Shown here one piece after another: positions 1-64,000 of a stretch of 64,000 bases of DNA. The stretch is from Eukaryota sp. GEM-RC1 (taxonomy: Eukaryota): the NCBI GenBank assembly GCA_040285855.1, contig JAUFOQ010000010.1, positions 248,001 through 312,000 of the forward strand, written 5' to 3'. Below the pieces are notes generated by a model. The model worked only from the letters and a program-made list of their open reading frames with translations. It was not told the DNA's origin and did no database searches. Numbering within the stretch: position 1 is the first letter of the stretch; each line of letters opens with the position of its first letter. The position numbers and the translations under genes were made by a program.

Positions 1-768
1 GCAAACCGTTCTCAGGCTCATTTATACGCAAACAACTATAGAAGTGCTTATACTGATGCCACACGGGTATTATCGTTCAATCCATCACATGTTAAGGCTG
101 CATTTAGAGGAATGACTGCTGCGTTGGCCTTGCAGAAGCCTCAAGAAGTCTTGAATATTTATGACACTTTCTCAAAGATCGTGTCTAAAGTGCCAGCAAC
201 CATTGAAGACCTTGTCCAGAAAGCTAGAACTCTTCAAGAAGAGTTACGCCGTAAACAACTACATACAGAGAAACTACAAGCTGAAAAGGACGCAAAGAAA
301 GCAGCCTTTTCACAACTTTTGACTGCCTTCAACCTATGTATGGGACCTTCACTAGTTGGGATAGCTGATGATTGCACTGAAGGACCTCCGTTATGGATTG
401 ATTCAGATTCCGGCAATGATTTGTTGTTTGCAAAGGTGTTGTTGTTATATCCCGAGTTCAATACTACTGATTTCCTTCAAGAAGTATCTCTAAGTGCTTG
501 TGGTGAGGATATTCTGGCTCATATATTAGAAAAACCTTTACCACAAGATTCACAAAACGTTTACACTGTCAAAGATTGCGAGCTTTATTACAGAATGTCT
601 GATCAGGGCCATTGGGATGGAGAGTGGAAAGAAGTGCCACGAAAAAGGCCATTAATTACAGTAATGTCCAAGAAGAAAAATTCATACATCATTCCAAAAG
701 TAGTCACATTCTTCGTCATGGTGAGATCAAGTGAGTTTAGACGACGATTTGCATCTAACGAAGCGTGA
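1..768 (+). CDS. TTC4/Cns1-like TPR co-chaperone (5'-partial)
   Basis: Frame +1 is open from base 1: ANRSQAHLYANNYRSAYTDATRVLSFNPSHVKAAFRG is TPR-like. The downstream VLLLYPEFNTTDFL matches the Cns1/TTC4 C-terminal (wheel) motif. Stop TGA at 766-768. Confidence 0.75.
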   Translation, partial: ANRSQAHLYANNYRSAYTDATRVLSFNPSHVKAAFRGMTAALALQKPQEVLNIYDTFSKIVSKVPATIEDLVQKARTLQEELRRKQLHTEKLQAEKDAKKAAFSQLLTAFNLCMGPSLVGIADDCTEGPPLWIDSDSGNDLLFAKVLLLYPEFNTTDFLQEVSLSACGEDILAHILEKPLPQDSQNVYTVKDCELYYRMSDQGHWDGEWKEVPRKRPLITVMSKKKNSYIIPKVVTFFVMVRSSEFRRRFASNEA

Positions 769-774
769 GTGTGT

Positions 775-1025
775 CTATGATTTGATGATTAGAAGAAATA
801 AGGTGATGATGTTTACGACGATGAGAGGAACTGAAATGAGAGTAATGTTTACGTACTTTCAACTAGTTTTCTGTAGGAGTAGTAGAGGAGACCTAGGTGT
901 TTTATTACTGAAGACGGACTTGTTTGAAGTTGATGGTATCCCATAGAGATTCGACGCATAAATCTTTCTTCGTTTGGAATGATCAAAGCGTTTGCTAGGA
1001 AGACAATGAAAAGAAGAATAGACAT
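775..1025 (-). CDS. Yos1/IER3IP1-like small membrane protein (~74 aa) with a 26-nt intron at 831-856
   Basis: Not in the ORF track. MSILLFIVFLANALIIPNEERFMRRISMG resembles the Yos1 motif NAxAxLxEERFLxxIG. Splicing GTACGT...TTTCAG removes a stop and gives YRKLVEIPLIVVNIITLFLLIIKS*, like the Yos1 C-terminus (RIPLIxxNxI). A short extra 5' exon cannot be excluded. Confidence 0.75.
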
Positions 1026-2072
1026 CAGCTAATGGCTAAATGAGGTAAGATGCTAGGATAATGATCTTGGTTGGATCACTTGAGGGAGAGAAATTGATGA
1101 AGACGTTCTCAATCTTCAATGTTTGATAAAACAACCAGCTCATCAACGATATGAATCTTAACCAATACAGCGATTAACGGTGCGGTTCCAACAACATCCA
1201 CACTTCTGGTGCATAATTAGTGTCTTAAGTCATTTGGTTTTTTCTCTTCAATGATCTTTTTCCAGTATACATTATGACGAAAACTTGTCATGTACTCATT
1301 CGACCGGTTTGAGTGAATACCTAGTAGTGATGTTTCTTGAACATCACTTTGCGATAAACATTCTTTGTTCGAACAAGGAATGACTACGAACTGCTTTCAA
1401 TCTCCCTTCACTATCGCCGTATTCTCTAGACCTCATAACTTCTCTTTCAAATCGTCAAAGCGTCTCGATCATATCTTTTTTTGACCACTTGAACTTCATG
1501 ATTCTTACTTCTTTTGGAGAATTATTTGAAATATTTGTTTTGGGCTTATAGAATTCCAAGAACTCATCACGTGATACGGCTAAGGTAAATCACTACATTA
1601 CTTTAACAACTAATCAGTAGTTCTAGATATCATTCCTTATTCTCTTAAAGAACTGTTTCCAAGCCTAAGCATAGTGATTCACTTTTTAAACAACTCCTCA
1701 AAAACAAGACAATAAATATTTTAAATATTCTCTTCTGATTGATATCCAAATTTATTAAGTCAATTAACACTACAAATGCGATTTTAAGTGCGGAGAAATA
1801 CACACCACAAGAAAACATCGAACATATATATATTAACACTACTTAAACGTGTAATTTGTAAAAGAACTGTGGTGCTGTTGACTAGGCGTTTTCGCTGTCA
1901 GCTGTTTCATAAATGGTATTTTGATACATATTTGAAATTTTTCCATGTTCTTCGATGAACACTTTCGTTAATTATTGAAAACACGAACATTGTACTTTTA
2001 TTAAGGAATGAATATCATTTAAATTAAATATAGTACAAGAATACATAACAGAAACTCAGAGTCATCACGTCA

Positions 2073-5000
2073 TCAAAACTTTATACTATCATTTGAGATT
2101 CTTTTGACAAGTTCTATAGTATCTGCATCAATGGAGTTACCGCCTAAATTAATCTCAGTAAAAACAGAATGTAGTTTTAGTGCTTCAGCCAAAGTAATTA
2201 CCCCGTTACTGCTAAAAAAATTATTCCGAATCTTAAGTATTTTAAGATTTAAAAAAGAATCAAATTGAAGCAAATTGACAAATATGGATAAATATTCATC
2301 ATCTAGATTACAGTCACTTAAGTCAACAGAAGTCAAATGATTATTGACCCTGATTAAATCACGCAAAACAGTGAATGTGTCAGCTCCTTAATACCACATT
2401 ACTGCAGAAACGGTATTAAAGAAGAGACTTCTTCAGTTGGAATATTAGTAGTGGTTTCCGGTGAAAATCCAAACACGTGCTGGTCAAAATCAATAAAGAA
2501 AGGGAAAACATCAAGATTCATGATTTGTGAATGGATAGAATTTCAAATAAATTCATCTACTATACACTTTAGATAATTAACTGTTTTACAGAGGCTTGAG
2601 CACTGGTTAAGAAAACTTAATATCACTTAATTCAACTGAATCCAGCGTGATATTTAAACTGAGTAATTCACACAACAAATTCAACGCTTCATCAGTAAAA
2701 GTACGTTTGTCTAGAGTAAGTTCATTTATACAAAACTCCATCAAAAAATACTGTAGATTAGGACTGTGCAGGTTTGGGTTTCAAAAGTTCCAAACCCCAA
2801 ACCTGGTTTAGGTTTGGTTTGGTTTTCCAAAAATGGGTTTAGGTTCAGCTAGGTTTTTAAGTTTTAGGTTTAGGTTCAAACCTAGTAAACCCGATATGTA
2901 TTATGAATTAAAAATACACAGTAGTTTAGTGGAACACTGTCAAAATAAAGTTGTTCTTACGGTAGTACTAGATAAGCTTTATTATTAATGCTCAAGTATC
3001 ACAAACAACTACTAGTGGTGCTACTTTTCTTTTCAAAAAATCGTCTCCAATCCTTAAGACTGACAAGTGCTTGGATACTTTCATCAGTCAGAGAAGCTCT
3101 ATATTCTGTAACTGTGCGTCCAGCAGAAGAAAAAACCTGTTCGCGACAAACAGAAGTTGCTTGGATACCGAAAAAATCTTTGGCCAAGCCGGCCAAATTA
3201 GGATTACGGTTGGAATTTGAATACCAATATGTGAGTGGATCTTTAGATTTTGAGGCAAAATACTTTCACCCAAATATACCATCAACTCCTTTTCGCTTCT
3301 TTGAACGCCTTCAACTCTACACTTTTTGAGAGTAAAAGGTGACTCACGGGGCGAGGTAACAGGAGATGCTGTGTCTTCACTCATCACTTCAATTTCAGAA
3401 GAGTTCTCGTCAATAGAAGCGTCAAGATCAATCATATATAATGTAAGAGTCAGAGGGTTATTGAAATTAAATGTGTTTCATTTTCCTACAGTTCTGAAGC
3501 TAAAGGATTAGGTTTGGTTTTATTAGGTTTAGGTTTAGGTTTGGTTTTTATTCAAAAAGGTTTAGGTTTGGTTTGGTTTTATTAAAAAGGTTTAGGTTTG
3601 GTTTGGTTTAGTAAAAAAGGTTTAGGTTCAGCTAGGTTTAGTAAAAAAAGGTTTGGTTTGAAACCTAAACCCGAACCTGCACAGTCCTACTGTAGATATA
3701 CGACTTCTTCATGGCATATTTTAAAAGAATCATCTGAGTAAAAAGAAAATACACCCTTTTTAACATCAATAAAACAAGGAGAAATATCAAAAGACAAACG
3801 AACAGTATTCACAGAGAGATATTTAAAAAAAGTGATCAAACAACGTAAATGAAAGTAATGGAAACTAACTTTCTTAAGTATATAATTGCCTTCAAGTGAT
3901 TCTAAAATTCTTTCGATATCAAAAGAATCATAGTGTAAAACATTAAGTCTCAAAACCAGCAGACTATGGTTGTTAAGTATCATCCCAATTAAAGACTGGA
4001 CATCTTCATATTTAAAAATAGTCCCAACTTGTTCTGCCAAGTCTAATTCCAGTAAGGAAGAATTACTTTGAAGAGTTTGAAACAGTGTTGATAATCTAAC
4101 ATCACACTTTCTTAGTTCAAGTTTTTTCAAACTCGTGTTAAATTTGAAAATTTCAGAGATTTCAGCAACAAACCGAGTAGTGTAAAAAGTCACTTCCGTA
4201 AGAGAACAATGGTGTTTAAAGTCATTCAGTATTGTTGAATCAATACATGCACAATTAGAATACGCAATACTTTTCAGTCTAGAATTCTTCAACAATGGTA
4301 AAAGAACACTGGAATTTCGAACTGGAAAATTAGATAGATCAATTTTGGTAATATTTGAACTATTTGACAAAGCTGATATCAGTAGCAGAGTTTTTGCATC
4401 TTTAAGTCGATCTCCGGCAAAAGACAATGTAACTGTTCTCAAGGTGTTATTTGAAGAAAACACTTCTGAAAGAGAATGAACTTGAGGTGTAGTAATAGAG
4501 ACAATTTGAACAGTTAAATGCACAACAGTAGTATTATCTAGGAGAAAATTACAAAACGCAGAAAAGGTAGAGCTAGAATTCTCAGCACCACAAATTTCAA
4601 TATCAAGACGTCTAATACGTGGCAAAAAGAAAGCAGACGACTTATCAAATATTTTGTGTAAATTAGCATAACAAGAATGTTCAAACGGGCATTCTGATTC
4701 TGATTCATCAAATTCTGCAAAATAAGGTTTCAATCCTGATGAGATTATCACGTGGGAAATACTAAAAGTGAACTGACGGAGATCTGCAGCTTCAAAAGAC
4801 CAGAACACGTGCAAGACCACAGAAAGGGGATCTACTTTAAAGAAAGAAGTTATCGAGGAAAGTAGAACAAGATCATCAAAATTCATTTCAAGTGTGGAAG
4901 TTTCAAGAAACGCCTTCACTGCAGAGAAAGAACTCTCAAAGAAATGTTGACTTACAAAGCCCACTTTTTCAAAGAATGAATAGAGTCTTTTAATCAAACG

Positions 5001-5216
5001 ACTCAGAGGAGGATGGCATTCACGATCATCCTTTTGATCAGGGAACGTCAAGAGACGCTTGAGGAAATGTGATTGTATTAGAATCAACAAAGACTGTTGG
5101 AAATGGAGACGATTAGAAGAAGAGATGAGTGATGGAGAATGAAGAGATGAGGATAGTTGAGGATCTCCACCACTTGACTGAGTAACAGTACGTATTCGTG
5201 AGTTGAGTATACCCAT
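2073..5216 (-). pseudogene. RNI-like LRR family paralogue disrupted by a hAT insertion
   Basis: ORFs 3687-5216 and 2073-2366 match the N- and C-terminal parts of the 43020-46146 paralogue. The gene is split by the 2759-3689 element and has further indels at 2370-2750. Confidence 0.85.
2759..3689 (-). mobile_element. Internally deleted hAT DNA transposon (931 bp)
   Basis: 23-bp TIR TAGGACTGTGCAGGTT(T/C)GGGTTT; 8-bp TSD CTGTAGAT at 2751-2758 and 3690-3697; hAT C-terminal dimerisation motif (LAKDFFGIQATSVCREQVFSSAG...SLKDW); subterminal GGTTT/TTTAGG repeats. Confidence 0.95.
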
Positions 5217-6025
5217 GATCCTATAGTCCTAGTCAAAAGCAAATTCTCACTTTGATTTCATATTGATTGAGGACTATTTGTTCGTTTTTGAAAGGGCATT
5301 GTCTTAATCCTGACAGTGTTTCTGTACGTTGATTTATGCCACACTGGGTAAAGGTACACATACCAAACAGACTAGTAGAGTCAATCTTGGTCTGGTATTT
5401 GAGCAGCCCATACCAGATGTAAAGTATACTACATGTATGATCTCAAGCTAAATGCATAATATCACTCTCAGGGTAATATAATATTTGACACTAATATAAT
5501 GATATTCAAACATATCAATAACTAACTTCTTTGAAGTTCTTGACATAATTCTCACCATATATGTTTAAAAAAGATCTATTAAGATGGTTTAATTATCATC
5601 CAACCAGAAATAATTGTCGATTTGTGTAGTGTTTCTCTAACCAAAACTTTGATACGTTTTAACAATACGGACGGTTCTTAGATGAACACGAACATTACTC
5701 AGGAGATAGTTGATACTGCCAATCATGTTGCACACTATACATGAAATTATACTGCACAATAACTAGACATGTATTTATCGTTTTCTGTTTGTCAAATCTC
5801 TCTCCAACTACTTATATCATGAGGATCAGACAAGAAAAAGTGTATTGAAATCCCTACAGTGTACCTAAATCAACGCCCAAAAAAAGTGTTGTAAGTCAGG
5901 ATCATTCCACTATCCATCTGCTCGTTTCTTTTCTTTGAAGAAAAATCCCTTTCAAAGAATATGTGGACCGTTGCTTTGACCAAGCAGATGGTCATGTATT
6001 ATTTTGAAGATACGCGACAAAGCGT

Positions 6026-6832
6026 TTGAAACCTCCTAAAAAACCAATGATTGAGTTTCTGAAACATTCCCAATTACCAGATAACTCTAATCATTGTTCA
6101 ATATTGTCTCTTGATATTGAATCTAGAGAAATTGATCAAATCCCTGCAGAGACGGTTACAAAGGAGTTGGATGATCAAAGAAAGAACGAGAATGAATCTC
6201 CCAAATTGAAAAGTGATGCAGAAAGAGAAGTGTGGATTCAAAACCAACAAGTATTTATGATTTCTGCAGTGTTTGGTCATTTTATAAAAGATCAATTTTA
6301 CCTCCAAGACAATTTTGTTGCAACTTTAGAGTTGACTCATGAATGTGATGTTGAACTGCCACCTGATTGTAGAAACCTTCGATTTTTTGAAGACGAAAAA
6401 CAGTTACTAGAGTTTTTTGTCAACTATTTGAATGATAAAAATCCCTCAGTTTTAACTGGATTTAACATAACTGACTTCGATAATGTTGTCTTAGGCAACA
6501 GGATTGTTACACTTGGAGTCGACTTTCCAGAACCAATGCTAGATGAAACAACTAAATCTCATTTATCACCTCTATGGCAAAATGTTTGTTCGGAATGGGC
6601 TGGTAGAATTGTCTGTGATTCTTACGTCTATGCTAAGCAATTTATTGTTTCAAAATGTTCAAAGTCTTTAAAATCATTAAGTTGGTTTTTATTAAACGAA
6701 TCTAAAGGCCGTCTTCATGACGAATTTCACCACTTATTGCCTATTGATTGTGTTGATGAAATACCTCAAGAAGTTGTAAACTATTGCTTCAAAGATAGTG
6801 TCATAGCATTGAAGTTGTTTTTATTGTTTTAA
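6026..6832 (+). CDS. Family-B DNA polymerase-type 3'-5' exonuclease domain with no polymerase domain; in frame with the downstream Fanzor
   Basis: ExoI SLDIES (D at 6113); FEDEKQLLEFF; ExoII LTGFNITDFD; GRIVCDSY...SLKSLS; ExoIII YCFKDS. The listed start is TTG, and the true 5' end is unclear. Confidence 0.9.
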   Translation: MKPPKKPMIEFLKHSQLPDNSNHCSILSLDIESREIDQIPAETVTKELDDQRKNENESPKLKSDAEREVWIQNQQVFMISAVFGHFIKDQFYLQDNFVATLELTHECDVELPPDCRNLRFFEDEKQLLEFFVNYLNDKNPSVLTGFNITDFDNVVLGNRIVTLGVDFPEPMLDETTKSHLSPLWQNVCSEWAGRIVCDSYVYAKQFIVSKCSKSLKSLSWFLLNESKGRLHDEFHHLLPIDCVDEIPQEVVNYCFKDSVIALKLFLLF

Positions 6833-8971
6833 TCAAATCAAATCGTTCGTCCAACTTTTGTAACACACAAAACTACACTAAAGTCTATTGTCAAACATTT
6901 TGGATTAACGTTAATACTCGATTATTATGCTCAATTGGTTCACAAACTTAGAATGCACACTTCCTATTGTTTGAAGCTGTTTTTATTACACATGGATAAG
7001 AATGGTGAATAATTACCATTAATTACAGGGAAGGAAGTAGAACATATTCAAACTCTGTTAAGAAACATCTCTGCTGAACATCATGAGATTAAATAATGTA
7101 ATCAAGGATCACCTCCTGCATTTAATGAAGACTTGAAAAACTTTGTTTTACTAGAATACAAACAAGTAGTGCTCAACAATGGAGGAATTCCACTCTTTCC
7201 AGCTGCTCATTCCTCACGACTTATGGCAATGGTTGGTGAAACTATTAAATCGATTTTGGACACCAATATTAAAATGCGATATGCTCAATACATTGACAAA
7301 TTTTTTAATGTTTATTTTCAAAAGACTGATCAAGAAGAAAAAATGTCAAAAAAAGAACAGTCGGTTTTTCGTTGGAGACTTAGACAAGTTAAAAATGTCT
7401 TTCTTGAAGGTAACAGAAATGATATTCCAAAAACCACTACAGGAATACAACAATTTATTCAAAGATGTAATACAGAAATTCTTCAAGACGATAGTAATAG
7501 AAGTTTGAACATTGCAGGTAAAATTAAACTTCTGTGGGCCACTAACGACTATGTTGAAGGATTTTTTAGAGATAGATATTTTATTGATGTTCTCTTCCCA
7601 CCATCAATTGATATTCAAAATTCTAATGGTGTTTATAAAAAGAAAGTCGTTAAATCTCTACTAAAATCAGTTCGTGAACATCCTCAATCCTTTATTAAAT
7701 CTGCGATTCAAATAAATAACTATCTTGAAAGTGAAGGAGCAAGTGCTTACAATGTAATTCCGATTGTTCGTCACATCACACCAGGTTTCTTTGAAATAAA
7801 TACACAAGGTCTTTGGGGAATATTACGTTCCACTTTGTCAACAAAACAAGTGAATGTCAAGAAGAAAATGTCTAATTGGAATACACAAACTGAAATTCAC
7901 AAAATGTCTCCTGCTGAACAAAATCAATTCTGGTCACATCTTTTCAACTTTAATCGTCCATTTATAAAGAAAGGTTATAAGTTTAACAATACCTTTAAAA
8001 TTGATGGTTTCTCTGCCTGTGTTGAACTTACCAGAGAGGACTGTGTGGGAATGTCATTCAAACCAGACAGTGCAAAGTTCTCCAGTAAAGAAGAATATAT
8101 TCAAGACTATGAAGTTGAAGAGTTTTCATTGAAAACAAAAGTGTTTATTGATCCTGGAAAAACAGATTTACTCTATTTTTGTTCAGAGAGAAGTAAATAG
8201 GCCATTTCCTGAAGAAAAAGCCAGAGAAAGAAGAGATAAAGAATATGAGTGGCTAAGGTTGACAGAGACAGAATGGTCCAGATGGTCAAGGGTTCATCAA
8301 AAGTTTAGAAGGGGAAAGAAAAAAGAATTCATTCTCCAAGATGGAAAAACAGTTGAAGAAGAAGAGTCAACATTATCCAAAGAAAATTCGAAGTCCACTC
8401 TTTATGACACATTCTATGACTATGTGAGTTCCAAACTTACAGTTATTGAATCAACATTTGATTACTACTGTTTGATGATATGGCGCATTCAAAAATGCAA
8501 AGATACGTCCATATTCAAAAAAAAACAGAAAGTAAGTTGTTGAAAAATATGACTGAAAAAGGATGGAATAAAAATGACTGTGTATTGATGTTTGGTGACA
8601 ATGGTAATAAGAGTCAGAACCTAAAACACCTCCGATCAAGTATAGGTGTGAGTTGGAGAAACTTCTTTAAGAGAAATGGTTACAACCTTGTTCTCGTAGA
8701 TGAGAGTTACACGTCTTCAAAGTGTCCTACTTGTTGGAGGCCAGTTAAAGTGTTCAAAGAAATCAATAATCCAAAACCATGGAAAAGAGAGAAGAAACCT
8801 CTGGTAAAGTGTCACGCTTTGTTGAGATGCAAGTCCCAAGAATGTAGAGAAGAATGTCATGGTAGCGCCAAGATTTGGAATCGTAACAAGTTAGCTTGTA
8901 TCAACATCAAGACAATTGTGGAGCATCACTTGGAGCGGGGTCTAGGAGTTAGACCCAGTTATTTGTCATAG
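6833..8971 (+). pseudogene. Fanzor1 (TnpB/IS200-IS605-derived RuvC RNA-guided nuclease), interrupted
   Basis: N-terminal FVTHKTTLKSIVK...VHKLRMHTSYCLKLFLLH; FKIDGFSACV; RuvC-I FIDPGKTDL (8150); FGD and VDESYTSSKCPTC (E at 8702); ALLRCKSQEC zinc ribbon; RuvC-III WNRN (8876-8887); terminal RPSYLS. Interrupted by TAA at 7010 and 7094 and by frameshifts near 8190 and 8493. Confidence 0.9.
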
Positions 8972-9100
8972 TCATAGTCATAGCCTTTATTTAGTACAGT
9001 GAATTGTAGCATTATTGAATCTTTGAATTCATCTATACAAACACTGTCTTACTGTCAGTCCACTGTGTAGTTCATGTAAGACACTGATAAGATCACGTTC
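8938..9100 (+). ncRNA. Candidate Fanzor omegaRNA scaffold
   Basis: Hairpin GGGTCTA-ggagt-TAGACCC (8938-8956). Stem ACAGTG..TTGTA / TACAA.CACTGT (8996-9047). Stem TGTCTTAC/GTAAGACA (9045-9083). The position at the ORF 3' end matches known TnpB/Fanzor loci. Confidence 0.45.
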
Positions 9101-9483
9101 ATTCTGCCGTTGTCACGTCGTGTTTCTTCAGTATCTAAGTGATGGAGGTTTAGATTCCACAATTGGTCATCTTTGTATTGCAACCCCTTCAATGAACAAC
9201 ATCCTCTATAAACAACATTCTGTTTCTTTTAATAATGTACTACATGTAGATTTTTTTAAGCATTGCACAGTTTTGTGGGAAATTCGCACTGGTAATTGCA
9301 AATTTGTTTACATGTTAAATTCACGAAAGGTGTTTCTAGCGATACAGAGGTTACTCGATCATCATTATTGGTCACGTGATTATTTTGATGACGTGATGGT
9401 GACGCTTGCTCTCTGTAAAATGATTCTTCTGTTCTTTACAGCTCTTCAAAATTCTTTAAAATTGTTCACCTGTTGAACTATTC

Positions 9484-9700
9484 AATCCAAAAAGACAAAC
9501 AGTAAAAGGATGAAATACAAATTTGAAATTCGATCTCCATTTAATTCTTCGACTTGAGAGTCATACCTGGAATGTTTTAACTTTTCAGCTTTTTAGTTAT
9601 TAATTTGCAAATGCATTTATTTCACTGATTGATCATAAACCCCGTTTTTTTTAACTTTTCAGCAGCTGTTTAGTGATAAGACGATGAATCTAATATCCTG
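9484..9700 (-). mobile_element. Old RLE non-LTR fragment containing a ~60-bp younger 3'-end insertion
   Basis: Similar to 25127-25265. The insert at ~9590-9650 ends CATAAACCCCGTTTTTT and is flanked by the direct repeat TAACTTTTCAGC (9578-9589, 9652-9663). Confidence 0.6.
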
Positions 9701-9720
9701 GTACATTGTAACACAAGAAT

Positions 9721-11460
9721 TGTTTTCCATAGTGAGTTTCCAGGTATAATGATTAATTCGTATGCTGATGATACTTCTTTGGTTGGCAAAATGCATACTT
9801 TGGAAACCAAGTTTTGCTCGATTTGTTGATCTTTCTGGTCAAATTGGTTTGACAATCAATTTGAGCAAATGTGTTGTTATTGGTCGGGTGGATGACACTG
9901 TTTTGCATGAAGGTGTTGCTATTCCTTTTATTAATTATTCTTCTGATTGTATCAAGTTTCTTGGAAACTTTATTGGCAATTCCTCTCAAATTGTGAGTAT
10001 GCTGGAGAAGAAGATTGATTCTCTTGATCAAAAGTTGAGAAATGTGTTAGATTTGAATGTAGGTAAACAAGTATCCTTTGCCACTTTGCAAGTTTGTTTT
10101 GCAGGTAAAGTCAATCATTTTTTACGTGGGTTACCTCCTGAGCTTACGGTAGACCTTTCTCGTCGTTTTAACGCTCTGAGAACAGAGTTTTTGTCAGAGC
10201 TGGTAGAGTCGAAAAAGCTTTCCATTCATCGTCATTCATTTGCTGCTGTGAGATTTGGTGGAATTGGTTTTCCAAGGCTCGTTATATGCGTGAAGGTGCC
10301 TTTTTAAAATGTTTGAAGAATCTGCTGTATGAATTTAAGTTACGTTATCCCTTACTTTGGTCTAATGAAGATCTCATTCGATATTCGCCTTGTCAATGGC
10401 TTATATCACTTCAAAATCTTGTAGATGGTATGAACCCTGATGTTTGGGAATCCTTGTTCCCTGCATCTGTGACGGAAACACCTCAACGTACGCTTTTTTC
10501 CCTTCCTCTTGGTGTTAGAAAATTTCAGAAGAAATTTGTATCTTTCCATGAGAGCTTGGACTATACTAACTGCATTAGCTTGGCTAAAGTTAAAAGTCCC
10601 GCTTTCTGTGCATTTTTACAAGACATGAGTAGTGATTCAGCATCTACTTTCATTACTCAATTGCCAGGGAGATTTATTTTTAATCTAAAAAGATCATGAA
10701 TGGCTTGTTAACATGAGACTTCGTTTAGGTTTTTGGCCATTTGGTTTGTTACAGAACAGCACGTGTATCTGTAAAAACAAACATAAGGCTAGCTTTCATC
10801 ATTTGGTCAATTGTTCAAAGTTCATATATTGTCGTTCAATTTTGCACAACAGTCTTCGAGATATATGTTTGGAAATGTTTAAGGCAAATGGTTTCCATGG
10901 CAAAGTCGAACCATTACTTTCTCATCTTTCAGATCACCCTGATTCTACTCAGAAACGTGGTGATTTTATTGGCCCTTGGTTGTCATGCCAAGAAATTGTT
11001 GTTGATTTTACGACCGTTGATCCTTGCAAAGCTTCAGCTATTGCCAACATTTTGAATCCCTCAAATGATCCGCTGAAAGACGCTGAGAACGCCAAAGTGT
11101 CTAAGTATGGACATCAAGTTGCTGCATTGAATTCACGAAGACACAATAATATCGTCTTTCAGCCTTTTGCAGTTTCATTGTACGGAAATTTCGGTTCTTC
11201 TACCAAGGAGTTTTTAAGTTTATTTGAAAATTTGTGTTCAGAACTTGGCAAGAAGTTTAACAGATCGTACTGGAAGAGTAAATTTGCTTTTTCGATTTTT
11301 AGGTCTATGTATAGATATGTTGATTCCATTTTGTCCAAGTTGTTTGGAGGCAACTACTTTTCGGAATTAGGTAGTTCGTTTGATAATTTGTTTTAATAGT
11401 GTTTATCTATTTGTACTTAACTTATTATGTGTTTTTCTCCGCACATAAATCCGTTTTTTT
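9721..11460 (+). mobile_element. 5'-truncated CRE-like non-LTR retrotransposon (RT C-half, CCHC finger, RLE endonuclease)
   Basis: SYADDT at 9758-9775; KFLGNFIG; RLRLG..CICK..HHLVNC..HNSLRD; RGDF...VDFTTVDP...AENAKVSKY. TSD CAAGAAT at 9714-9720 and 11461-11467. Ends CATAAATCCGTTTTTTT. Frameshifted. Confidence 0.92.
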
Positions 11461-12382
11461 CAAGAATAGTACAAATATCAAATGTTTACAAAATCACTAT
11501 TTTAACACAAGTCAATTTGGTTAACATGTCAAGTATTCACTCTATAAATCACAGATTATCCAAGTAGAAACGAAAAAAGTACTTAAAAGACAAGAATTGT
11601 GTTACATTTAATCTTGAACTACGGTACAATCTGAACAAATACAGTGGTGCAAGGATTGCCATGTATTCTATTGATTGTTAGTAATAGATCTTGAGCAACA
11701 GGAACAATTTTTAAATTTTCAAGAGAAACTACTGTCCTAATGACCCAAAGAATCACATCAGATACTTGGAATCAGATTACTCCCAAGTCAAGTTGTTTCT
11801 GATAAGATAAATTAATGAAAACAAGTACAATGTAATGGCTATCAGCAAGATTATGGTGCAATTTCGATATCGATTTGATCATCATTGTTGGTTTGAATTG
11901 TTGTTAAGGTGGAAAATGCACTTTCCAATGACGTCTATCACAGACTGTTTACAATATATTTGAAAATCCGAAAACATTAAAATTGTGGTAGAATTATGAA
12001 ATCGAGAAACATATTCCCTTACACTAATCAAAAATCCAATGATCATCATTAAAAACGAGATTAGTGAAAATTCTCAAATTTGAGTTGTTTGATCTATTAC
12101 ATTTACAATAAAATAAAGAATGTTCTAAAGAAAATGAAAATGAGAAATAAAAATTTTATGACGAAATTGGACAATACTGTACAACAATCAATTTCATAGA
12201 ACAGCTCAAATGATCACGTTATTTTTGCAATAGGGCTCACCTGGATTAAAAGAGGAACCATGTGTCTTAATTGAAAAACGACAATAAAAATACAATTATA
12301 CAAATGTTCTTCAACTACTCAAACAATGAAGATGAAGACAAAAAAACGTATCAAAGAATCACAAACCGTCACGTCATCTCAT

Positions 12383-12826
12383 TTAGACCTTATAACTTCC
12401 AAAGATTGAAGAAATTCTGTCAGCAATGCTTTGACTATTAGGCTCGACAGTGTCAGTCCACTGATCCCAGTTGCTAACACCAACATGGGGAACCTTAGCT
12501 TCAGCTGTAGGAGTAGCTATGGACGGAGGAGGAGCAGATGAAGGGGAAGCGGTAACTGTAACAGTTTTGTTTGAAATAGTGAGTACAATGTCTGAGTCTG
12601 GAGGAATGTTGCCAAGACGAAGTTGGAGAGAATCGTTTGTTTGAGTTAAGACAGACACATGACTAGAGCCAATGTTATGTACACAGACTTCATATTGTTT
12701 GTTTTCCTTGATTTCTCTAGGGAAAGAGGCGACTGACGAAGAAGGAGAGGCTGATAATTCGTCATCTGACGCGCTATATTGGGAGTTCTCAGAGTTCTCA
12801 GACGACGAGTTATCACTTGAAGACAT
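12383..12826 (-). CDS. Hypothetical Ser-rich protein (~147 aa)
   Basis: Open frame with coding-like composition. The likely ATG is at 12826 (MSSSDNSS). No recognisable domain. Confidence 0.55.
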   Translation of the reverse strand: MSSSDNSSSENSENSQYSASDDELSASPSSSVASFPREIKENKQYEVCVHNIGSSHVSVLTQTNDSLQLRLGNIPPDSDIVLTISNKTVTVTASPSSAPPPSIATPTAEAKVPHVGVSNWDQWTDTVEPNSQSIADRISSIFGSYKV

Positions 12827-13533
12827 TATGGGCAAGCAATTTTGCCAAATTTGCATCATTGATGGACTCTCCCATATTCTCCATACAATTACCAAATTCG
12901 GTTTTCCAACGCTTAGCAATTTTGATTCCATTCTAAAGCGTCTCTGTTGACTACACGAAAACGTGACAATGTAGCGGTTTCGGTATCTCCCTGTTGAAAT
13001 TGATTGTTTGTATTTGTAACTTGTAATGGATAAAGGGTATTTTTGTTCTAGAAATAATTTTGTTTATCAACATTTTTCTATGGAACAAAAACAGTAAGAT
13101 AAACAAAAATACTAGAACTCAATATCATTAAATCAACAATCAAAAAACTAGAAATAACTGGGTTTTGATGATAATTCAGTACACCAAGGCAAAGTATTTG
13201 AACGAGAAGAACATACTAGTAAATCACTGTCATAAGGAATCGCTCATCTAGTGTTTGAGAAGTATCAACAAAACAACTACAGTCAGGATCCTGTACACAT
13301 TAATGCAATTTCTGATCAGTCTATGTTTTAAATAATGTCGATAATATAATGATGGTATAGCACATCGATACTCATTTTTAATCAGTATCAAATTTTGATT
13401 GGCAAAGTACTACAATGTAACTCGACAAATATTTAGCTTAACTGGAAGTGAATACCGAGAATAGATTTATCACATAGACATGGATCAAACAACCAAAGAA
13501 TAAAAAACTATCTATACTATTAATGTAACATAG

Positions 13534-14888
13534 TTACTTCTTCTTCTTGATGTTCTTTTCAGCCTTAACGGTAGACTTGATAACACCAACAGCAACAGTT
13601 GATCTCATATCACGGACGGCGAAACGACCAAGAGGAGGATATTCGGTGAAAGCCTCAACACACATGGGCTTTTGGGGAACAAGTCTGACGATACCGGCTT
13701 CGTTCTTCTTGAGGAATTCAGGGTTTTCTTCAATTAACTTTCCAGATCTACGATCAACCTTTTGCAAGATTGCGTCAAATCGGCAAGAAATATGAGCGGT
13801 ATGACAATCAATGACGGGAGCATATCCAGCACGGATTTGACCGGGATGGTTCATAATGATAACTTGGGCCTCGAAGGAAGCAGTTTCTTCAGCGGGATGA
13901 TCAGCGTTGTTGGAGGCAACAAATCCTCTCTTGATGTCCTTAACAGAGACGTTCTTGATGTTGAAACCGACGTTGTCACCGGGGTGAGCTTCGGGGACGG
14001 ATTCATGATGCATTTCTACGGACTTGATTTCAGCAGTGACACCAGCGGGTGCGAACATGGCGGTGATTCCGGGTCTGAGGATACCAGTTTCAACACGACC
14101 GACGGGGACGGTACCAATACCACCAATTTTGTATACATCCTGAAGGGGGGAGTCTGAGAGGCTTATCCGTGGGACGCTTGGGGGGAGTGATGTTATCGAG
14201 GGCTTCGATGAGAATGGGTCCCTTATACCAGGGAGTGTTGACAGATCTTTCGAGCATGTTGTCACCATTGAAACCGGAGATTGGGACGAAGGGGATCTTC
14301 TCAACCTTGAAACCGATTCTCTTTAAGAAACCGGAGACTTCACCCTTGATTTCATTGAATCTGGCTTCGGAGAACTTGCAGGATTTGTCGTCCATTTTGT
14401 TAACACCAACAATCATTTGCTTGACACCGAGAGTAAAAGCGAGGAGGGCATGTTCACGAGTTTGACCTTGTTCTGAGATACCAGCTTCGAATTCACCAAC
14501 ACCAGCAGCGACGATAAGAATAGCGACATCAGCTTGAGAAGTACCAGTGATCATGTTCTTGATGAAATCTCTATGACCGGGGGCATCAATGATAGTGAAC
14601 TGGAACTTGGCGGTTTCGAACTTCCAGAGAGCGATATCGATGGTGATACCACGTTCACGTTCAGCCTTAAGCTTATCGAGAACCCAAGCGTACTTGAAAG
14701 AACCCTTACCGAGCTCGTTGGCTTCCTTTTCGAACTTAGCGATGGTACGTTCATCAACACCACCACACTTGTAGATTAAATGTCCAGTAGTAGTAGATTT
14801 ACCGACATCAACGTGACCGATAACGACGAGATTACAATGAGTCTTTTCCTTACCTGGAGTGAGATGCAGAATGAAGATACATACCCAT
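13534..14888 (-). CDS. EEF1A: Translation elongation factor 1-alpha; 31-nt intron at 14854-14884; apparent homopolymer frameshift near 14148
   Basis: ATGG|GTATGT...CCAG|GTAAG gives [25 protein letters not shown]. Also [43 protein letters not shown] and [11 protein letters not shown]. An extra G in the G6 run splits RLPLQD. Confidence 0.97.
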
Positions 14889-14975
14889 ATTGGAAACAAA
14901 AAAAAGAGGAAGTGCAAAAGTCATTTTCTCAGACATTCAGGTAGTGCTGACTCATCAACTTGACCGTTTTTAGTG

Positions 14976-16337
14976 ATGACATCCTCTTCAAGTATCCATC
15001 AGTCGATCCCGTCGTTCTCACAATGCTCTAAAACAATCTTTCTATCATCACATCTTCTGAAAACAGTCTCTTTTCAGATTCTCACCAAATCTGTAAAGCT
15101 ACACAAACAAAATTAGTTCACCAAACTCACACCCATTCCTTACTCTTCTGTTTTTGAACCTCTTCTCTCTCAAATTGCTCCCGTTAGTCATCGATTTTTC
15201 CAGGCTCTTATGGAAACTATCAAAATTTTCCTCAGTTCCGAAACAGTCATCCTCAATTGCCCTACACAAATACCTTTTATCCACGCTATTTCAACCCTCG
15301 TCAACACCACCATCAACTCTTTTGAGTTCAATCTATGTCCCATCACACCTACTCCTTTCGATTTCACTGGCTTCCTCGCTTGTTTCTCCCCTCTCTCTGT
15401 ACAAAAGTTCGTTCTTTCCACAATGGGTTACGAGTTTGACTTTGAAATCCTCCAACATTTCAAAAACCTCAAAGGCCTTGAAGTCTTCAGTGACACGTGG
15501 ACTTCCGAATCAACTCAAATATTTACCACACATATTTCTAGCATCACTCAACTGACCAACTTTCGCATAAGTCTACGTAAATGTGGTCAGCTCGGAACTT
15601 CTATGATTTTGTCAGCCATTGACAATTTTAAATATTTGACGTATATAGGACTTCATACTATTGATCACGTCATGCCGCAAAGTGTCATTTCATCGCTATC
15701 TACTAGACATAATCTCAAGGATTTAAACCTGAGTTCTTGTTTTTTAACATTTGACCAAGTTCAAATCATTTTTGATTTTCTCAAAGTAGCAGTTGAGTTA
15801 GAATCACTCAGCTTGATGATGTGTTTAAGAGATCGTGCTAAACCTAACAATAAGTTTTACATGGATGGTCTTGCTAATAGCAAATCTCTTTTAACTTTTG
15901 ATATTTCATGGGGATTTAAGCGATTTGTGGATGATAATAGGTGTTCAGCTGGTATTCCAATAGAAATTACTCAATTGACAGAGGCGCAGTTTCAAGGAAT
16001 TGAGAATATTATTGTTCGTAATTGTCGTATTCATACACTTGTTTTGAGTGATAATATGTTCACGAACAGTCAATTTTCAAAATTATCCCAAATTTTAAAA
16101 TGTAACACGTCTGTTAGGGAACTTTCGATTTCTTTGGACAATCAGTTAGAGTTTTCACTTTTAGGCCATGCTCTCAGTTGTAATCGTTCAATTGAGGTTT
16201 TGGATTTAGGATATTGTTCTTTTAATGAAACAACTGTTAAACCTCTTGTGACAGCGTGCAAGGGTAGGTCTATTAAAGTTAAAAATTCTCATCGTGCATG
16301 TTCAGAGATGTTTGTTAAACTGCTTTCGTCTAGCTAA
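14976..16337 (+). CDS. RNI-like LRR protein; predicted 24-nt intron at 15093-15116
   Basis: The ATG at 14976 is in frame with ORF 15210-16337. The only intervening stop is the AG end of GTAAAG...AATTAG. IAPVSHRFFQ resembles the family motif VGFVSxHFF. LxLSxCxL repeats follow. Confidence 0.75.
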
Positions 16338-17203
16338 TCTTTCTTTCAAGTAATTTTTTGATCAAATACATGTATATTATGTTGTAATTTCTTATTGAGT
16401 TGTTTTTGTTTTTACTTGGTATTGGAACTATTTCTCAGTCTTTTATGTCTTTTTTTTGAAAGTTATTTGTGTTTTGAAAATACTTTTTTGTATGGGTCAT
16501 ATGTTATGGTTGAATCGTATTGGTTCTTTTTCTGTTCTTAGAACAATTCCCCTGATCATTTACAATGCTTTAATAGCTGTGAGTTCCTTTTATGAGGACA
16601 AAGCTATTGTAGGATTTGATAGCGACGGGTGTTGTTTTAATGATATCAAATTTTAGTTTAAAAAGTATACTTCATATATTACCCCTCATATATTTGTTTC
16701 TATTGAAAGAGGAACGGTGACACCAGTTGACAACGCTTGATTTCGCAGGAGTACGGATGAGAAAGTGTTAGACGGGAGATTTGAACGTTTATGACATTCG
16801 TTTCTGGTGGTATTTACATTATTTTTTAGTAGACACTTTTCATATGTGTGGTATTTTTGACATTTGAAATTAGTCGATCCAAACAAATTCGTCCCGACCC
16901 GATAAAATACTACGTTTTCTAACAGTAACATTCACACCACAAGCTTCTCAACTAATTTTCTCGAGAGATAGAAAAATATACTACTATAAAAGAACACATA
17001 ATTCAGACATTCTAAACTTACATTTCTTTTAATTACAAAGATCTTCAAAATGCTTGAAATATTGATCACTGCCTGCATGACTAATCGATCAAACGTCTTC
17101 TTAAGCATTACATTGATAATCGTACAACCAAGTCTCGACAAGACCCATTGTGTCATGTCTTGAATCATGACGAGTAGTGATAAGTCTTTCTTGATGGTTT
17201 AAG

Positions 17204-17774
17204 CAGGCTTGTCATTTGATAAAAAACGTTAAAAACGTATTTTGAAAAAAACGACGTTTTTTATTCTTGTCAACGTATTTTATATTCTGAATTGACACAA
17301 AAAGCACGACTTTCTACTCCATTTTTGACTTAATGTGATAGGTGTTATGTCATGTATGTTGTTTCTGACCAAGAAAGACTGAAACAACACAAGAATATTT
17401 GTTGGTGACACCACTGCAGGTACAGCACATGCAATTTGGTTGTGAATCTGAGTAAAGCAGCCTTCCGGTGCACTCGAACAGTGTTCTTGTTGCATACACC
17501 TTGTTATTTTCCCGTCCTGACCACGTGATCATCGCCTGATGAACACTGTACTTCATCTTCTTGGTATTATCCTTCCAATCTCAAAAAGAACATAGCTGCA
17601 ATGATCGGACTATAAAAGATTTGGTTGATGAAAATGAAGTGAGAAAAAAGTGAAAAGTTGAAAAAGTTGATCTGCCCTTTTGAACGTTTTAATTAAATTC
17701 GAAAAAAACCTAAAAAACGATAAAAAACGTCGTTTTTTATGTTTGAGCAACGTTTTTACGTTAAGTTAAGCCTG
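17204..17774. mobile_element. hAT-type MITE (571 bp)
   Basis: Ends CAGGCTT...AAGCCTG; 8-bp TSD GGTTTAAG at 17196-17203 and 17775-17782; AAAACG subterminal repeats in inverted orientation. Confidence 0.8.
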
Positions 17775-17809
17775 GGTTTAAGTTTAATTCAACAAATCAT
17801 TTTCCATCT

Positions 17810-18668
17810 ATGTCCTTTTCTACTGAACCTCTTCAGCCTCTTACATGGATAGATTGTGTGATACCGTTAATCATGGGCATAGTTCATAGCAGAAGATCTC
17901 TCTGTTTTTCTCAAGAAACATCTGCATCATCCCCATGACCTCTCTTTTCTCCCTTATTTCCTATGTCACAGACTTCCCTTCTTTCACTGGAACCAAAAAT
18001 CATCAATTGGAACCATTCTTGGTCTTCCACACTCATATCGTTCAGGAGGAGCCTTTACATTTAGAACGCTCAAGTCCAAGCACAGAGGTATTATACGTTT
18101 TATAAAACGGTCATTCGTTCCCTCATATACAGATTTACCCTCTCAACTACGTGACAAGATAAAACAGTGTAATACTCAGTCTGTTGATCATTTTCTATCA
18201 CGAGTTTCGTACTCTGATTCCTTTGATCTTTTTACAGAGATGTTATTTCGTTTGTTTTTCCCTGATTTTGAAGGTTCTACACCTGAACCCACACCTAAAG
18301 AACTTAATGCAATTAATTATTTACTTGGCAGCATCAAGGTTCGAACCGTTTATCATCTGAGTAACCGAATTGATCGATTTATTGGTGCATTTATTTTGCT
18401 TTTGAAAGAACCAGTGCACAGGAAGGGAGAATTAGATGATTCTACTACTGAAAGTGAATTGTTTAAAACATGGGAAGACCTTGTAAATGACAGTAACCGC
18501 AGTAGAGATTTACTTTATGACCAAATTATTGATATGTTGAATTCTTGGTCTTATGAGTACATGACTCCAGCTATTGCTTTTCGTTTTTTGAAGGAGAGCT
18601 ATGAACTTCTTGATTCTATGTACCTTCAATTCAATGCTAACGCTAATCAGTCAGTAGTATCGAATTGA
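17810..18668 (+). CDS. Hypothetical protein (~277 aa); predicted 25-nt intron at 17858-17882
   Basis: The frame of ORF 18240-18668 is open back to 17883. GTGATA...CATAG joins it in phase to MSFSTEPLQPLTWIDC from the ATG at 17810. Confidence 0.55.
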
Positions 18669-19065
18669 TGACGTTTTCAGTCAATCAATTTGAAATGATT
18701 GACTGTGAGGTCGGGAAATTTTTCTTAATCGTTCAAATGAAAACGGGATTTTGAGTTGATATTATATTTATTTTTCAGTTGCAGTTAATCAACATGAGAG
18801 TAATTTATTTTCCTTCGGATTTATTGGTTAGTATGGTCTTACCTTTAGAACGATTCTATGTCTCCGTCATGATGTCAAATAAATTAATCTCGTGTTTCAT
18901 ACTTGGCAACTGTTGTCGTGTCAATCAGCTGTGAATGTTGATTATAAGCAAACCACTGATGGTTCATCATTATTTCAAATGTTTAAGTAATTTTCATAAG
19001 GCTAAATTGTTTCTCATCGTTGGATTGTGTGTGTGATCAAGCTCCCATTTTTTCGTTAAATTTTG

Positions 19066-19225
19066 ACTCTTTGGCGCAATCGCATTGTTTTTTCTTTATA
19101 TAGAAGCTTCCCAAAATGTTTGAATCGTATTCTGGATAAATTGTATCGTGGTAGTTCAAGAGCAGATGTACATCATTTAATATTTTTAAGTACTAGTATT
19201 TTCTATTTCGTTAATTTATATCATT
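19066..19225 (+). mobile_element. RLE non-LTR 3'-end remnant
   Basis: Near match to 46927-47080 (CTCTTTGGCGCAATCGCATTGTTTT...TTTTAAGTACTAG). Confidence 0.7.
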
Positions 19226-19580
19226 AAACTGTCTGTATATGAAAAGAGAGTATCGATACATGTTCGCTGCTGCGCTTGATATTGATCACATTATGATTTT
19301 TTCTGATCCATGAATGATTTGTTTAATAAACTTTCGAATGCATGTGCTCACAAAAGTCCGTGAGTTGTGATTGTTGTGATGTGATTAAAGCACAAGGTCA
19401 AAATCTGGTGTCCCACGACTATGATTTTCAGTAGTACTATTACTGATCTAGGATGGACCGTTCACATCCAACATTTGGTGCTTCCACTTATAATGTATAC
19501 ATGGTACAATTTTTGATTGAAAAGCAACCATGTGCTGTAAACATGGAACAAGAAGAATCACTTACATCATCATGAATAAC

Positions 19581-20315
19581 CAGGGGTACTCCAAATTGAA
19601 TTGGCAATTAATTGGTTCTCAAATTCTGTAAACAATTAATATTGCAATTAGTGCAATTAATTGACCAATTAATTGACCAATTAATCAGTTATTGTTTTAT
19701 GAAAACAAAATCGTGAATTATCATACTAAATTCTAAATACAATCAACATCCGCAAACCAATTTGCTTCACAAGTCTTCGTTAAGACTTTTCATTCCCACC
19801 AAGGTTTGCTGTGCTTCATAAACAGTTCCAAATTGAGAGTTCCGTCAGTCAAAGCCTATCTGCGCAACCAAAAATTTTGCCATGGAAAATAGTCGTTCAA
19901 TCACCAAACTGGTTGCACTAATCAAACTCATGGACTTTGTACTCCCATTCAATTCTCCTTAAGAGAATATCTTCTGGTACGACACTTTAACCACTAAAAC
20001 AATTTTCCTTATGTTGGTGCACTATCGAATTGAAACACATAAATCCAAAAAGATTTCATTTATGAATCGACTAATGTAGAACACACTGTATGACATTTCG
20101 ATAAAAAAGTTTTTGTTCACAAATTTTTGTAAAGCTACTTTTCCTATTTCAATCAACGATCTGCTCCATATTTATGATAAACTGATTAGACCAATAACTG
20201 GATAATTGGACAATTAATTGCCAATTAATTGGTGGGGTCTAACGATCGACCAATTTATATTGCAATTAATTGATTGGCAATAACTGAATTGACAATTCAA
20301 TTTTGAGTACCCCTG
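19581..20315. mobile_element. hAT-type MITE (735 bp)
   Basis: ~29-bp TIR CAGGGGTACTC(C/A)AAATTGAATTG(G/T)CAATT; 8-bp TSD TGAATAAC at 19573-19580 and 20316-20323; CAATTAATTG subterminal repeats. Confidence 0.92.
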
Positions 20316-20890
20316 TGAATAACTCAACGTAGATGAATAAAATTACGACAATAACTTAAATGACGAAAAGCAACATTAGCTCCACCATGAAAAAGTCGAA
20401 TAGTCTAAGAAAGAGCCAATCAAAGACGCATATTGATCATCCGGGCTTCATTAGAAATATAAAATCCAAACACCTGAGGAATTTGAAAAATATATCCAGA
20501 AGGTCCACTAGTACGAAGAAAAATTAAAAAAGCAGCGAACTCGGGACTATTACAGTGTAGTTTTAGCCAAGCTGATACGATTATTAAAGTCAAGAGCTCT
20601 AACTCCATAATCACTAAATTTTACAGTTTACATACAATAGACGGTAGAGATGAATTATTGTAATGCGTGGTGCTAAATGTGGTTCATTAAAGGTCTTAAA
20701 ATCACAAACATACTCTAATTAATCCTAATACTAGCCCTTCCCCACTACTAGCCCTGCTCTAATACTAGCCACGAAGGGGTAGGCTAGTAAAATGCCCAAT
20801 ACTATTCCCCCCAAAGTGTTGTAGATTGTTACCTCCAGAGTTGGAATTCTAGATTTCATTGTTCAATTAAACTCTTATAAAAATTGAATT

Positions 20891-22212
20891 ATGACCGTTG
20901 ATCCTTGCAAAGGTTCAGCTATTGCTAGCATTTGGAATACTTCAAATGATCCGCTGAAAGACGCTGAGAACGCCAAAGTGTCTAAGTACGGACATCAAGT
21001 TGCTGCATTGAATTCACGAAGACACAATAAAATCGTCTTTCAGCCTTTTGCAGTTTCATTGTACAGAAATTTTGGCTGTTCTACCAAAGAGTTTTAAATT
21101 TATTTGAAAATTTGTGTTCAGAATTTGGCAAGAAGTTTAACAGATTTTACTCTGGAAGAGTAAATTTGCTTTTTCGATTTTTAGGTCTATGTATAGATTT
21201 GTTGATTCCATTTTGTCCAAGTTGTTTGGAGGCAACTACTGTTCGGAATTAGGTAGTTCGTTTGATAATTTGTTTTAATAGTGTTCATTTATTTGTTACG
21301 ACCGTTGATCCTTGCAAAGCTTCAGCTATTGCCAATATTTTGAATCCCTCAAATGATCCGCTGAAAGACGCTGAGAACGCCAAAGTGTCTAAGTACGGAC
21401 ATCAAGTTGCTGCATTGAATTCACGAAGACACAATAAAATCGTCTTTCAGCCTTTTGCAGTTTCATTGTACAGAAATTTTGGCTGTTCTACCAAAGAGTT
21501 TTAAATTTATTTGAAAATTTGTGTTCAGAATTTGGCAAGAAGTTTAACAGATTTTACTCTGGAAGAGTAAATTTGCTTTTTCGATTTTTAGGTCTATGTA
21601 TAGATTTGTTGATTCCATTTTGTCCAAGTTGTTTGGAGGCAACTACTGTTCGGAATTAGGTAGTTCGTTTGATAATTTGTTTTAATAGTGTTCATTTATT
21701 TGTTACGACCGTTGATCCTTGCAAAGCTTCAGCTATTGCCAATATTTTGAATCCCTCAAATGATCCGCTGAAAGACGCTGAGAACGCCAAAGTGTCTAAG
21801 TATGGACATCAAGTTGCTGCATTGAATTCACGAAGACACAATAATATCGTCTTTCAGCCTTTTGCAGTTTCATTGTACGGAAATTTCGGTTCTTCTACCA
21901 AGGAGTTTTTAAGTTTATTTGAAAATTTGTGTTCAGAACTTGGCAAGAAGTTTAACAGATCGTACTGGAAGAGTAAATTTGCTTTTTCGATTTTTAGGTC
22001 TATGTATAGATATGTTGATTCCATTTTGTCCAAGTTGTTTGGAGGCAACTACTTTTCGGAATTAGGTAGTTCGTTTGATAATTTGTTTTAATAGTGTTTA
22101 TCTATTTGTACTTAACTTATTATGTGTTTTTCTCCGCACATAAATCCGTTTTTTTTTATTTGTTGTTTTCTTATTATATGTTTTTCTCCGCACATAAATC
22201 CGTTTTTTTGTT
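20891..22212 (+). mobile_element. Head-to-tail array of three 3' ends (407-bp period) of the CRE-like element
   Basis: Units start GACCGTTGATCC at 20893, 21300 and 21707. Unit 3 is near-identical to 11010-11460. The terminal motif is duplicated. The flanking direct repeat AAAATTGAATT is at 20880-20890 and 22213-22223. Confidence 0.9.
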
Positions 22213-22499
22213 AAAATTGAATTTTTGGTTTCCACGTCACGAACACAAAAACGACTCAATTTTAATTGTAGACTCAGACGACTGAGTTCACTCAGTTCAC
22301 TGTCACAAGTCACGAAAAGGTTAAGTAGTATCTAGAATTGCGAAGAAATTTGAAGCATGCTTTTATACCACATCTTATTGTCAGCCTAATGAAACTTGTT
22401 GCTTTAAACCATTCAAGAAACACTTCCGAGAAATTGTTGAGATATATTTTCGAAGATCTAACTGTCCAAAAACAAGTGGACATACTCTTCCGAGTCCAA

Positions 22500-25312
22500 C
22501 AGTTATGAAACTGGGTCAAATGATCAGCCACTTCTTCATGAATCTTCTTTCAAACCTATCCGTCTCCAACAGTCTTCGTTGATACTTATTCATTCTCATC
22601 ACATCAGCCATCTGTTAAAGTTATCTTTTGAAGAAATTCGCTATGATCGTCGCTTCCGTATTTTCATTCGACAACTTTTTTCCTTCTTCAAAAATGTTGG
22701 CTACGTAAGCCATCATTTCCTGGAGTCATCTTCTTATGCAATTAGAGTGTTTTTGAAACAAACACGTGTCACGTGTTTTCAGAAGATCTTCCCCAACTGT
22801 CTTCCCTCACTTCTTTCTTTGGAAGCAAAGGTTCATTCTCTGTGCTTGACATTGAACAGTCGAACTCTAGTAGAAGACATTCTTGAGTTTACTTCTGCTA
22901 TAACTCATTTACAAGCAATTGCTTGTTCTTTCTTACATCACTTACTTGACCATTCTTCTTCTCTTATTCTTCCACGTCTTCGAGTTCTTGAAGTTACCAG
23001 TAAGCCATCTGGTGATTTTTTTTACTTCCTGTTGTAACTCTTTAATGGTTAATAATACTGTTAAAGAATTAAAGCTTCGAATTAATTCCCTTAGTTTTGA
23101 TGACATTGCCTCGTTGGCAGAGGTGCTTAGTTCAAATTCCACCTTGCAAACAATCTCCTTTAGTTCATTTGTCACTCTTAAGGATGAAGAATCTGTGCTT
23201 TTCTTTACCGCAATTTCAAATAATTTAAAAATTTCTAAAATTGATTTATATGGTATTGATCTTCATAATTCAAATTCAAATACTGTTGTATCTCTTTTAC
23301 AGAGTTCTAGTCTTGAAAGTATTAAGTTTCCTACGAATTATCATCTTGATTCTACTGCAGTTAATAGTCTTAAAAACAATTCTTCTCTTAAAGAAATAAC
23401 AATACCAGGATATGCATTCACTTCTGAAGATCTTGCTGATGTTTTACAATTCAATACGTTTTTAAAAAAACTTGAAATCTCAGGATAATTTAGTTTTTCA
23501 CCAATTTGTAAATCTCTTGAAACAAATAATGCTCTATTGGAACTAAACGTTATGCCACTTCACGGCACATCAATTCTCAAAGATTCAGAAGCCCAGTCCT
23601 TAAGTGAATTGTTACAGAGAAATACCAGTCTAATTGCTTTAAATCTTATTGGTGTATATGTGACTACTTCTCAATTTAAAACAATTTTTAAAGGATTGGA
23701 ACAAAATTCAACATTGAAGATATTCATTTTTCCCATATTGAACTTAAGTTCTTTAATGCTAGTTTTTGAAGCAATATTCAAACAAACACTATATACAAGT
23801 GTTGATATTGCTCATCACTTTATTGATGTTAAAACCGGTGTGTTTAATTTTTCTTCAGAAGTATCCCGTAGAATCACTGCTGAAGAAGTTTGCTCTCTAC
23901 AATCTTTTCTAAATTCTCATAATATTACAGAACTTTTTTTTAAGAGGATTTTATTTTACTCCTGAAGCGTTGACTGTTTTGTGTGTTTCAATCAGGGCCA
24001 ATAATTCATTGACTTTTATTGACTTGAGTTATATTGGTTCTTATAAACCAGACTCAGACACTTCTCAGAACTCAATTTCTGATCACGATTTTTTAAAGTT
24101 GATTGATGCCCTTCAATCCAAGTCTAATATAAAAAATGTCTACCTCAATACTAATCCAATTGAAGATAAACTTGGTTTTGAGTGTCTATTTACTGTGTTT
24201 CAGCTTGTATCTGCAAACAAATTAACTGCAAATATTAAATTTTCTCGTCACTCTTTTGATGTTTCTCGTGGTTATATTTATTATGCGCGCTATCTTGGTA
24301 ACCGGGGTTTAGTTGTTCTTTTGGATGCTCTAAAGTCAAAAGCTCCTATTAAACGTGTTGAATGTTGGAAGTGTGGAGGTTCAGGTTTAGAAGGACTTGT
24401 TACTTTATTTGAAATTCGGTCCATCAACAAATCAGTGTTAGATCCTGGTATTTCTCCTCACGTAATTGACGTTGAAAATGGTGTTTTTCAGTATTTACCA
24501 TCAAACTGCGCCCAAATAAATAACTTCGAAAGAAGTCACTTCTTTACAGTCTTTGTTGAAGCGTTTTAGTATCAAAGAGCTTGTTCTCACAAACTGTAGT
24601 TTTACTGATGACGCGATCACTGTCTTATGTGATTCACTCCAGGGTCAATAATTCCTTGACTTCTGTTGACTTCTGTCGTTTTGATGTTTACAACAAAAGT
24701 TTTACGGCTTTAGCTGATGCATTAGCAGTGAATACTTCAGTTGTTGAGATTAATTTCTGTTATAACACTATCAGTCAACATACTAAAAAAATATATTAAG
24801 CGGAAATTAAAAAAAGAGAGATGTTTATTCGGCACCCAATAAGGTAACCTTTCTACAAACTATGAAATTGTAAAAACAAACAAATAATACTAAGATTAAA
24901 TCCAAACGACTTCATCACCACCCGGTAAAAGATTACGTTTATCTACATGAACCTTCACACCAAACTTGTACAATTTCTCAATTAATCTAGAGAAATAGAA
25001 AGGCATATTCCGATATATGGAAAACACTATACGGTTTTTCCATTCAGCCATTCTAAACTTACGCTTCTTTTCTTTACACAATTCTTCGAAATCCTTGAAA
25101 AATTGATCACCAGCAGGACTAATAGATCCAAAAGAGAAACAGCAAAAGGTTGAAACACAAATTTGGAATATGAGTTTCTATTTAATTCTTCTACTTGAGA
25201 GTCATACTTGGTGTGTTTGAGCTTTTCAGCTGCTGTTAATGGATTAAAAGAAGAATCTAATATCCTACTAACACGGAAATTAAATGGTCGCATCAATTTT
25301 AAATACAAGTAG
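22500..25312 (+). pseudogene. LRR family paralogue A (fragmented; retroelement inserted just before the stop)
   Basis: ORFs 22579, 22919, 23537, 23970 and 24581 align to 48496-49962. The last codons (NGRINFKYK*) resume at ~25283-25312 after the insertion. Confidence 0.85.
24812..25273 (-). mobile_element. 5'-truncated RLE non-LTR retrotransposon (462 bp)
   Basis: NPLTAAEKLKHTKY...FVFQPFAVSL...WKNRIVFSIYR; 11-bp TSD CGGAAATTAAA at 24801-24811 and 25274-25284; empty site in the paralogue at ~48525. Confidence 0.92.
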
Positions 25313-25415
25313 AAATTTAATCTTTAATCTCTTTTTGAGGTTGGCTTTCTGTGTTCAAATAATTAAATAGTTGTCAGTTTTGTTTTTATTGATGTATGTA
25401 ACTAATAATTATTAC

Positions 25416-26386
25416 CATAGTTGCAAAATACACAGACAAAAAAAATAATACAATACAGAATACAAAAAATACAGAATACAAAAATACAATACATATACAG
25501 AATACAAATACAATACAGAATACTGCAATAAGTGTATTTTTTTTTCTTGTAAGTGCAAGTATTAAACTAACTGTATTGAGTCCAACGTCTGCAATCCTGA
25601 TTGATCTTCAGGGTTATCATGGTTCACTTCTTCAGTATACATTCTTAGACTTCTTTACATTTATCAACCCAATGATTCTACAATGCAACGAGGGTTCAAA
25701 AGTTCATTTGGTCCACGGAAAGTACTAACGTGGAGTTATACAGTTGTACAATGTGACTGTGGACACTTTCTGTCTCGTACATTAGTTGTAAGTCGTCTTA
25801 TTAAACCGATTGTTGGTAAAAAGTGTACCCTCCAAATCATAGTCTCCAAAGACTACACGTAGATCTTCAAAACAGGATCAATCTGAGTGTCGTGCAGCTC
25901 GTCTCATCAGGGTTTTGAATCTTCATCACTGACTGACAATAGTGAAACTAGATTGCTCAACTTCACATGGTTTGGTATTTTTCAATTCTTTAGAACATTA
26001 TTAAGCGTTTCTAAATTTTTGTTACTTGGCTTTGATCGGTGTTTCACTTGTTAGTCATCTACTAGTCAGTAGCATACGCCGTTGACGTACTGTACTGGAA
26101 CGTTTAGAAAATGCATCAAACAATTGTACTAGTATTTCTGCAAGTTGTTAAAGTAATACATGTCACAATTGTAGCACACAATAGTACAATTGATCAGCAA
26201 GATCCGCTGTGGAGTGTTTCACTCATTTACTTCAGTCATTTTCATCAACTAAAAGGCAATTTAGGGCTGATAAAAAAATACAAAAAATACAAATACAAAT
26301 ACACTTTTCCAGAAAATAATACAATACATAATACAGAAAAAATACAGAATACAAAAAAGTACTGTATTTTGTATTTTGCAACTATG
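25416..26386. mobile_element. hAT-type non-autonomous element (971 bp)
   Basis: 17-bp TIR CATAGTTGCAAAATACA; 8-bp TSD ATTATTAC at 25408-25415 and 26387-26394; AATACA subterminal repeats; empty site in the inverted copy at ~48400. Confidence 0.93.
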
Positions 26387-26716
26387 ATTATTACAGTTCT
26401 GACGCTTTATTATCACTTTCATGACATGACCATTATAGTATTTTATGACCATTTGACTATAAAAATATGGATAAATGTCAAATTTACTCATTTCCCAAAT
26501 CAATAATTCACACATACTCAAAATGAAATCAAAAATTCATGACAGGTTTTATACTATACTCATACAAGGAGCTACCTTTTCATCCAAAGCTCTCTTAAAA
26601 GAAGCTATACAGGAAGAATACTTAATACTTAATACATAACATTCATGAAGACATAACATGGTTTCATGATCAAGATAGTTTTGTGTTTGGGATATTGATT
26701 CTGACTAAATATGAAT

Positions 26717-26970
26717 ATTCATAATTACTCTGATTCAGACTAATTTTCCCAGTAATTAATTAGGCTGAATCACTAATTACTCTGAATCAGAATAATAATT
26801 GTTTGGTACTGTTTCGATGGACATTCATAATTACTCTGATTCAGACTAATTTTCCCAGTCATTAATTAGTCTGAATCACTAATTACTCTGAATCAGAATA
26901 ATAATTGTTTGGTACTGTTTCGATGGACATTCATAATTAGTCTGATTCAGACTAATTGTTGTGAAGAGTG
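26717..26970. repeat. 106-bp tandem repeat (~2.3 copies) with internal inverted motifs, probably a Tc1-like transposon end
   Basis: Units start ATTCATAATTA at 26717, 26823 and 26929; TGATTCAGACTAATT / AATTAGTCTGAATCA inverted pairs; ends GAAGAGTG|TA. Confidence 0.7.
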
Positions 26971-27460
26971 TAGTACTTAAAAGATATTAAATGATCCACA
27001 TCTACTCTTGAACTAACACGATACAATTTGTACAGAATACGATTCAAATACTTTGGGAAACTTCTATATAAGGAAAAAACAATGCGATTGCGTTAAAGAG
27101 ACTGATTAATATTTTTCCTATGATCACGGCACAACTTTGAAAAGGCACCAAAGAAATTTTCAGCAGCAAATCCAATATTACCAAGAATTGAAATTGAAAA
27201 AGGAATGAACTTAAAAGAAGAATACATATTGGAATTCAGTTTGATCATTGTGTCAGAATAGGTACTGATCTTTCTTTTTCACGCTTTGGATAAATGATTT
27301 TCAGTGTCACTCGAAACTGAATTCAAATATACTTTAGCACATGGATCAACAGTAGTAAAATCTATCACAGCTTGACAAGAATCAAGATATGGAACAATGA
27401 GATCACCTCGTCGAGAATTGGTAATATTATCATCACTACAATGCTTAATAATATTATTAT
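26971..27460 (-). mobile_element. RLE non-LTR 3' fragment
   Basis: RRGDLIVPYLD...DFTTVDPC...NHLSKA; inverted copy at 46560-47057. Confidence 0.85.
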
Positions 27461-27881
27461 TTATAAATGTTCTCAAGGAATGTCTGGAACACTGTCATTG
27501 ACAATATCACGTGTTTGACAATGCGATAGAAAGATGGACATTTTACACGTAGCAGACAAAGAACCGTGGACAGATAGTCTTTTGACTGTGGTTTGTTTTG
27601 AATAGAAGTTATGTGACTTAACTCAAAGTCATTCGAACAGAAAAACAAAATATGGTTAAAAGATTTCAACCACCTAGAAACAGAAGAAAGACGTAAAATT
27701 GATTTGTGTTCCGAAGGTGTTGCTAAACTCAATAGCAATACGACATCGAACTGTGTATTTATTCCATTTGCTATTTCTATTGTCGGTAGCATTGGTGAAA
27801 TACCAAAATTGGTTATCCTTCTTCTTCAGTTGATCTCGTGTCAGATAACTCCACTCTTCACTTTTAAAAAAAAGGCTCTGA

Positions 27882-30800
27882 ATGCATAATAGCATCTATT
27901 CCAGTTTCGGAGATACGTCCTCCAACCCCCAACCATTCTCATCTTTGACACATTCACTTCCACTCCTTCGTGAATCTTCTTTCAAACATGTCCATTTCCA
28001 ACAGTCCTTGTTGATACTAATACAGTTTCATTATCTCAACCGTCTCATAAAGCTTCCCCTTCCTTTGAAGATATATCATAAACCCCTCTTAGATGTGATC
28101 AACGGACTCATTTCCTTCTTTGAGAAAGTTGGCTTCGTTAGTCAACATTTCTTCGATTCTGCTTTCTCTGCAGTGAAATTGTTTTTGAAACCAACACATT
28201 TGAGGTTGAATCTAATGATCTTGTTCTACTCTATTCAATTTCCTCTTTCTTCAAAGCAGATATACACTCTGTGGCCTTGGCCGTATTCCCATCGCTAGAA
28301 CTTGCAGACATCCATCAGTTCACTGATAGTATTTCCCAGGTGTTACTCTTATCTGGGTTTCGTCCTTATGATGCAGAATTCGATGGCTCTGAATATGGGT
28401 CAGACTCTGAATTGGATTATACTGGTGACACCAATATACTCGAATTATTTGATAAGTCGTCGAGTTTTTTTCTGCCACGTGTTACACGTCTTAATATCGA
28501 AATTTATGCTACTTCACAGCCCAAATCTACCTTTTCTGCGTTTTGTAAAGTTCTCCTAGCTAATACTACTGTTGTGCATCTAAGTGTTAAAATTTTTATT
28601 ATTGCGACACCTCAAATTCAATGTCTTTCCGAAGTGTTTTCTTCAAATAACACCTTGAGAACAGTTACATTGTCTTTTGACGGAGATCGACTTAAAGATG
28701 CAAAAGCTCTGCTACTGATATCAGCTTTGTCAAATAGTTCAAGTATTGAAAAAATTGATTTATCTAATTTTCCAGTTCGAAATTCCAGTGTTCTTTTACC
28801 ATTGTTGAAGAATTCTAGACTTAGAAGTATAGTCTTTTGCAAAGGTGGATGTATTACAATACTGAATGATCTTCAATACAATTGTTCTCTTAGGGAAGTG
28901 ACTTATCACAATAATAGTTTGGTTTCTGAAATCTCTGAAATTTTCAAATTCAACACATGTTTGAAAAAACTTGAAGTAAGAAAGTGTAGTGTTGAATTAT
29001 CAACTCTTTTCAAACTCTTCAAAGTTGTTCTTCCTTACTGGAATTAGACTTGGCAGAACAAAGTGGCACTGGTTTTAATGGTCAAAATGTCTTCTTTTTA
29101 ATTGGGATGATACTTAACAACCGTAGTCTGCTGGTTTTGAGACTTAATGTTTCAAAACATACTGTATTTGAATTTGAAAACATTCTAATATCTTTAAAGC
29201 GCAATTCTACACTTAAGACGGTTAGTTTTCATTCGTTGAATTTAAGTCATTTGACAGCGTTATTTAAATATCTCTCTGTGAATACTATTCGTTTGTCTTT
29301 TGATATTGCTCCTAATTTTATTGACGTTAAAAATGGTGTATTTTGTTATTCATCCTATACGTCTACTCAATTAAATGCTGAAGAAGTTTCATCTTTACAA
29401 GTTCTTTTGACGAGTTTTAATCTCAAACAGCTTATTCTTAGGAAATGTCGGTTCTATGAAGAATCAATCACTATATTGTGTAATTCAATAAGTTCAAATA
29501 ATACCTTGACTTCATCTTCATTTGAAATATCAGTGAATTCCGTCAATCTGTATTCAAGCCCCTTTTCAAGATCATTTAGGACCGAAACTGAAGATTTCTC
29601 TCAATTAATTAATGCACTTGAGCTTAACGCCAATTTAAAACAAATCAGTCTCTTTAATGATAACATGTGTTTTAAGAATCTTTTGTATATATTTGAACTG
29701 GTTTCAAGCGGTAGATTAACAGCAAATATCCAAGTTTCTCCTCATGTTATTGATGTTTCTCTTGGTTTGATTCATTACCACAATTTTTTTTTGAAAACGG
29801 TGACTTAATTTTACTTCTAAATGCTTTACAGTTAAACCTTCCTATTAAACGTGTGTGTAGTCGTGGATTGAAAAGTCCAAGTCTTGAAGGTCACTTGTAT
29901 CGACTTGAAATTCTTTCAATTAACAAATCAGCGATTGATCTCATTGTTGATCCTTTTTTTTGTTGATTTTGAAGAGCACGTGTTTGTATTTTCCCCAAAA
30001 ATGACTACCCAAATCACTACCGAAGAAGTCTCTTCTTTAATACCGTTTTTACAGTATTGTGGTATTAAAGAGTTAACTATTAATAATTGTCGTTTTTCCA
30101 TTGAAACATTCACTATTTTGTGTGATTTAATCAGGGTCAACAACCACTTGACTTCTATTGACCTCAGTGATTGTCATCTAGATGATGACATGATATTGAC
30201 TTTTACCAGTGCTCTTCAATCCAATTGTTCTTTAAGAGTGGTTAATCTGAGTAAGAACCACTTTGGACTAAAAAGTCTTTTAATTATCTTTCATTTCCTC
30301 CTCTCAGTTAATAAGTTAACACGTGATATTCAAGTGTCCCCTCACTCCATTGATTTTTCTCGTGGTCTTATTCGATTTGAGAGCCAAATTGAAAACTGTG
30401 ATTTACATGTTCTATTGGATGCTTTAAAGTCAAGTGTTCCTATTAAATGTGTTGAATGTCGTGGATTGAGAAGTCCACGTCTAGAAGGACTTGTTGCTTT
30501 ATTTGAAAAATTTTTCATTAACAGGTCAGTGATAGACCTGAATGTTTCTCCTTTCTTTATTGATTTTGAAAAGAACTTGTTTGGATTTTCACCCAGAAAA
30601 CACGACTAATATTCCGACTGAAGAAGTCACTTCTCTACAACAGTTTCTACAGTATTGTGGTATTAAAGGGCTGACTCTTAATAATTGTCGTTTTTCAATT
30701 CAAGCATTCACTATTTTGTGTGATTTAATAAGGGTCAATAATCACTTGACTTCTATTGACCTCAGTGACTGTAATCTAGATGATGAATATTTATCCATAT

Positions 30801-31007
30801 TTGTCAATTTGCTTCAATTGAATTCTTTTTAAATCTTAAAATACTTAAGATTCGGAATAATTTTTTAGTAATAACGGGGTAATTACTTTGGCTGAAGCAC
30901 TAAAACTAGATTCCATTGTTACTGAGATTAATTTAGGCGGTAACTCAATTGATTCAGATACTATAGAACTTGTCAAAAGAATCTCAAATAATCGTATTAA
31001 GTTTTGA
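27882..31007 (+). pseudogene. LRR family paralogue B (frameshifted)
   Basis: ORFs 27882, 28271, 29050, 29884 and 30542 are collinear with 46146-43020. N-terminal HFQQSLLILIQ...FFEKVGFVSQHFF; RVNNHLTSIDLSDC repeats. Confidence 0.9.
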
Positions 31008-31996
31008 TGACGTGATGACTCTGAGTTTCTGTTATGTATTCTTTTGCTGTCCTTGTTTGTAGATATGCTTTGCTAATAAATGTATAATACAGGGGTTGAA
31101 CAAAAACAAATACAAACAAAAACGATTACAGATCAAAGTACAAAGATAATTATATTGTGTCCTATTACATATGTGTCTGTAAAATCAATGTTCAATGATT
31201 GACTATTTTGATTCATTTTTTATTAATACTCAATTTAAACAATGATATATATTTTTCGTCTGATGGTTTCAATCCTGTCCAAACCGCCAAGCCCCCTCCT
31301 AAAAAGGCAGATACTCTTCGTCTGTTACCTAAGATGTACAGTGTTTTCTCTTCAATTCATCCTGTCAAACGTAACTGTCCTGTTCGGAAGAACGCACACG
31401 ATAGAGATTTTTCTTTGTCTTTGTTCCATGAGCATCTGTCTTTATAAACGACATCTGTTGACGTGTTTGCTCTTACAAAGACAGTGTGATTGATAAAGCA
31501 TGTGAGAAAAGTCCACGTACTAAGCCAATGTTTTTTAAGCTTAACGTTACGTTATACAATGAGAGTGAAGATTCTCATTGTGGTTTTTTCATGCATATAA
31601 TAACAACAGAATACCTCTGATGGGAGATTGGTTGCGATTAGACTGAATTTAAAGTGCACGACATTTAAAGAACTTTAGTACCATTCTGTTGCGAATGTGA
31701 ATCGTCTATATGCTTCAATCAGACATACTGTCAGAAAAAACTCAATTCCAGATGTGAATTGAATTTAAGTGCATTATTAAAAGAACAGTTCTAGAATTTG
31801 TCGAGTTAATGTTCCACTTAAAGAGAGACTAAAGTTGAATTGCTTACGTTCTAGTAATGTACTAAATTAACATTGTACATGTAATTGCGAACAAATCACC
31901 CTATTCTTCACTAAAATCCACCGGATAGCGATTAAGTTGTTTGCATTTGGTCTTAGTGTTGTTTATGTGTTGTACAAGTTCAAATTTTTGTAAAAG

Positions 31997-33047
31997 ATTC
32001 CCTTTTTGATCAAATTATTTATAGAACAAAAACACTTAAATAAACACAAATGCTAGAACTCAATATCATTAAGGCAACAATCATCGCCATTCAAACTCAC
32101 ATCAGCTGTTTCTTCATAAAAACACTGAGAGCTAATAGAGCTTTTGAAATCATGATAGGAATTGTTTTAAATATTGTAAAAACAATACGATTCAACCAAA
32201 ATTTGAAATCAAATCTCTTATTCTCTCTTTTTTGACTACTTTCTCAAAATCAGAGAGAAAACAAAGAGCATCTCTACCAAGTCGACCATAAATTGAAATT
32301 GCAAAAGGACATTATTTGTAATTAACGTGTCTAATATGTTTGAGAGCAGTCAGTGGTTCATCATATTTGTTTCTCTTGTATTGTTCTGAAGAAATCAGTG
32401 GAGAAACTTCATTTTTAGCATCCCTGAAAGCACTTTTTTTGCAAACATCCACAGTAATCACATCAACAACGGTTAGTTCATCGTTGACTGATGGAACTAT
32501 GACATCAGCTCTTCTTTTACCAAAAGTCTTATCAGAATCACTATTTTTTGAATTATTGATTTCCAGTGACCTCAACAGTGGCTCAACGAAAGATTCGATT
32601 TTGTAGGACTTACACCTGGCATGAATTTGATCTCTAACAGCATCATGAATACAAGTTCTATAAGTAATGAAACGACTACAACTCAAAAGGTGAGAAAAAG
32701 TAACTAATTTACCACATTTGCATTGAAGATCATTGGGTAAATTAGAGGGCCACAAGAAACATCGAAGTCTGAATGTTGTAGTCCATTGATGATCATTCAA
32801 CAACAAACCATAAATCTGAGGAATTTGGTTAATCAAAGCAACTGAAGAACTGTCCTTCAAATCAATTAAAAAATTTGCGAAAGCTGGATTTTTTTCTTTG
32901 GCCGACCAAGTCGAATTTTAAAATCCATACCTTCGAAATGTTTTAAAAGGTGTTTTTGGAGTTTCTTCAGTGCAAATTTTAACGAGGTGACACATCGTTC
33001 TGGTATTTCACAAATATCTACTGGAAAACAAGTTTGCCAGAGGTCAG
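31997..33047 (-). mobile_element. 5'-truncated CRE-like RLE non-LTR element inserted in the left duplication arm
   Basis: FRLRCFLWP...CKCG...HLLSC...HDAVRD...RRADVIV...VDVITVD...KRNKY. Absent from the inverted partner at ~41970. Confidence 0.88.
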
Positions 33048-33446
33048 ATACCTTTTGGGTACCGATTACAGCTTTTAGCATAGTAAACAAAACGAAAAAA
33101 AAGTTAATGGTGAAGTAGAAACTAAAGTGAAACCTGTGAAAAACTTTCCATGTTTGTATCAATTAATAAATGATTATTGATGACGGCGAGGTCTATATCT
33201 TTTTACTGTATTACTGTCTTAAAGTATTTGTAGTTTCAAATAAATGTGTCATGTATTTACAACCTATCATAAAACATAACTCTTCCTCTATAGAGACAGT
33301 CAATCACCGACAATCACAGACAGTCAATCACATTTCTTGAAGAGAACGTGAGCGTAATCATTATAAGTACATAATTTCAGATCTAAATACGTACAATACA
33401 ACTTGATATAATTTATCGATAAACAGACCAAGAATTTCATGAATTT

Positions 33447-34340
33447 TCAAATTTTCAGTTGATCCATACCTGTGAGTTCAACAGTAACATTAACTGTCAA
33501 CGCCTCTGCCAAAGCTTTAGTTCCTTCATCTCCAATAGCGTTATAACTCAGATTAATACTGGTAACTGTATTATTAACTTTCAACGCCTCTGCCAAAGCT
33601 ATAATACCTTCATCTCCAATAGCGTTATAACTCAGATTAATACTGGTAACTGTATTATTAACTTTCAACGCCTCGGCCAATGCTATGGTACCTTCATCTC
33701 CAATTGCATTGTTCTTTAGATAAACAGTTGTAACTGTAACATTGACTTTCAACAATTCAATTAGAGGTAAAGAAATAGACTGATCAACACACACATGAAG
33801 TTCTTTGAGACGTGGAAAGTAAAACAAAGATTTGTTGAGAAATGCCAAGTCAATATGGCTCCGCAGAGTTAACTCCAATATTGAAATTATGTTAGAATAT
33901 TTCAAAAGTTCTTCAACATTGAGAGTCCCAAGTACGTGTAAGAAAACATTTTGTACCTCTGTTTCCAAAGAAAGAAGCCATTGAACATAATTGAAACAGA
34001 TCATAGGGAACAAGATGGAACGTGTTTGTTTGGCAAAACACCTTGGTTGCTAGAAGAGCAGATTCAAAGAAATGATGGCTTACATAGCCAACTTTCTTAA
34101 AGAATGTAGGCAACGATTTCTTCAAACTAAGAAACGCACGACGAGGATGATGACGTTTCCATTGCAAAGAAGACTTGGAAACGTCACGCAAAAGGTGAAG
34201 ATGTATCAAAGTGAGAAGAGATTGTTGAAGATGCAAGTGCATGAAAGAGAACGAAGAGGAAGAAGGGGGATGATGTATAAGAGTTAGGATTCAGAGAGAA
34301 GATGCTAGAAGAGCAAGTAACATCAGCATTAAGATCTTTG
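33447..34340 (-). CDS. Short LRR family protein (one frameshift near 33970)
   Basis: HLQQSLLTLIH...FFKKVGYVSHHFFES N-terminus, then three near-identical 28-aa (84-bp) RNI-like repeats IGDEGTIALAEALKVNNTVTSINLSYNA. Confidence 0.85.
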
Positions 34341-35031
34341 TGGAGTGCTCAATGGTGGCATGCTTCTTCTTTGTTTCTTTTAAGTATAACAGTACACTCA
34401 GGTAAGCGATCTCTTTCTTGTTCAACTTGTTCTTTCTTCATTGGTAGTGGCTATTATGACTGAACTTTTTAATCTCAAACATATCATCTACCTCTGTCTT
34501 CGTTCTTAACACATGGGTCCGTGATTCTCTGAATTTATCGTAGTTCTAGCTGTTGATTGAGCAGTCAACAGCTAGAATGACATCATCAAGTTTCTTACAT
34601 TGAGGTGAACCCAGTTTACCCATTTTCGTCAAAGATTGTCTCCAATTTTATCGTTCTAGTTTATATGGAATGAAACGTTTGTTTTGTTGGAGATTTTAGT
34701 TGGTGCTAGTGGTGAAAGCAAATTTCACCACTAAGAGTTGGGGTTATGGTTATCCTCGTAATTGGGGGGGGGGTTTCGGTACATAACATTATAACAACAG
34801 ATGTACTAGTAGAAAAACACAAGATTCCAAAGAGTTTGACTAGAATCTTGACAAAAATGACTAGAATCTTGACAGAACTGACTTGACTCTTGACAAGTTG
34901 TTTGTGATCCATTTTAGTGATACATTGTATCATCATTTCTTCGTCACGTGATTCTTCATTGTCTCCCTCTTTATGTTCCTGACCTGGGAGCTTCTGCTTT
35001 CGTTATGACATATATTTTAGTAGTTCAAATT

Positions 35032-35780
35032 CTACATTCTACAGCTCACTATTGCTTTAGTGTCCACAATCACAATCTTTTTCGATTTCTTACATCTTTG
35101 ACAATGACTTCTGCTATCATGTCCTTCCTGGCGACACACTCTACATTTCCTTGCGGTTTTCTTCTTTTGAGTTCTCATCACTCTACCATTCTCCTCGTCA
35201 ACTTTTATACCTTCGTATGGATGGGCAGATCTTGCTAAACCCACATTGGCAGCCTCTTCTAACCGTACCTTGTCTGCTGCTGACTCAGTAGACCGCCATT
35301 GATTGAACAGTTCTTCAACAGGATTAGAAATTTGACCTGATTGTTCTTCCTCTTCTAACCACCACTGTCGATGAAACATGACTCAGTAAAGTCTTTCTGT
35401 TGTTTTAATGCTGTGAATACATGGAATTCCAGTTATTCTCTCAGTTCTACCTGAACGTACTGAATCTACATGATTCGTTTGGCAAAAAGCAATAATTTGT
35501 AAAACCTTCAACAAAGCAAAAGATGACACGTGTCGAATTACGTTCACAAATAAAGGGGTGTTGATCAGTTCTCGGTCGACTCTCTGCTTATCAACATCAA
35601 TTTTTCTTCTTAAGTTAATTTCTTGATGCTCCATAGTAGTCATTACATTCTCCATAGCACTCTCCAAGTCTCTTTTGTACATTCGATCTCCGGATTTTTA
35701 GTGCATTGTGGGCGGACTCGATTTGATTGTTTGTGTAAGTTTTAAAGTGAGTGAATTGATCAATATTGTAATATCAGAAA
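35032..35780 (-). mobile_element. Mutator/MULE transposase C-terminal remnant
   Basis: HFKTYTNNQIESAHNALK (~35697-35752); LFVNVIRHVSSFAL; TGIPCIH (SWIM-like); HRQWWL; knuckle CRVCRQEGHDSRSHC. Confidence 0.85.
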
Positions 35781-36445
35781 CTTTTGATTTATAATTCTTA
35801 GTTGAGGAACGGAAACCGTTTTTTGACAAGTTGGACAGCTTTCAACATGATCCGTCATGTTTTGGTACATTTCTGGTCGCCAGAAGTCATTGTCTCTTAG
35901 TGGTTTGAGGCTCTCTTCCTTGGGAGGGTGTCCAGCGCTTAATAAACCATGTACGTGGTTTAAATTTCTTGTCTGAAACTTTTTGGGGTGATTATGTATT
36001 CATCAGCGTTTAGCCACAAGTTCAAATCGTCTCTGTATTTTTGCTCATTTTTTCTTGGAGGTTTTTGGTGATTTTGGCGAGATCATTGCCTTGTTCAATA
36101 TTTCTGAGCTTTGATCAATCTTTGTAAGTGACAAATTGTAACCAATTTTCATCATATTTGGCGAAGCTTCCTGTTTTTAGTGTTTTGACTTCTTGGAAGT
36201 AATTTTTTTTGGATATGTCTGCTGTCGACTGGTAGTTGTTCTCCCTCGGTGGGCGGTGTTGTATCAATTACATTTTTGTTGTGAGAGATTGGTCTTCTTC
36301 AGCGTCGAAGTCAGTTGGTCTTATCGGAGATGTGGGAGAGTAGCTGAGTACTTCGAGTGGGAAATCTCTCTCCGAACTCAGAAGCATTGTGTAGCCGAAT
36401 TCCATGTCTAATACACGAAAACTGAAAAGAGAGACGCTGAAACTA

Positions 36446-37076
36446 CACCGCTGACCTTAATTAATGTCACTTCGCAATTAATGTCAATGACATTAATTTA
36501 GGTTTGAGCAATTCTGGAAAATAAGTGACATCAATTTGGAACAATCTTCGATATATGATTTCTTCAACTCTAAGTCTCCATTTTTCTTAATACTAAAGCC
36601 AGAATGCAGTACAACTACAAGTAACAATTGTTCGGAATGAGAGAGACATACACTGTAGACTGTAGAAGTTTAGCTATGAGTAATAATATAATTGTTGGGA
36701 GGAGACTGGTGGTCAAGATTCCTGTCAGCTGATGCTGCTAGGCACTGAAAGTCAAAAAGAGAAGATTTATAACAACGATAATTCTACTAATACATCAGTA
36801 ACACGATTTTTGTAATTGAACTACAGTGAACAGGAAGAACATTCAGTTGTGCCATGAGATTGGAAAATCTTGAAAAGAGTACTTGGATGACTGATGTATT
36901 CTTTATCAGTTGCTCGTCGAAAACAAATTTGATTCAACAAAATCTAGTGACATTATTTTGGACACACCATAATTAATGTCACTTCCTAACTAATGTCAGT
37001 GACATTAATTTGGGTTTGGTCTTCCAAAAAGTTCGTTCGGAATTAATGTCGGTGACATTAATTAAGGTCAGCGGTG
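36446..37076. mobile_element. Tc1/mariner-type MITE (631 bp)
   Basis: Perfect 25-bp TIR CACCGCTGACCTTAATTAATGTCAC flanked by TA at both ends; internal AATGTCA/TGACATT repeats. Confidence 0.9.
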
Positions 37077-40000
37077 TAGATTTTAATAAATCAGAAAATT
37101 ATTTAAAACTCAAAATGGTTTGCACATTAGATAAAGTAAAAGTTTCTTACAAAATTAAAAATTTTATGACCATCAAAGAGTTCAGAAGCTGGATAGTCAG
37201 GAAAAAAAGTAAAGAAACACTTCTTGAATTCCGTTGTGAATAATTTGCACCCAGATGCTACTCGTAAGATGTAGGACTGTCAATTTCTCCCATCTCCCAC
37301 CCATCTTCCATCTCCCACGACCCTTAGGATTGGGAGTGGGAGCTTCAGTCACAATTCTTGGGAGTGGGAGTGGGAGCTCTCCTTTCATAGGAGGAACACC
37401 CAAATACTCCCATCTCCCATTTGCAGACACAACTATAACCTCAATTTTAAAACAGAAACAATCTAGCTAGATAAATACAGTTGTAATTTTTCTAAAATAT
37501 TGAGTAATGATGGGCAAAAGACCAGACCAACCGACCAGACTTCAGACCTCTAATGTTTGGTATGTAGGCCGATGATCTCTGGTCTGGTCTGTAGTCCATT
37601 GATGTTTGTTTTAGTTTTACGAGTACATCACTAAAAAATATAAAATATGTGCTTCCACTTCAATAATTCCAGTTTTAGATTCAGAAAACTGATTAATAGG
37701 ACATAATCATTTACAGTGTATGATTACCTGGTTTTGCCGAAAAAAATAACACACCTTCCTTTTCACACATGATGTCAGGTCCAATTATATAGCGTCACTT
37801 GATGGACTGCTTGAAGAGTTTGTTGTTGTGTAGCATTTCAGTGTTTTAAACAAGCCACATCATCCCATTTGTCATTTCTGTAATGATCTATTGGATTCAA
37901 AATTTACATTGACTTCTTCCGGATGTACCTTTCATCCTACATATCCCGTATACCCTTATAGATCCAACTCTACTAGAAGCAAACGTCCATGTAAGAAATT
38001 GGTCTATTTGAACAAACAAAATAAAAAAAGCCTTTGAACTTGTTCGGTGTAGAATTTGAATCTTATGGTTAATCTATTCTTAAATGGCAATTGCAACTTC
38101 CAGAATTAATTTCTTGTCTCATTTCTCTTAATGGTCTTGGTTTTTTAAGAAATATCTAACTCTTTTTTTTCAAGATAACAAAATGAAACAAAAATAGGTC
38201 ACTATAATCAAGAAGAGATTCTGAGTAGCAAAAATTACTTTTTCCACTGAGTAGAATCACTTAAAGACAGACATTTTCAAAAATTAGAAAACAAAGATAA
38301 CAAAAGACAAGAAATTATTGCCGAAACACAATTCATGTAGAAACATTTCATTTTTTAAGTGAAAAGTGAAAATGCAAAAAACTAATTAAATAAATTCCAA
38401 TGGTGATATAAATTGTCTAAGAATTTCAATTCTTGTCCACCTCTGAGCAACAATGTTTTGCAAAAAAAACCAGTATTAACCAAAAATTAGTTTAGGTAGG
38501 TTCTAAACTATCCGTATCGACTCTTTAACAATCACGTGATTTGATGATCACGTGATGACTAGAAAAGAGAACATGGTGAGAGCGGCGGAGAGATAGTTTT
38601 GTGGAGGATAAGAAAAGACTGACAAATATCTCTTAACAAATCTCTCAAACAGGGGACGTAAAGAGATGATGATAGAATAGCAAGAGGATAGACGAAGAGG
38701 GACAAACGAACAAGGGATTTGGTCCAACAAGAAGCAGGAGAAACCATCACGTGATTCTCAGCCATAATATTGTTAGAAGAGATCATGGAGGGTGGGAATA
38801 TGAGAAAGATACCGTGGAATAGGAAGACTTAGATCAGAACAGAGTCATTAGCTACGAAGAGCAACGACACATGGAAAGAGAGCAAGGATGATTGTTGGAG
38901 ATCGAACACGAGAGAGAAGATGGAGAGCTTTTGACGGAAGAATTGTAGCAGGAATATACTCAAGATCAAAGCGAACATTTACTATACACAACGCTGTCAA
39001 GCTGATGATTGAGCAAAGAACGAAATCTTAAACTGAATCTTATGAGGTTCAATCCAAAGGGACGTCTTCGTCTAGAGGGATTAGTTGTTGAAGGAGGAGC
39101 GAAGTTTGGATAAAAGGTCTTCTCATTAGTAAGTGATTTCCTCATTGGAGAGCCCTAGGCAAAGACTTGATCATCACAAGGGGAAGCAGGGCTAAAGAAA
39201 CTGTAAGGGAGATGCTAAGAAACAAGAAGTGGGATGACTAGCAGGAAGTGGTGGGTGTATGGAAGGAATCTAGAAGGGAAGTTGGCAATAGGATACCGAG
39301 AGCAAGGGATGTAGGACTAAGAGAGTCAGAGCATTGCAGATACATAGGATGAGAAGACCTAGGATTACCAAATGACCGTGTAAGACAAGGCTACAAATTT
39401 TAAAGGTGTGACTATAACAGGGATGGGAAACTCAAAATTAATTAATATCAAAAAAAATTTAACTACAGCTTTTGTTAATGACGAATATGAGATTAAACAA
39501 ACAGCTTTCATCAAACTCTTTCAATATCTTTACCAATGTTCCTCTCTACTATTGGATTTGTTTTTGTTCACTCTGTTCTATAAATGGATCAAACAAACCT
39601 TACAATAACACAAACCTATTGACTTATTGCTTCTCGTATTCTGTCGATATAAGCCATTTGATTTGTGTTGATTAGTGAAGGAAGTATTTTTGAATTGTGA
39701 GTTAATGTTAGAAAACACAATCTTGGGACAACTAGAGATGAATTTGTTTGAAATTTTATGTCATTTGTGAAGATAAACTGGTGTTTATGGAACAAAAACA
39801 GTAAAATAAACACAAAAACTAGAACTCAATATCATTAAAGCAATATTCATTGCCATTAAAACTCACATAAGCGTATTCTTCATAAAAAATACTGACAGCT
39901 AATATAGCTTTTGGAAATCATGATAGGATTTGTGTTAAATATTGCAAATATCATCTAGTGGTATATCAAATGATAAATTAAATGAAATCTTTCAATCTCT

Positions 40001-40400
40001 GGAAAACAGTGAGTGATAGTAGTAGTTTTTAAAATCTTGAAAAAAGTTCGAGTTGAATTCTGTTCGAGACTATGATGGCAAAATGAAGCACTACTAGTAC
40101 ATGCCTTCCGTAGTCCCTCGAAAATATCACTGTGATTATGAACCCTACATTTATCATGAATAATACACAAAATTGAAATCGTGCGAAAAATTGCCAGAAG
40201 CAAAGAAAGAACTTGCCACAAACAAACTTTGAGATTGAATCACAGTTCTGGTGAATGCAGTTTGACGGTTTAGAAGTAGAAGATGAATTTGACTTGTATC
40301 GCTACATGCCACTCCTTTTGGCCACCGAAGCTGTCGACTGTTCTCCTCAGTGGTGGGCAGAAGCGGCGTAAAGATATTTTGAAAAGGGACGATTACAAAA

Positions 40401-41343
40401 AGAAAAGGTAAATTGACAAGTTACCAGACAACTTTGGGTAAATTGACAAAACTTTTTGAGAAATTGTCGCACGACATTTTTTTCTCGTGTCATAAAGATT
40501 GTCACTATACCATCAAATTTGAATGTCAATTACAAGTTTTTATCGATCCAGAATAACATCATGTAACTACTGAGTTCTGGGTTGACGGCGTGGTGGCTCA
40601 TCGTTCTCTACACAAGTTCGTTTGTTATGGCCCCGTTGTCCACATACAGTACACGTTACCCTTCTGTCGATATTTTGGATATCAGCTCGAACTACCTCGT
40701 TGGAAGTTTGGTTTCTTGTAGGATTTCGTGGTCTACCTCTTTGAGGGATATCTTGTGTTCTCGGGTTCTCAGGTCATTGTTGCTCGGATAACAACTGTTT
40801 CAGTTTAGGGATTAATAAGCCCTTCGGGATGGAGGAAAGACTCTCAATGCTGTTCCAAAGAAACATCAGTTCAGAAGAGGTATCAAGAGGGGGATCTTGA
40901 GGAATTGGAGGATCTAACACAGCAATAGATGGCTCTGGGTCTAATTGCCATTGAGGATGGAAAGAGTTGACAGAAAGCAGCGAGGAGTGATTGGATCTGT
41001 GTAGCAAGCGGAAGTCCTTTGCAAACAACACTCTGTCCATAACTGACACATCAGCAGATGGTTCCTGTAGCCTTTGTTCAACTTTCTTGACTGCTTTAAT
41101 GGCATATTTGCTGACACCTCCTATCAACCCAGCACATAAATCAGATGACTAAGACTTAGAGCAAAACCTTGTTCAAAGGCCCATCTTCTGAGTGTTTGCT
41201 CTAGATCGTCTTGAGTGTCAAACCCGTAAAAAGGTGGCTTTGTAATTCGAGGATCACGTGACATAAAATTGTCGTGTTGAGTTTGCAAAAGTTTTGTCAA
41301 TTTACCCAAAGTTGTCTGGTAACTTGTCAATTTACCTTTTCTC
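40401..41343 (-). mobile_element. Non-autonomous MULE derivative
   Basis: ~56-bp perfect TIR AGAAAAGGTAAATTGACAAGTTACCAGAC...; flanking TTACAAAA at 40393-40400 and 41344-41351; MULE/FAR1-like peptides FDTQDDLEQTLRRWAFEQGFAL, VSKYAI and FHPQWQL. Confidence 0.85.
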
Positions 41344-41973
41344 TTACAAAATTGCCCAGATTTCTTCCTTCATCTTACAAAATTGCCCAGATTCATTCTC
41401 TGTATAAAACACATACTGTACATGTAACTTATTTCATTTATTTTTCTCTTCATTTTCATTGTCAAATATTAATTTCCTAATTTATCTGTAGTGGGAGTCA
41501 GAATTACTCATGCCCAGGATATGTTTCAATGACAGAAATGAACTGGAGTTTTCTTGATTGCAAGACGACGATTGTCCAATGATAGTATTGATGCCTTGTC
41601 TTGTTGAGTGTGAATTTCACAGTTCCCTTCACTATTAAAAGATACCCAAAGGAGAAACACGCGGACTGAATCAAGCTTGGTGTAATACAAAGGCTGTAAT
41701 TGACCAAGTATTGATAGACAGTGATGTGATTCAAGCTACAGGAAATGCATTAGAAGACTTTGATGTATCTCAAGTGGAAGAAGACAGTGTAAAATGTGAC
41801 TTCATCGGTGAAGTGGTATGGATTTAATATCTATTGAGGGGGTAGTTATAAATAGAAGTGGGAAGACATGAAAAGTTTTTCACAGGTTCCATTTGAGTTT
41901 CTACTTCATCATTAACTTTTTTATTCGTTTTGTTTACTGTGCTAAAAGCTGTATTCGGTACCCAAAAGATAAC

Positions 41974-44900
41974 CTTTTACAAAAATTTGAACTTGTCCAA
42001 CAAATAAATAACACTAAGACCAAATGCAAACAACTTAATCGCTATCCGGTAGACTTTAGTGAAGAATAGGGTGATTTGTTCGCAATTACATGTACAATGT
42101 TAATTTAGTACATTACTGGAACGTAAGCTATTCAACTTTAGTCTCTCTTTAGACTGAACAATCAGTCAGTTGTCGTCAATCGTACGGATTATAAGTGGAA
42201 CATTAACTCAACAAATTCTAGAACTGTACTTTTAATAATGCACTTAAATTCAATTCACATCTGGAATTGAGTTGTTTCTGACAGTATGTCTGATTGAAGC
42301 ATATAGACGATTCACATTCGCAACAGAATGGTACTAAAGTTCTTTAAATGTCGTGCACTTTAAATTCAGTCTAATCGCAACCAATCTCCCATAAGAGGTA
42401 TTCTCTTGTTATTATATACATGAAAAAACCACAATGAGAATCTTCACTCTCATTGTATAACGTAACGTTAAGCTTAAAAAACATTGGCTTAGTACGTGGA
42501 CTTTTCTCACCGGCTTCATCAATCACACTGTCTTTGTAAGAGCAAACACGTCAAAAGATGTCGTTTATAAAAATAGATGCTCATGGAACAAAGACAAAGA
42601 AAAATCTCTATCATGTACGTTCTTCCGAACAGGACAGTTACGTTTGCCAAGATGAATTGAAGAGAAAACACTGTACATCTTAGGTAACAGACGAAGAGTA
42701 TCTGCCTTTTTAGGAGGGGGCTTGGCGGTTTGGACAGGATTGAAACCATCAGACGAAAAATATATATCATTGTTTAAATTGAGTATTAATAAAAAATGAA
42801 TCAAATTAGTCAATCATTGAACATTGATTTTACAGATACATATGTAATAGGATATAATATAATTATTTTTGTACTTTGATCTGTAATCGTTTTTGTTTGT
42901 ATTTGTTTTTGTTCAACCCCTGTATCATAGAGGAATGATTATACATTTATTAAGCAATGTATATCTACAAACAAGGACAGCAAAAGAATACATAACAGAA
43001 ACTCAGAGTCATCACGTCATCAAAACTTAATACGATTATTTGAGATTCTTTTGACAAGTTCTATAGTATCTGAATCAATTGAGTTACCACCTAAATTAAT
43101 CTCAGTAACAACGGAATCTAGTTTTAGTGCTTCAGCCAAAGTAATTACCCCATTATTGCTAAAGAAATTATTCCGAATCTTAAGTATTTTAAGATTTAAA
43201 AAAGAATCAAATTGAATCAAACAAACAAATATGGATAAATATTCATCATCTAGATTACATTCACTTAAGTCAACAGAAGTCAAGTGATTATTGACCCTGA
43301 TAAAATCACACAAAAGAGTGAATGTTTTAATGGAAAAACGACAATTATTAAGAGTCAGCCCTTTAATACCACAATACTGTAGAAACTGTTGTAGAGAAGT
43401 GACATCTTCAGTTGGAATATTAGTAGTGTTTTCTGGTGAAAATCCAAACAAGTTCTTTTCAAAATCAATAAAGAAAGGAGAAACATTCAGGTCTATCACT
43501 GACCTGTTAATGGAAAAAATTTCAAATAAGTTCACAAGTCCTTGTAGACTTGGAGTTCTCAATCCAAGACATTCAACACGTTTAATGGGAACATTTGACT
43601 TTAAAGCATCCAATAGAAAATGTAAATCACAGTTTTCAATTTGGCTCTCAAATCGAATAAGACCACGAGAAAAATCAATAGAGTGCGGGGACACTTGAAT
43701 ATCACGTGTTAACTTATTAACTGAGACCAAATGAAAGATAATTAAAAGACTTTTTAGTCCAAAGTGGTTCTTACTCAGATTAACCACTCTTAAAGAACAA
43801 TTGGATTGAAGAGCACTGGTAAAAGTCAATATCATGTCATCATCTAGATGACAGTCACTGAGGTCAATAGAAGTCAAGTGGTTGTTGACCCTGATTAAAT
43901 CACACAAAATAGTGAATGTTTCAATGGAAAAACGACAATTATTAATAGTTAACTCTTTAATACCACAATACTGTAAAAACGGTATTAAAGAAGAGACTTC
44001 ATCGGTAGTGATTTGGGTAGTCATTTTTGGGGAAAATACAAACACGTGCTCTTCAAAATCAACAAAAAAAGGATCAACCATGAGATCAATCGCTGATTTG
44101 TTAATGGAAAGAATTTCAAGTCGATACAAGAGACATTCAAGACTTGGACTTTTCAATCCACGACTACACACACGTTTAATAGGAAGGTTTAACTGTAAAG
44201 CATTTAGAAGTAAAATTAAGTCACCGTTTTCAAAAAAATTGTGGTAATGAATCAAACCAAGAGAAACATCAACAAAATGAGGAGAAACTTGGATATTTGC
44301 TGTTAATCTACCGCTTGAAACCAGTTCAAATATATACAAAAGATTCTTAAAACACATGTTATCATTAAAGAGACTGATTTGTTTTAAATTGGCGTTGAGT
44401 TGAAGTGCATTAATTAATTGAGAGAAATCTTCAGTTTCGGTCCTAAATGATCTAGAAAAGGGGCTTGAATACCTATTGACGGAATTCACTGATATTTCAA
44501 ATGAAGATGAATTCAAGGTATTATTTGAACTTATTGAATCACACAATATAGTGATTGATTCTTCATAGAAACGACATTTCCTAAGAATAAGCTTTTTGAG
44601 ATTAAAACTCGTCAAAAGAATTTGTAAAGATGAAACTTCTTCAGCATTTAATTGAGTAGACGTATATGATGAATAACAAAATACACCATTTTTAACATCA
44701 ATACAATTAGGAGCAATATCAAAAGACAAACGAATAGTATTCACAGAGAGATATTTAAATAACGCTGTCAAATGACTTAAATTCAACGAATGAAAACTAA
44801 CCGTCTTAAGTGTCGAATTGCGCTTAAAAGATATTAGAATGTTTTCAAATTCAAATATAGTATGTTTTGAAACATTAAGTCTCAAAACCAGCAGACTACG

Positions 44901-47056
44901 GTTGTTAAGTATCATCCCAATTAAAAAATTCACAGTGATATATTCACCATTAAAACCAGTGCCACTTTGGTCTGCCAAGTCTAATTCCAGTAAGGAAGAA
45001 CAACTTTGAAGAGTTTGAAAAGAGTTGATAATTCAACACTACACTTTCTTACTTCAAGTTTTTTCAAACACCTGTTGAATTGGAAAATTTCAGAGATTTC
45101 AGCAACAAAACGATTATTGTGATAAGTCACTTCCCTGAGAGAGCAATGGTACTTAAGATCATTCAGTATTGTAATACATCCACCTTTGCAAAAGACTATA
45201 CTTCTAAGTCTAGAATTCTTCAACAATGGTAAAAGAACACTGGAATTTCGAACTGGAAAATTAGATAAATCAATTTTTTCAATACTTGAACTATTTGACA
45301 AAGCTGATATCAGTAGCAGAGCTTTTGCATCTTTAAGTCGATCTCCGTCAAAAGACAATGTAACTGTTCTCAAGGTGTTATTTGAAGAAAACACTTCGGA
45401 AAGACATTGAATTTGAGGTGTCGCAATAATAAAAATTTTAACACTTAGATGCACAACAGTAGTATTAGCTAGGAGAACTTTACAAAACGCAGAAAAGGTA
45501 GATTTGGGCTGTGAAGTAGCATAAATTTCGATATTAAGACGTGTAACACGTGGCAGAAAAAAACTCGACGACTTATCAAATAATTCGAGTATATTGGTGT
45601 CACCAGTATAATCCAATTCAGAGTCTGACCCATATTCAGAGCCATCGAATTCTGCATCATAAGGACGAAACCCAGATAAGAGTAACACCTGGGAAATACA
45701 ATCAGTGAACTGATGGATGTCTGCAAGTTCTAGCGATGGGAATACGGCCAAGGCCACAGAGTGTATATCTGCTTTGAAGAAAGAGGAAATTGAATAGAGT
45801 AGAACAAGATCATTAGATTCAACCTCAAATGTGTTGGTTTCAAAAACAATTTCACTGCAGAGAAAGCAGAATCGAAGAAATGTTGACTAACGAAGCCAAC
45901 TTTCTCAAAGAAGGAAATGAGTCCGTTGATCACATCTAAGAGGGGTTTATGATATATCTTCAAAGGAAGGGGAAGCTTTATGAGACGGTTGAGATAATGA
46001 AACTGTATTAGTATCAACAAGGACTGTTGGAAATGGACATGTTTGAAAGAAGATTCACGAAGGAGTGGAAGTGAATGTGTCAAAGATGAGAATGGTTGGG
46101 GGTTGGAGGACGTATCTCCGAAACTGGAATAGATGCTATTATGCATTCAGAGCCTTTTTTTTAAAAGTGAAGAGTGGAGTTATCTGACACGAGATCAACT
46201 GAAGAAGAAGGATAACCAATTTTGGTATTTCACCAATGCTACCGACAATAGAAATAGCAAATGGAATAAATACACAGTTCGATGTCGTATTGCTATTGAG
46301 TTTAGCAACACCTTCGGAACACAAATCAATTTTACGTCTTTCTTCTGTTTCTAGGTGGTTGAAATCTTTTAACCATATTTTGTTTTTCTGTTCGAATGAC
46401 TTTGAGTTAAATCGCATAACTTCTATTCAAAACAAACCACAGTCAAAAGACTATCTGTCCATGGTTCTTTGTCTGCTACGTGTAAAATGTCCATCTTTCT
46501 ATCGCATTGTCAAACACGTGTTATTGTCAATGAGAGTGTTCCAGACATTCCTTGAGAACATTTATAAATAATAATAATATTAAGCATTATAGTGATGATA
46601 ATATTACCAATTCTCGACGAGGTGATCTCATTATTCCATATCTTGATTCTTGTCAAGCTGTGGTAGATTTTACTACTGTTGATCCATGTGCTAAAGTATA
46701 TTTGAATTCAGTTTTGAGTGATACTGAAAATCATTTATCCAAAGCTGAAAAAGAAAGATCAGAACATATTCTGACACAATGATCAAACTGAATTCCAATA
46801 TGTATTCTTTTTTTAAGTTTATTCCTTTTACAATTTCAATTCTTGGTAATATTGGATTTGCTGCTGAAAATTTCTTTGATGCATTTTCAAAGTTGTGCCG
46901 TGACCATAGGAAAAATATTAATCAGTCTCTTTGGCGCAATCGCATTGTTTTTTCCTTATATAGAAGTTTCCCAAAGTATTTGAATCGTTTTCTGGACAAA
47001 TTGTATGGTAGTAGTTCAAGAGTAGATGTGGATCATTTAATATCTTTTAAGTACTA
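41974..47056 (-). repeat. Right arm of the inverted segmental duplication
   Basis: Reverse complement of 26971-31996. Confidence 0.95.
43020..46146 (-). CDS. LRR family paralogue B' (~1040 aa if two homopolymer frameshifts are corrected)
   Basis: ORFs 45730-46146, 44981-45757 and 43020-44978. The breaks are at T5 and T4 runs (minus strand). Confidence 0.85.
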
Positions 47057-47057
47057 G
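46560..47057 (+). mobile_element. RLE non-LTR 3' fragment
   Basis: RRGDLIIPYLD...DFTTVDPC; FIPFTISILGNIG...LWRNRIVFSLYR. Confidence 0.85.
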
Positions 47058-47656
47058 TTGTTTGTATTTCGTTAATTTATAACATAAAATCGAAAAGAAG
47101 AGTTTATTTGCAACAATAAATTAATACATGCTGTTTCAGAAAATGAAAGAAGTTAAATTCTCCACATCAACACGAGAATTGTCCCTATACAACTTCGAAT
47201 AAATGGAACATAAATACTAGGGAATGCTTCTATAAAGAGCAAACATAATTCGATTAATCCATACAGCGCTATTAAACACATTGCCATTGGAACGACATAA
47301 AAGACTAAAATCACTGAAAAACTTTAAACCGGCTGGACCAATATTACCAAAAATTGAAATTGCAAATGGAACAAAAGAAAACTTAGAAATAAAATCTATT
47401 TTAAATAATAATATTTGTATTTGAAGATACCAACTTACCTCGTTGAGGACATTAATTGATAATTAATTGTTTTATCATTTTTTAACATCGTCACTTGAGT
47501 GGAGATCTTCACAATTAGTTCAGCTTATGGCTTCCACAGTTTTGAAATATGGTTCATTAAAAATCTGATATGTATTTTCGATTGGATTCTTAACAGAAAC
47601 TAAACGTTCCAATAATGATTTCTATATAAAGTAAATATATATTTTTATAGTAATGG

Positions 47657-48320
47657 CAGGGCTCCTCATAAATATATATAAATTCTATTTATTTCTATTT
47701 ATTTCTATTTATATTTATTTTTGAGGCTTTTTGGCGATCATGCAAATAAAACAAAATAAAACATAATATAAATAAATATAAATAAAATGTTGGAAATCAA
47801 ACTTCATTGATCTATATAATAAATGAGTTAATTTACTGCTCAAGGTTGTTGATTGACTTGAAACATGATCTGTGAAATACTCAAGCTCAGACAAAAATTA
47901 CGGTTGAGACATTTTCTATCAACCTTTGCCATTCCAATGTCGAACCTAACCAATACAGACGAGCCTTTACCTGTGTTATAAGCCAATTCAACGACTATAC
48001 CCGGGCATATGATCATTGAACGATTCTCATAGTCGTTCACGATGCTGAACATTGAACTAATATTGAAGATCCACAGATATCTATGGAATGACGACACAGT
48101 TAGAGCAATTATATGAAGCAGAAAGTCAACTAACCTATTTCGACAAGAAAGGGATGATCAAATGGATTGTGTATTCATCTATAGTGACTCAGATTAGATG
48201 TATAATAAAATAATTTTTTTCTATTTGGGTTTTATTTCGTTTTAATTATATTAATTTCACATTTATTTTTGTAACTTTTGGATGTTCAAATTATTTTAAA
48301 TTATATTATGAGAGGGCCTG
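47657..48320. mobile_element. hAT-type MITE (664 bp)
   Basis: Imperfect TIR CAGGGCTCCTCATAA / CAGGCCCTCTCATAA; 8-bp TSD AGTAATGG at 47649-47656 and 48321-48328. Confidence 0.85.
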
Positions 48321-48495
48321 AGTAATGGTTTTCATTGAAAAATCGACACTGCCATATTATCTTCATCATGTTCTGTAAGTGATAATAAAGCGTCAGAACT
48401 GTAATAATTTTTAGTTACATATATCAATAAAAACAAAACTGACAACTATTTGAACACAGAAAACCAACCTCAAAAAGAGATTAAAGATTAAATTT

Positions 48496-49957
48496 CTACT
48501 TGTATTTAAAATTGATGTGACCATTTAATTTCCGCTTAATATATTTTTTAGTATGTTGACTGATAGTGTTATAACAGAAATAAATCTCAACAACTGAAGT
48601 ATTCACTGCAAATGCATCAGCTAAAGCCTTGAAACTTTTGTTGTAAACATCAAAACGACAGAAGTCAACAGAAGTCAAGGAATTATTGACCCTGAGTGAA
48701 TCGCATAGGACAGTGATCGCGTCATCAGTAAAACTACAGTTTGTAAGAACAAGCTCTTTGATACTAAAACGCTTCAACAAAGACTGTAAAGAAGTGACTT
48801 CTTTCGAAGTTATTCGGGTGCAGTTTGATGGTAAATACTGAAATACACCATTTTCAACGTCAATTACGTGAGGAGAAATACCAGAATCTATCACTGATTT
48901 GTTGATGGACCGAATTTCAAATAAAGTAACAAGTCCTTCTAAACATGAACCACACTGCCCACATTTAACACGTTTAATTGGCACTTTTGACTTTAGAGCA
49001 TCCAAAAGAACAACTAAACCCCGGTTACCAAGATAGTGCGCATAATAAATATAACCACGAGAAACATCAAAAGAGTGACGAGAAAATTTAATATTTGCAG
49101 TTAATTTGTTTGCAGATGCAAGCTGAAACACAGTAAATAGACACTCAAAACCAAGTCTATCTTCAATTGGATGAGTATTGAGGTAGACATTTTTAATATT
49201 AGACTTGGATTGAAGGGCATCAATCAACTTTAAAAAATCGTGATCAGAAATTGAGTTCTGAGAAGTGTTTGAGTCTGGTTTAAAAGAACCAATATAACTC
49301 AAGTCAATAAAAGTCAATGAATTATTGGCCCTGATTGAATCACACAAAATAGTGAACGCTTCAGGAGTAAAATAAAATCCTCTTAAAATAAGTTCTGTAA
49401 TATTATGAGAATTTAAAAACGATTGTAGAGAACAAACTTCTTTAGCAGTGATTCTACGGGATACTTCTGAAGAAAAATTAAACACACCGGTTTTAACATC
49501 AATAAAGTGATGAGCAATATCAACACTTGTATATAGTGTTTGTTTGAATATTGCTTCAAAAACTAGCATTAAAGAACTCAAGTTCAATATGGGAAAAATG
49601 AATATCTTCAATGTTGAATTTTGTTCCAATCCTTTTAAAATTGTTGTAAATTTAGAAGTAGTCACATATACACCAATAAGATTTAAAGCAATTAGACTGG
49701 TATTTCTCTGTAACAATTCACTTAAGGACTGTGCTTCTGAATCTTTGAGAATTAATCTGCCATGAAGTGGCATGAAATTTAGCTCCAATAGCGAAGTATT
49801 TGTTTCAAGAGATTTACAAATTGGTGAAAAACTAAATGGTCCTGAGATTTCAAGTTTTTTTAAATACGTATTAAATCGTAAAACATCAGCAAGATCTTCA
49901 GAAGTGAATGTATATGCTGGTATTGCTATTTCTTTAATAGAAGAATTGTTTTTAAGA
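48496..49957 (-). pseudogene. LRR family paralogue A', 5'-truncated
   Basis: Open 488-aa frame homologous to 23369-24810. Homology stops abruptly at ~49957. Confidence 0.85.
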
Positions 49958-50160
49958 CGCAAATCATTTGATTGATGTCACAACAAGGGTATTTTCTTTT
50001 CAGCAAGTCTCGCATATGTTGATGTTATGTCTGATGATGAAGATGAAGATGAGATTTGGGTTTGAAATCTTTTACTCTGTTATGCCTAAGAAAGTGTTTT
50101 TGTTCTGTTGTTTTAGCTGTTGTTTACAAAGTCTGGAATATTTATTGGAAATTCAGTCAT

Positions 50161-50310
50161 CCGCTGGAATCCGTCATCAACCCGTTACAACATCGTCGAC
50201 GATTGTTGCAGTCGACGTGACGGCTGATTCTAGAGCGTCGGGTCATGTCGACGGAGAGAGACAGTCGTCGACCCCCGTCGACTGCCGTCAAATGACAAGT
50301 CTAGTCTAGG
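50161..50310 (-). ncRNA. Highly structured GC-rich segment; candidate omegaRNA or element end of the second Fanzor
   Basis: Five GTCGAC sites; palindrome ATCGTCGACGAT (50192-50203); inverted pairs GCAGTCGACG (50208-50217)/CGTCGACTGC (50276-50285) and CCGTCA/TGACGG. Confidence 0.4.
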
Positions 50311-50422
50311 TAGTCAAAAACAATGTTCAAACGCCTTCATCTACATGTACTTACAGACATGTGGTCATTGTCTATGATGCCCTGAATGTCTTGGTCTTTT
50401 GACTGCTTTCATCTGCGCTCCT

Positions 50423-53400
50423 TGTTAGTGTCATGACTCATCAGGACCTATTTGTATAATAAATTCACTTTTCTCTATTCATATGACTAAGACCAACAAT
50501 AATTATTGTGGCCTCTGCAAAGAGTTGCAATGTATGTGTACTCCGGAGAACTTCACTCCTGGAAACCAAACTAACCCAAACCCTAGTTCCGTTCTAGGTG
50601 AAGATTCCAGTTCCGCCCTGGCTTCTTCCAAGTCTTCCACCGTGAAGGAACTTGGCACAGATGGACTCCCTTGGGATGACACTGTGGACTATGACATTGT
50701 TTCGGATGAAGAACCATCTTCTAATGGAACTTCGAATGAGAAACCATTCTCTATCGAAAACCCAAATGAGGATCCATCCCCCAATACAACTATAAACGAG
50801 GAACCTTCCTCCAATATTGACGAAAACGAGGAACCATCCTCCAATATTGATGAAAACGAGGAACCATCCTCCAATTTTGACGAAAACGAGGAACCATCCT
50901 CCAAGGTTAATGAAAACGAGGAACCATCCTCCAACAGAACACCTGCTTCTGAGTCAAATCCACCAGTTGGGTGGACCTATCGACCTTCGGTAACTCCTCC
51001 GCCTATCCCAATAGTACAGAGATCTACACCTCCTATTAGGACACCGGAACCCTTTATTCCGAAATTACCCCCTACACCGTTAGGTTTCGTAATGCCGGCT
51101 AAAGATCCACGAGCACCTCCACCTTTACACGATAAGAGTCCCTGGAGAGAGCTATGGAATGCCGATGTGAAGATGTTTGGGTCTATTGATAAAGATCAAT
51201 GGATTCATTTTCAAAGACAATCAAGAAACAATTCTGAGTCTTACGGTTTTGTAGAGACAGACCAGTACCTACTTAAACCAGCCAGAACACTAAAAAGATA
51301 TTGGCAACGCAAAGCTAACGGATATATCCCCCTCGACCCTGAGGTTTCGTACATCCATGACTGTAACGACAGATTGATGGGCTTTATAATGGATAAAACT
51401 CGTCCAAACTCCCTCGTTACTGTGGAACAAGCTTACAACCTCCTACGGAATCCACTTCCTAAAGATCAAGTAGAGGCGATCGAAAAACAAGTAGACAACC
51501 TCGAAAGATACACCACGGTGAACAGCTTCTTCCATAGAAAACCAACGGTCAATACCGACTCCGCGGATACCGTTCCTCCCTTGGTAGCCAACACCCCTTA
51601 TGTGCCCGGCGGATTTGTTTTTGCAAGAAAGCCCCACGCACCGACCACCCCACTTCCCAACGAACTTCCACATGACCACATGCTGGAAGAGGACCACACT
51701 GCTACCAGAGTTGGAGCCCTATCGGTCTCCACCTGAACCGGTTACTCCAACTCAATCCAGCACCAACAGTCCCAACACTGACGTAATCACACCGTACTCA
51801 GTACTGAAATTCGCTGAACGGTTACCCACTGACTCCTCCAGTGATTTGAACAAGTTGATGAAACCGAAATCACTTCACAATCTGGATGACGTTGACGTAA
51901 TCATTGACTGGATTGCTGATTACATGAGCTTCTGTACCGCCCAGAAGGACTATACACTACCAGCATCCTCACCACTCGGAGATCCCAAATACTTCTTTGA
52001 CATTGGTAGGATTGCTGCCAAGGAAGCCGACACTCGTTGGGTCTCTCGACTTGTTGCGTATCCGGTTCAACAACAGATGAACTATCTAGGTACAGCAACG
52101 ACTTCCAGTGATGAACTCTTCCGACAGATCATCTTAAGAACCCAATTTAAGGACATCTTGACCGCAAGAAATAAACTAAACGAAGTTCAGATGAACTGGT
52201 CGATCCAAGATTATGAACAAAGATGGCTCGACTTCATCAAACGATTTGATAAAGTGCTTAACCGAAGTACACTGATTAAATCCCCCTCGGAACCGTCCTA
52301 CACGATGCTGGACGAAAGAACCATCATCAAAGCTCTTCTGACTAACATTGGTCTCGCCTCCCTCTACCTAGAACTCTGGCCCAAATGGAAAGACTCCAAG
52401 GATTTACACTTCTTCTTTCAACAGTTCTCGAACACTATTACCAATGGTGCAAGAAATGGACAAACGGTCCCACACATGTTCAACTTGAACAAAAGAACGT
52501 GGAAATTCTCATGCACAGAGACAAGGATTCCTGGAACGACATCCCAAAAGCAATCCAACGCTCAGCATCCAAAATTTTCGCCCCAGGAAATTTGAAGTCT
52601 AAATCATCTTCAAAGAACCCTCACAATGCAGCCCCTCCTTTCAAAAAGAAGCATCGCTCAAACTCATCTGATAGACCTCCTAAAGATGATAACCGCTGTA
52701 GCTTCTGCGACTCCCCGGATCACAAGATAAACCTTTGTAATCATCCTGACTGTCGTAGAAGCGAGCTCCCCGCGGATCAACGTCTTCCACGATCTGAGGC
52801 AAAGAAACCTCCCACTCGTAGTAATAGTCATAGTTCGCGTAAACAAAATAAACATAGTAAGTATTTCGTGCAATCGATAAACACTATTCACAAAGATAAC
52901 ACATCATCGTCGGATTCACATAATCCATACATAAACCCACTCCACAACATCAGTAATTCGAGTGGTACGAACTCACTAAGCCTGAATTCAATATTCAGCA
53001 TAATCGATCACCAGGATCCACCACCATTCCTCAGCTGCAGTCTGACCATCAATGGTGTTTCGATTCAGGGTCTTTGGGACAGTGGAGCATCAATGTCCGT
53101 AATCACACGAGACCTGGTCGATAGATGTTCAATGAAGTTCATTAACAAGAACGTACCATTCACATCTGCAAACAACGTCAGATCTCACTCACTGGGTAGC
53201 GCCCAAGGGATCTTGACCTTCAAGTTCAGTAAGGTGACACACCTAACATCTGTGACGAAGACTTTACCTATCATCCCTGGATCCAACAAATGTTTGTTAG
53301 GTATTGATCTCATGAAGCAGTTAGGTTTACTGACTGAAGAGGGACTAATCATCCCGGTTCAACAGACTATGTTAGCTCATAGCAACAACGAGTCAGAGTT

Positions 53401-56400
53401 CGACTCAAACATATCTATGCCCAATAGCCTTTCTATTATAGACAATATAGATTTCAATAAATTTGTTTATGATTCCGGCTGTTCAATCAAATTAGATGAC
53501 GATGATAGAACCAATCGTTTACTGAACCTCCTTAGCGAGTTCTCAACTATCTTCGATTCCGTTCCTCACAAAGATGGCATCAATTGTCCACCGATGACAA
53601 TTGACTTCTACGACGAAGAGTCCACGGTGAAACGAAAACCTCGGAGGCTTAATCCTGTCAAACAAAGGATAGCCGAAGAAACCTTTCATGAACTAGTACG
53701 TTTGGGATACGCTGAGTATACTACACCCAACGGAAAATTCAGCTCCCCGGTAGTACTTGTGGTATACCCCGATCATCGTAAGCCTAGACTTACGGGTGAC
53801 TTCAGTGGTACTGGAGGAGTCAACGAACTTACTAAACCTGTCCAACCGAATCTACCGAGAATCGCAGACATACAGGAATTCCTGAGTGAAGCTAACTACA
53901 TAGCCACTCTCGACCTGCCAAAAGCATTTTGGCAACTGAATCTCGCAGATCACGAACGCGACAAAACAACTCTAGTTATCCATGGCCTAGCCATCCGATT
54001 TAAACGAGCTTGTTTTGGTCTAAAGAACGTGCCTGCAATCTTTCAAAACTTGATGATGGATATTTTCGACCACGAAGGTATATTCATCTACATCGATGAC
54101 ATCATCATAGTCGCCAAAACTTTTGATGAATACTTATCTAGAATAAAATTCGTTCTTGAGAGAGCTCAACTCTATAGAGTCAACCTTGGCTTACACAAGT
54201 GCAAGTTCATAACAAAGAATCATCCTATAACTATCTTAGGTTGCGAATACATCGACAACACTCGTCGAATCGATTCAAAACGTGTAGAAGCTCTGGTAAA
54301 CATACCAACACCGACCACCATCAAAGAAGTTCGAAGTTTCGTCGGTTCTATCAACTACATTAAAGATTTCATAGCGGATGCATCGGACCTACTAGCTCCT
54401 ATAATAGCCCTAGTAAAGAACAAAGCACGAACAGTTCATTGGACACCTCAACTTCAATCAAATTTTGATGAAATCAAAAGAGGATAATCAATCACATGCC
54501 ACTATGTCTACCAGACAAAGACAGACGCATACTGATCAGCGCAGACGCTAGCGATATCGCCGTAGGTGGTGTCGTATGGCTAGAATGCACCCCTCATTCA
54601 CCTGAGGGAACTCCATTGAACGACCGCAAAGTAGAACCACTAGCATTCTACAGCAAACTACTCACTGACTCTCAACAGAACTGGGCCACAATTCAAAAGG
54701 AATTGTACGCCATTCTCCCTGATTTTAACAGAATCTCAACTGTCATCATACCTTATCAGCAGGGGAATTAACGATCTTCACAGATCATAAAAACCTCGCT
54801 TACTTAATCTCAGCACCCGAGAAGAATAGGATGGTCAAACGATGGATCCCTATTCTCAGTGAATACCTATTCACCATAGTCCACACCAGTGGCGAAGACA
54901 ACCATTGGGCTGACATGATGTCACGCAATGTTATCAAAGACGCAACAACTGAGTCTATAAACAACATAGTCACATATTGCCCAGAGCATTTGTTCTCTAT
55001 AACCGATAGCCGATGTCCTACTGATGAGGATACGGAATATCAAACTTTATCAACAGAGTCAATCGACATGATTGACGATGCCCTGATCAACAAATCGAAG
55101 TTATTCGACGCTTGGCTCTCGAAAGTACGCTCTACACAAGTAGAAGCCATCAAAAATAACGACCCATTGTTCCAACACCCGTCTACTTGGTTCAATGAAG
55201 AGTTCCAGCTATACATGAATAGCAACAACAAGATCTTGATACCAAGTGCCTTGGTGAAAACCTCCTTGAACCACTTACACGGTTTTCCACATGCAGGTCA
55301 CCCTAGCATTAAAGATAGCATTGATCGGCTAAAATCTAGTGACTACTTCTGGCCCAGCATGATCAACGACATGAAAACTCACTGCAAGCAATGTCCAGCT
55401 TGTCAAAAGACAGCTCCCCTTGCCAAAACAACTATCAAATCTTCAGGTAATTGATGGTCCGACAAACCATTTGCAAAGATGAACGTCGACACAATAGGAC
55501 CACTTCCCACTGACACATCGGGAAACATTTACTTACTAGTGTTCATAGATTCCTTCACCAGATTCACAATCCTATGTCCACTAAAGGAACTGAATGCTCA
55601 TGAGACAGCATATTCGTTAGTGTGTAACGTTTGTGCCATCTTCGGCATTCCAGATCTCATTCATAGTGACAATGGCAAAGAATTTGCTAATCACGTTTTC
55701 AATGACGTCTGTAAGCAATTTGACATCACAACTAATAAATCTATACCTAGTTTCTCTCCTAGCAACGGTTTAGTTGAACGTCGACACAGAGACATTCTAC
55801 AAGCTTTACGAAAGATGCTCATAGACTTCAATGACTATGACAACTGGAGTAAATACATCCCACTAGTACAACTGCTGGTAAACACTACGAAGAGTAGAGT
55901 AACCGGCTTTACACCGTACGAACTGATGTTTGGATCTAACACCAACCCTGGTAGTGATCCAAGTAAAATCATCTCTTGCCTCACTCAGAACAAGATTTCA
56001 GAAGATTCCTTTCTAGCTGATTACCAATCAAAATTAACAAGAATTTTGAAAAAACGGGAAGAAGCAGAAACCACCCAATCATCTATCAAATCTTCCATTA
56101 CTACGGTTGATACTCCCTCGCTATTTGCTATCGGTGACCTAGTACTACGAAGTAACAAAGCAGCTAAGAAGCTTCATGGCAAACAAGAGGGACCGTACCT
56201 CGTCACTGATATACCTTCCAAAAGCTCACTTGAACTGCAGAACTTTGTCACCGGACATCGTTTCCGCTCCAGCATTCATCTATGCACCAAGTACCTTTCC
56301 GACAAACCCTCCTCCGATGAGTTCCACAAAGCAGTAGCTTCTTGTGACTCTGAAGAGATGGTCATCATCGAGATCCTTGATCAACGTGATTCACCTACAG

Positions 56401-56723
56401 GTCCCATATGTTCCGTCGTATGGTTTGACGGCGACACTACGGAGGAACCCCTGAGTCTGGTTAAGAACACTAGGGCTTACTCAAGTTTTATTAAACTAAA
56501 TCCTCACGCCAAACCCAAATCTAAACCCAAAACTAAATCTAGAAGTACGCGTAATAGACAAGCGATCCCTAGTAACACTCCTGATTCCGTCATTCTCACT
56601 ACTCCACCTGCTAAGAGGACTAGGTCCTCGAAAAGGGGAAGAAGTAATGTTAGTGTCATGACTCATCAGGACCTATTTGTATAATAAATTCACTTTTCTC
56701 TATTCATATGACTAAGACCAACA
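50423..56723 (+). mobile_element. Full-length Ty3/gypsy chromovirus-like LTR retrotransposon with 76-bp LTRs
   Basis: Identical LTRs TGTTAG...CCAACA at 50423-50498 and 56648-56723; TSD TCCT; PPT AAAAGGGGAAGAAG. Domains: gag knuckle CSFCDSPDHKINLC, protease WDSGA, RT LDLPKAFWQ/YIDDII, RNase H DASD...KELYAI, integrase H-H-C-C/VDTIG/SDNG/NGLVER, GPY and a chromodomain-like tail. Several frameshifts and one TGA (55452). Confidence 0.97.
50793..50935 (+). repeat. 30-bp tandem repeat in gag (DENEEPSSNI, ~5 copies)
   Basis: GAAAACGAGGAACCATCCTCCAA recurs with a period of 30. Confidence 0.9.
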
Positions 56724-56818
56724 TCCTCGTTGTTTTCTTTTTGTATCAGCTTTTGGGAAACTCTCTGACGAATCCTTTTGTGGACATCTTCGTTGTGACC
56801 TGGTTGCCACCATATACT

Positions 56819-57100
56819 TCACCTTGGTTTCTTTGGATTTGCTGCTGTTTGTGCCTTTTTCTTCTGCAAAGCATGTTTTCCACTCTCCATTTCTAGTGGT
56901 TGAGTTTTCGTCCTTTCGAGAATGTATGGTCTACTTTGCCCCTCGACCTTTGCTTTCATAGTGGAATAGATGCTGATTGCGGAGTTGAGATCTCTATTCC
57001 AAAACGTCTTATATCTCGTTTGCTAGAGCCCGAGGACTTGATTTAGCCTTTTCTTCCTGTGATTTTCTTTCAGTGATACAGTACTTTTTTTTTGCAGTAG
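56819..57100 (-). pseudogene. Second Fanzor1 3' remnant
   Basis: Not in the ORF track. Minus strand reads LNQVLGL*QTRYKTFWNRDLNSAISIYSTMKAKVEGQSRPYILER..., i.e. the RuvC-III WNRDxNxA motif (56990-57001) plus the terminal GxxRPxxLxR motif. Confidence 0.75.
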
Positions 57101-57789
57101 TTGTTTCGTAGTTGATTCTTCCAACTCTGACACAAGGTCTCTCTCTCACACTTGTTCAGGATTTTTTTTTGGCATAAATAATTCTAGTTTGTTTTTCCCT
57201 TATCAATTTCCCTTAGAAAAACTGTTTATTGACGGAGGGCACAAAAATACATATCATAATAAAAACTATGAATCACTGGACACAGAAAATTCCTGGTCAA
57301 CAATACCACAGTTCTTATATAATATCGTGATAAAATGTTACTATCAATTATATTTTTCAATTGTTTTTATATTTTCCTAATTTTTGATTTTAAATTATAT
57401 TATTCTTTTTTGAAACTCGTTTATTTTATTACAAGTGTAATAGATCAAACAACTAAAATTTGATATCATTAAAACAACACCCGTCGCTATCGAACCTTAC
57501 AACAGCTTTGTCCTCAAAAAAGGAACTTACTGCTAATAAAGCTTTGGAGATGATTAGGGGAATTGTTTTAAAAACAGTAAAAACGATCCAATTCAAAAAA
57601 AAATTATATTAATTATAGTATTCTCTTGTTTCTTCTTTTGTTCGTTTTGATTTTGAAATCAGGGATTGGAAAATATATATATATATTTATTGTCCACCAG
57701 CATTATTATTGACAACATGTTATCTCTAACAGTAAGGTTTTGAACTTTCTGAATTGTTTCCTCAGTTGATTCCTTATTTCAATCTTTTT

Positions 57790-58681
57790 TATGGTAAAGC
57801 GTCGAATTTAGTTTTTGACAAGTTTGATATTAAATCAACTAGAGGGGTTAAGCAAGGTGATCCTTTGGGTCCTTTTTTGTTTTGTCTCGGTCTAAAAATT
57901 ATTTAAAATCTTACAATTAGAATTATCAACTGTTAAAATTTGTGCTTATGCTGTTGATTCTTCGCTGATCGGTCCATTTGACGGTCTCAAAAAGTGTTTT
58001 TCACGTTTCATTGAACTGTTTTTGAGTATTGGTTTAACAATTAATTTTGATAAGAAAAAACGGATTTATGTGCGGAGAAAAACACATAATAAGATATCGA
58101 TAAGTACAAATAAATAAACACTGTTAAAACAAATTATCAAACGAACTACCTAATTCCGAAAAGTAGTTGCCTCCAAACAACAATTATAATTTGATAAGTG
58201 ATTTCTTGTTGTTAAGTCTTCGAATGTTTCTAATCTTGGTTTTTGTAATATTCCTATCGTGATTATTCTACTCAATGTTTTCGTTTCCTTGGCACATTTT
58301 TGGGAAATTATGAGAAAATACATTCAGAATTGGAGGGTTCATTAACTACCATTGAAGAAAAACTAAATCAAAAATTATCTTTAGATGTGAGTAAACATGT
58401 TTCCTTTGCTATGCTTCAGGTCTGTTTTTCCGGGAAAATTAATCATTTTTTACGTTCATTAGACTATTCCCTTACTGAAACAGTGCCAAGAAATGTAATT
58501 CTATTAGAACAAATTTTCTCTCCAACTTGGCTGAAATTGATGAGTCTAAGATTCCATTTCATGCTTTTTATTCTTCTGAATTCGCAGGAGTAGTTTCACC
58601 CATGCAAAAATCATTAGAAAATCTGCTCTTTTAGGAGGTGTTAAGAATTTTATGTTTGAATTTTTGAAACGGTTTCCCTTG
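57790..58681 (+). mobile_element. Degenerate CRE-like RT fragment (target of two later insertions)
   Basis: STRGVKQGDPLGPFLFCLGL; AYAVD; FAMLQVCFSGKINHFLR; truncated by the LTR at 58682. Confidence 0.85.
58055..58178 (-). mobile_element. Short 3'-end insertion of the 9721-11460 family
   Basis: Approximate reverse complement of 11340-11459; flanked by imperfect AACAATT(A/ATA)ATTT(T)GATAAG duplicates. Confidence 0.85.
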
Positions 58682-61600
58682 TGTTAGCCACAGGTGTTAG
58701 TGAAGTGTTACTAGTACGTGGTATAATTTGATTTATAAACACCCTTTACCTTCCCCTTTGCACCTTTAGGTATTAATAATTATTATCCTCATGGTAAAAA
58801 GAGGAATCTTACTACAGCTGCTCCTAAGAAAGGAGTTACTAACCGCAGACAGCCAAGTAGGTCTGTCAAAAGACCAGAGTATCGAAGAGCTCTGCCACCC
58901 CGATCGAAGTGCCTACTGAATCCTCAGTAGATGAAGAGGACTTTGTGTCCGAACTCTCCTCACCCGAGAGCCCATCTTCAAACGTTGATGGAAGTTCCTT
59001 GGCTTCTTCGGAAGCCGGCGAAACGACTGGTATAAGACCCTTGGGCTCTTCGGAGTCTGGCGGCAACCCTGGTCCTTTGGAGTCATCCATTGGACCAGAA
59101 CAGGAAGATCCTCTTGGAATCAAGAAGGTTCTGGAGAAATACGGAGTCCCCGTTATCTCTTCAGATACCATCAGTACTCCGGGAGACAATGTTGTGGGTA
59201 ATGCTACTTCGTCTGTAGTTCAGCCAACATCATTGCCCTCTCATCATGTTCCTGATTCTTCCTTGTTAGTTAGTAGTTTATTAAATAAAGATAACGTTGA
59301 TCCTTCAGTTCCTCTGTCTAGAGAGGTTGAAGAGAGCCTTAGGCAACTTCAAACAGTCCTAGCTCAGCATAAGACCAGGGCAGAAGAAGCAAAACGACAG
59401 CTTCTGGAGCAACAGCAAAAAACAGCCAATCTTTCCATGACTGAGAGAGCTCTAGCTGTAGAACAACAAACCGGTTATGTGTCTAGACCTCATAGAGATG
59501 CAGTTCCCAACGATCTCATCCCGTTTGTAAGTCCGTACGATCAGAGTGTCTCCATCTCTGACTACGACTTGTGGCATCTTGTCAAATTTGCTCCCTGGCA
59601 TCCCACTTTGCGTCATAGAATGCCTGCTGGAAGACATTACTTGCTGAAAAATGTTCCTCCTGGCACGTCTCCTCAAGCCATAAAACAGTTTTTGGTTGAC
59701 TTATATGATAGTAGAGCTGGTGATACTTATAGGTTTCCTTCCACCTACTCTTGGGATCCTAGACATGGTATCATCATTGAACCTTTAGTCCGGATATTCA
59801 GTGCTGATGGTCAGTCAGTTTCATATGAATACTCCGCCTGGTACTTACATTCGTTGAACAATAAACGCAAGTTATATCACAATGTTTCTGTAAGTACCGA
59901 ATGGCTCCCTACTGGTCATCAGTATAGTCATTTACCTGCGGCTACAAGAGTTCTGGATAGTTTGTCAACTTCACCACAAGATGTTGACTCTGTCCCTGTT
60001 CAACCTTTTTCTGGAATTGGTGGTTCCCAATTGGTACTCCCGTTAGCTTCTCAAGCTATGTGTGAAAAAGCTACATTTGCTCCGAACCTTTCTGATTTAA
60101 ATGGCTTATATAGTGTTCAAAGATTCTTCCGTGCTGAAGTTTACAGACCTGAGCAGGTTGATAGATTTACACACGGTCTTAGAGATGGTATCTCTACCCA
60201 AAATTTTGAAGCTCAATTTGTCGGTGAAGAAAGATTCATCAGCTTAGAAGAACATGAAAGTGTTTATCGTAAGCCAGAAGGCTTTGCTAAAGGTTGTGAT
60301 GAAACTATGTCCATGGCTCTCTCCTCAGAACAGCTTGCTCAAAATAGAAAAAATCATGTTGCTCACATGACAAGAAGCAGAAAAACTCCTAAACGATCAA
60401 ATTCGATCGAGATAAGTGATCTGACTTCTCAATCAAAATCACCTTTGGCAGAACTTTCTGATGTCACTGACTCTATGTCTGAAGATAGCTCATTTGAAGA
60501 CGAAGAACCTAACGTTTTGGCTGATACTCCCATCATTTTGTCTGGTGTCCCTCAAAGAAAAGATCGAACAAAGAAAAAGTCCATTTCAAAGAAATCAAGA
60601 CCCAGCTGCCTCAAATCCGAGAGTCGCGAGGACATAATTAAGTTCATCCATGAATTTAGTTATTGGGCAATTCATGTCCGGAAACAATCAAATCGTAAAG
60701 ACTTTGACACTCGTTTAGGTATCTCTCCAATCAATAAATTTGATCTCGTAAGACTCACTTTGTTAGAGATTGATCCTACTGGTGTTTCCGAATTCATTGA
60801 TCGTCAATTGCTGAGTGACTGGAAGCTTCTAAATGTTCCAGGTCCAGATTCAAACATAACTGAAAAAGACCAGATTGGTTCTCCTGAGCCAATACACTTC
60901 TACTACTCAAGCTATGGGTGATCTGAAGAATCTTAGACTTAGTCAATCTAATGATCCCTCCACTGTAATGAATCGGTACCTAAAGCTTGTTATCAACATT
61001 TTAAAATGTTCGACAGCCATTTCCATAGGTACTGGTAGAACTTTTCTCCCAGCTAGCATCTCAGCCGACTTAGTGTTATGTACACTCAATCCTCAGAAAG
61101 AAATTGCTGCTCTAAACGATCTCCAAGTTAAGTGGGAACACACTTTAAAGAACAATGAACATTTGCTTCCTGAATTTTTGAGTGAAGTAAAGACAGCTTG
61201 GATCGATTACAAGCGTTCGATGCCAACGACATCGTTTTCAAACTCTCAAAGAAGGTCTCATGACCATTCCCGTGGAAATTCTCGTTTTCCTAGAAAGTCC
61301 TTCAACCAGAGGTACTCTAAACCCTCTGATGGTAAGTCCACTGACGTAGAATGTTTCAAATGTGGCAAAAAGGCCATTATGCTCCTGATTGTCGTAAATC
61401 TCAGGATAATGCAAAGTCCAATAAGCGTAGGTCTGGTGATAGTCGTCCTGATAGTCGTTCTCGTAGTTTTAAAAATCATAAATCTCCTAGATACATTTTC
61501 AAAATTGATAATGCACAACATAATTCAAACAAAAACACTACACCACTCAAATACACTAACCCTTTGGCTACTTTGATCACACAATCAAGTATGGGTAAAA

Positions 61601-64000
61601 GTGTTTCATCAGTTGAAACAATTCGTAGTCTCAACCAGAACCTAGGGTTCGAATCTAAAGGTAACAATCCTTTATGTATTCGATTGTTAATCAACAATGT
61701 ACCAGTAGTAGGAGAATTTGACTCAGCAGCATCATGTTCAGTCATTTCTCAAGATTTGATACGCTACTGTGAGATGACAACTACTGAAATAATAAACCAT
61801 ATGGCTTTAGACTTACCTGATACTGATAAGAACATTATCATATCCACAGATGCATCCGACATTGCTGTTGGTGGTGTGATCTGGCAGGAAGAAAATCCTC
61901 CAGCTCCTCCAGGAACTCCGTTAGAAGAACGTAGAGTTAGACCTGAATCGTTTTATAGCCGTTTACTCAATGATAGTCAACAGATTTGGGCAGCTATCCA
62001 GAAAGAGCTGTATGCCATTCTCTTGATTCTGACCGAATCTAGTTTAGAAAGTTTCCTATTAAGTAGGCATTTGACGATCTTTACAGATCATAGGAACCTT
62101 GCTTATCTGATTTCAGCTCCAGAGAAGAATCGTATTGTCAAACGATGGATTCCAATTTTCTCGGAGTTTGATTTTGAGATAGAACATGTAGCTGGTACAA
62201 ACAATCAATGGGCTGACATGTTATCACGTGTCATTGACCGTCGCCCAGTTGAAACAATCAAATCTCTGTTGATCTCAAATCATACCATCAGAAATGATAT
62301 AATTCTTTCTCACGAAGGGTTAATCTATGATGAAGCTGATTACGTTGAGATGCTTCCTTGTAACACCAACATACTAGCTATCAAGAGTCTACAAGACCTC
62401 TCAACTTACAATAAATTGCCTTTATTTGATTCTTGGTTATCAACCATTCGAGCTGAACAACATAAAGCTATCAATGAAGGAGATCAACTGTTTCACGATT
62501 CAACACTGTGTACTATGAGCAATGTATACATCAACTCCAAGAACAAGATTTTGATTCCATCTAGTTTGAGAACGAAAGTTTTTTACATGCTACATGGATT
62601 AGTCCAGTCAGGACATCCAAACAAGAAACGAAGTTTGGAAATATTGTTCAATAGTGGTTACTTTTGGCCAAGTATGAAAGCTGACATGGTAAAACATGTT
62701 AAGCAATGCCCTGCGTGTCAGAAAACGGCACCTGTCCCTAAAAAGATAATTGAATCGACGGGTTCTCTATGGGCTGATAGACCTTTTGCTAGACTTAATG
62801 TCGACACAATTGGTCCACTTCCAAAAGATCAAAATGGAAACCAATTCCTATTGGTGTTTGTAGATTCTTTCACCAGATACACCATTTTGAGCCCCCTCGA
62901 AGAACTTAACAGTAGAGAAGTAGCATATCGTCTTGTGTGGGATGTGATTGCTATCTTTGGAATACCGTTTAGTATACATAGTGATAATGGTACCGAGTTT
63001 GCCAATGCTATTTTCGAGGCAATATGTAACCTACTGGCGATTGAAGTAAGTCGTTCGATTCCTCATTTCTCCCAGAGTAATGGACTGGTGGAACGACGTC
63101 ACAGAGACGTTCTGCAAAGCCTACGTCGGCTTCTTGTGGACTTCAATGATTATGACAATTGGTCAACGTACATTCCAACTGTACAATTGCAAATCAACGC
63201 AACGAATAGTTCTGTGACTGGGCACTCACCTTATGAATTGATGTTTGGTAGTGACATAAGTCCTGGTGCAGATCCTAGTAATTTACTAGCTGCTGTTGAG
63301 AAATCAACAAAGAATGTTCCGTTTATTAACGACATTAAAATGAAACTGGATCGTCTTACTAAAAAGAGAGAAGAGGCAGAGGTTCGTCAATCGAGACTCA
63401 AGCCAAAGAAGAAGTCTGGCCCCAGTCAATCATTCAATGTTGGAGACCTTGTTTTAAAAGCATCCAAAACTAGTAAGCTTCATGGTAATTACACTGGACC
63501 TTATTTAGTTGTCTCAATTGATTCGAAATCGTCAGTTTCCTTAAAGAATCTGATCACTGGATATGTTAGTAAGACTAGCATTTATCAATGTAAGATCTTT
63601 CAATCAGGTCTACCTGCTGATCATGATCTCCACAGAGCAATTGCTTCTGGGGATTCTGAAGAACACATCGTGGTTAAGATCCTAGATAGGTTCAATACAC
63701 CCGATGGTGAACATTGTACTGTACTTTGGTTTGGTGGTGATACTTCATCAGTTCCCACCAAGGACATTAAGAACACCAACGCGTATAGTGAATTTGTAAA
63801 ATTAGAAAATGTAGATTTATTTTGTAATAGTAGAAACGTAGCTAAGAGTAAGCCCACTAAGCTTAAACGTACCTCAAGTAGTATGAGTATTCCAAAGTCA
63901 TCGTCTGTAGTTAAGACACCTGTAGCTAAGAGGACAAGGAGCTCAAGAAGAGAGAAGAGGTAATGTTAGCCACAGGTGTTAGTGAAGTGTTACTAGTACG
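58682..64000 (+). mobile_element. Ty3/gypsy chromovirus-like element lacking RT (3' LTR cut by the window end)
   Basis: LTR TGTTAGCCACAGG... at 58682 and 63964; PPT AAGAAGAGAGAAGAGG; gag knuckle CFKCGKKGHYAPDC (frameshifted); protease FDSAA followed directly by RNase H TDASD; integrase; GPY; chromodomain-like tail. Confidence 0.93.

Follow-up and report, generated by a model that had tools for sequence, protein, structure and literature searches.

A family-B DNA polymerase 3'-5' exonuclease domain (Exo) is near certainly fused in frame to the RNA-guided nuclease Fanzor1 in a gene family of skoliomonad metamonads, and the locus analysed here is, as judged from its sequence, a dead, 5'-truncated member of this family. 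The window, which is the whole stretch of 64,000 nucleotides of Eukaryota sp. GEM-RC1 (contig JAUFOQ010000010.1) that was searched, contains one copy only of the Exo-Fanzor gene (Table 1). Positions 6026 to 8197 read as a single frame with TAA codons at 6830, 7010 and 7094. An earlier note on this DNA had placed the exonuclease and the Fanzor open reading frames (ORFs) in one frame, which holds, and the motifs it named were all recovered where it had located them. The ORF start at 6026 given there has to be moved, since homology to longer copies reaches back to 6014, a position inside a linker. This homology ends abruptly at 6014, and tblastn with the longer copies P0021, P0047 and P0060 revealed no upstream linker or protease part anywhere in the window. 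The copy is therefore 5'-truncated and, given the truncation and the three stops, dead.

Table 1. Features of the Exo-Fanzor copy, in positions of the window
Feature	Position	Strand	Basis or remark
Basic-linker remnant; 5' truncation point of the copy at ~6014	6014..6097	+	tblastn of longer copies P0021, P0047 and P0060 begins at 6014
Family-B polymerase 3'-5' exonuclease domain	6098..6829	+	PF03104, E 2e-14; motifs; profile hits; fold
ExoI, DIE	6113-6121	+	motif
ExoII, GFNITDFD	6458-6481	+	motif
ExoIII, YCFKD	6782-6796	+	motif
Copy-specific TAA at the Exo-Fanzor junction	6830..6832	+	Gln in other copies; 33/34 other proteins with ExoIII continue as LFQ into Fanzor
Fanzor1, stop codon 8969-8971	6833..8971	+	intact homologue P0044 vs SpuFz1, E 5e-24; model
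First WED strand	~6851-6874	+	model of the orthologous part
Copy-specific TAA, not an intron	7010..7012	+	Lys in same-subfamily copies; L or P in the second GEM subfamily
Copy-specific TAA	7094..7096	+	Leu in other copies
RuvC-I, DPG	8150-8158	+	motif
+1 frameshift, near 8186	8183..8192	+	common to one other model, P0025
-1 frameshift in an A5 run	8491..8495	+	common to 8/9 GEM-RC1 models crossing it, both subfamilies; possible homopolymer assembly error
DESYTS with alternative RuvC-II Glu (8702-8704)	8699-8716	+	motif
CPTC, in C4 zinc finger (8723-8845)	8723-8734	+	motif
WNRN with RuvC-III Asn (8885-8887)	8876-8887	+	motif
Expected omegaRNA position, one modest hairpin (8993-9049)	8972..9100	+	fold of one DNA copy only

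The fusion is recognized from the relatives of the window copy, which are predicted gene models. The Exo query matched nine proteins, all from Eukaryota sp. GEM-RC1, and the window Exo protein falls into a 90% cluster with GEM-RC1 proteins; nine proteins were also matched by the Fanzor query, namely seven from GEM-RC1, the window's own and one from TZLM3-RCL. The ExoIII pattern is present in 35 of 248 gathered proteins including the window's own, a count from which P0017 was left out as it has a frameshift inside ExoIII. In 33 of the 34 others (10 GEM-RC1, 20 TZLM3-RCL and 3 TZLM1-RC), L-F-Q is read through into the Fanzor. Uninterrupted copies, to be expected if the earlier note was right, thus exist, and the stop at 6830, a Gln codon in other copies, is not conserved. 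Exo and this Fanzor family consistently co-occur, and both domains were confirmed by HMM and by fold. The 34th protein, P0045, is about 55 residues shorter at the junction and still continues into the Fanzor; it is probably a spliced model, and its mosaic make-up from two subfamilies may stem from chimeric assembly. Altogether, the fusion is found in three skoliomonad genomes, in subfamilies whose identity falls to ~30%. That it reflects chance adjacency or a gene-prediction artefact can hardly be sustained: some models (P0045, P0037, P0226) are clearly spliced or chimeric, but the window DNA itself aligns to read-through models across the junction (residues 1-555 of P0025 on positions 6536-8197, at 92%), the junction is conserved in the three genomes, and the trees of both parts are congruent. 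Since the alignment of the window DNA with the models extends across their entire shared length, no predicted intron has to be invoked to explain the read-through.

Since the three TAA codons of the window copy correspond to Gln, Lys (Leu or Pro in the second GEM subfamily) and Leu in other copies, they represent copy-specific substitutions which broke the ancestral ORF, as had been proposed. A variant code with TAA read as Gln was rejected because the three codons match Q, K and L, and the 24-nt GT-AG intron (7005-7028) suggested earlier was rejected as well, as other copies have coding sequence there and translate through that stretch. The two compensating frameshifts assumed in the earlier note were confirmed by tblastn, in which homologues align to the window in frames 2, 3 and 2, and were located to around 8186 (+1) and to 8491-8495 (-1); in addition, an A9 run (8517-8525) adds one codon to the window copy. 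The skoliomonad genomes are Nanopore assemblies corrected with Illumina reads, according to the description of the group (PMC11316075), and the EF-1alpha gene of the window also carries a frameshift, in a C run; it is therefore plausible that the -1 frameshift is a homopolymer assembly error.

Exo and a complete Fanzor are encoded by one ORF in 11 gene models of 940 to 2027 aa (10 TZLM3-RCL, 1 TZLM1-RC), where complete means that ExoI to ExoIII, RuvC-I, the alternative Glu, the zinc finger and RuvC-III are all located in the same ORF. No complete model was found for GEM-RC1, and overlapping GEM-RC1 models give the same domain order. The longer ORFs are polyproteins of 1.2 to 1.9 kaa with a 2A-like motif, a basic, Lys-rich linker and often C48 proteases. 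Thus, the in-frame fusion with intact Exo motifs that the earlier note reconstructed for the ancestor stands, whereas the ~980 aa it assumed do not describe the whole product. Full-length members possess zero to two C48 domains (PF02902, Ulp1/SENP8-like) upstream of Exo; P0046 and P0047 match PF02902 with E-values of 2e-17 and 7e-9, and the solved structure closest to the C48 domain of P0051 is SENP8 (E 3e-6). In the alignment, the His, Asp/Asn and Cys motifs are present in the relatives, whose putative proteases would share the C48 fold with its His and Cys motifs with SENP8/NEDP1 (PDB 1XT9). The 2A-like motif was found in nine proteins, five of which have the canonical GDVEANPGP and four a degenerate form. 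GD(V/I)ExNPGP is shared with ORFs of non-LTR retrotransposons, for which it has been reported that the motif alone is no guarantee of activity (PMC3708506); the Exo-Fanzor models differ from these ORFs in that no reverse transcriptase was detected in those scanned, and Pfam scans of the fused ORFs revealed no RepHel and no DDE transposase either.

The position of the 2A-like motif varies between the proteins: it is located ahead of the proteases in P0046, P0052 and P0037 and after a protease remnant in P0243, and in P0140, which belongs to a subfamily without protease, only 61 aa separate it from ExoI. None of the proteins examined has a 2A-like motif between Exo and Fanzor, which, together with the variable upstream order, identifies Exo-Fanzor as the constant unit. 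It could still be argued that the gene encodes a mere polyprotein, in which a C48 or host protease separates Exo from Fanzor and each acts apart, as the 2A-like motifs of the nine proteins and the C48 domains are typical of polyprotein-type processing. We consider this very unlikely, since the junction is short, conserved (LFQ) and free of 2A-like motifs, the subfamily with the 61-aa spacing has no protease, and the proteases resemble SENP8, which is an isopeptidase.

The stretch from 6026 to 6829 matches PF03104 (DNA_pol_B_exo1) with an E-value of 2e-14 in a Pfam scan and has the hallmarks of a PolB-type (DEDDy) 3'-5' exonuclease, namely DxE in ExoI, NxxxFD in ExoII, YxxxD in ExoIII and the corresponding fold. 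In a profile search with Exo, Pol delta was the top match by sequence (E 3e-11); by fold, Pol alpha, epsilon, delta and Pol II were tied. The acidic and other key residues are nearly invariant across the family in counts that include many near-identical copies (ExoI: D 39/39, E 38/39; ExoII: N 38/38, D 37/38; ExoIII: Y 36/36, D 35/36), all seven subfamily representatives covering ExoI keep every Exo motif, and ten of the 11 complete models retain all Exo acidic residues. ExoI is followed by a helical insertion of about 35 aa. A polymerase domain is missing: Pfam scans gave no DNA_pol_B match, and the Fanzor starts directly after the ExoIII helix.

Sequence, motifs and fold identify the second part of the window copy as a Fanzor1; in a Pfam scan, the last ORF shows a weak match to the TNB zinc finger (E 3e-4, below the cut-off). 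RuvC-I reads DPG in ten of the 11 complete models and DLG in P0240. The alternative RuvC-II Glu, defined as lying about six residues before the zinc finger (PMC10711439), and the C4 finger appear as DESYTSSKCPTC...C..C in the window and as ExxTSSxCP in all 11 complete models. At RuvC-III, the window copy has an Asn, as do 31 of 32 skoliomonad proteins, a departure from the 'RD' in the Fanzor motif given by Bao and Jurka, so that the RuvC triad of the family is D-E-N. It was therefore considered whether the Fanzor half is weak as a nuclease and serves as an RNA-guided DNA binder bringing Exo and the proteases to chromatin, as 118 of the 131 homologues scored among the 149 listed have an Asp at this position. 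However, GtFz1 is reported to be active with the same D-E-N triad, and the substitution D606N even raised the activity of SpuFz1 (PMC11423790). The proposal that the D-to-N exchange leaves a dead RuvC was thus downgraded and cutting is likely retained; as all 11 complete models also retain the RuvC-I Asp and the alternative Glu, a mere DNA binder is highly improbable. The conserved active sites suggest that both nucleases of the intact protein are very probably active.

The direct connection of both parts is also supported by structure prediction. An initial prediction from 20 sequences was of low quality (pLDDT 52) and was superseded by an AlphaFold2 model of P0044 with 133 sequences (pLDDT 88, pTM 0.76). 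In this model, residues 1-246 are predicted to form a PolB exonuclease (Z 18-19, rmsd ~3 to PolB Exo domains), which would thus share motifs and fold with the proofreading domain of family-B polymerases and differ from these enzymes by the helical insertion and by the lack of the polymerase domain. Residues 247-940 are modelled as a whole Fanzor1, with 565 residues aligned to SpuFz1 (Z 27.2, rmsd 3.3) and further matches to PpFz1 and GtFz1 (Z 22-27 over the Fanzor1 structures). The WED-REC-RuvC-zinc finger fold, DPG and the alternative Glu are shared with SpuFz1 (PDB 8GKH/9CEZ), PpFz1 (9CF0) and GtFz1 (9CER), as reported for these (PMC10432273, PMC11423790). The ExoIII helix is predicted to end at residue 242 and the first WED strand to begin at residue 251, so that the domains would adjoin directly.

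Between two species and between RCL-A and RCL-B, 40-48% identity was found for Exo and 46-54% for Fanzor, compared to 27-29% for the linker. As far as the sequences tell, Exo is kept under a constraint similar to Fanzor's own across subfamilies. Trees of Exo and of Fanzor with eight representatives share the groups GEM_A+GEM_B, RCL_D+RCL_E and GEM+RCL_A/B, with the long-branch rows unplaced. ExoIII is present in 32 of 32 skoliomonad proteins with at least 60 aa upstream of the first REC helix. An unfiltered phmmer search with P0044 against 1.84 billion representatives yielded 1103 matches (E<=0.001); among the 150 of these that were listed, Exo is found in six, all from skoliomonads, and no such domain is present in the other 144 Fanzor-type proteins. 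In a FastTree phylogeny of 137 Fanzor C-halves, ten skoliomonad proteins and two others form one clade of 12 with a support of 1.0. The simplest reading of these data is that a single fusion event took place in the skoliomonad lineage. Copies of the same subfamily are 94-98% identical and are spread over many contigs, which points to recent spread. Pattern scans of metagenome contigs retrieved no relative (0/591 and 0/504 candidate stretches), and in viral contigs none of 96 candidate stretches was related to the fusion alignment; with the Fanzor-only alignment, two of 556 viral stretches are distant Fanzors, and one of these, L001, has a stand-alone ORF of 646 aa with a transposase-like ORF next to it. 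In the ESM Atlas, the Fanzor part led to generic Fanzor-like clusters (0.76, a lead only) and the Exo part to generic PolB Exo clusters.

In full-length members, one ORF encodes the 2A-like motif, up to two C48 proteases and the basic linker, followed by Exo-Fanzor1, whose RNA-guided Fanzor1 would cut target sites free of the element. The region downstream of the window copy in which the omegaRNA is expected gave, for one DNA copy, z -1.9 in one of six post-hoc folding windows and nothing in the others, and z +1.4 as a whole; a credible Rfam match was not found in this region, and no terminal repeat stands out around the window copy, itself 5'-truncated. The cut made by Fanzor1s in the non-target strand is reported to lie 14-17 nt beyond the TAM (PMC10432273) and would generate a TAM-side 3' end with a tail that cannot be paired at the donor's left junction. 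Because the donor element sits between the TAM and the guide-matching flank, we infer that this tail would have to be removed before or after copying. The tethered Exo may remove it, whereupon host recombination would copy the element in. By analogy with known systems, we see an even chance that the intact protein trims the TAM-side 3' tail with its fused Exo to aid homing: the gp43 Exo and DexA affect homing of the T4 td intron, where the cut lies 23-25 nt from the insertion site (PMC2988022), and during break repair in yeast, 3' ends are shortened by the Pol delta Exo (PMC9477423). For TnpB and IscB, restorative homing has been demonstrated, and it was proposed for OMEGA systems generally, but in the same source Fanzors are listed with cleavage only, which counts against homing (PMC13565253). 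The earlier note had suggested end trimming or resection at the target; resection has the wrong polarity, as a 3'-5' exonuclease removes 3' tails and does not create them. It can further be speculated that the SENP8/Ulp1-like proteases serve to modulate repair or silencing in the host. The full scenario, in which one polyprotein cuts the empty site and trims the end, 2A-released SUMO/NEDD8 proteases steer repair or lift silencing, and the element spreads by gene conversion without a transposase of its own, is possible, though doubtful.

Other functions of Exo are conceivable. Exo might erode the ends to block re-ligation and thereby destroy the target, e.g., competing elements or empty alleles; anatomy and conservation agree with this equally, and TREX2-Cas9 fusions engineered along these lines exist (PMC13370227). 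We regard it as rather unlikely, because the flank of the element itself supplies the Fanzor guides, which suggests homing into empty sites (PMC13565253), and because fusions of TREX1, TREX2 and T5 exonucleases all impaired editing by evoMmeFz2, lowering indels, which were the quantity measured in that study, not homing (PMC12923547). It is unlikely, too, that Exo acts not on target DNA and instead matures the omegaRNA 3' end, and with it the guide length, or processes transposition intermediates. Fanzor guides are reported to end ~14-15 nt past the element (PMC13565253), and DnaQ-like accessory domains are known from retrotransposon polyproteins (PMC6338049). Against this, Exo is PolB-type with DNA polymerases as its best profile and fold matches, and the 144 other Fanzor-type proteins among the 150 of 1103 matches listed are devoid of an Exo domain. 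The DEDDy fold also includes RNases, which speaks for a role in maturation.

The Fanzor1s described so far are encoded by ORFs of their own, within transposons whose ends are defined, whereas here a PolB Exo is located at the N-terminus and the whole is part of a 2A/C48 polyprotein. Homing of the T4 td intron likewise combines an endonuclease with a family-B exonuclease (I-TevI, the gp43 3'-5' Exo, DexA and RNase H; PMC2988022); these, however, are separate proteins with protein-based recognition, whereas in Exo-Fanzor both activities are predicted in one RNA-guided chain. RNA-guided nucleases tethered to an exonuclease have been engineered (TREX2-Cas9, PMC13370227; TREX1/TREX2/T5-evoMmeFz2, PMC12923547), but these are artificial and carry other exonucleases, and the Fanzor2 fusions lost activity, whereas Exo-Fanzor evolved and is conserved. 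No natural Exo-Fanzor fusion was found in literature titles and abstract starts, in line with the earlier note, which knew of no described fusion of a PolB proofreading domain to a Fanzor; supplements, Repbase and subscription papers could list such proteins. The word 'exonuclease' does not occur in the main text of PMC3627910, PMC10432273, PMC10711439, PMC10530073, PMC13565253 and PMC10691335. A conserved second nuclease on Fanzor1 has thus apparently not been described before.

With the intact natural ORFs P0044, P0046 and P0240, a single point mutant would suffice to separate the two activities. To our knowledge, the effectors known so far (Fanzor1, TnpB and Cas12) only make the cut in DNA, and the ends are then processed by the host. 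If the self-contained homing reading is true, Exo-Fanzor would represent the first RNA-guided nuclease in nature that both cuts and trims. For genome editing, it would offer an evolved coupling of nuclease and exonuclease where engineered Fanzor fusions failed (PMC12923547). With this fusion, the role of Fanzors for their elements can be put to the test, as can the question of whether the TAM-side 3' tail has to be removed for homing.

Upstream of the exonuclease (Exo), the linkers of four predicted relatives (P0046, P0052, P0060 and P0101) contain a conserved block, Y..F..S(I/L)PG...R.KR......EAE.L..S...TPK(I/V), which is present in several subfamilies and had no Pfam match. In the giant-virus contig L001, no Exo was seen in front of the Fanzor1 at the locus listed below.

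Around 750 bp past the Fanzor stop, an element begins that we take to be non-LTR retrotransposon-like, with a YADD motif and a C-terminus consisting of a presumed Cys/His and restriction-like part; it had no Pfam or NCBIfam match, and its 3' end recurs as a tandem repeat. The LRR-like family in the same window includes an inverted duplication of 5 kb with 96% identity, and identical direct repeats of 76 bp flank the first of two LTR-retrotransposon-like elements. The frameshift in the EF-1alpha gene suggests either uncorrected homopolymer errors or a pseudogene.

Features of the window and of the viral contig L001
Feature	Position	Strand	Remarks
LRR-like gene family	1989-5228, 22462-24811, 26971-32006, 41964-49958		expanded
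Non-LTR retrotransposon-like element	about 9700-11460	+	frameshifted, 5'-truncated
EF-1alpha gene	13534-14920	-	broken by one-base shift, C run near 14140
Tandem repeat of non-LTR-like 3' end	20889-22155		
LTR-retrotransposon-like element 1	50423-56723	+	matches to protease, RT, RNase H, integrase
LTR-retrotransposon-like element 2	58861-63963	+	matches to protease, RT, RNase H, integrase
Stand-alone Fanzor1	L001 2618-5573		adjoins transposase-like ORF

P0045 of GEM-RC1 is a mosaic, which is mostly 94-100% subfamily B-like to about residue 500 and 96-100% subfamily A-like past this point; either the copies have recombined, or the assembly is chimeric here. In P0226 of TZLM3-RCL, a DEAH-like helicase is fused to a copy whose start falls within the linker; this protein is probably a truncated insertion or a chimeric gene model. 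Judged by the locus tags of the named relatives, 10 of the 19 loci known in TZLM3-RCL at the time of the count lie at most 40 gene numbers from another (expected 2.8, p 0.001), as do 15 of the 40 then known in GEM-RC1 (expected 7.9, p 0.03). This clustering may partly stem from neighbouring fragments of a single element.
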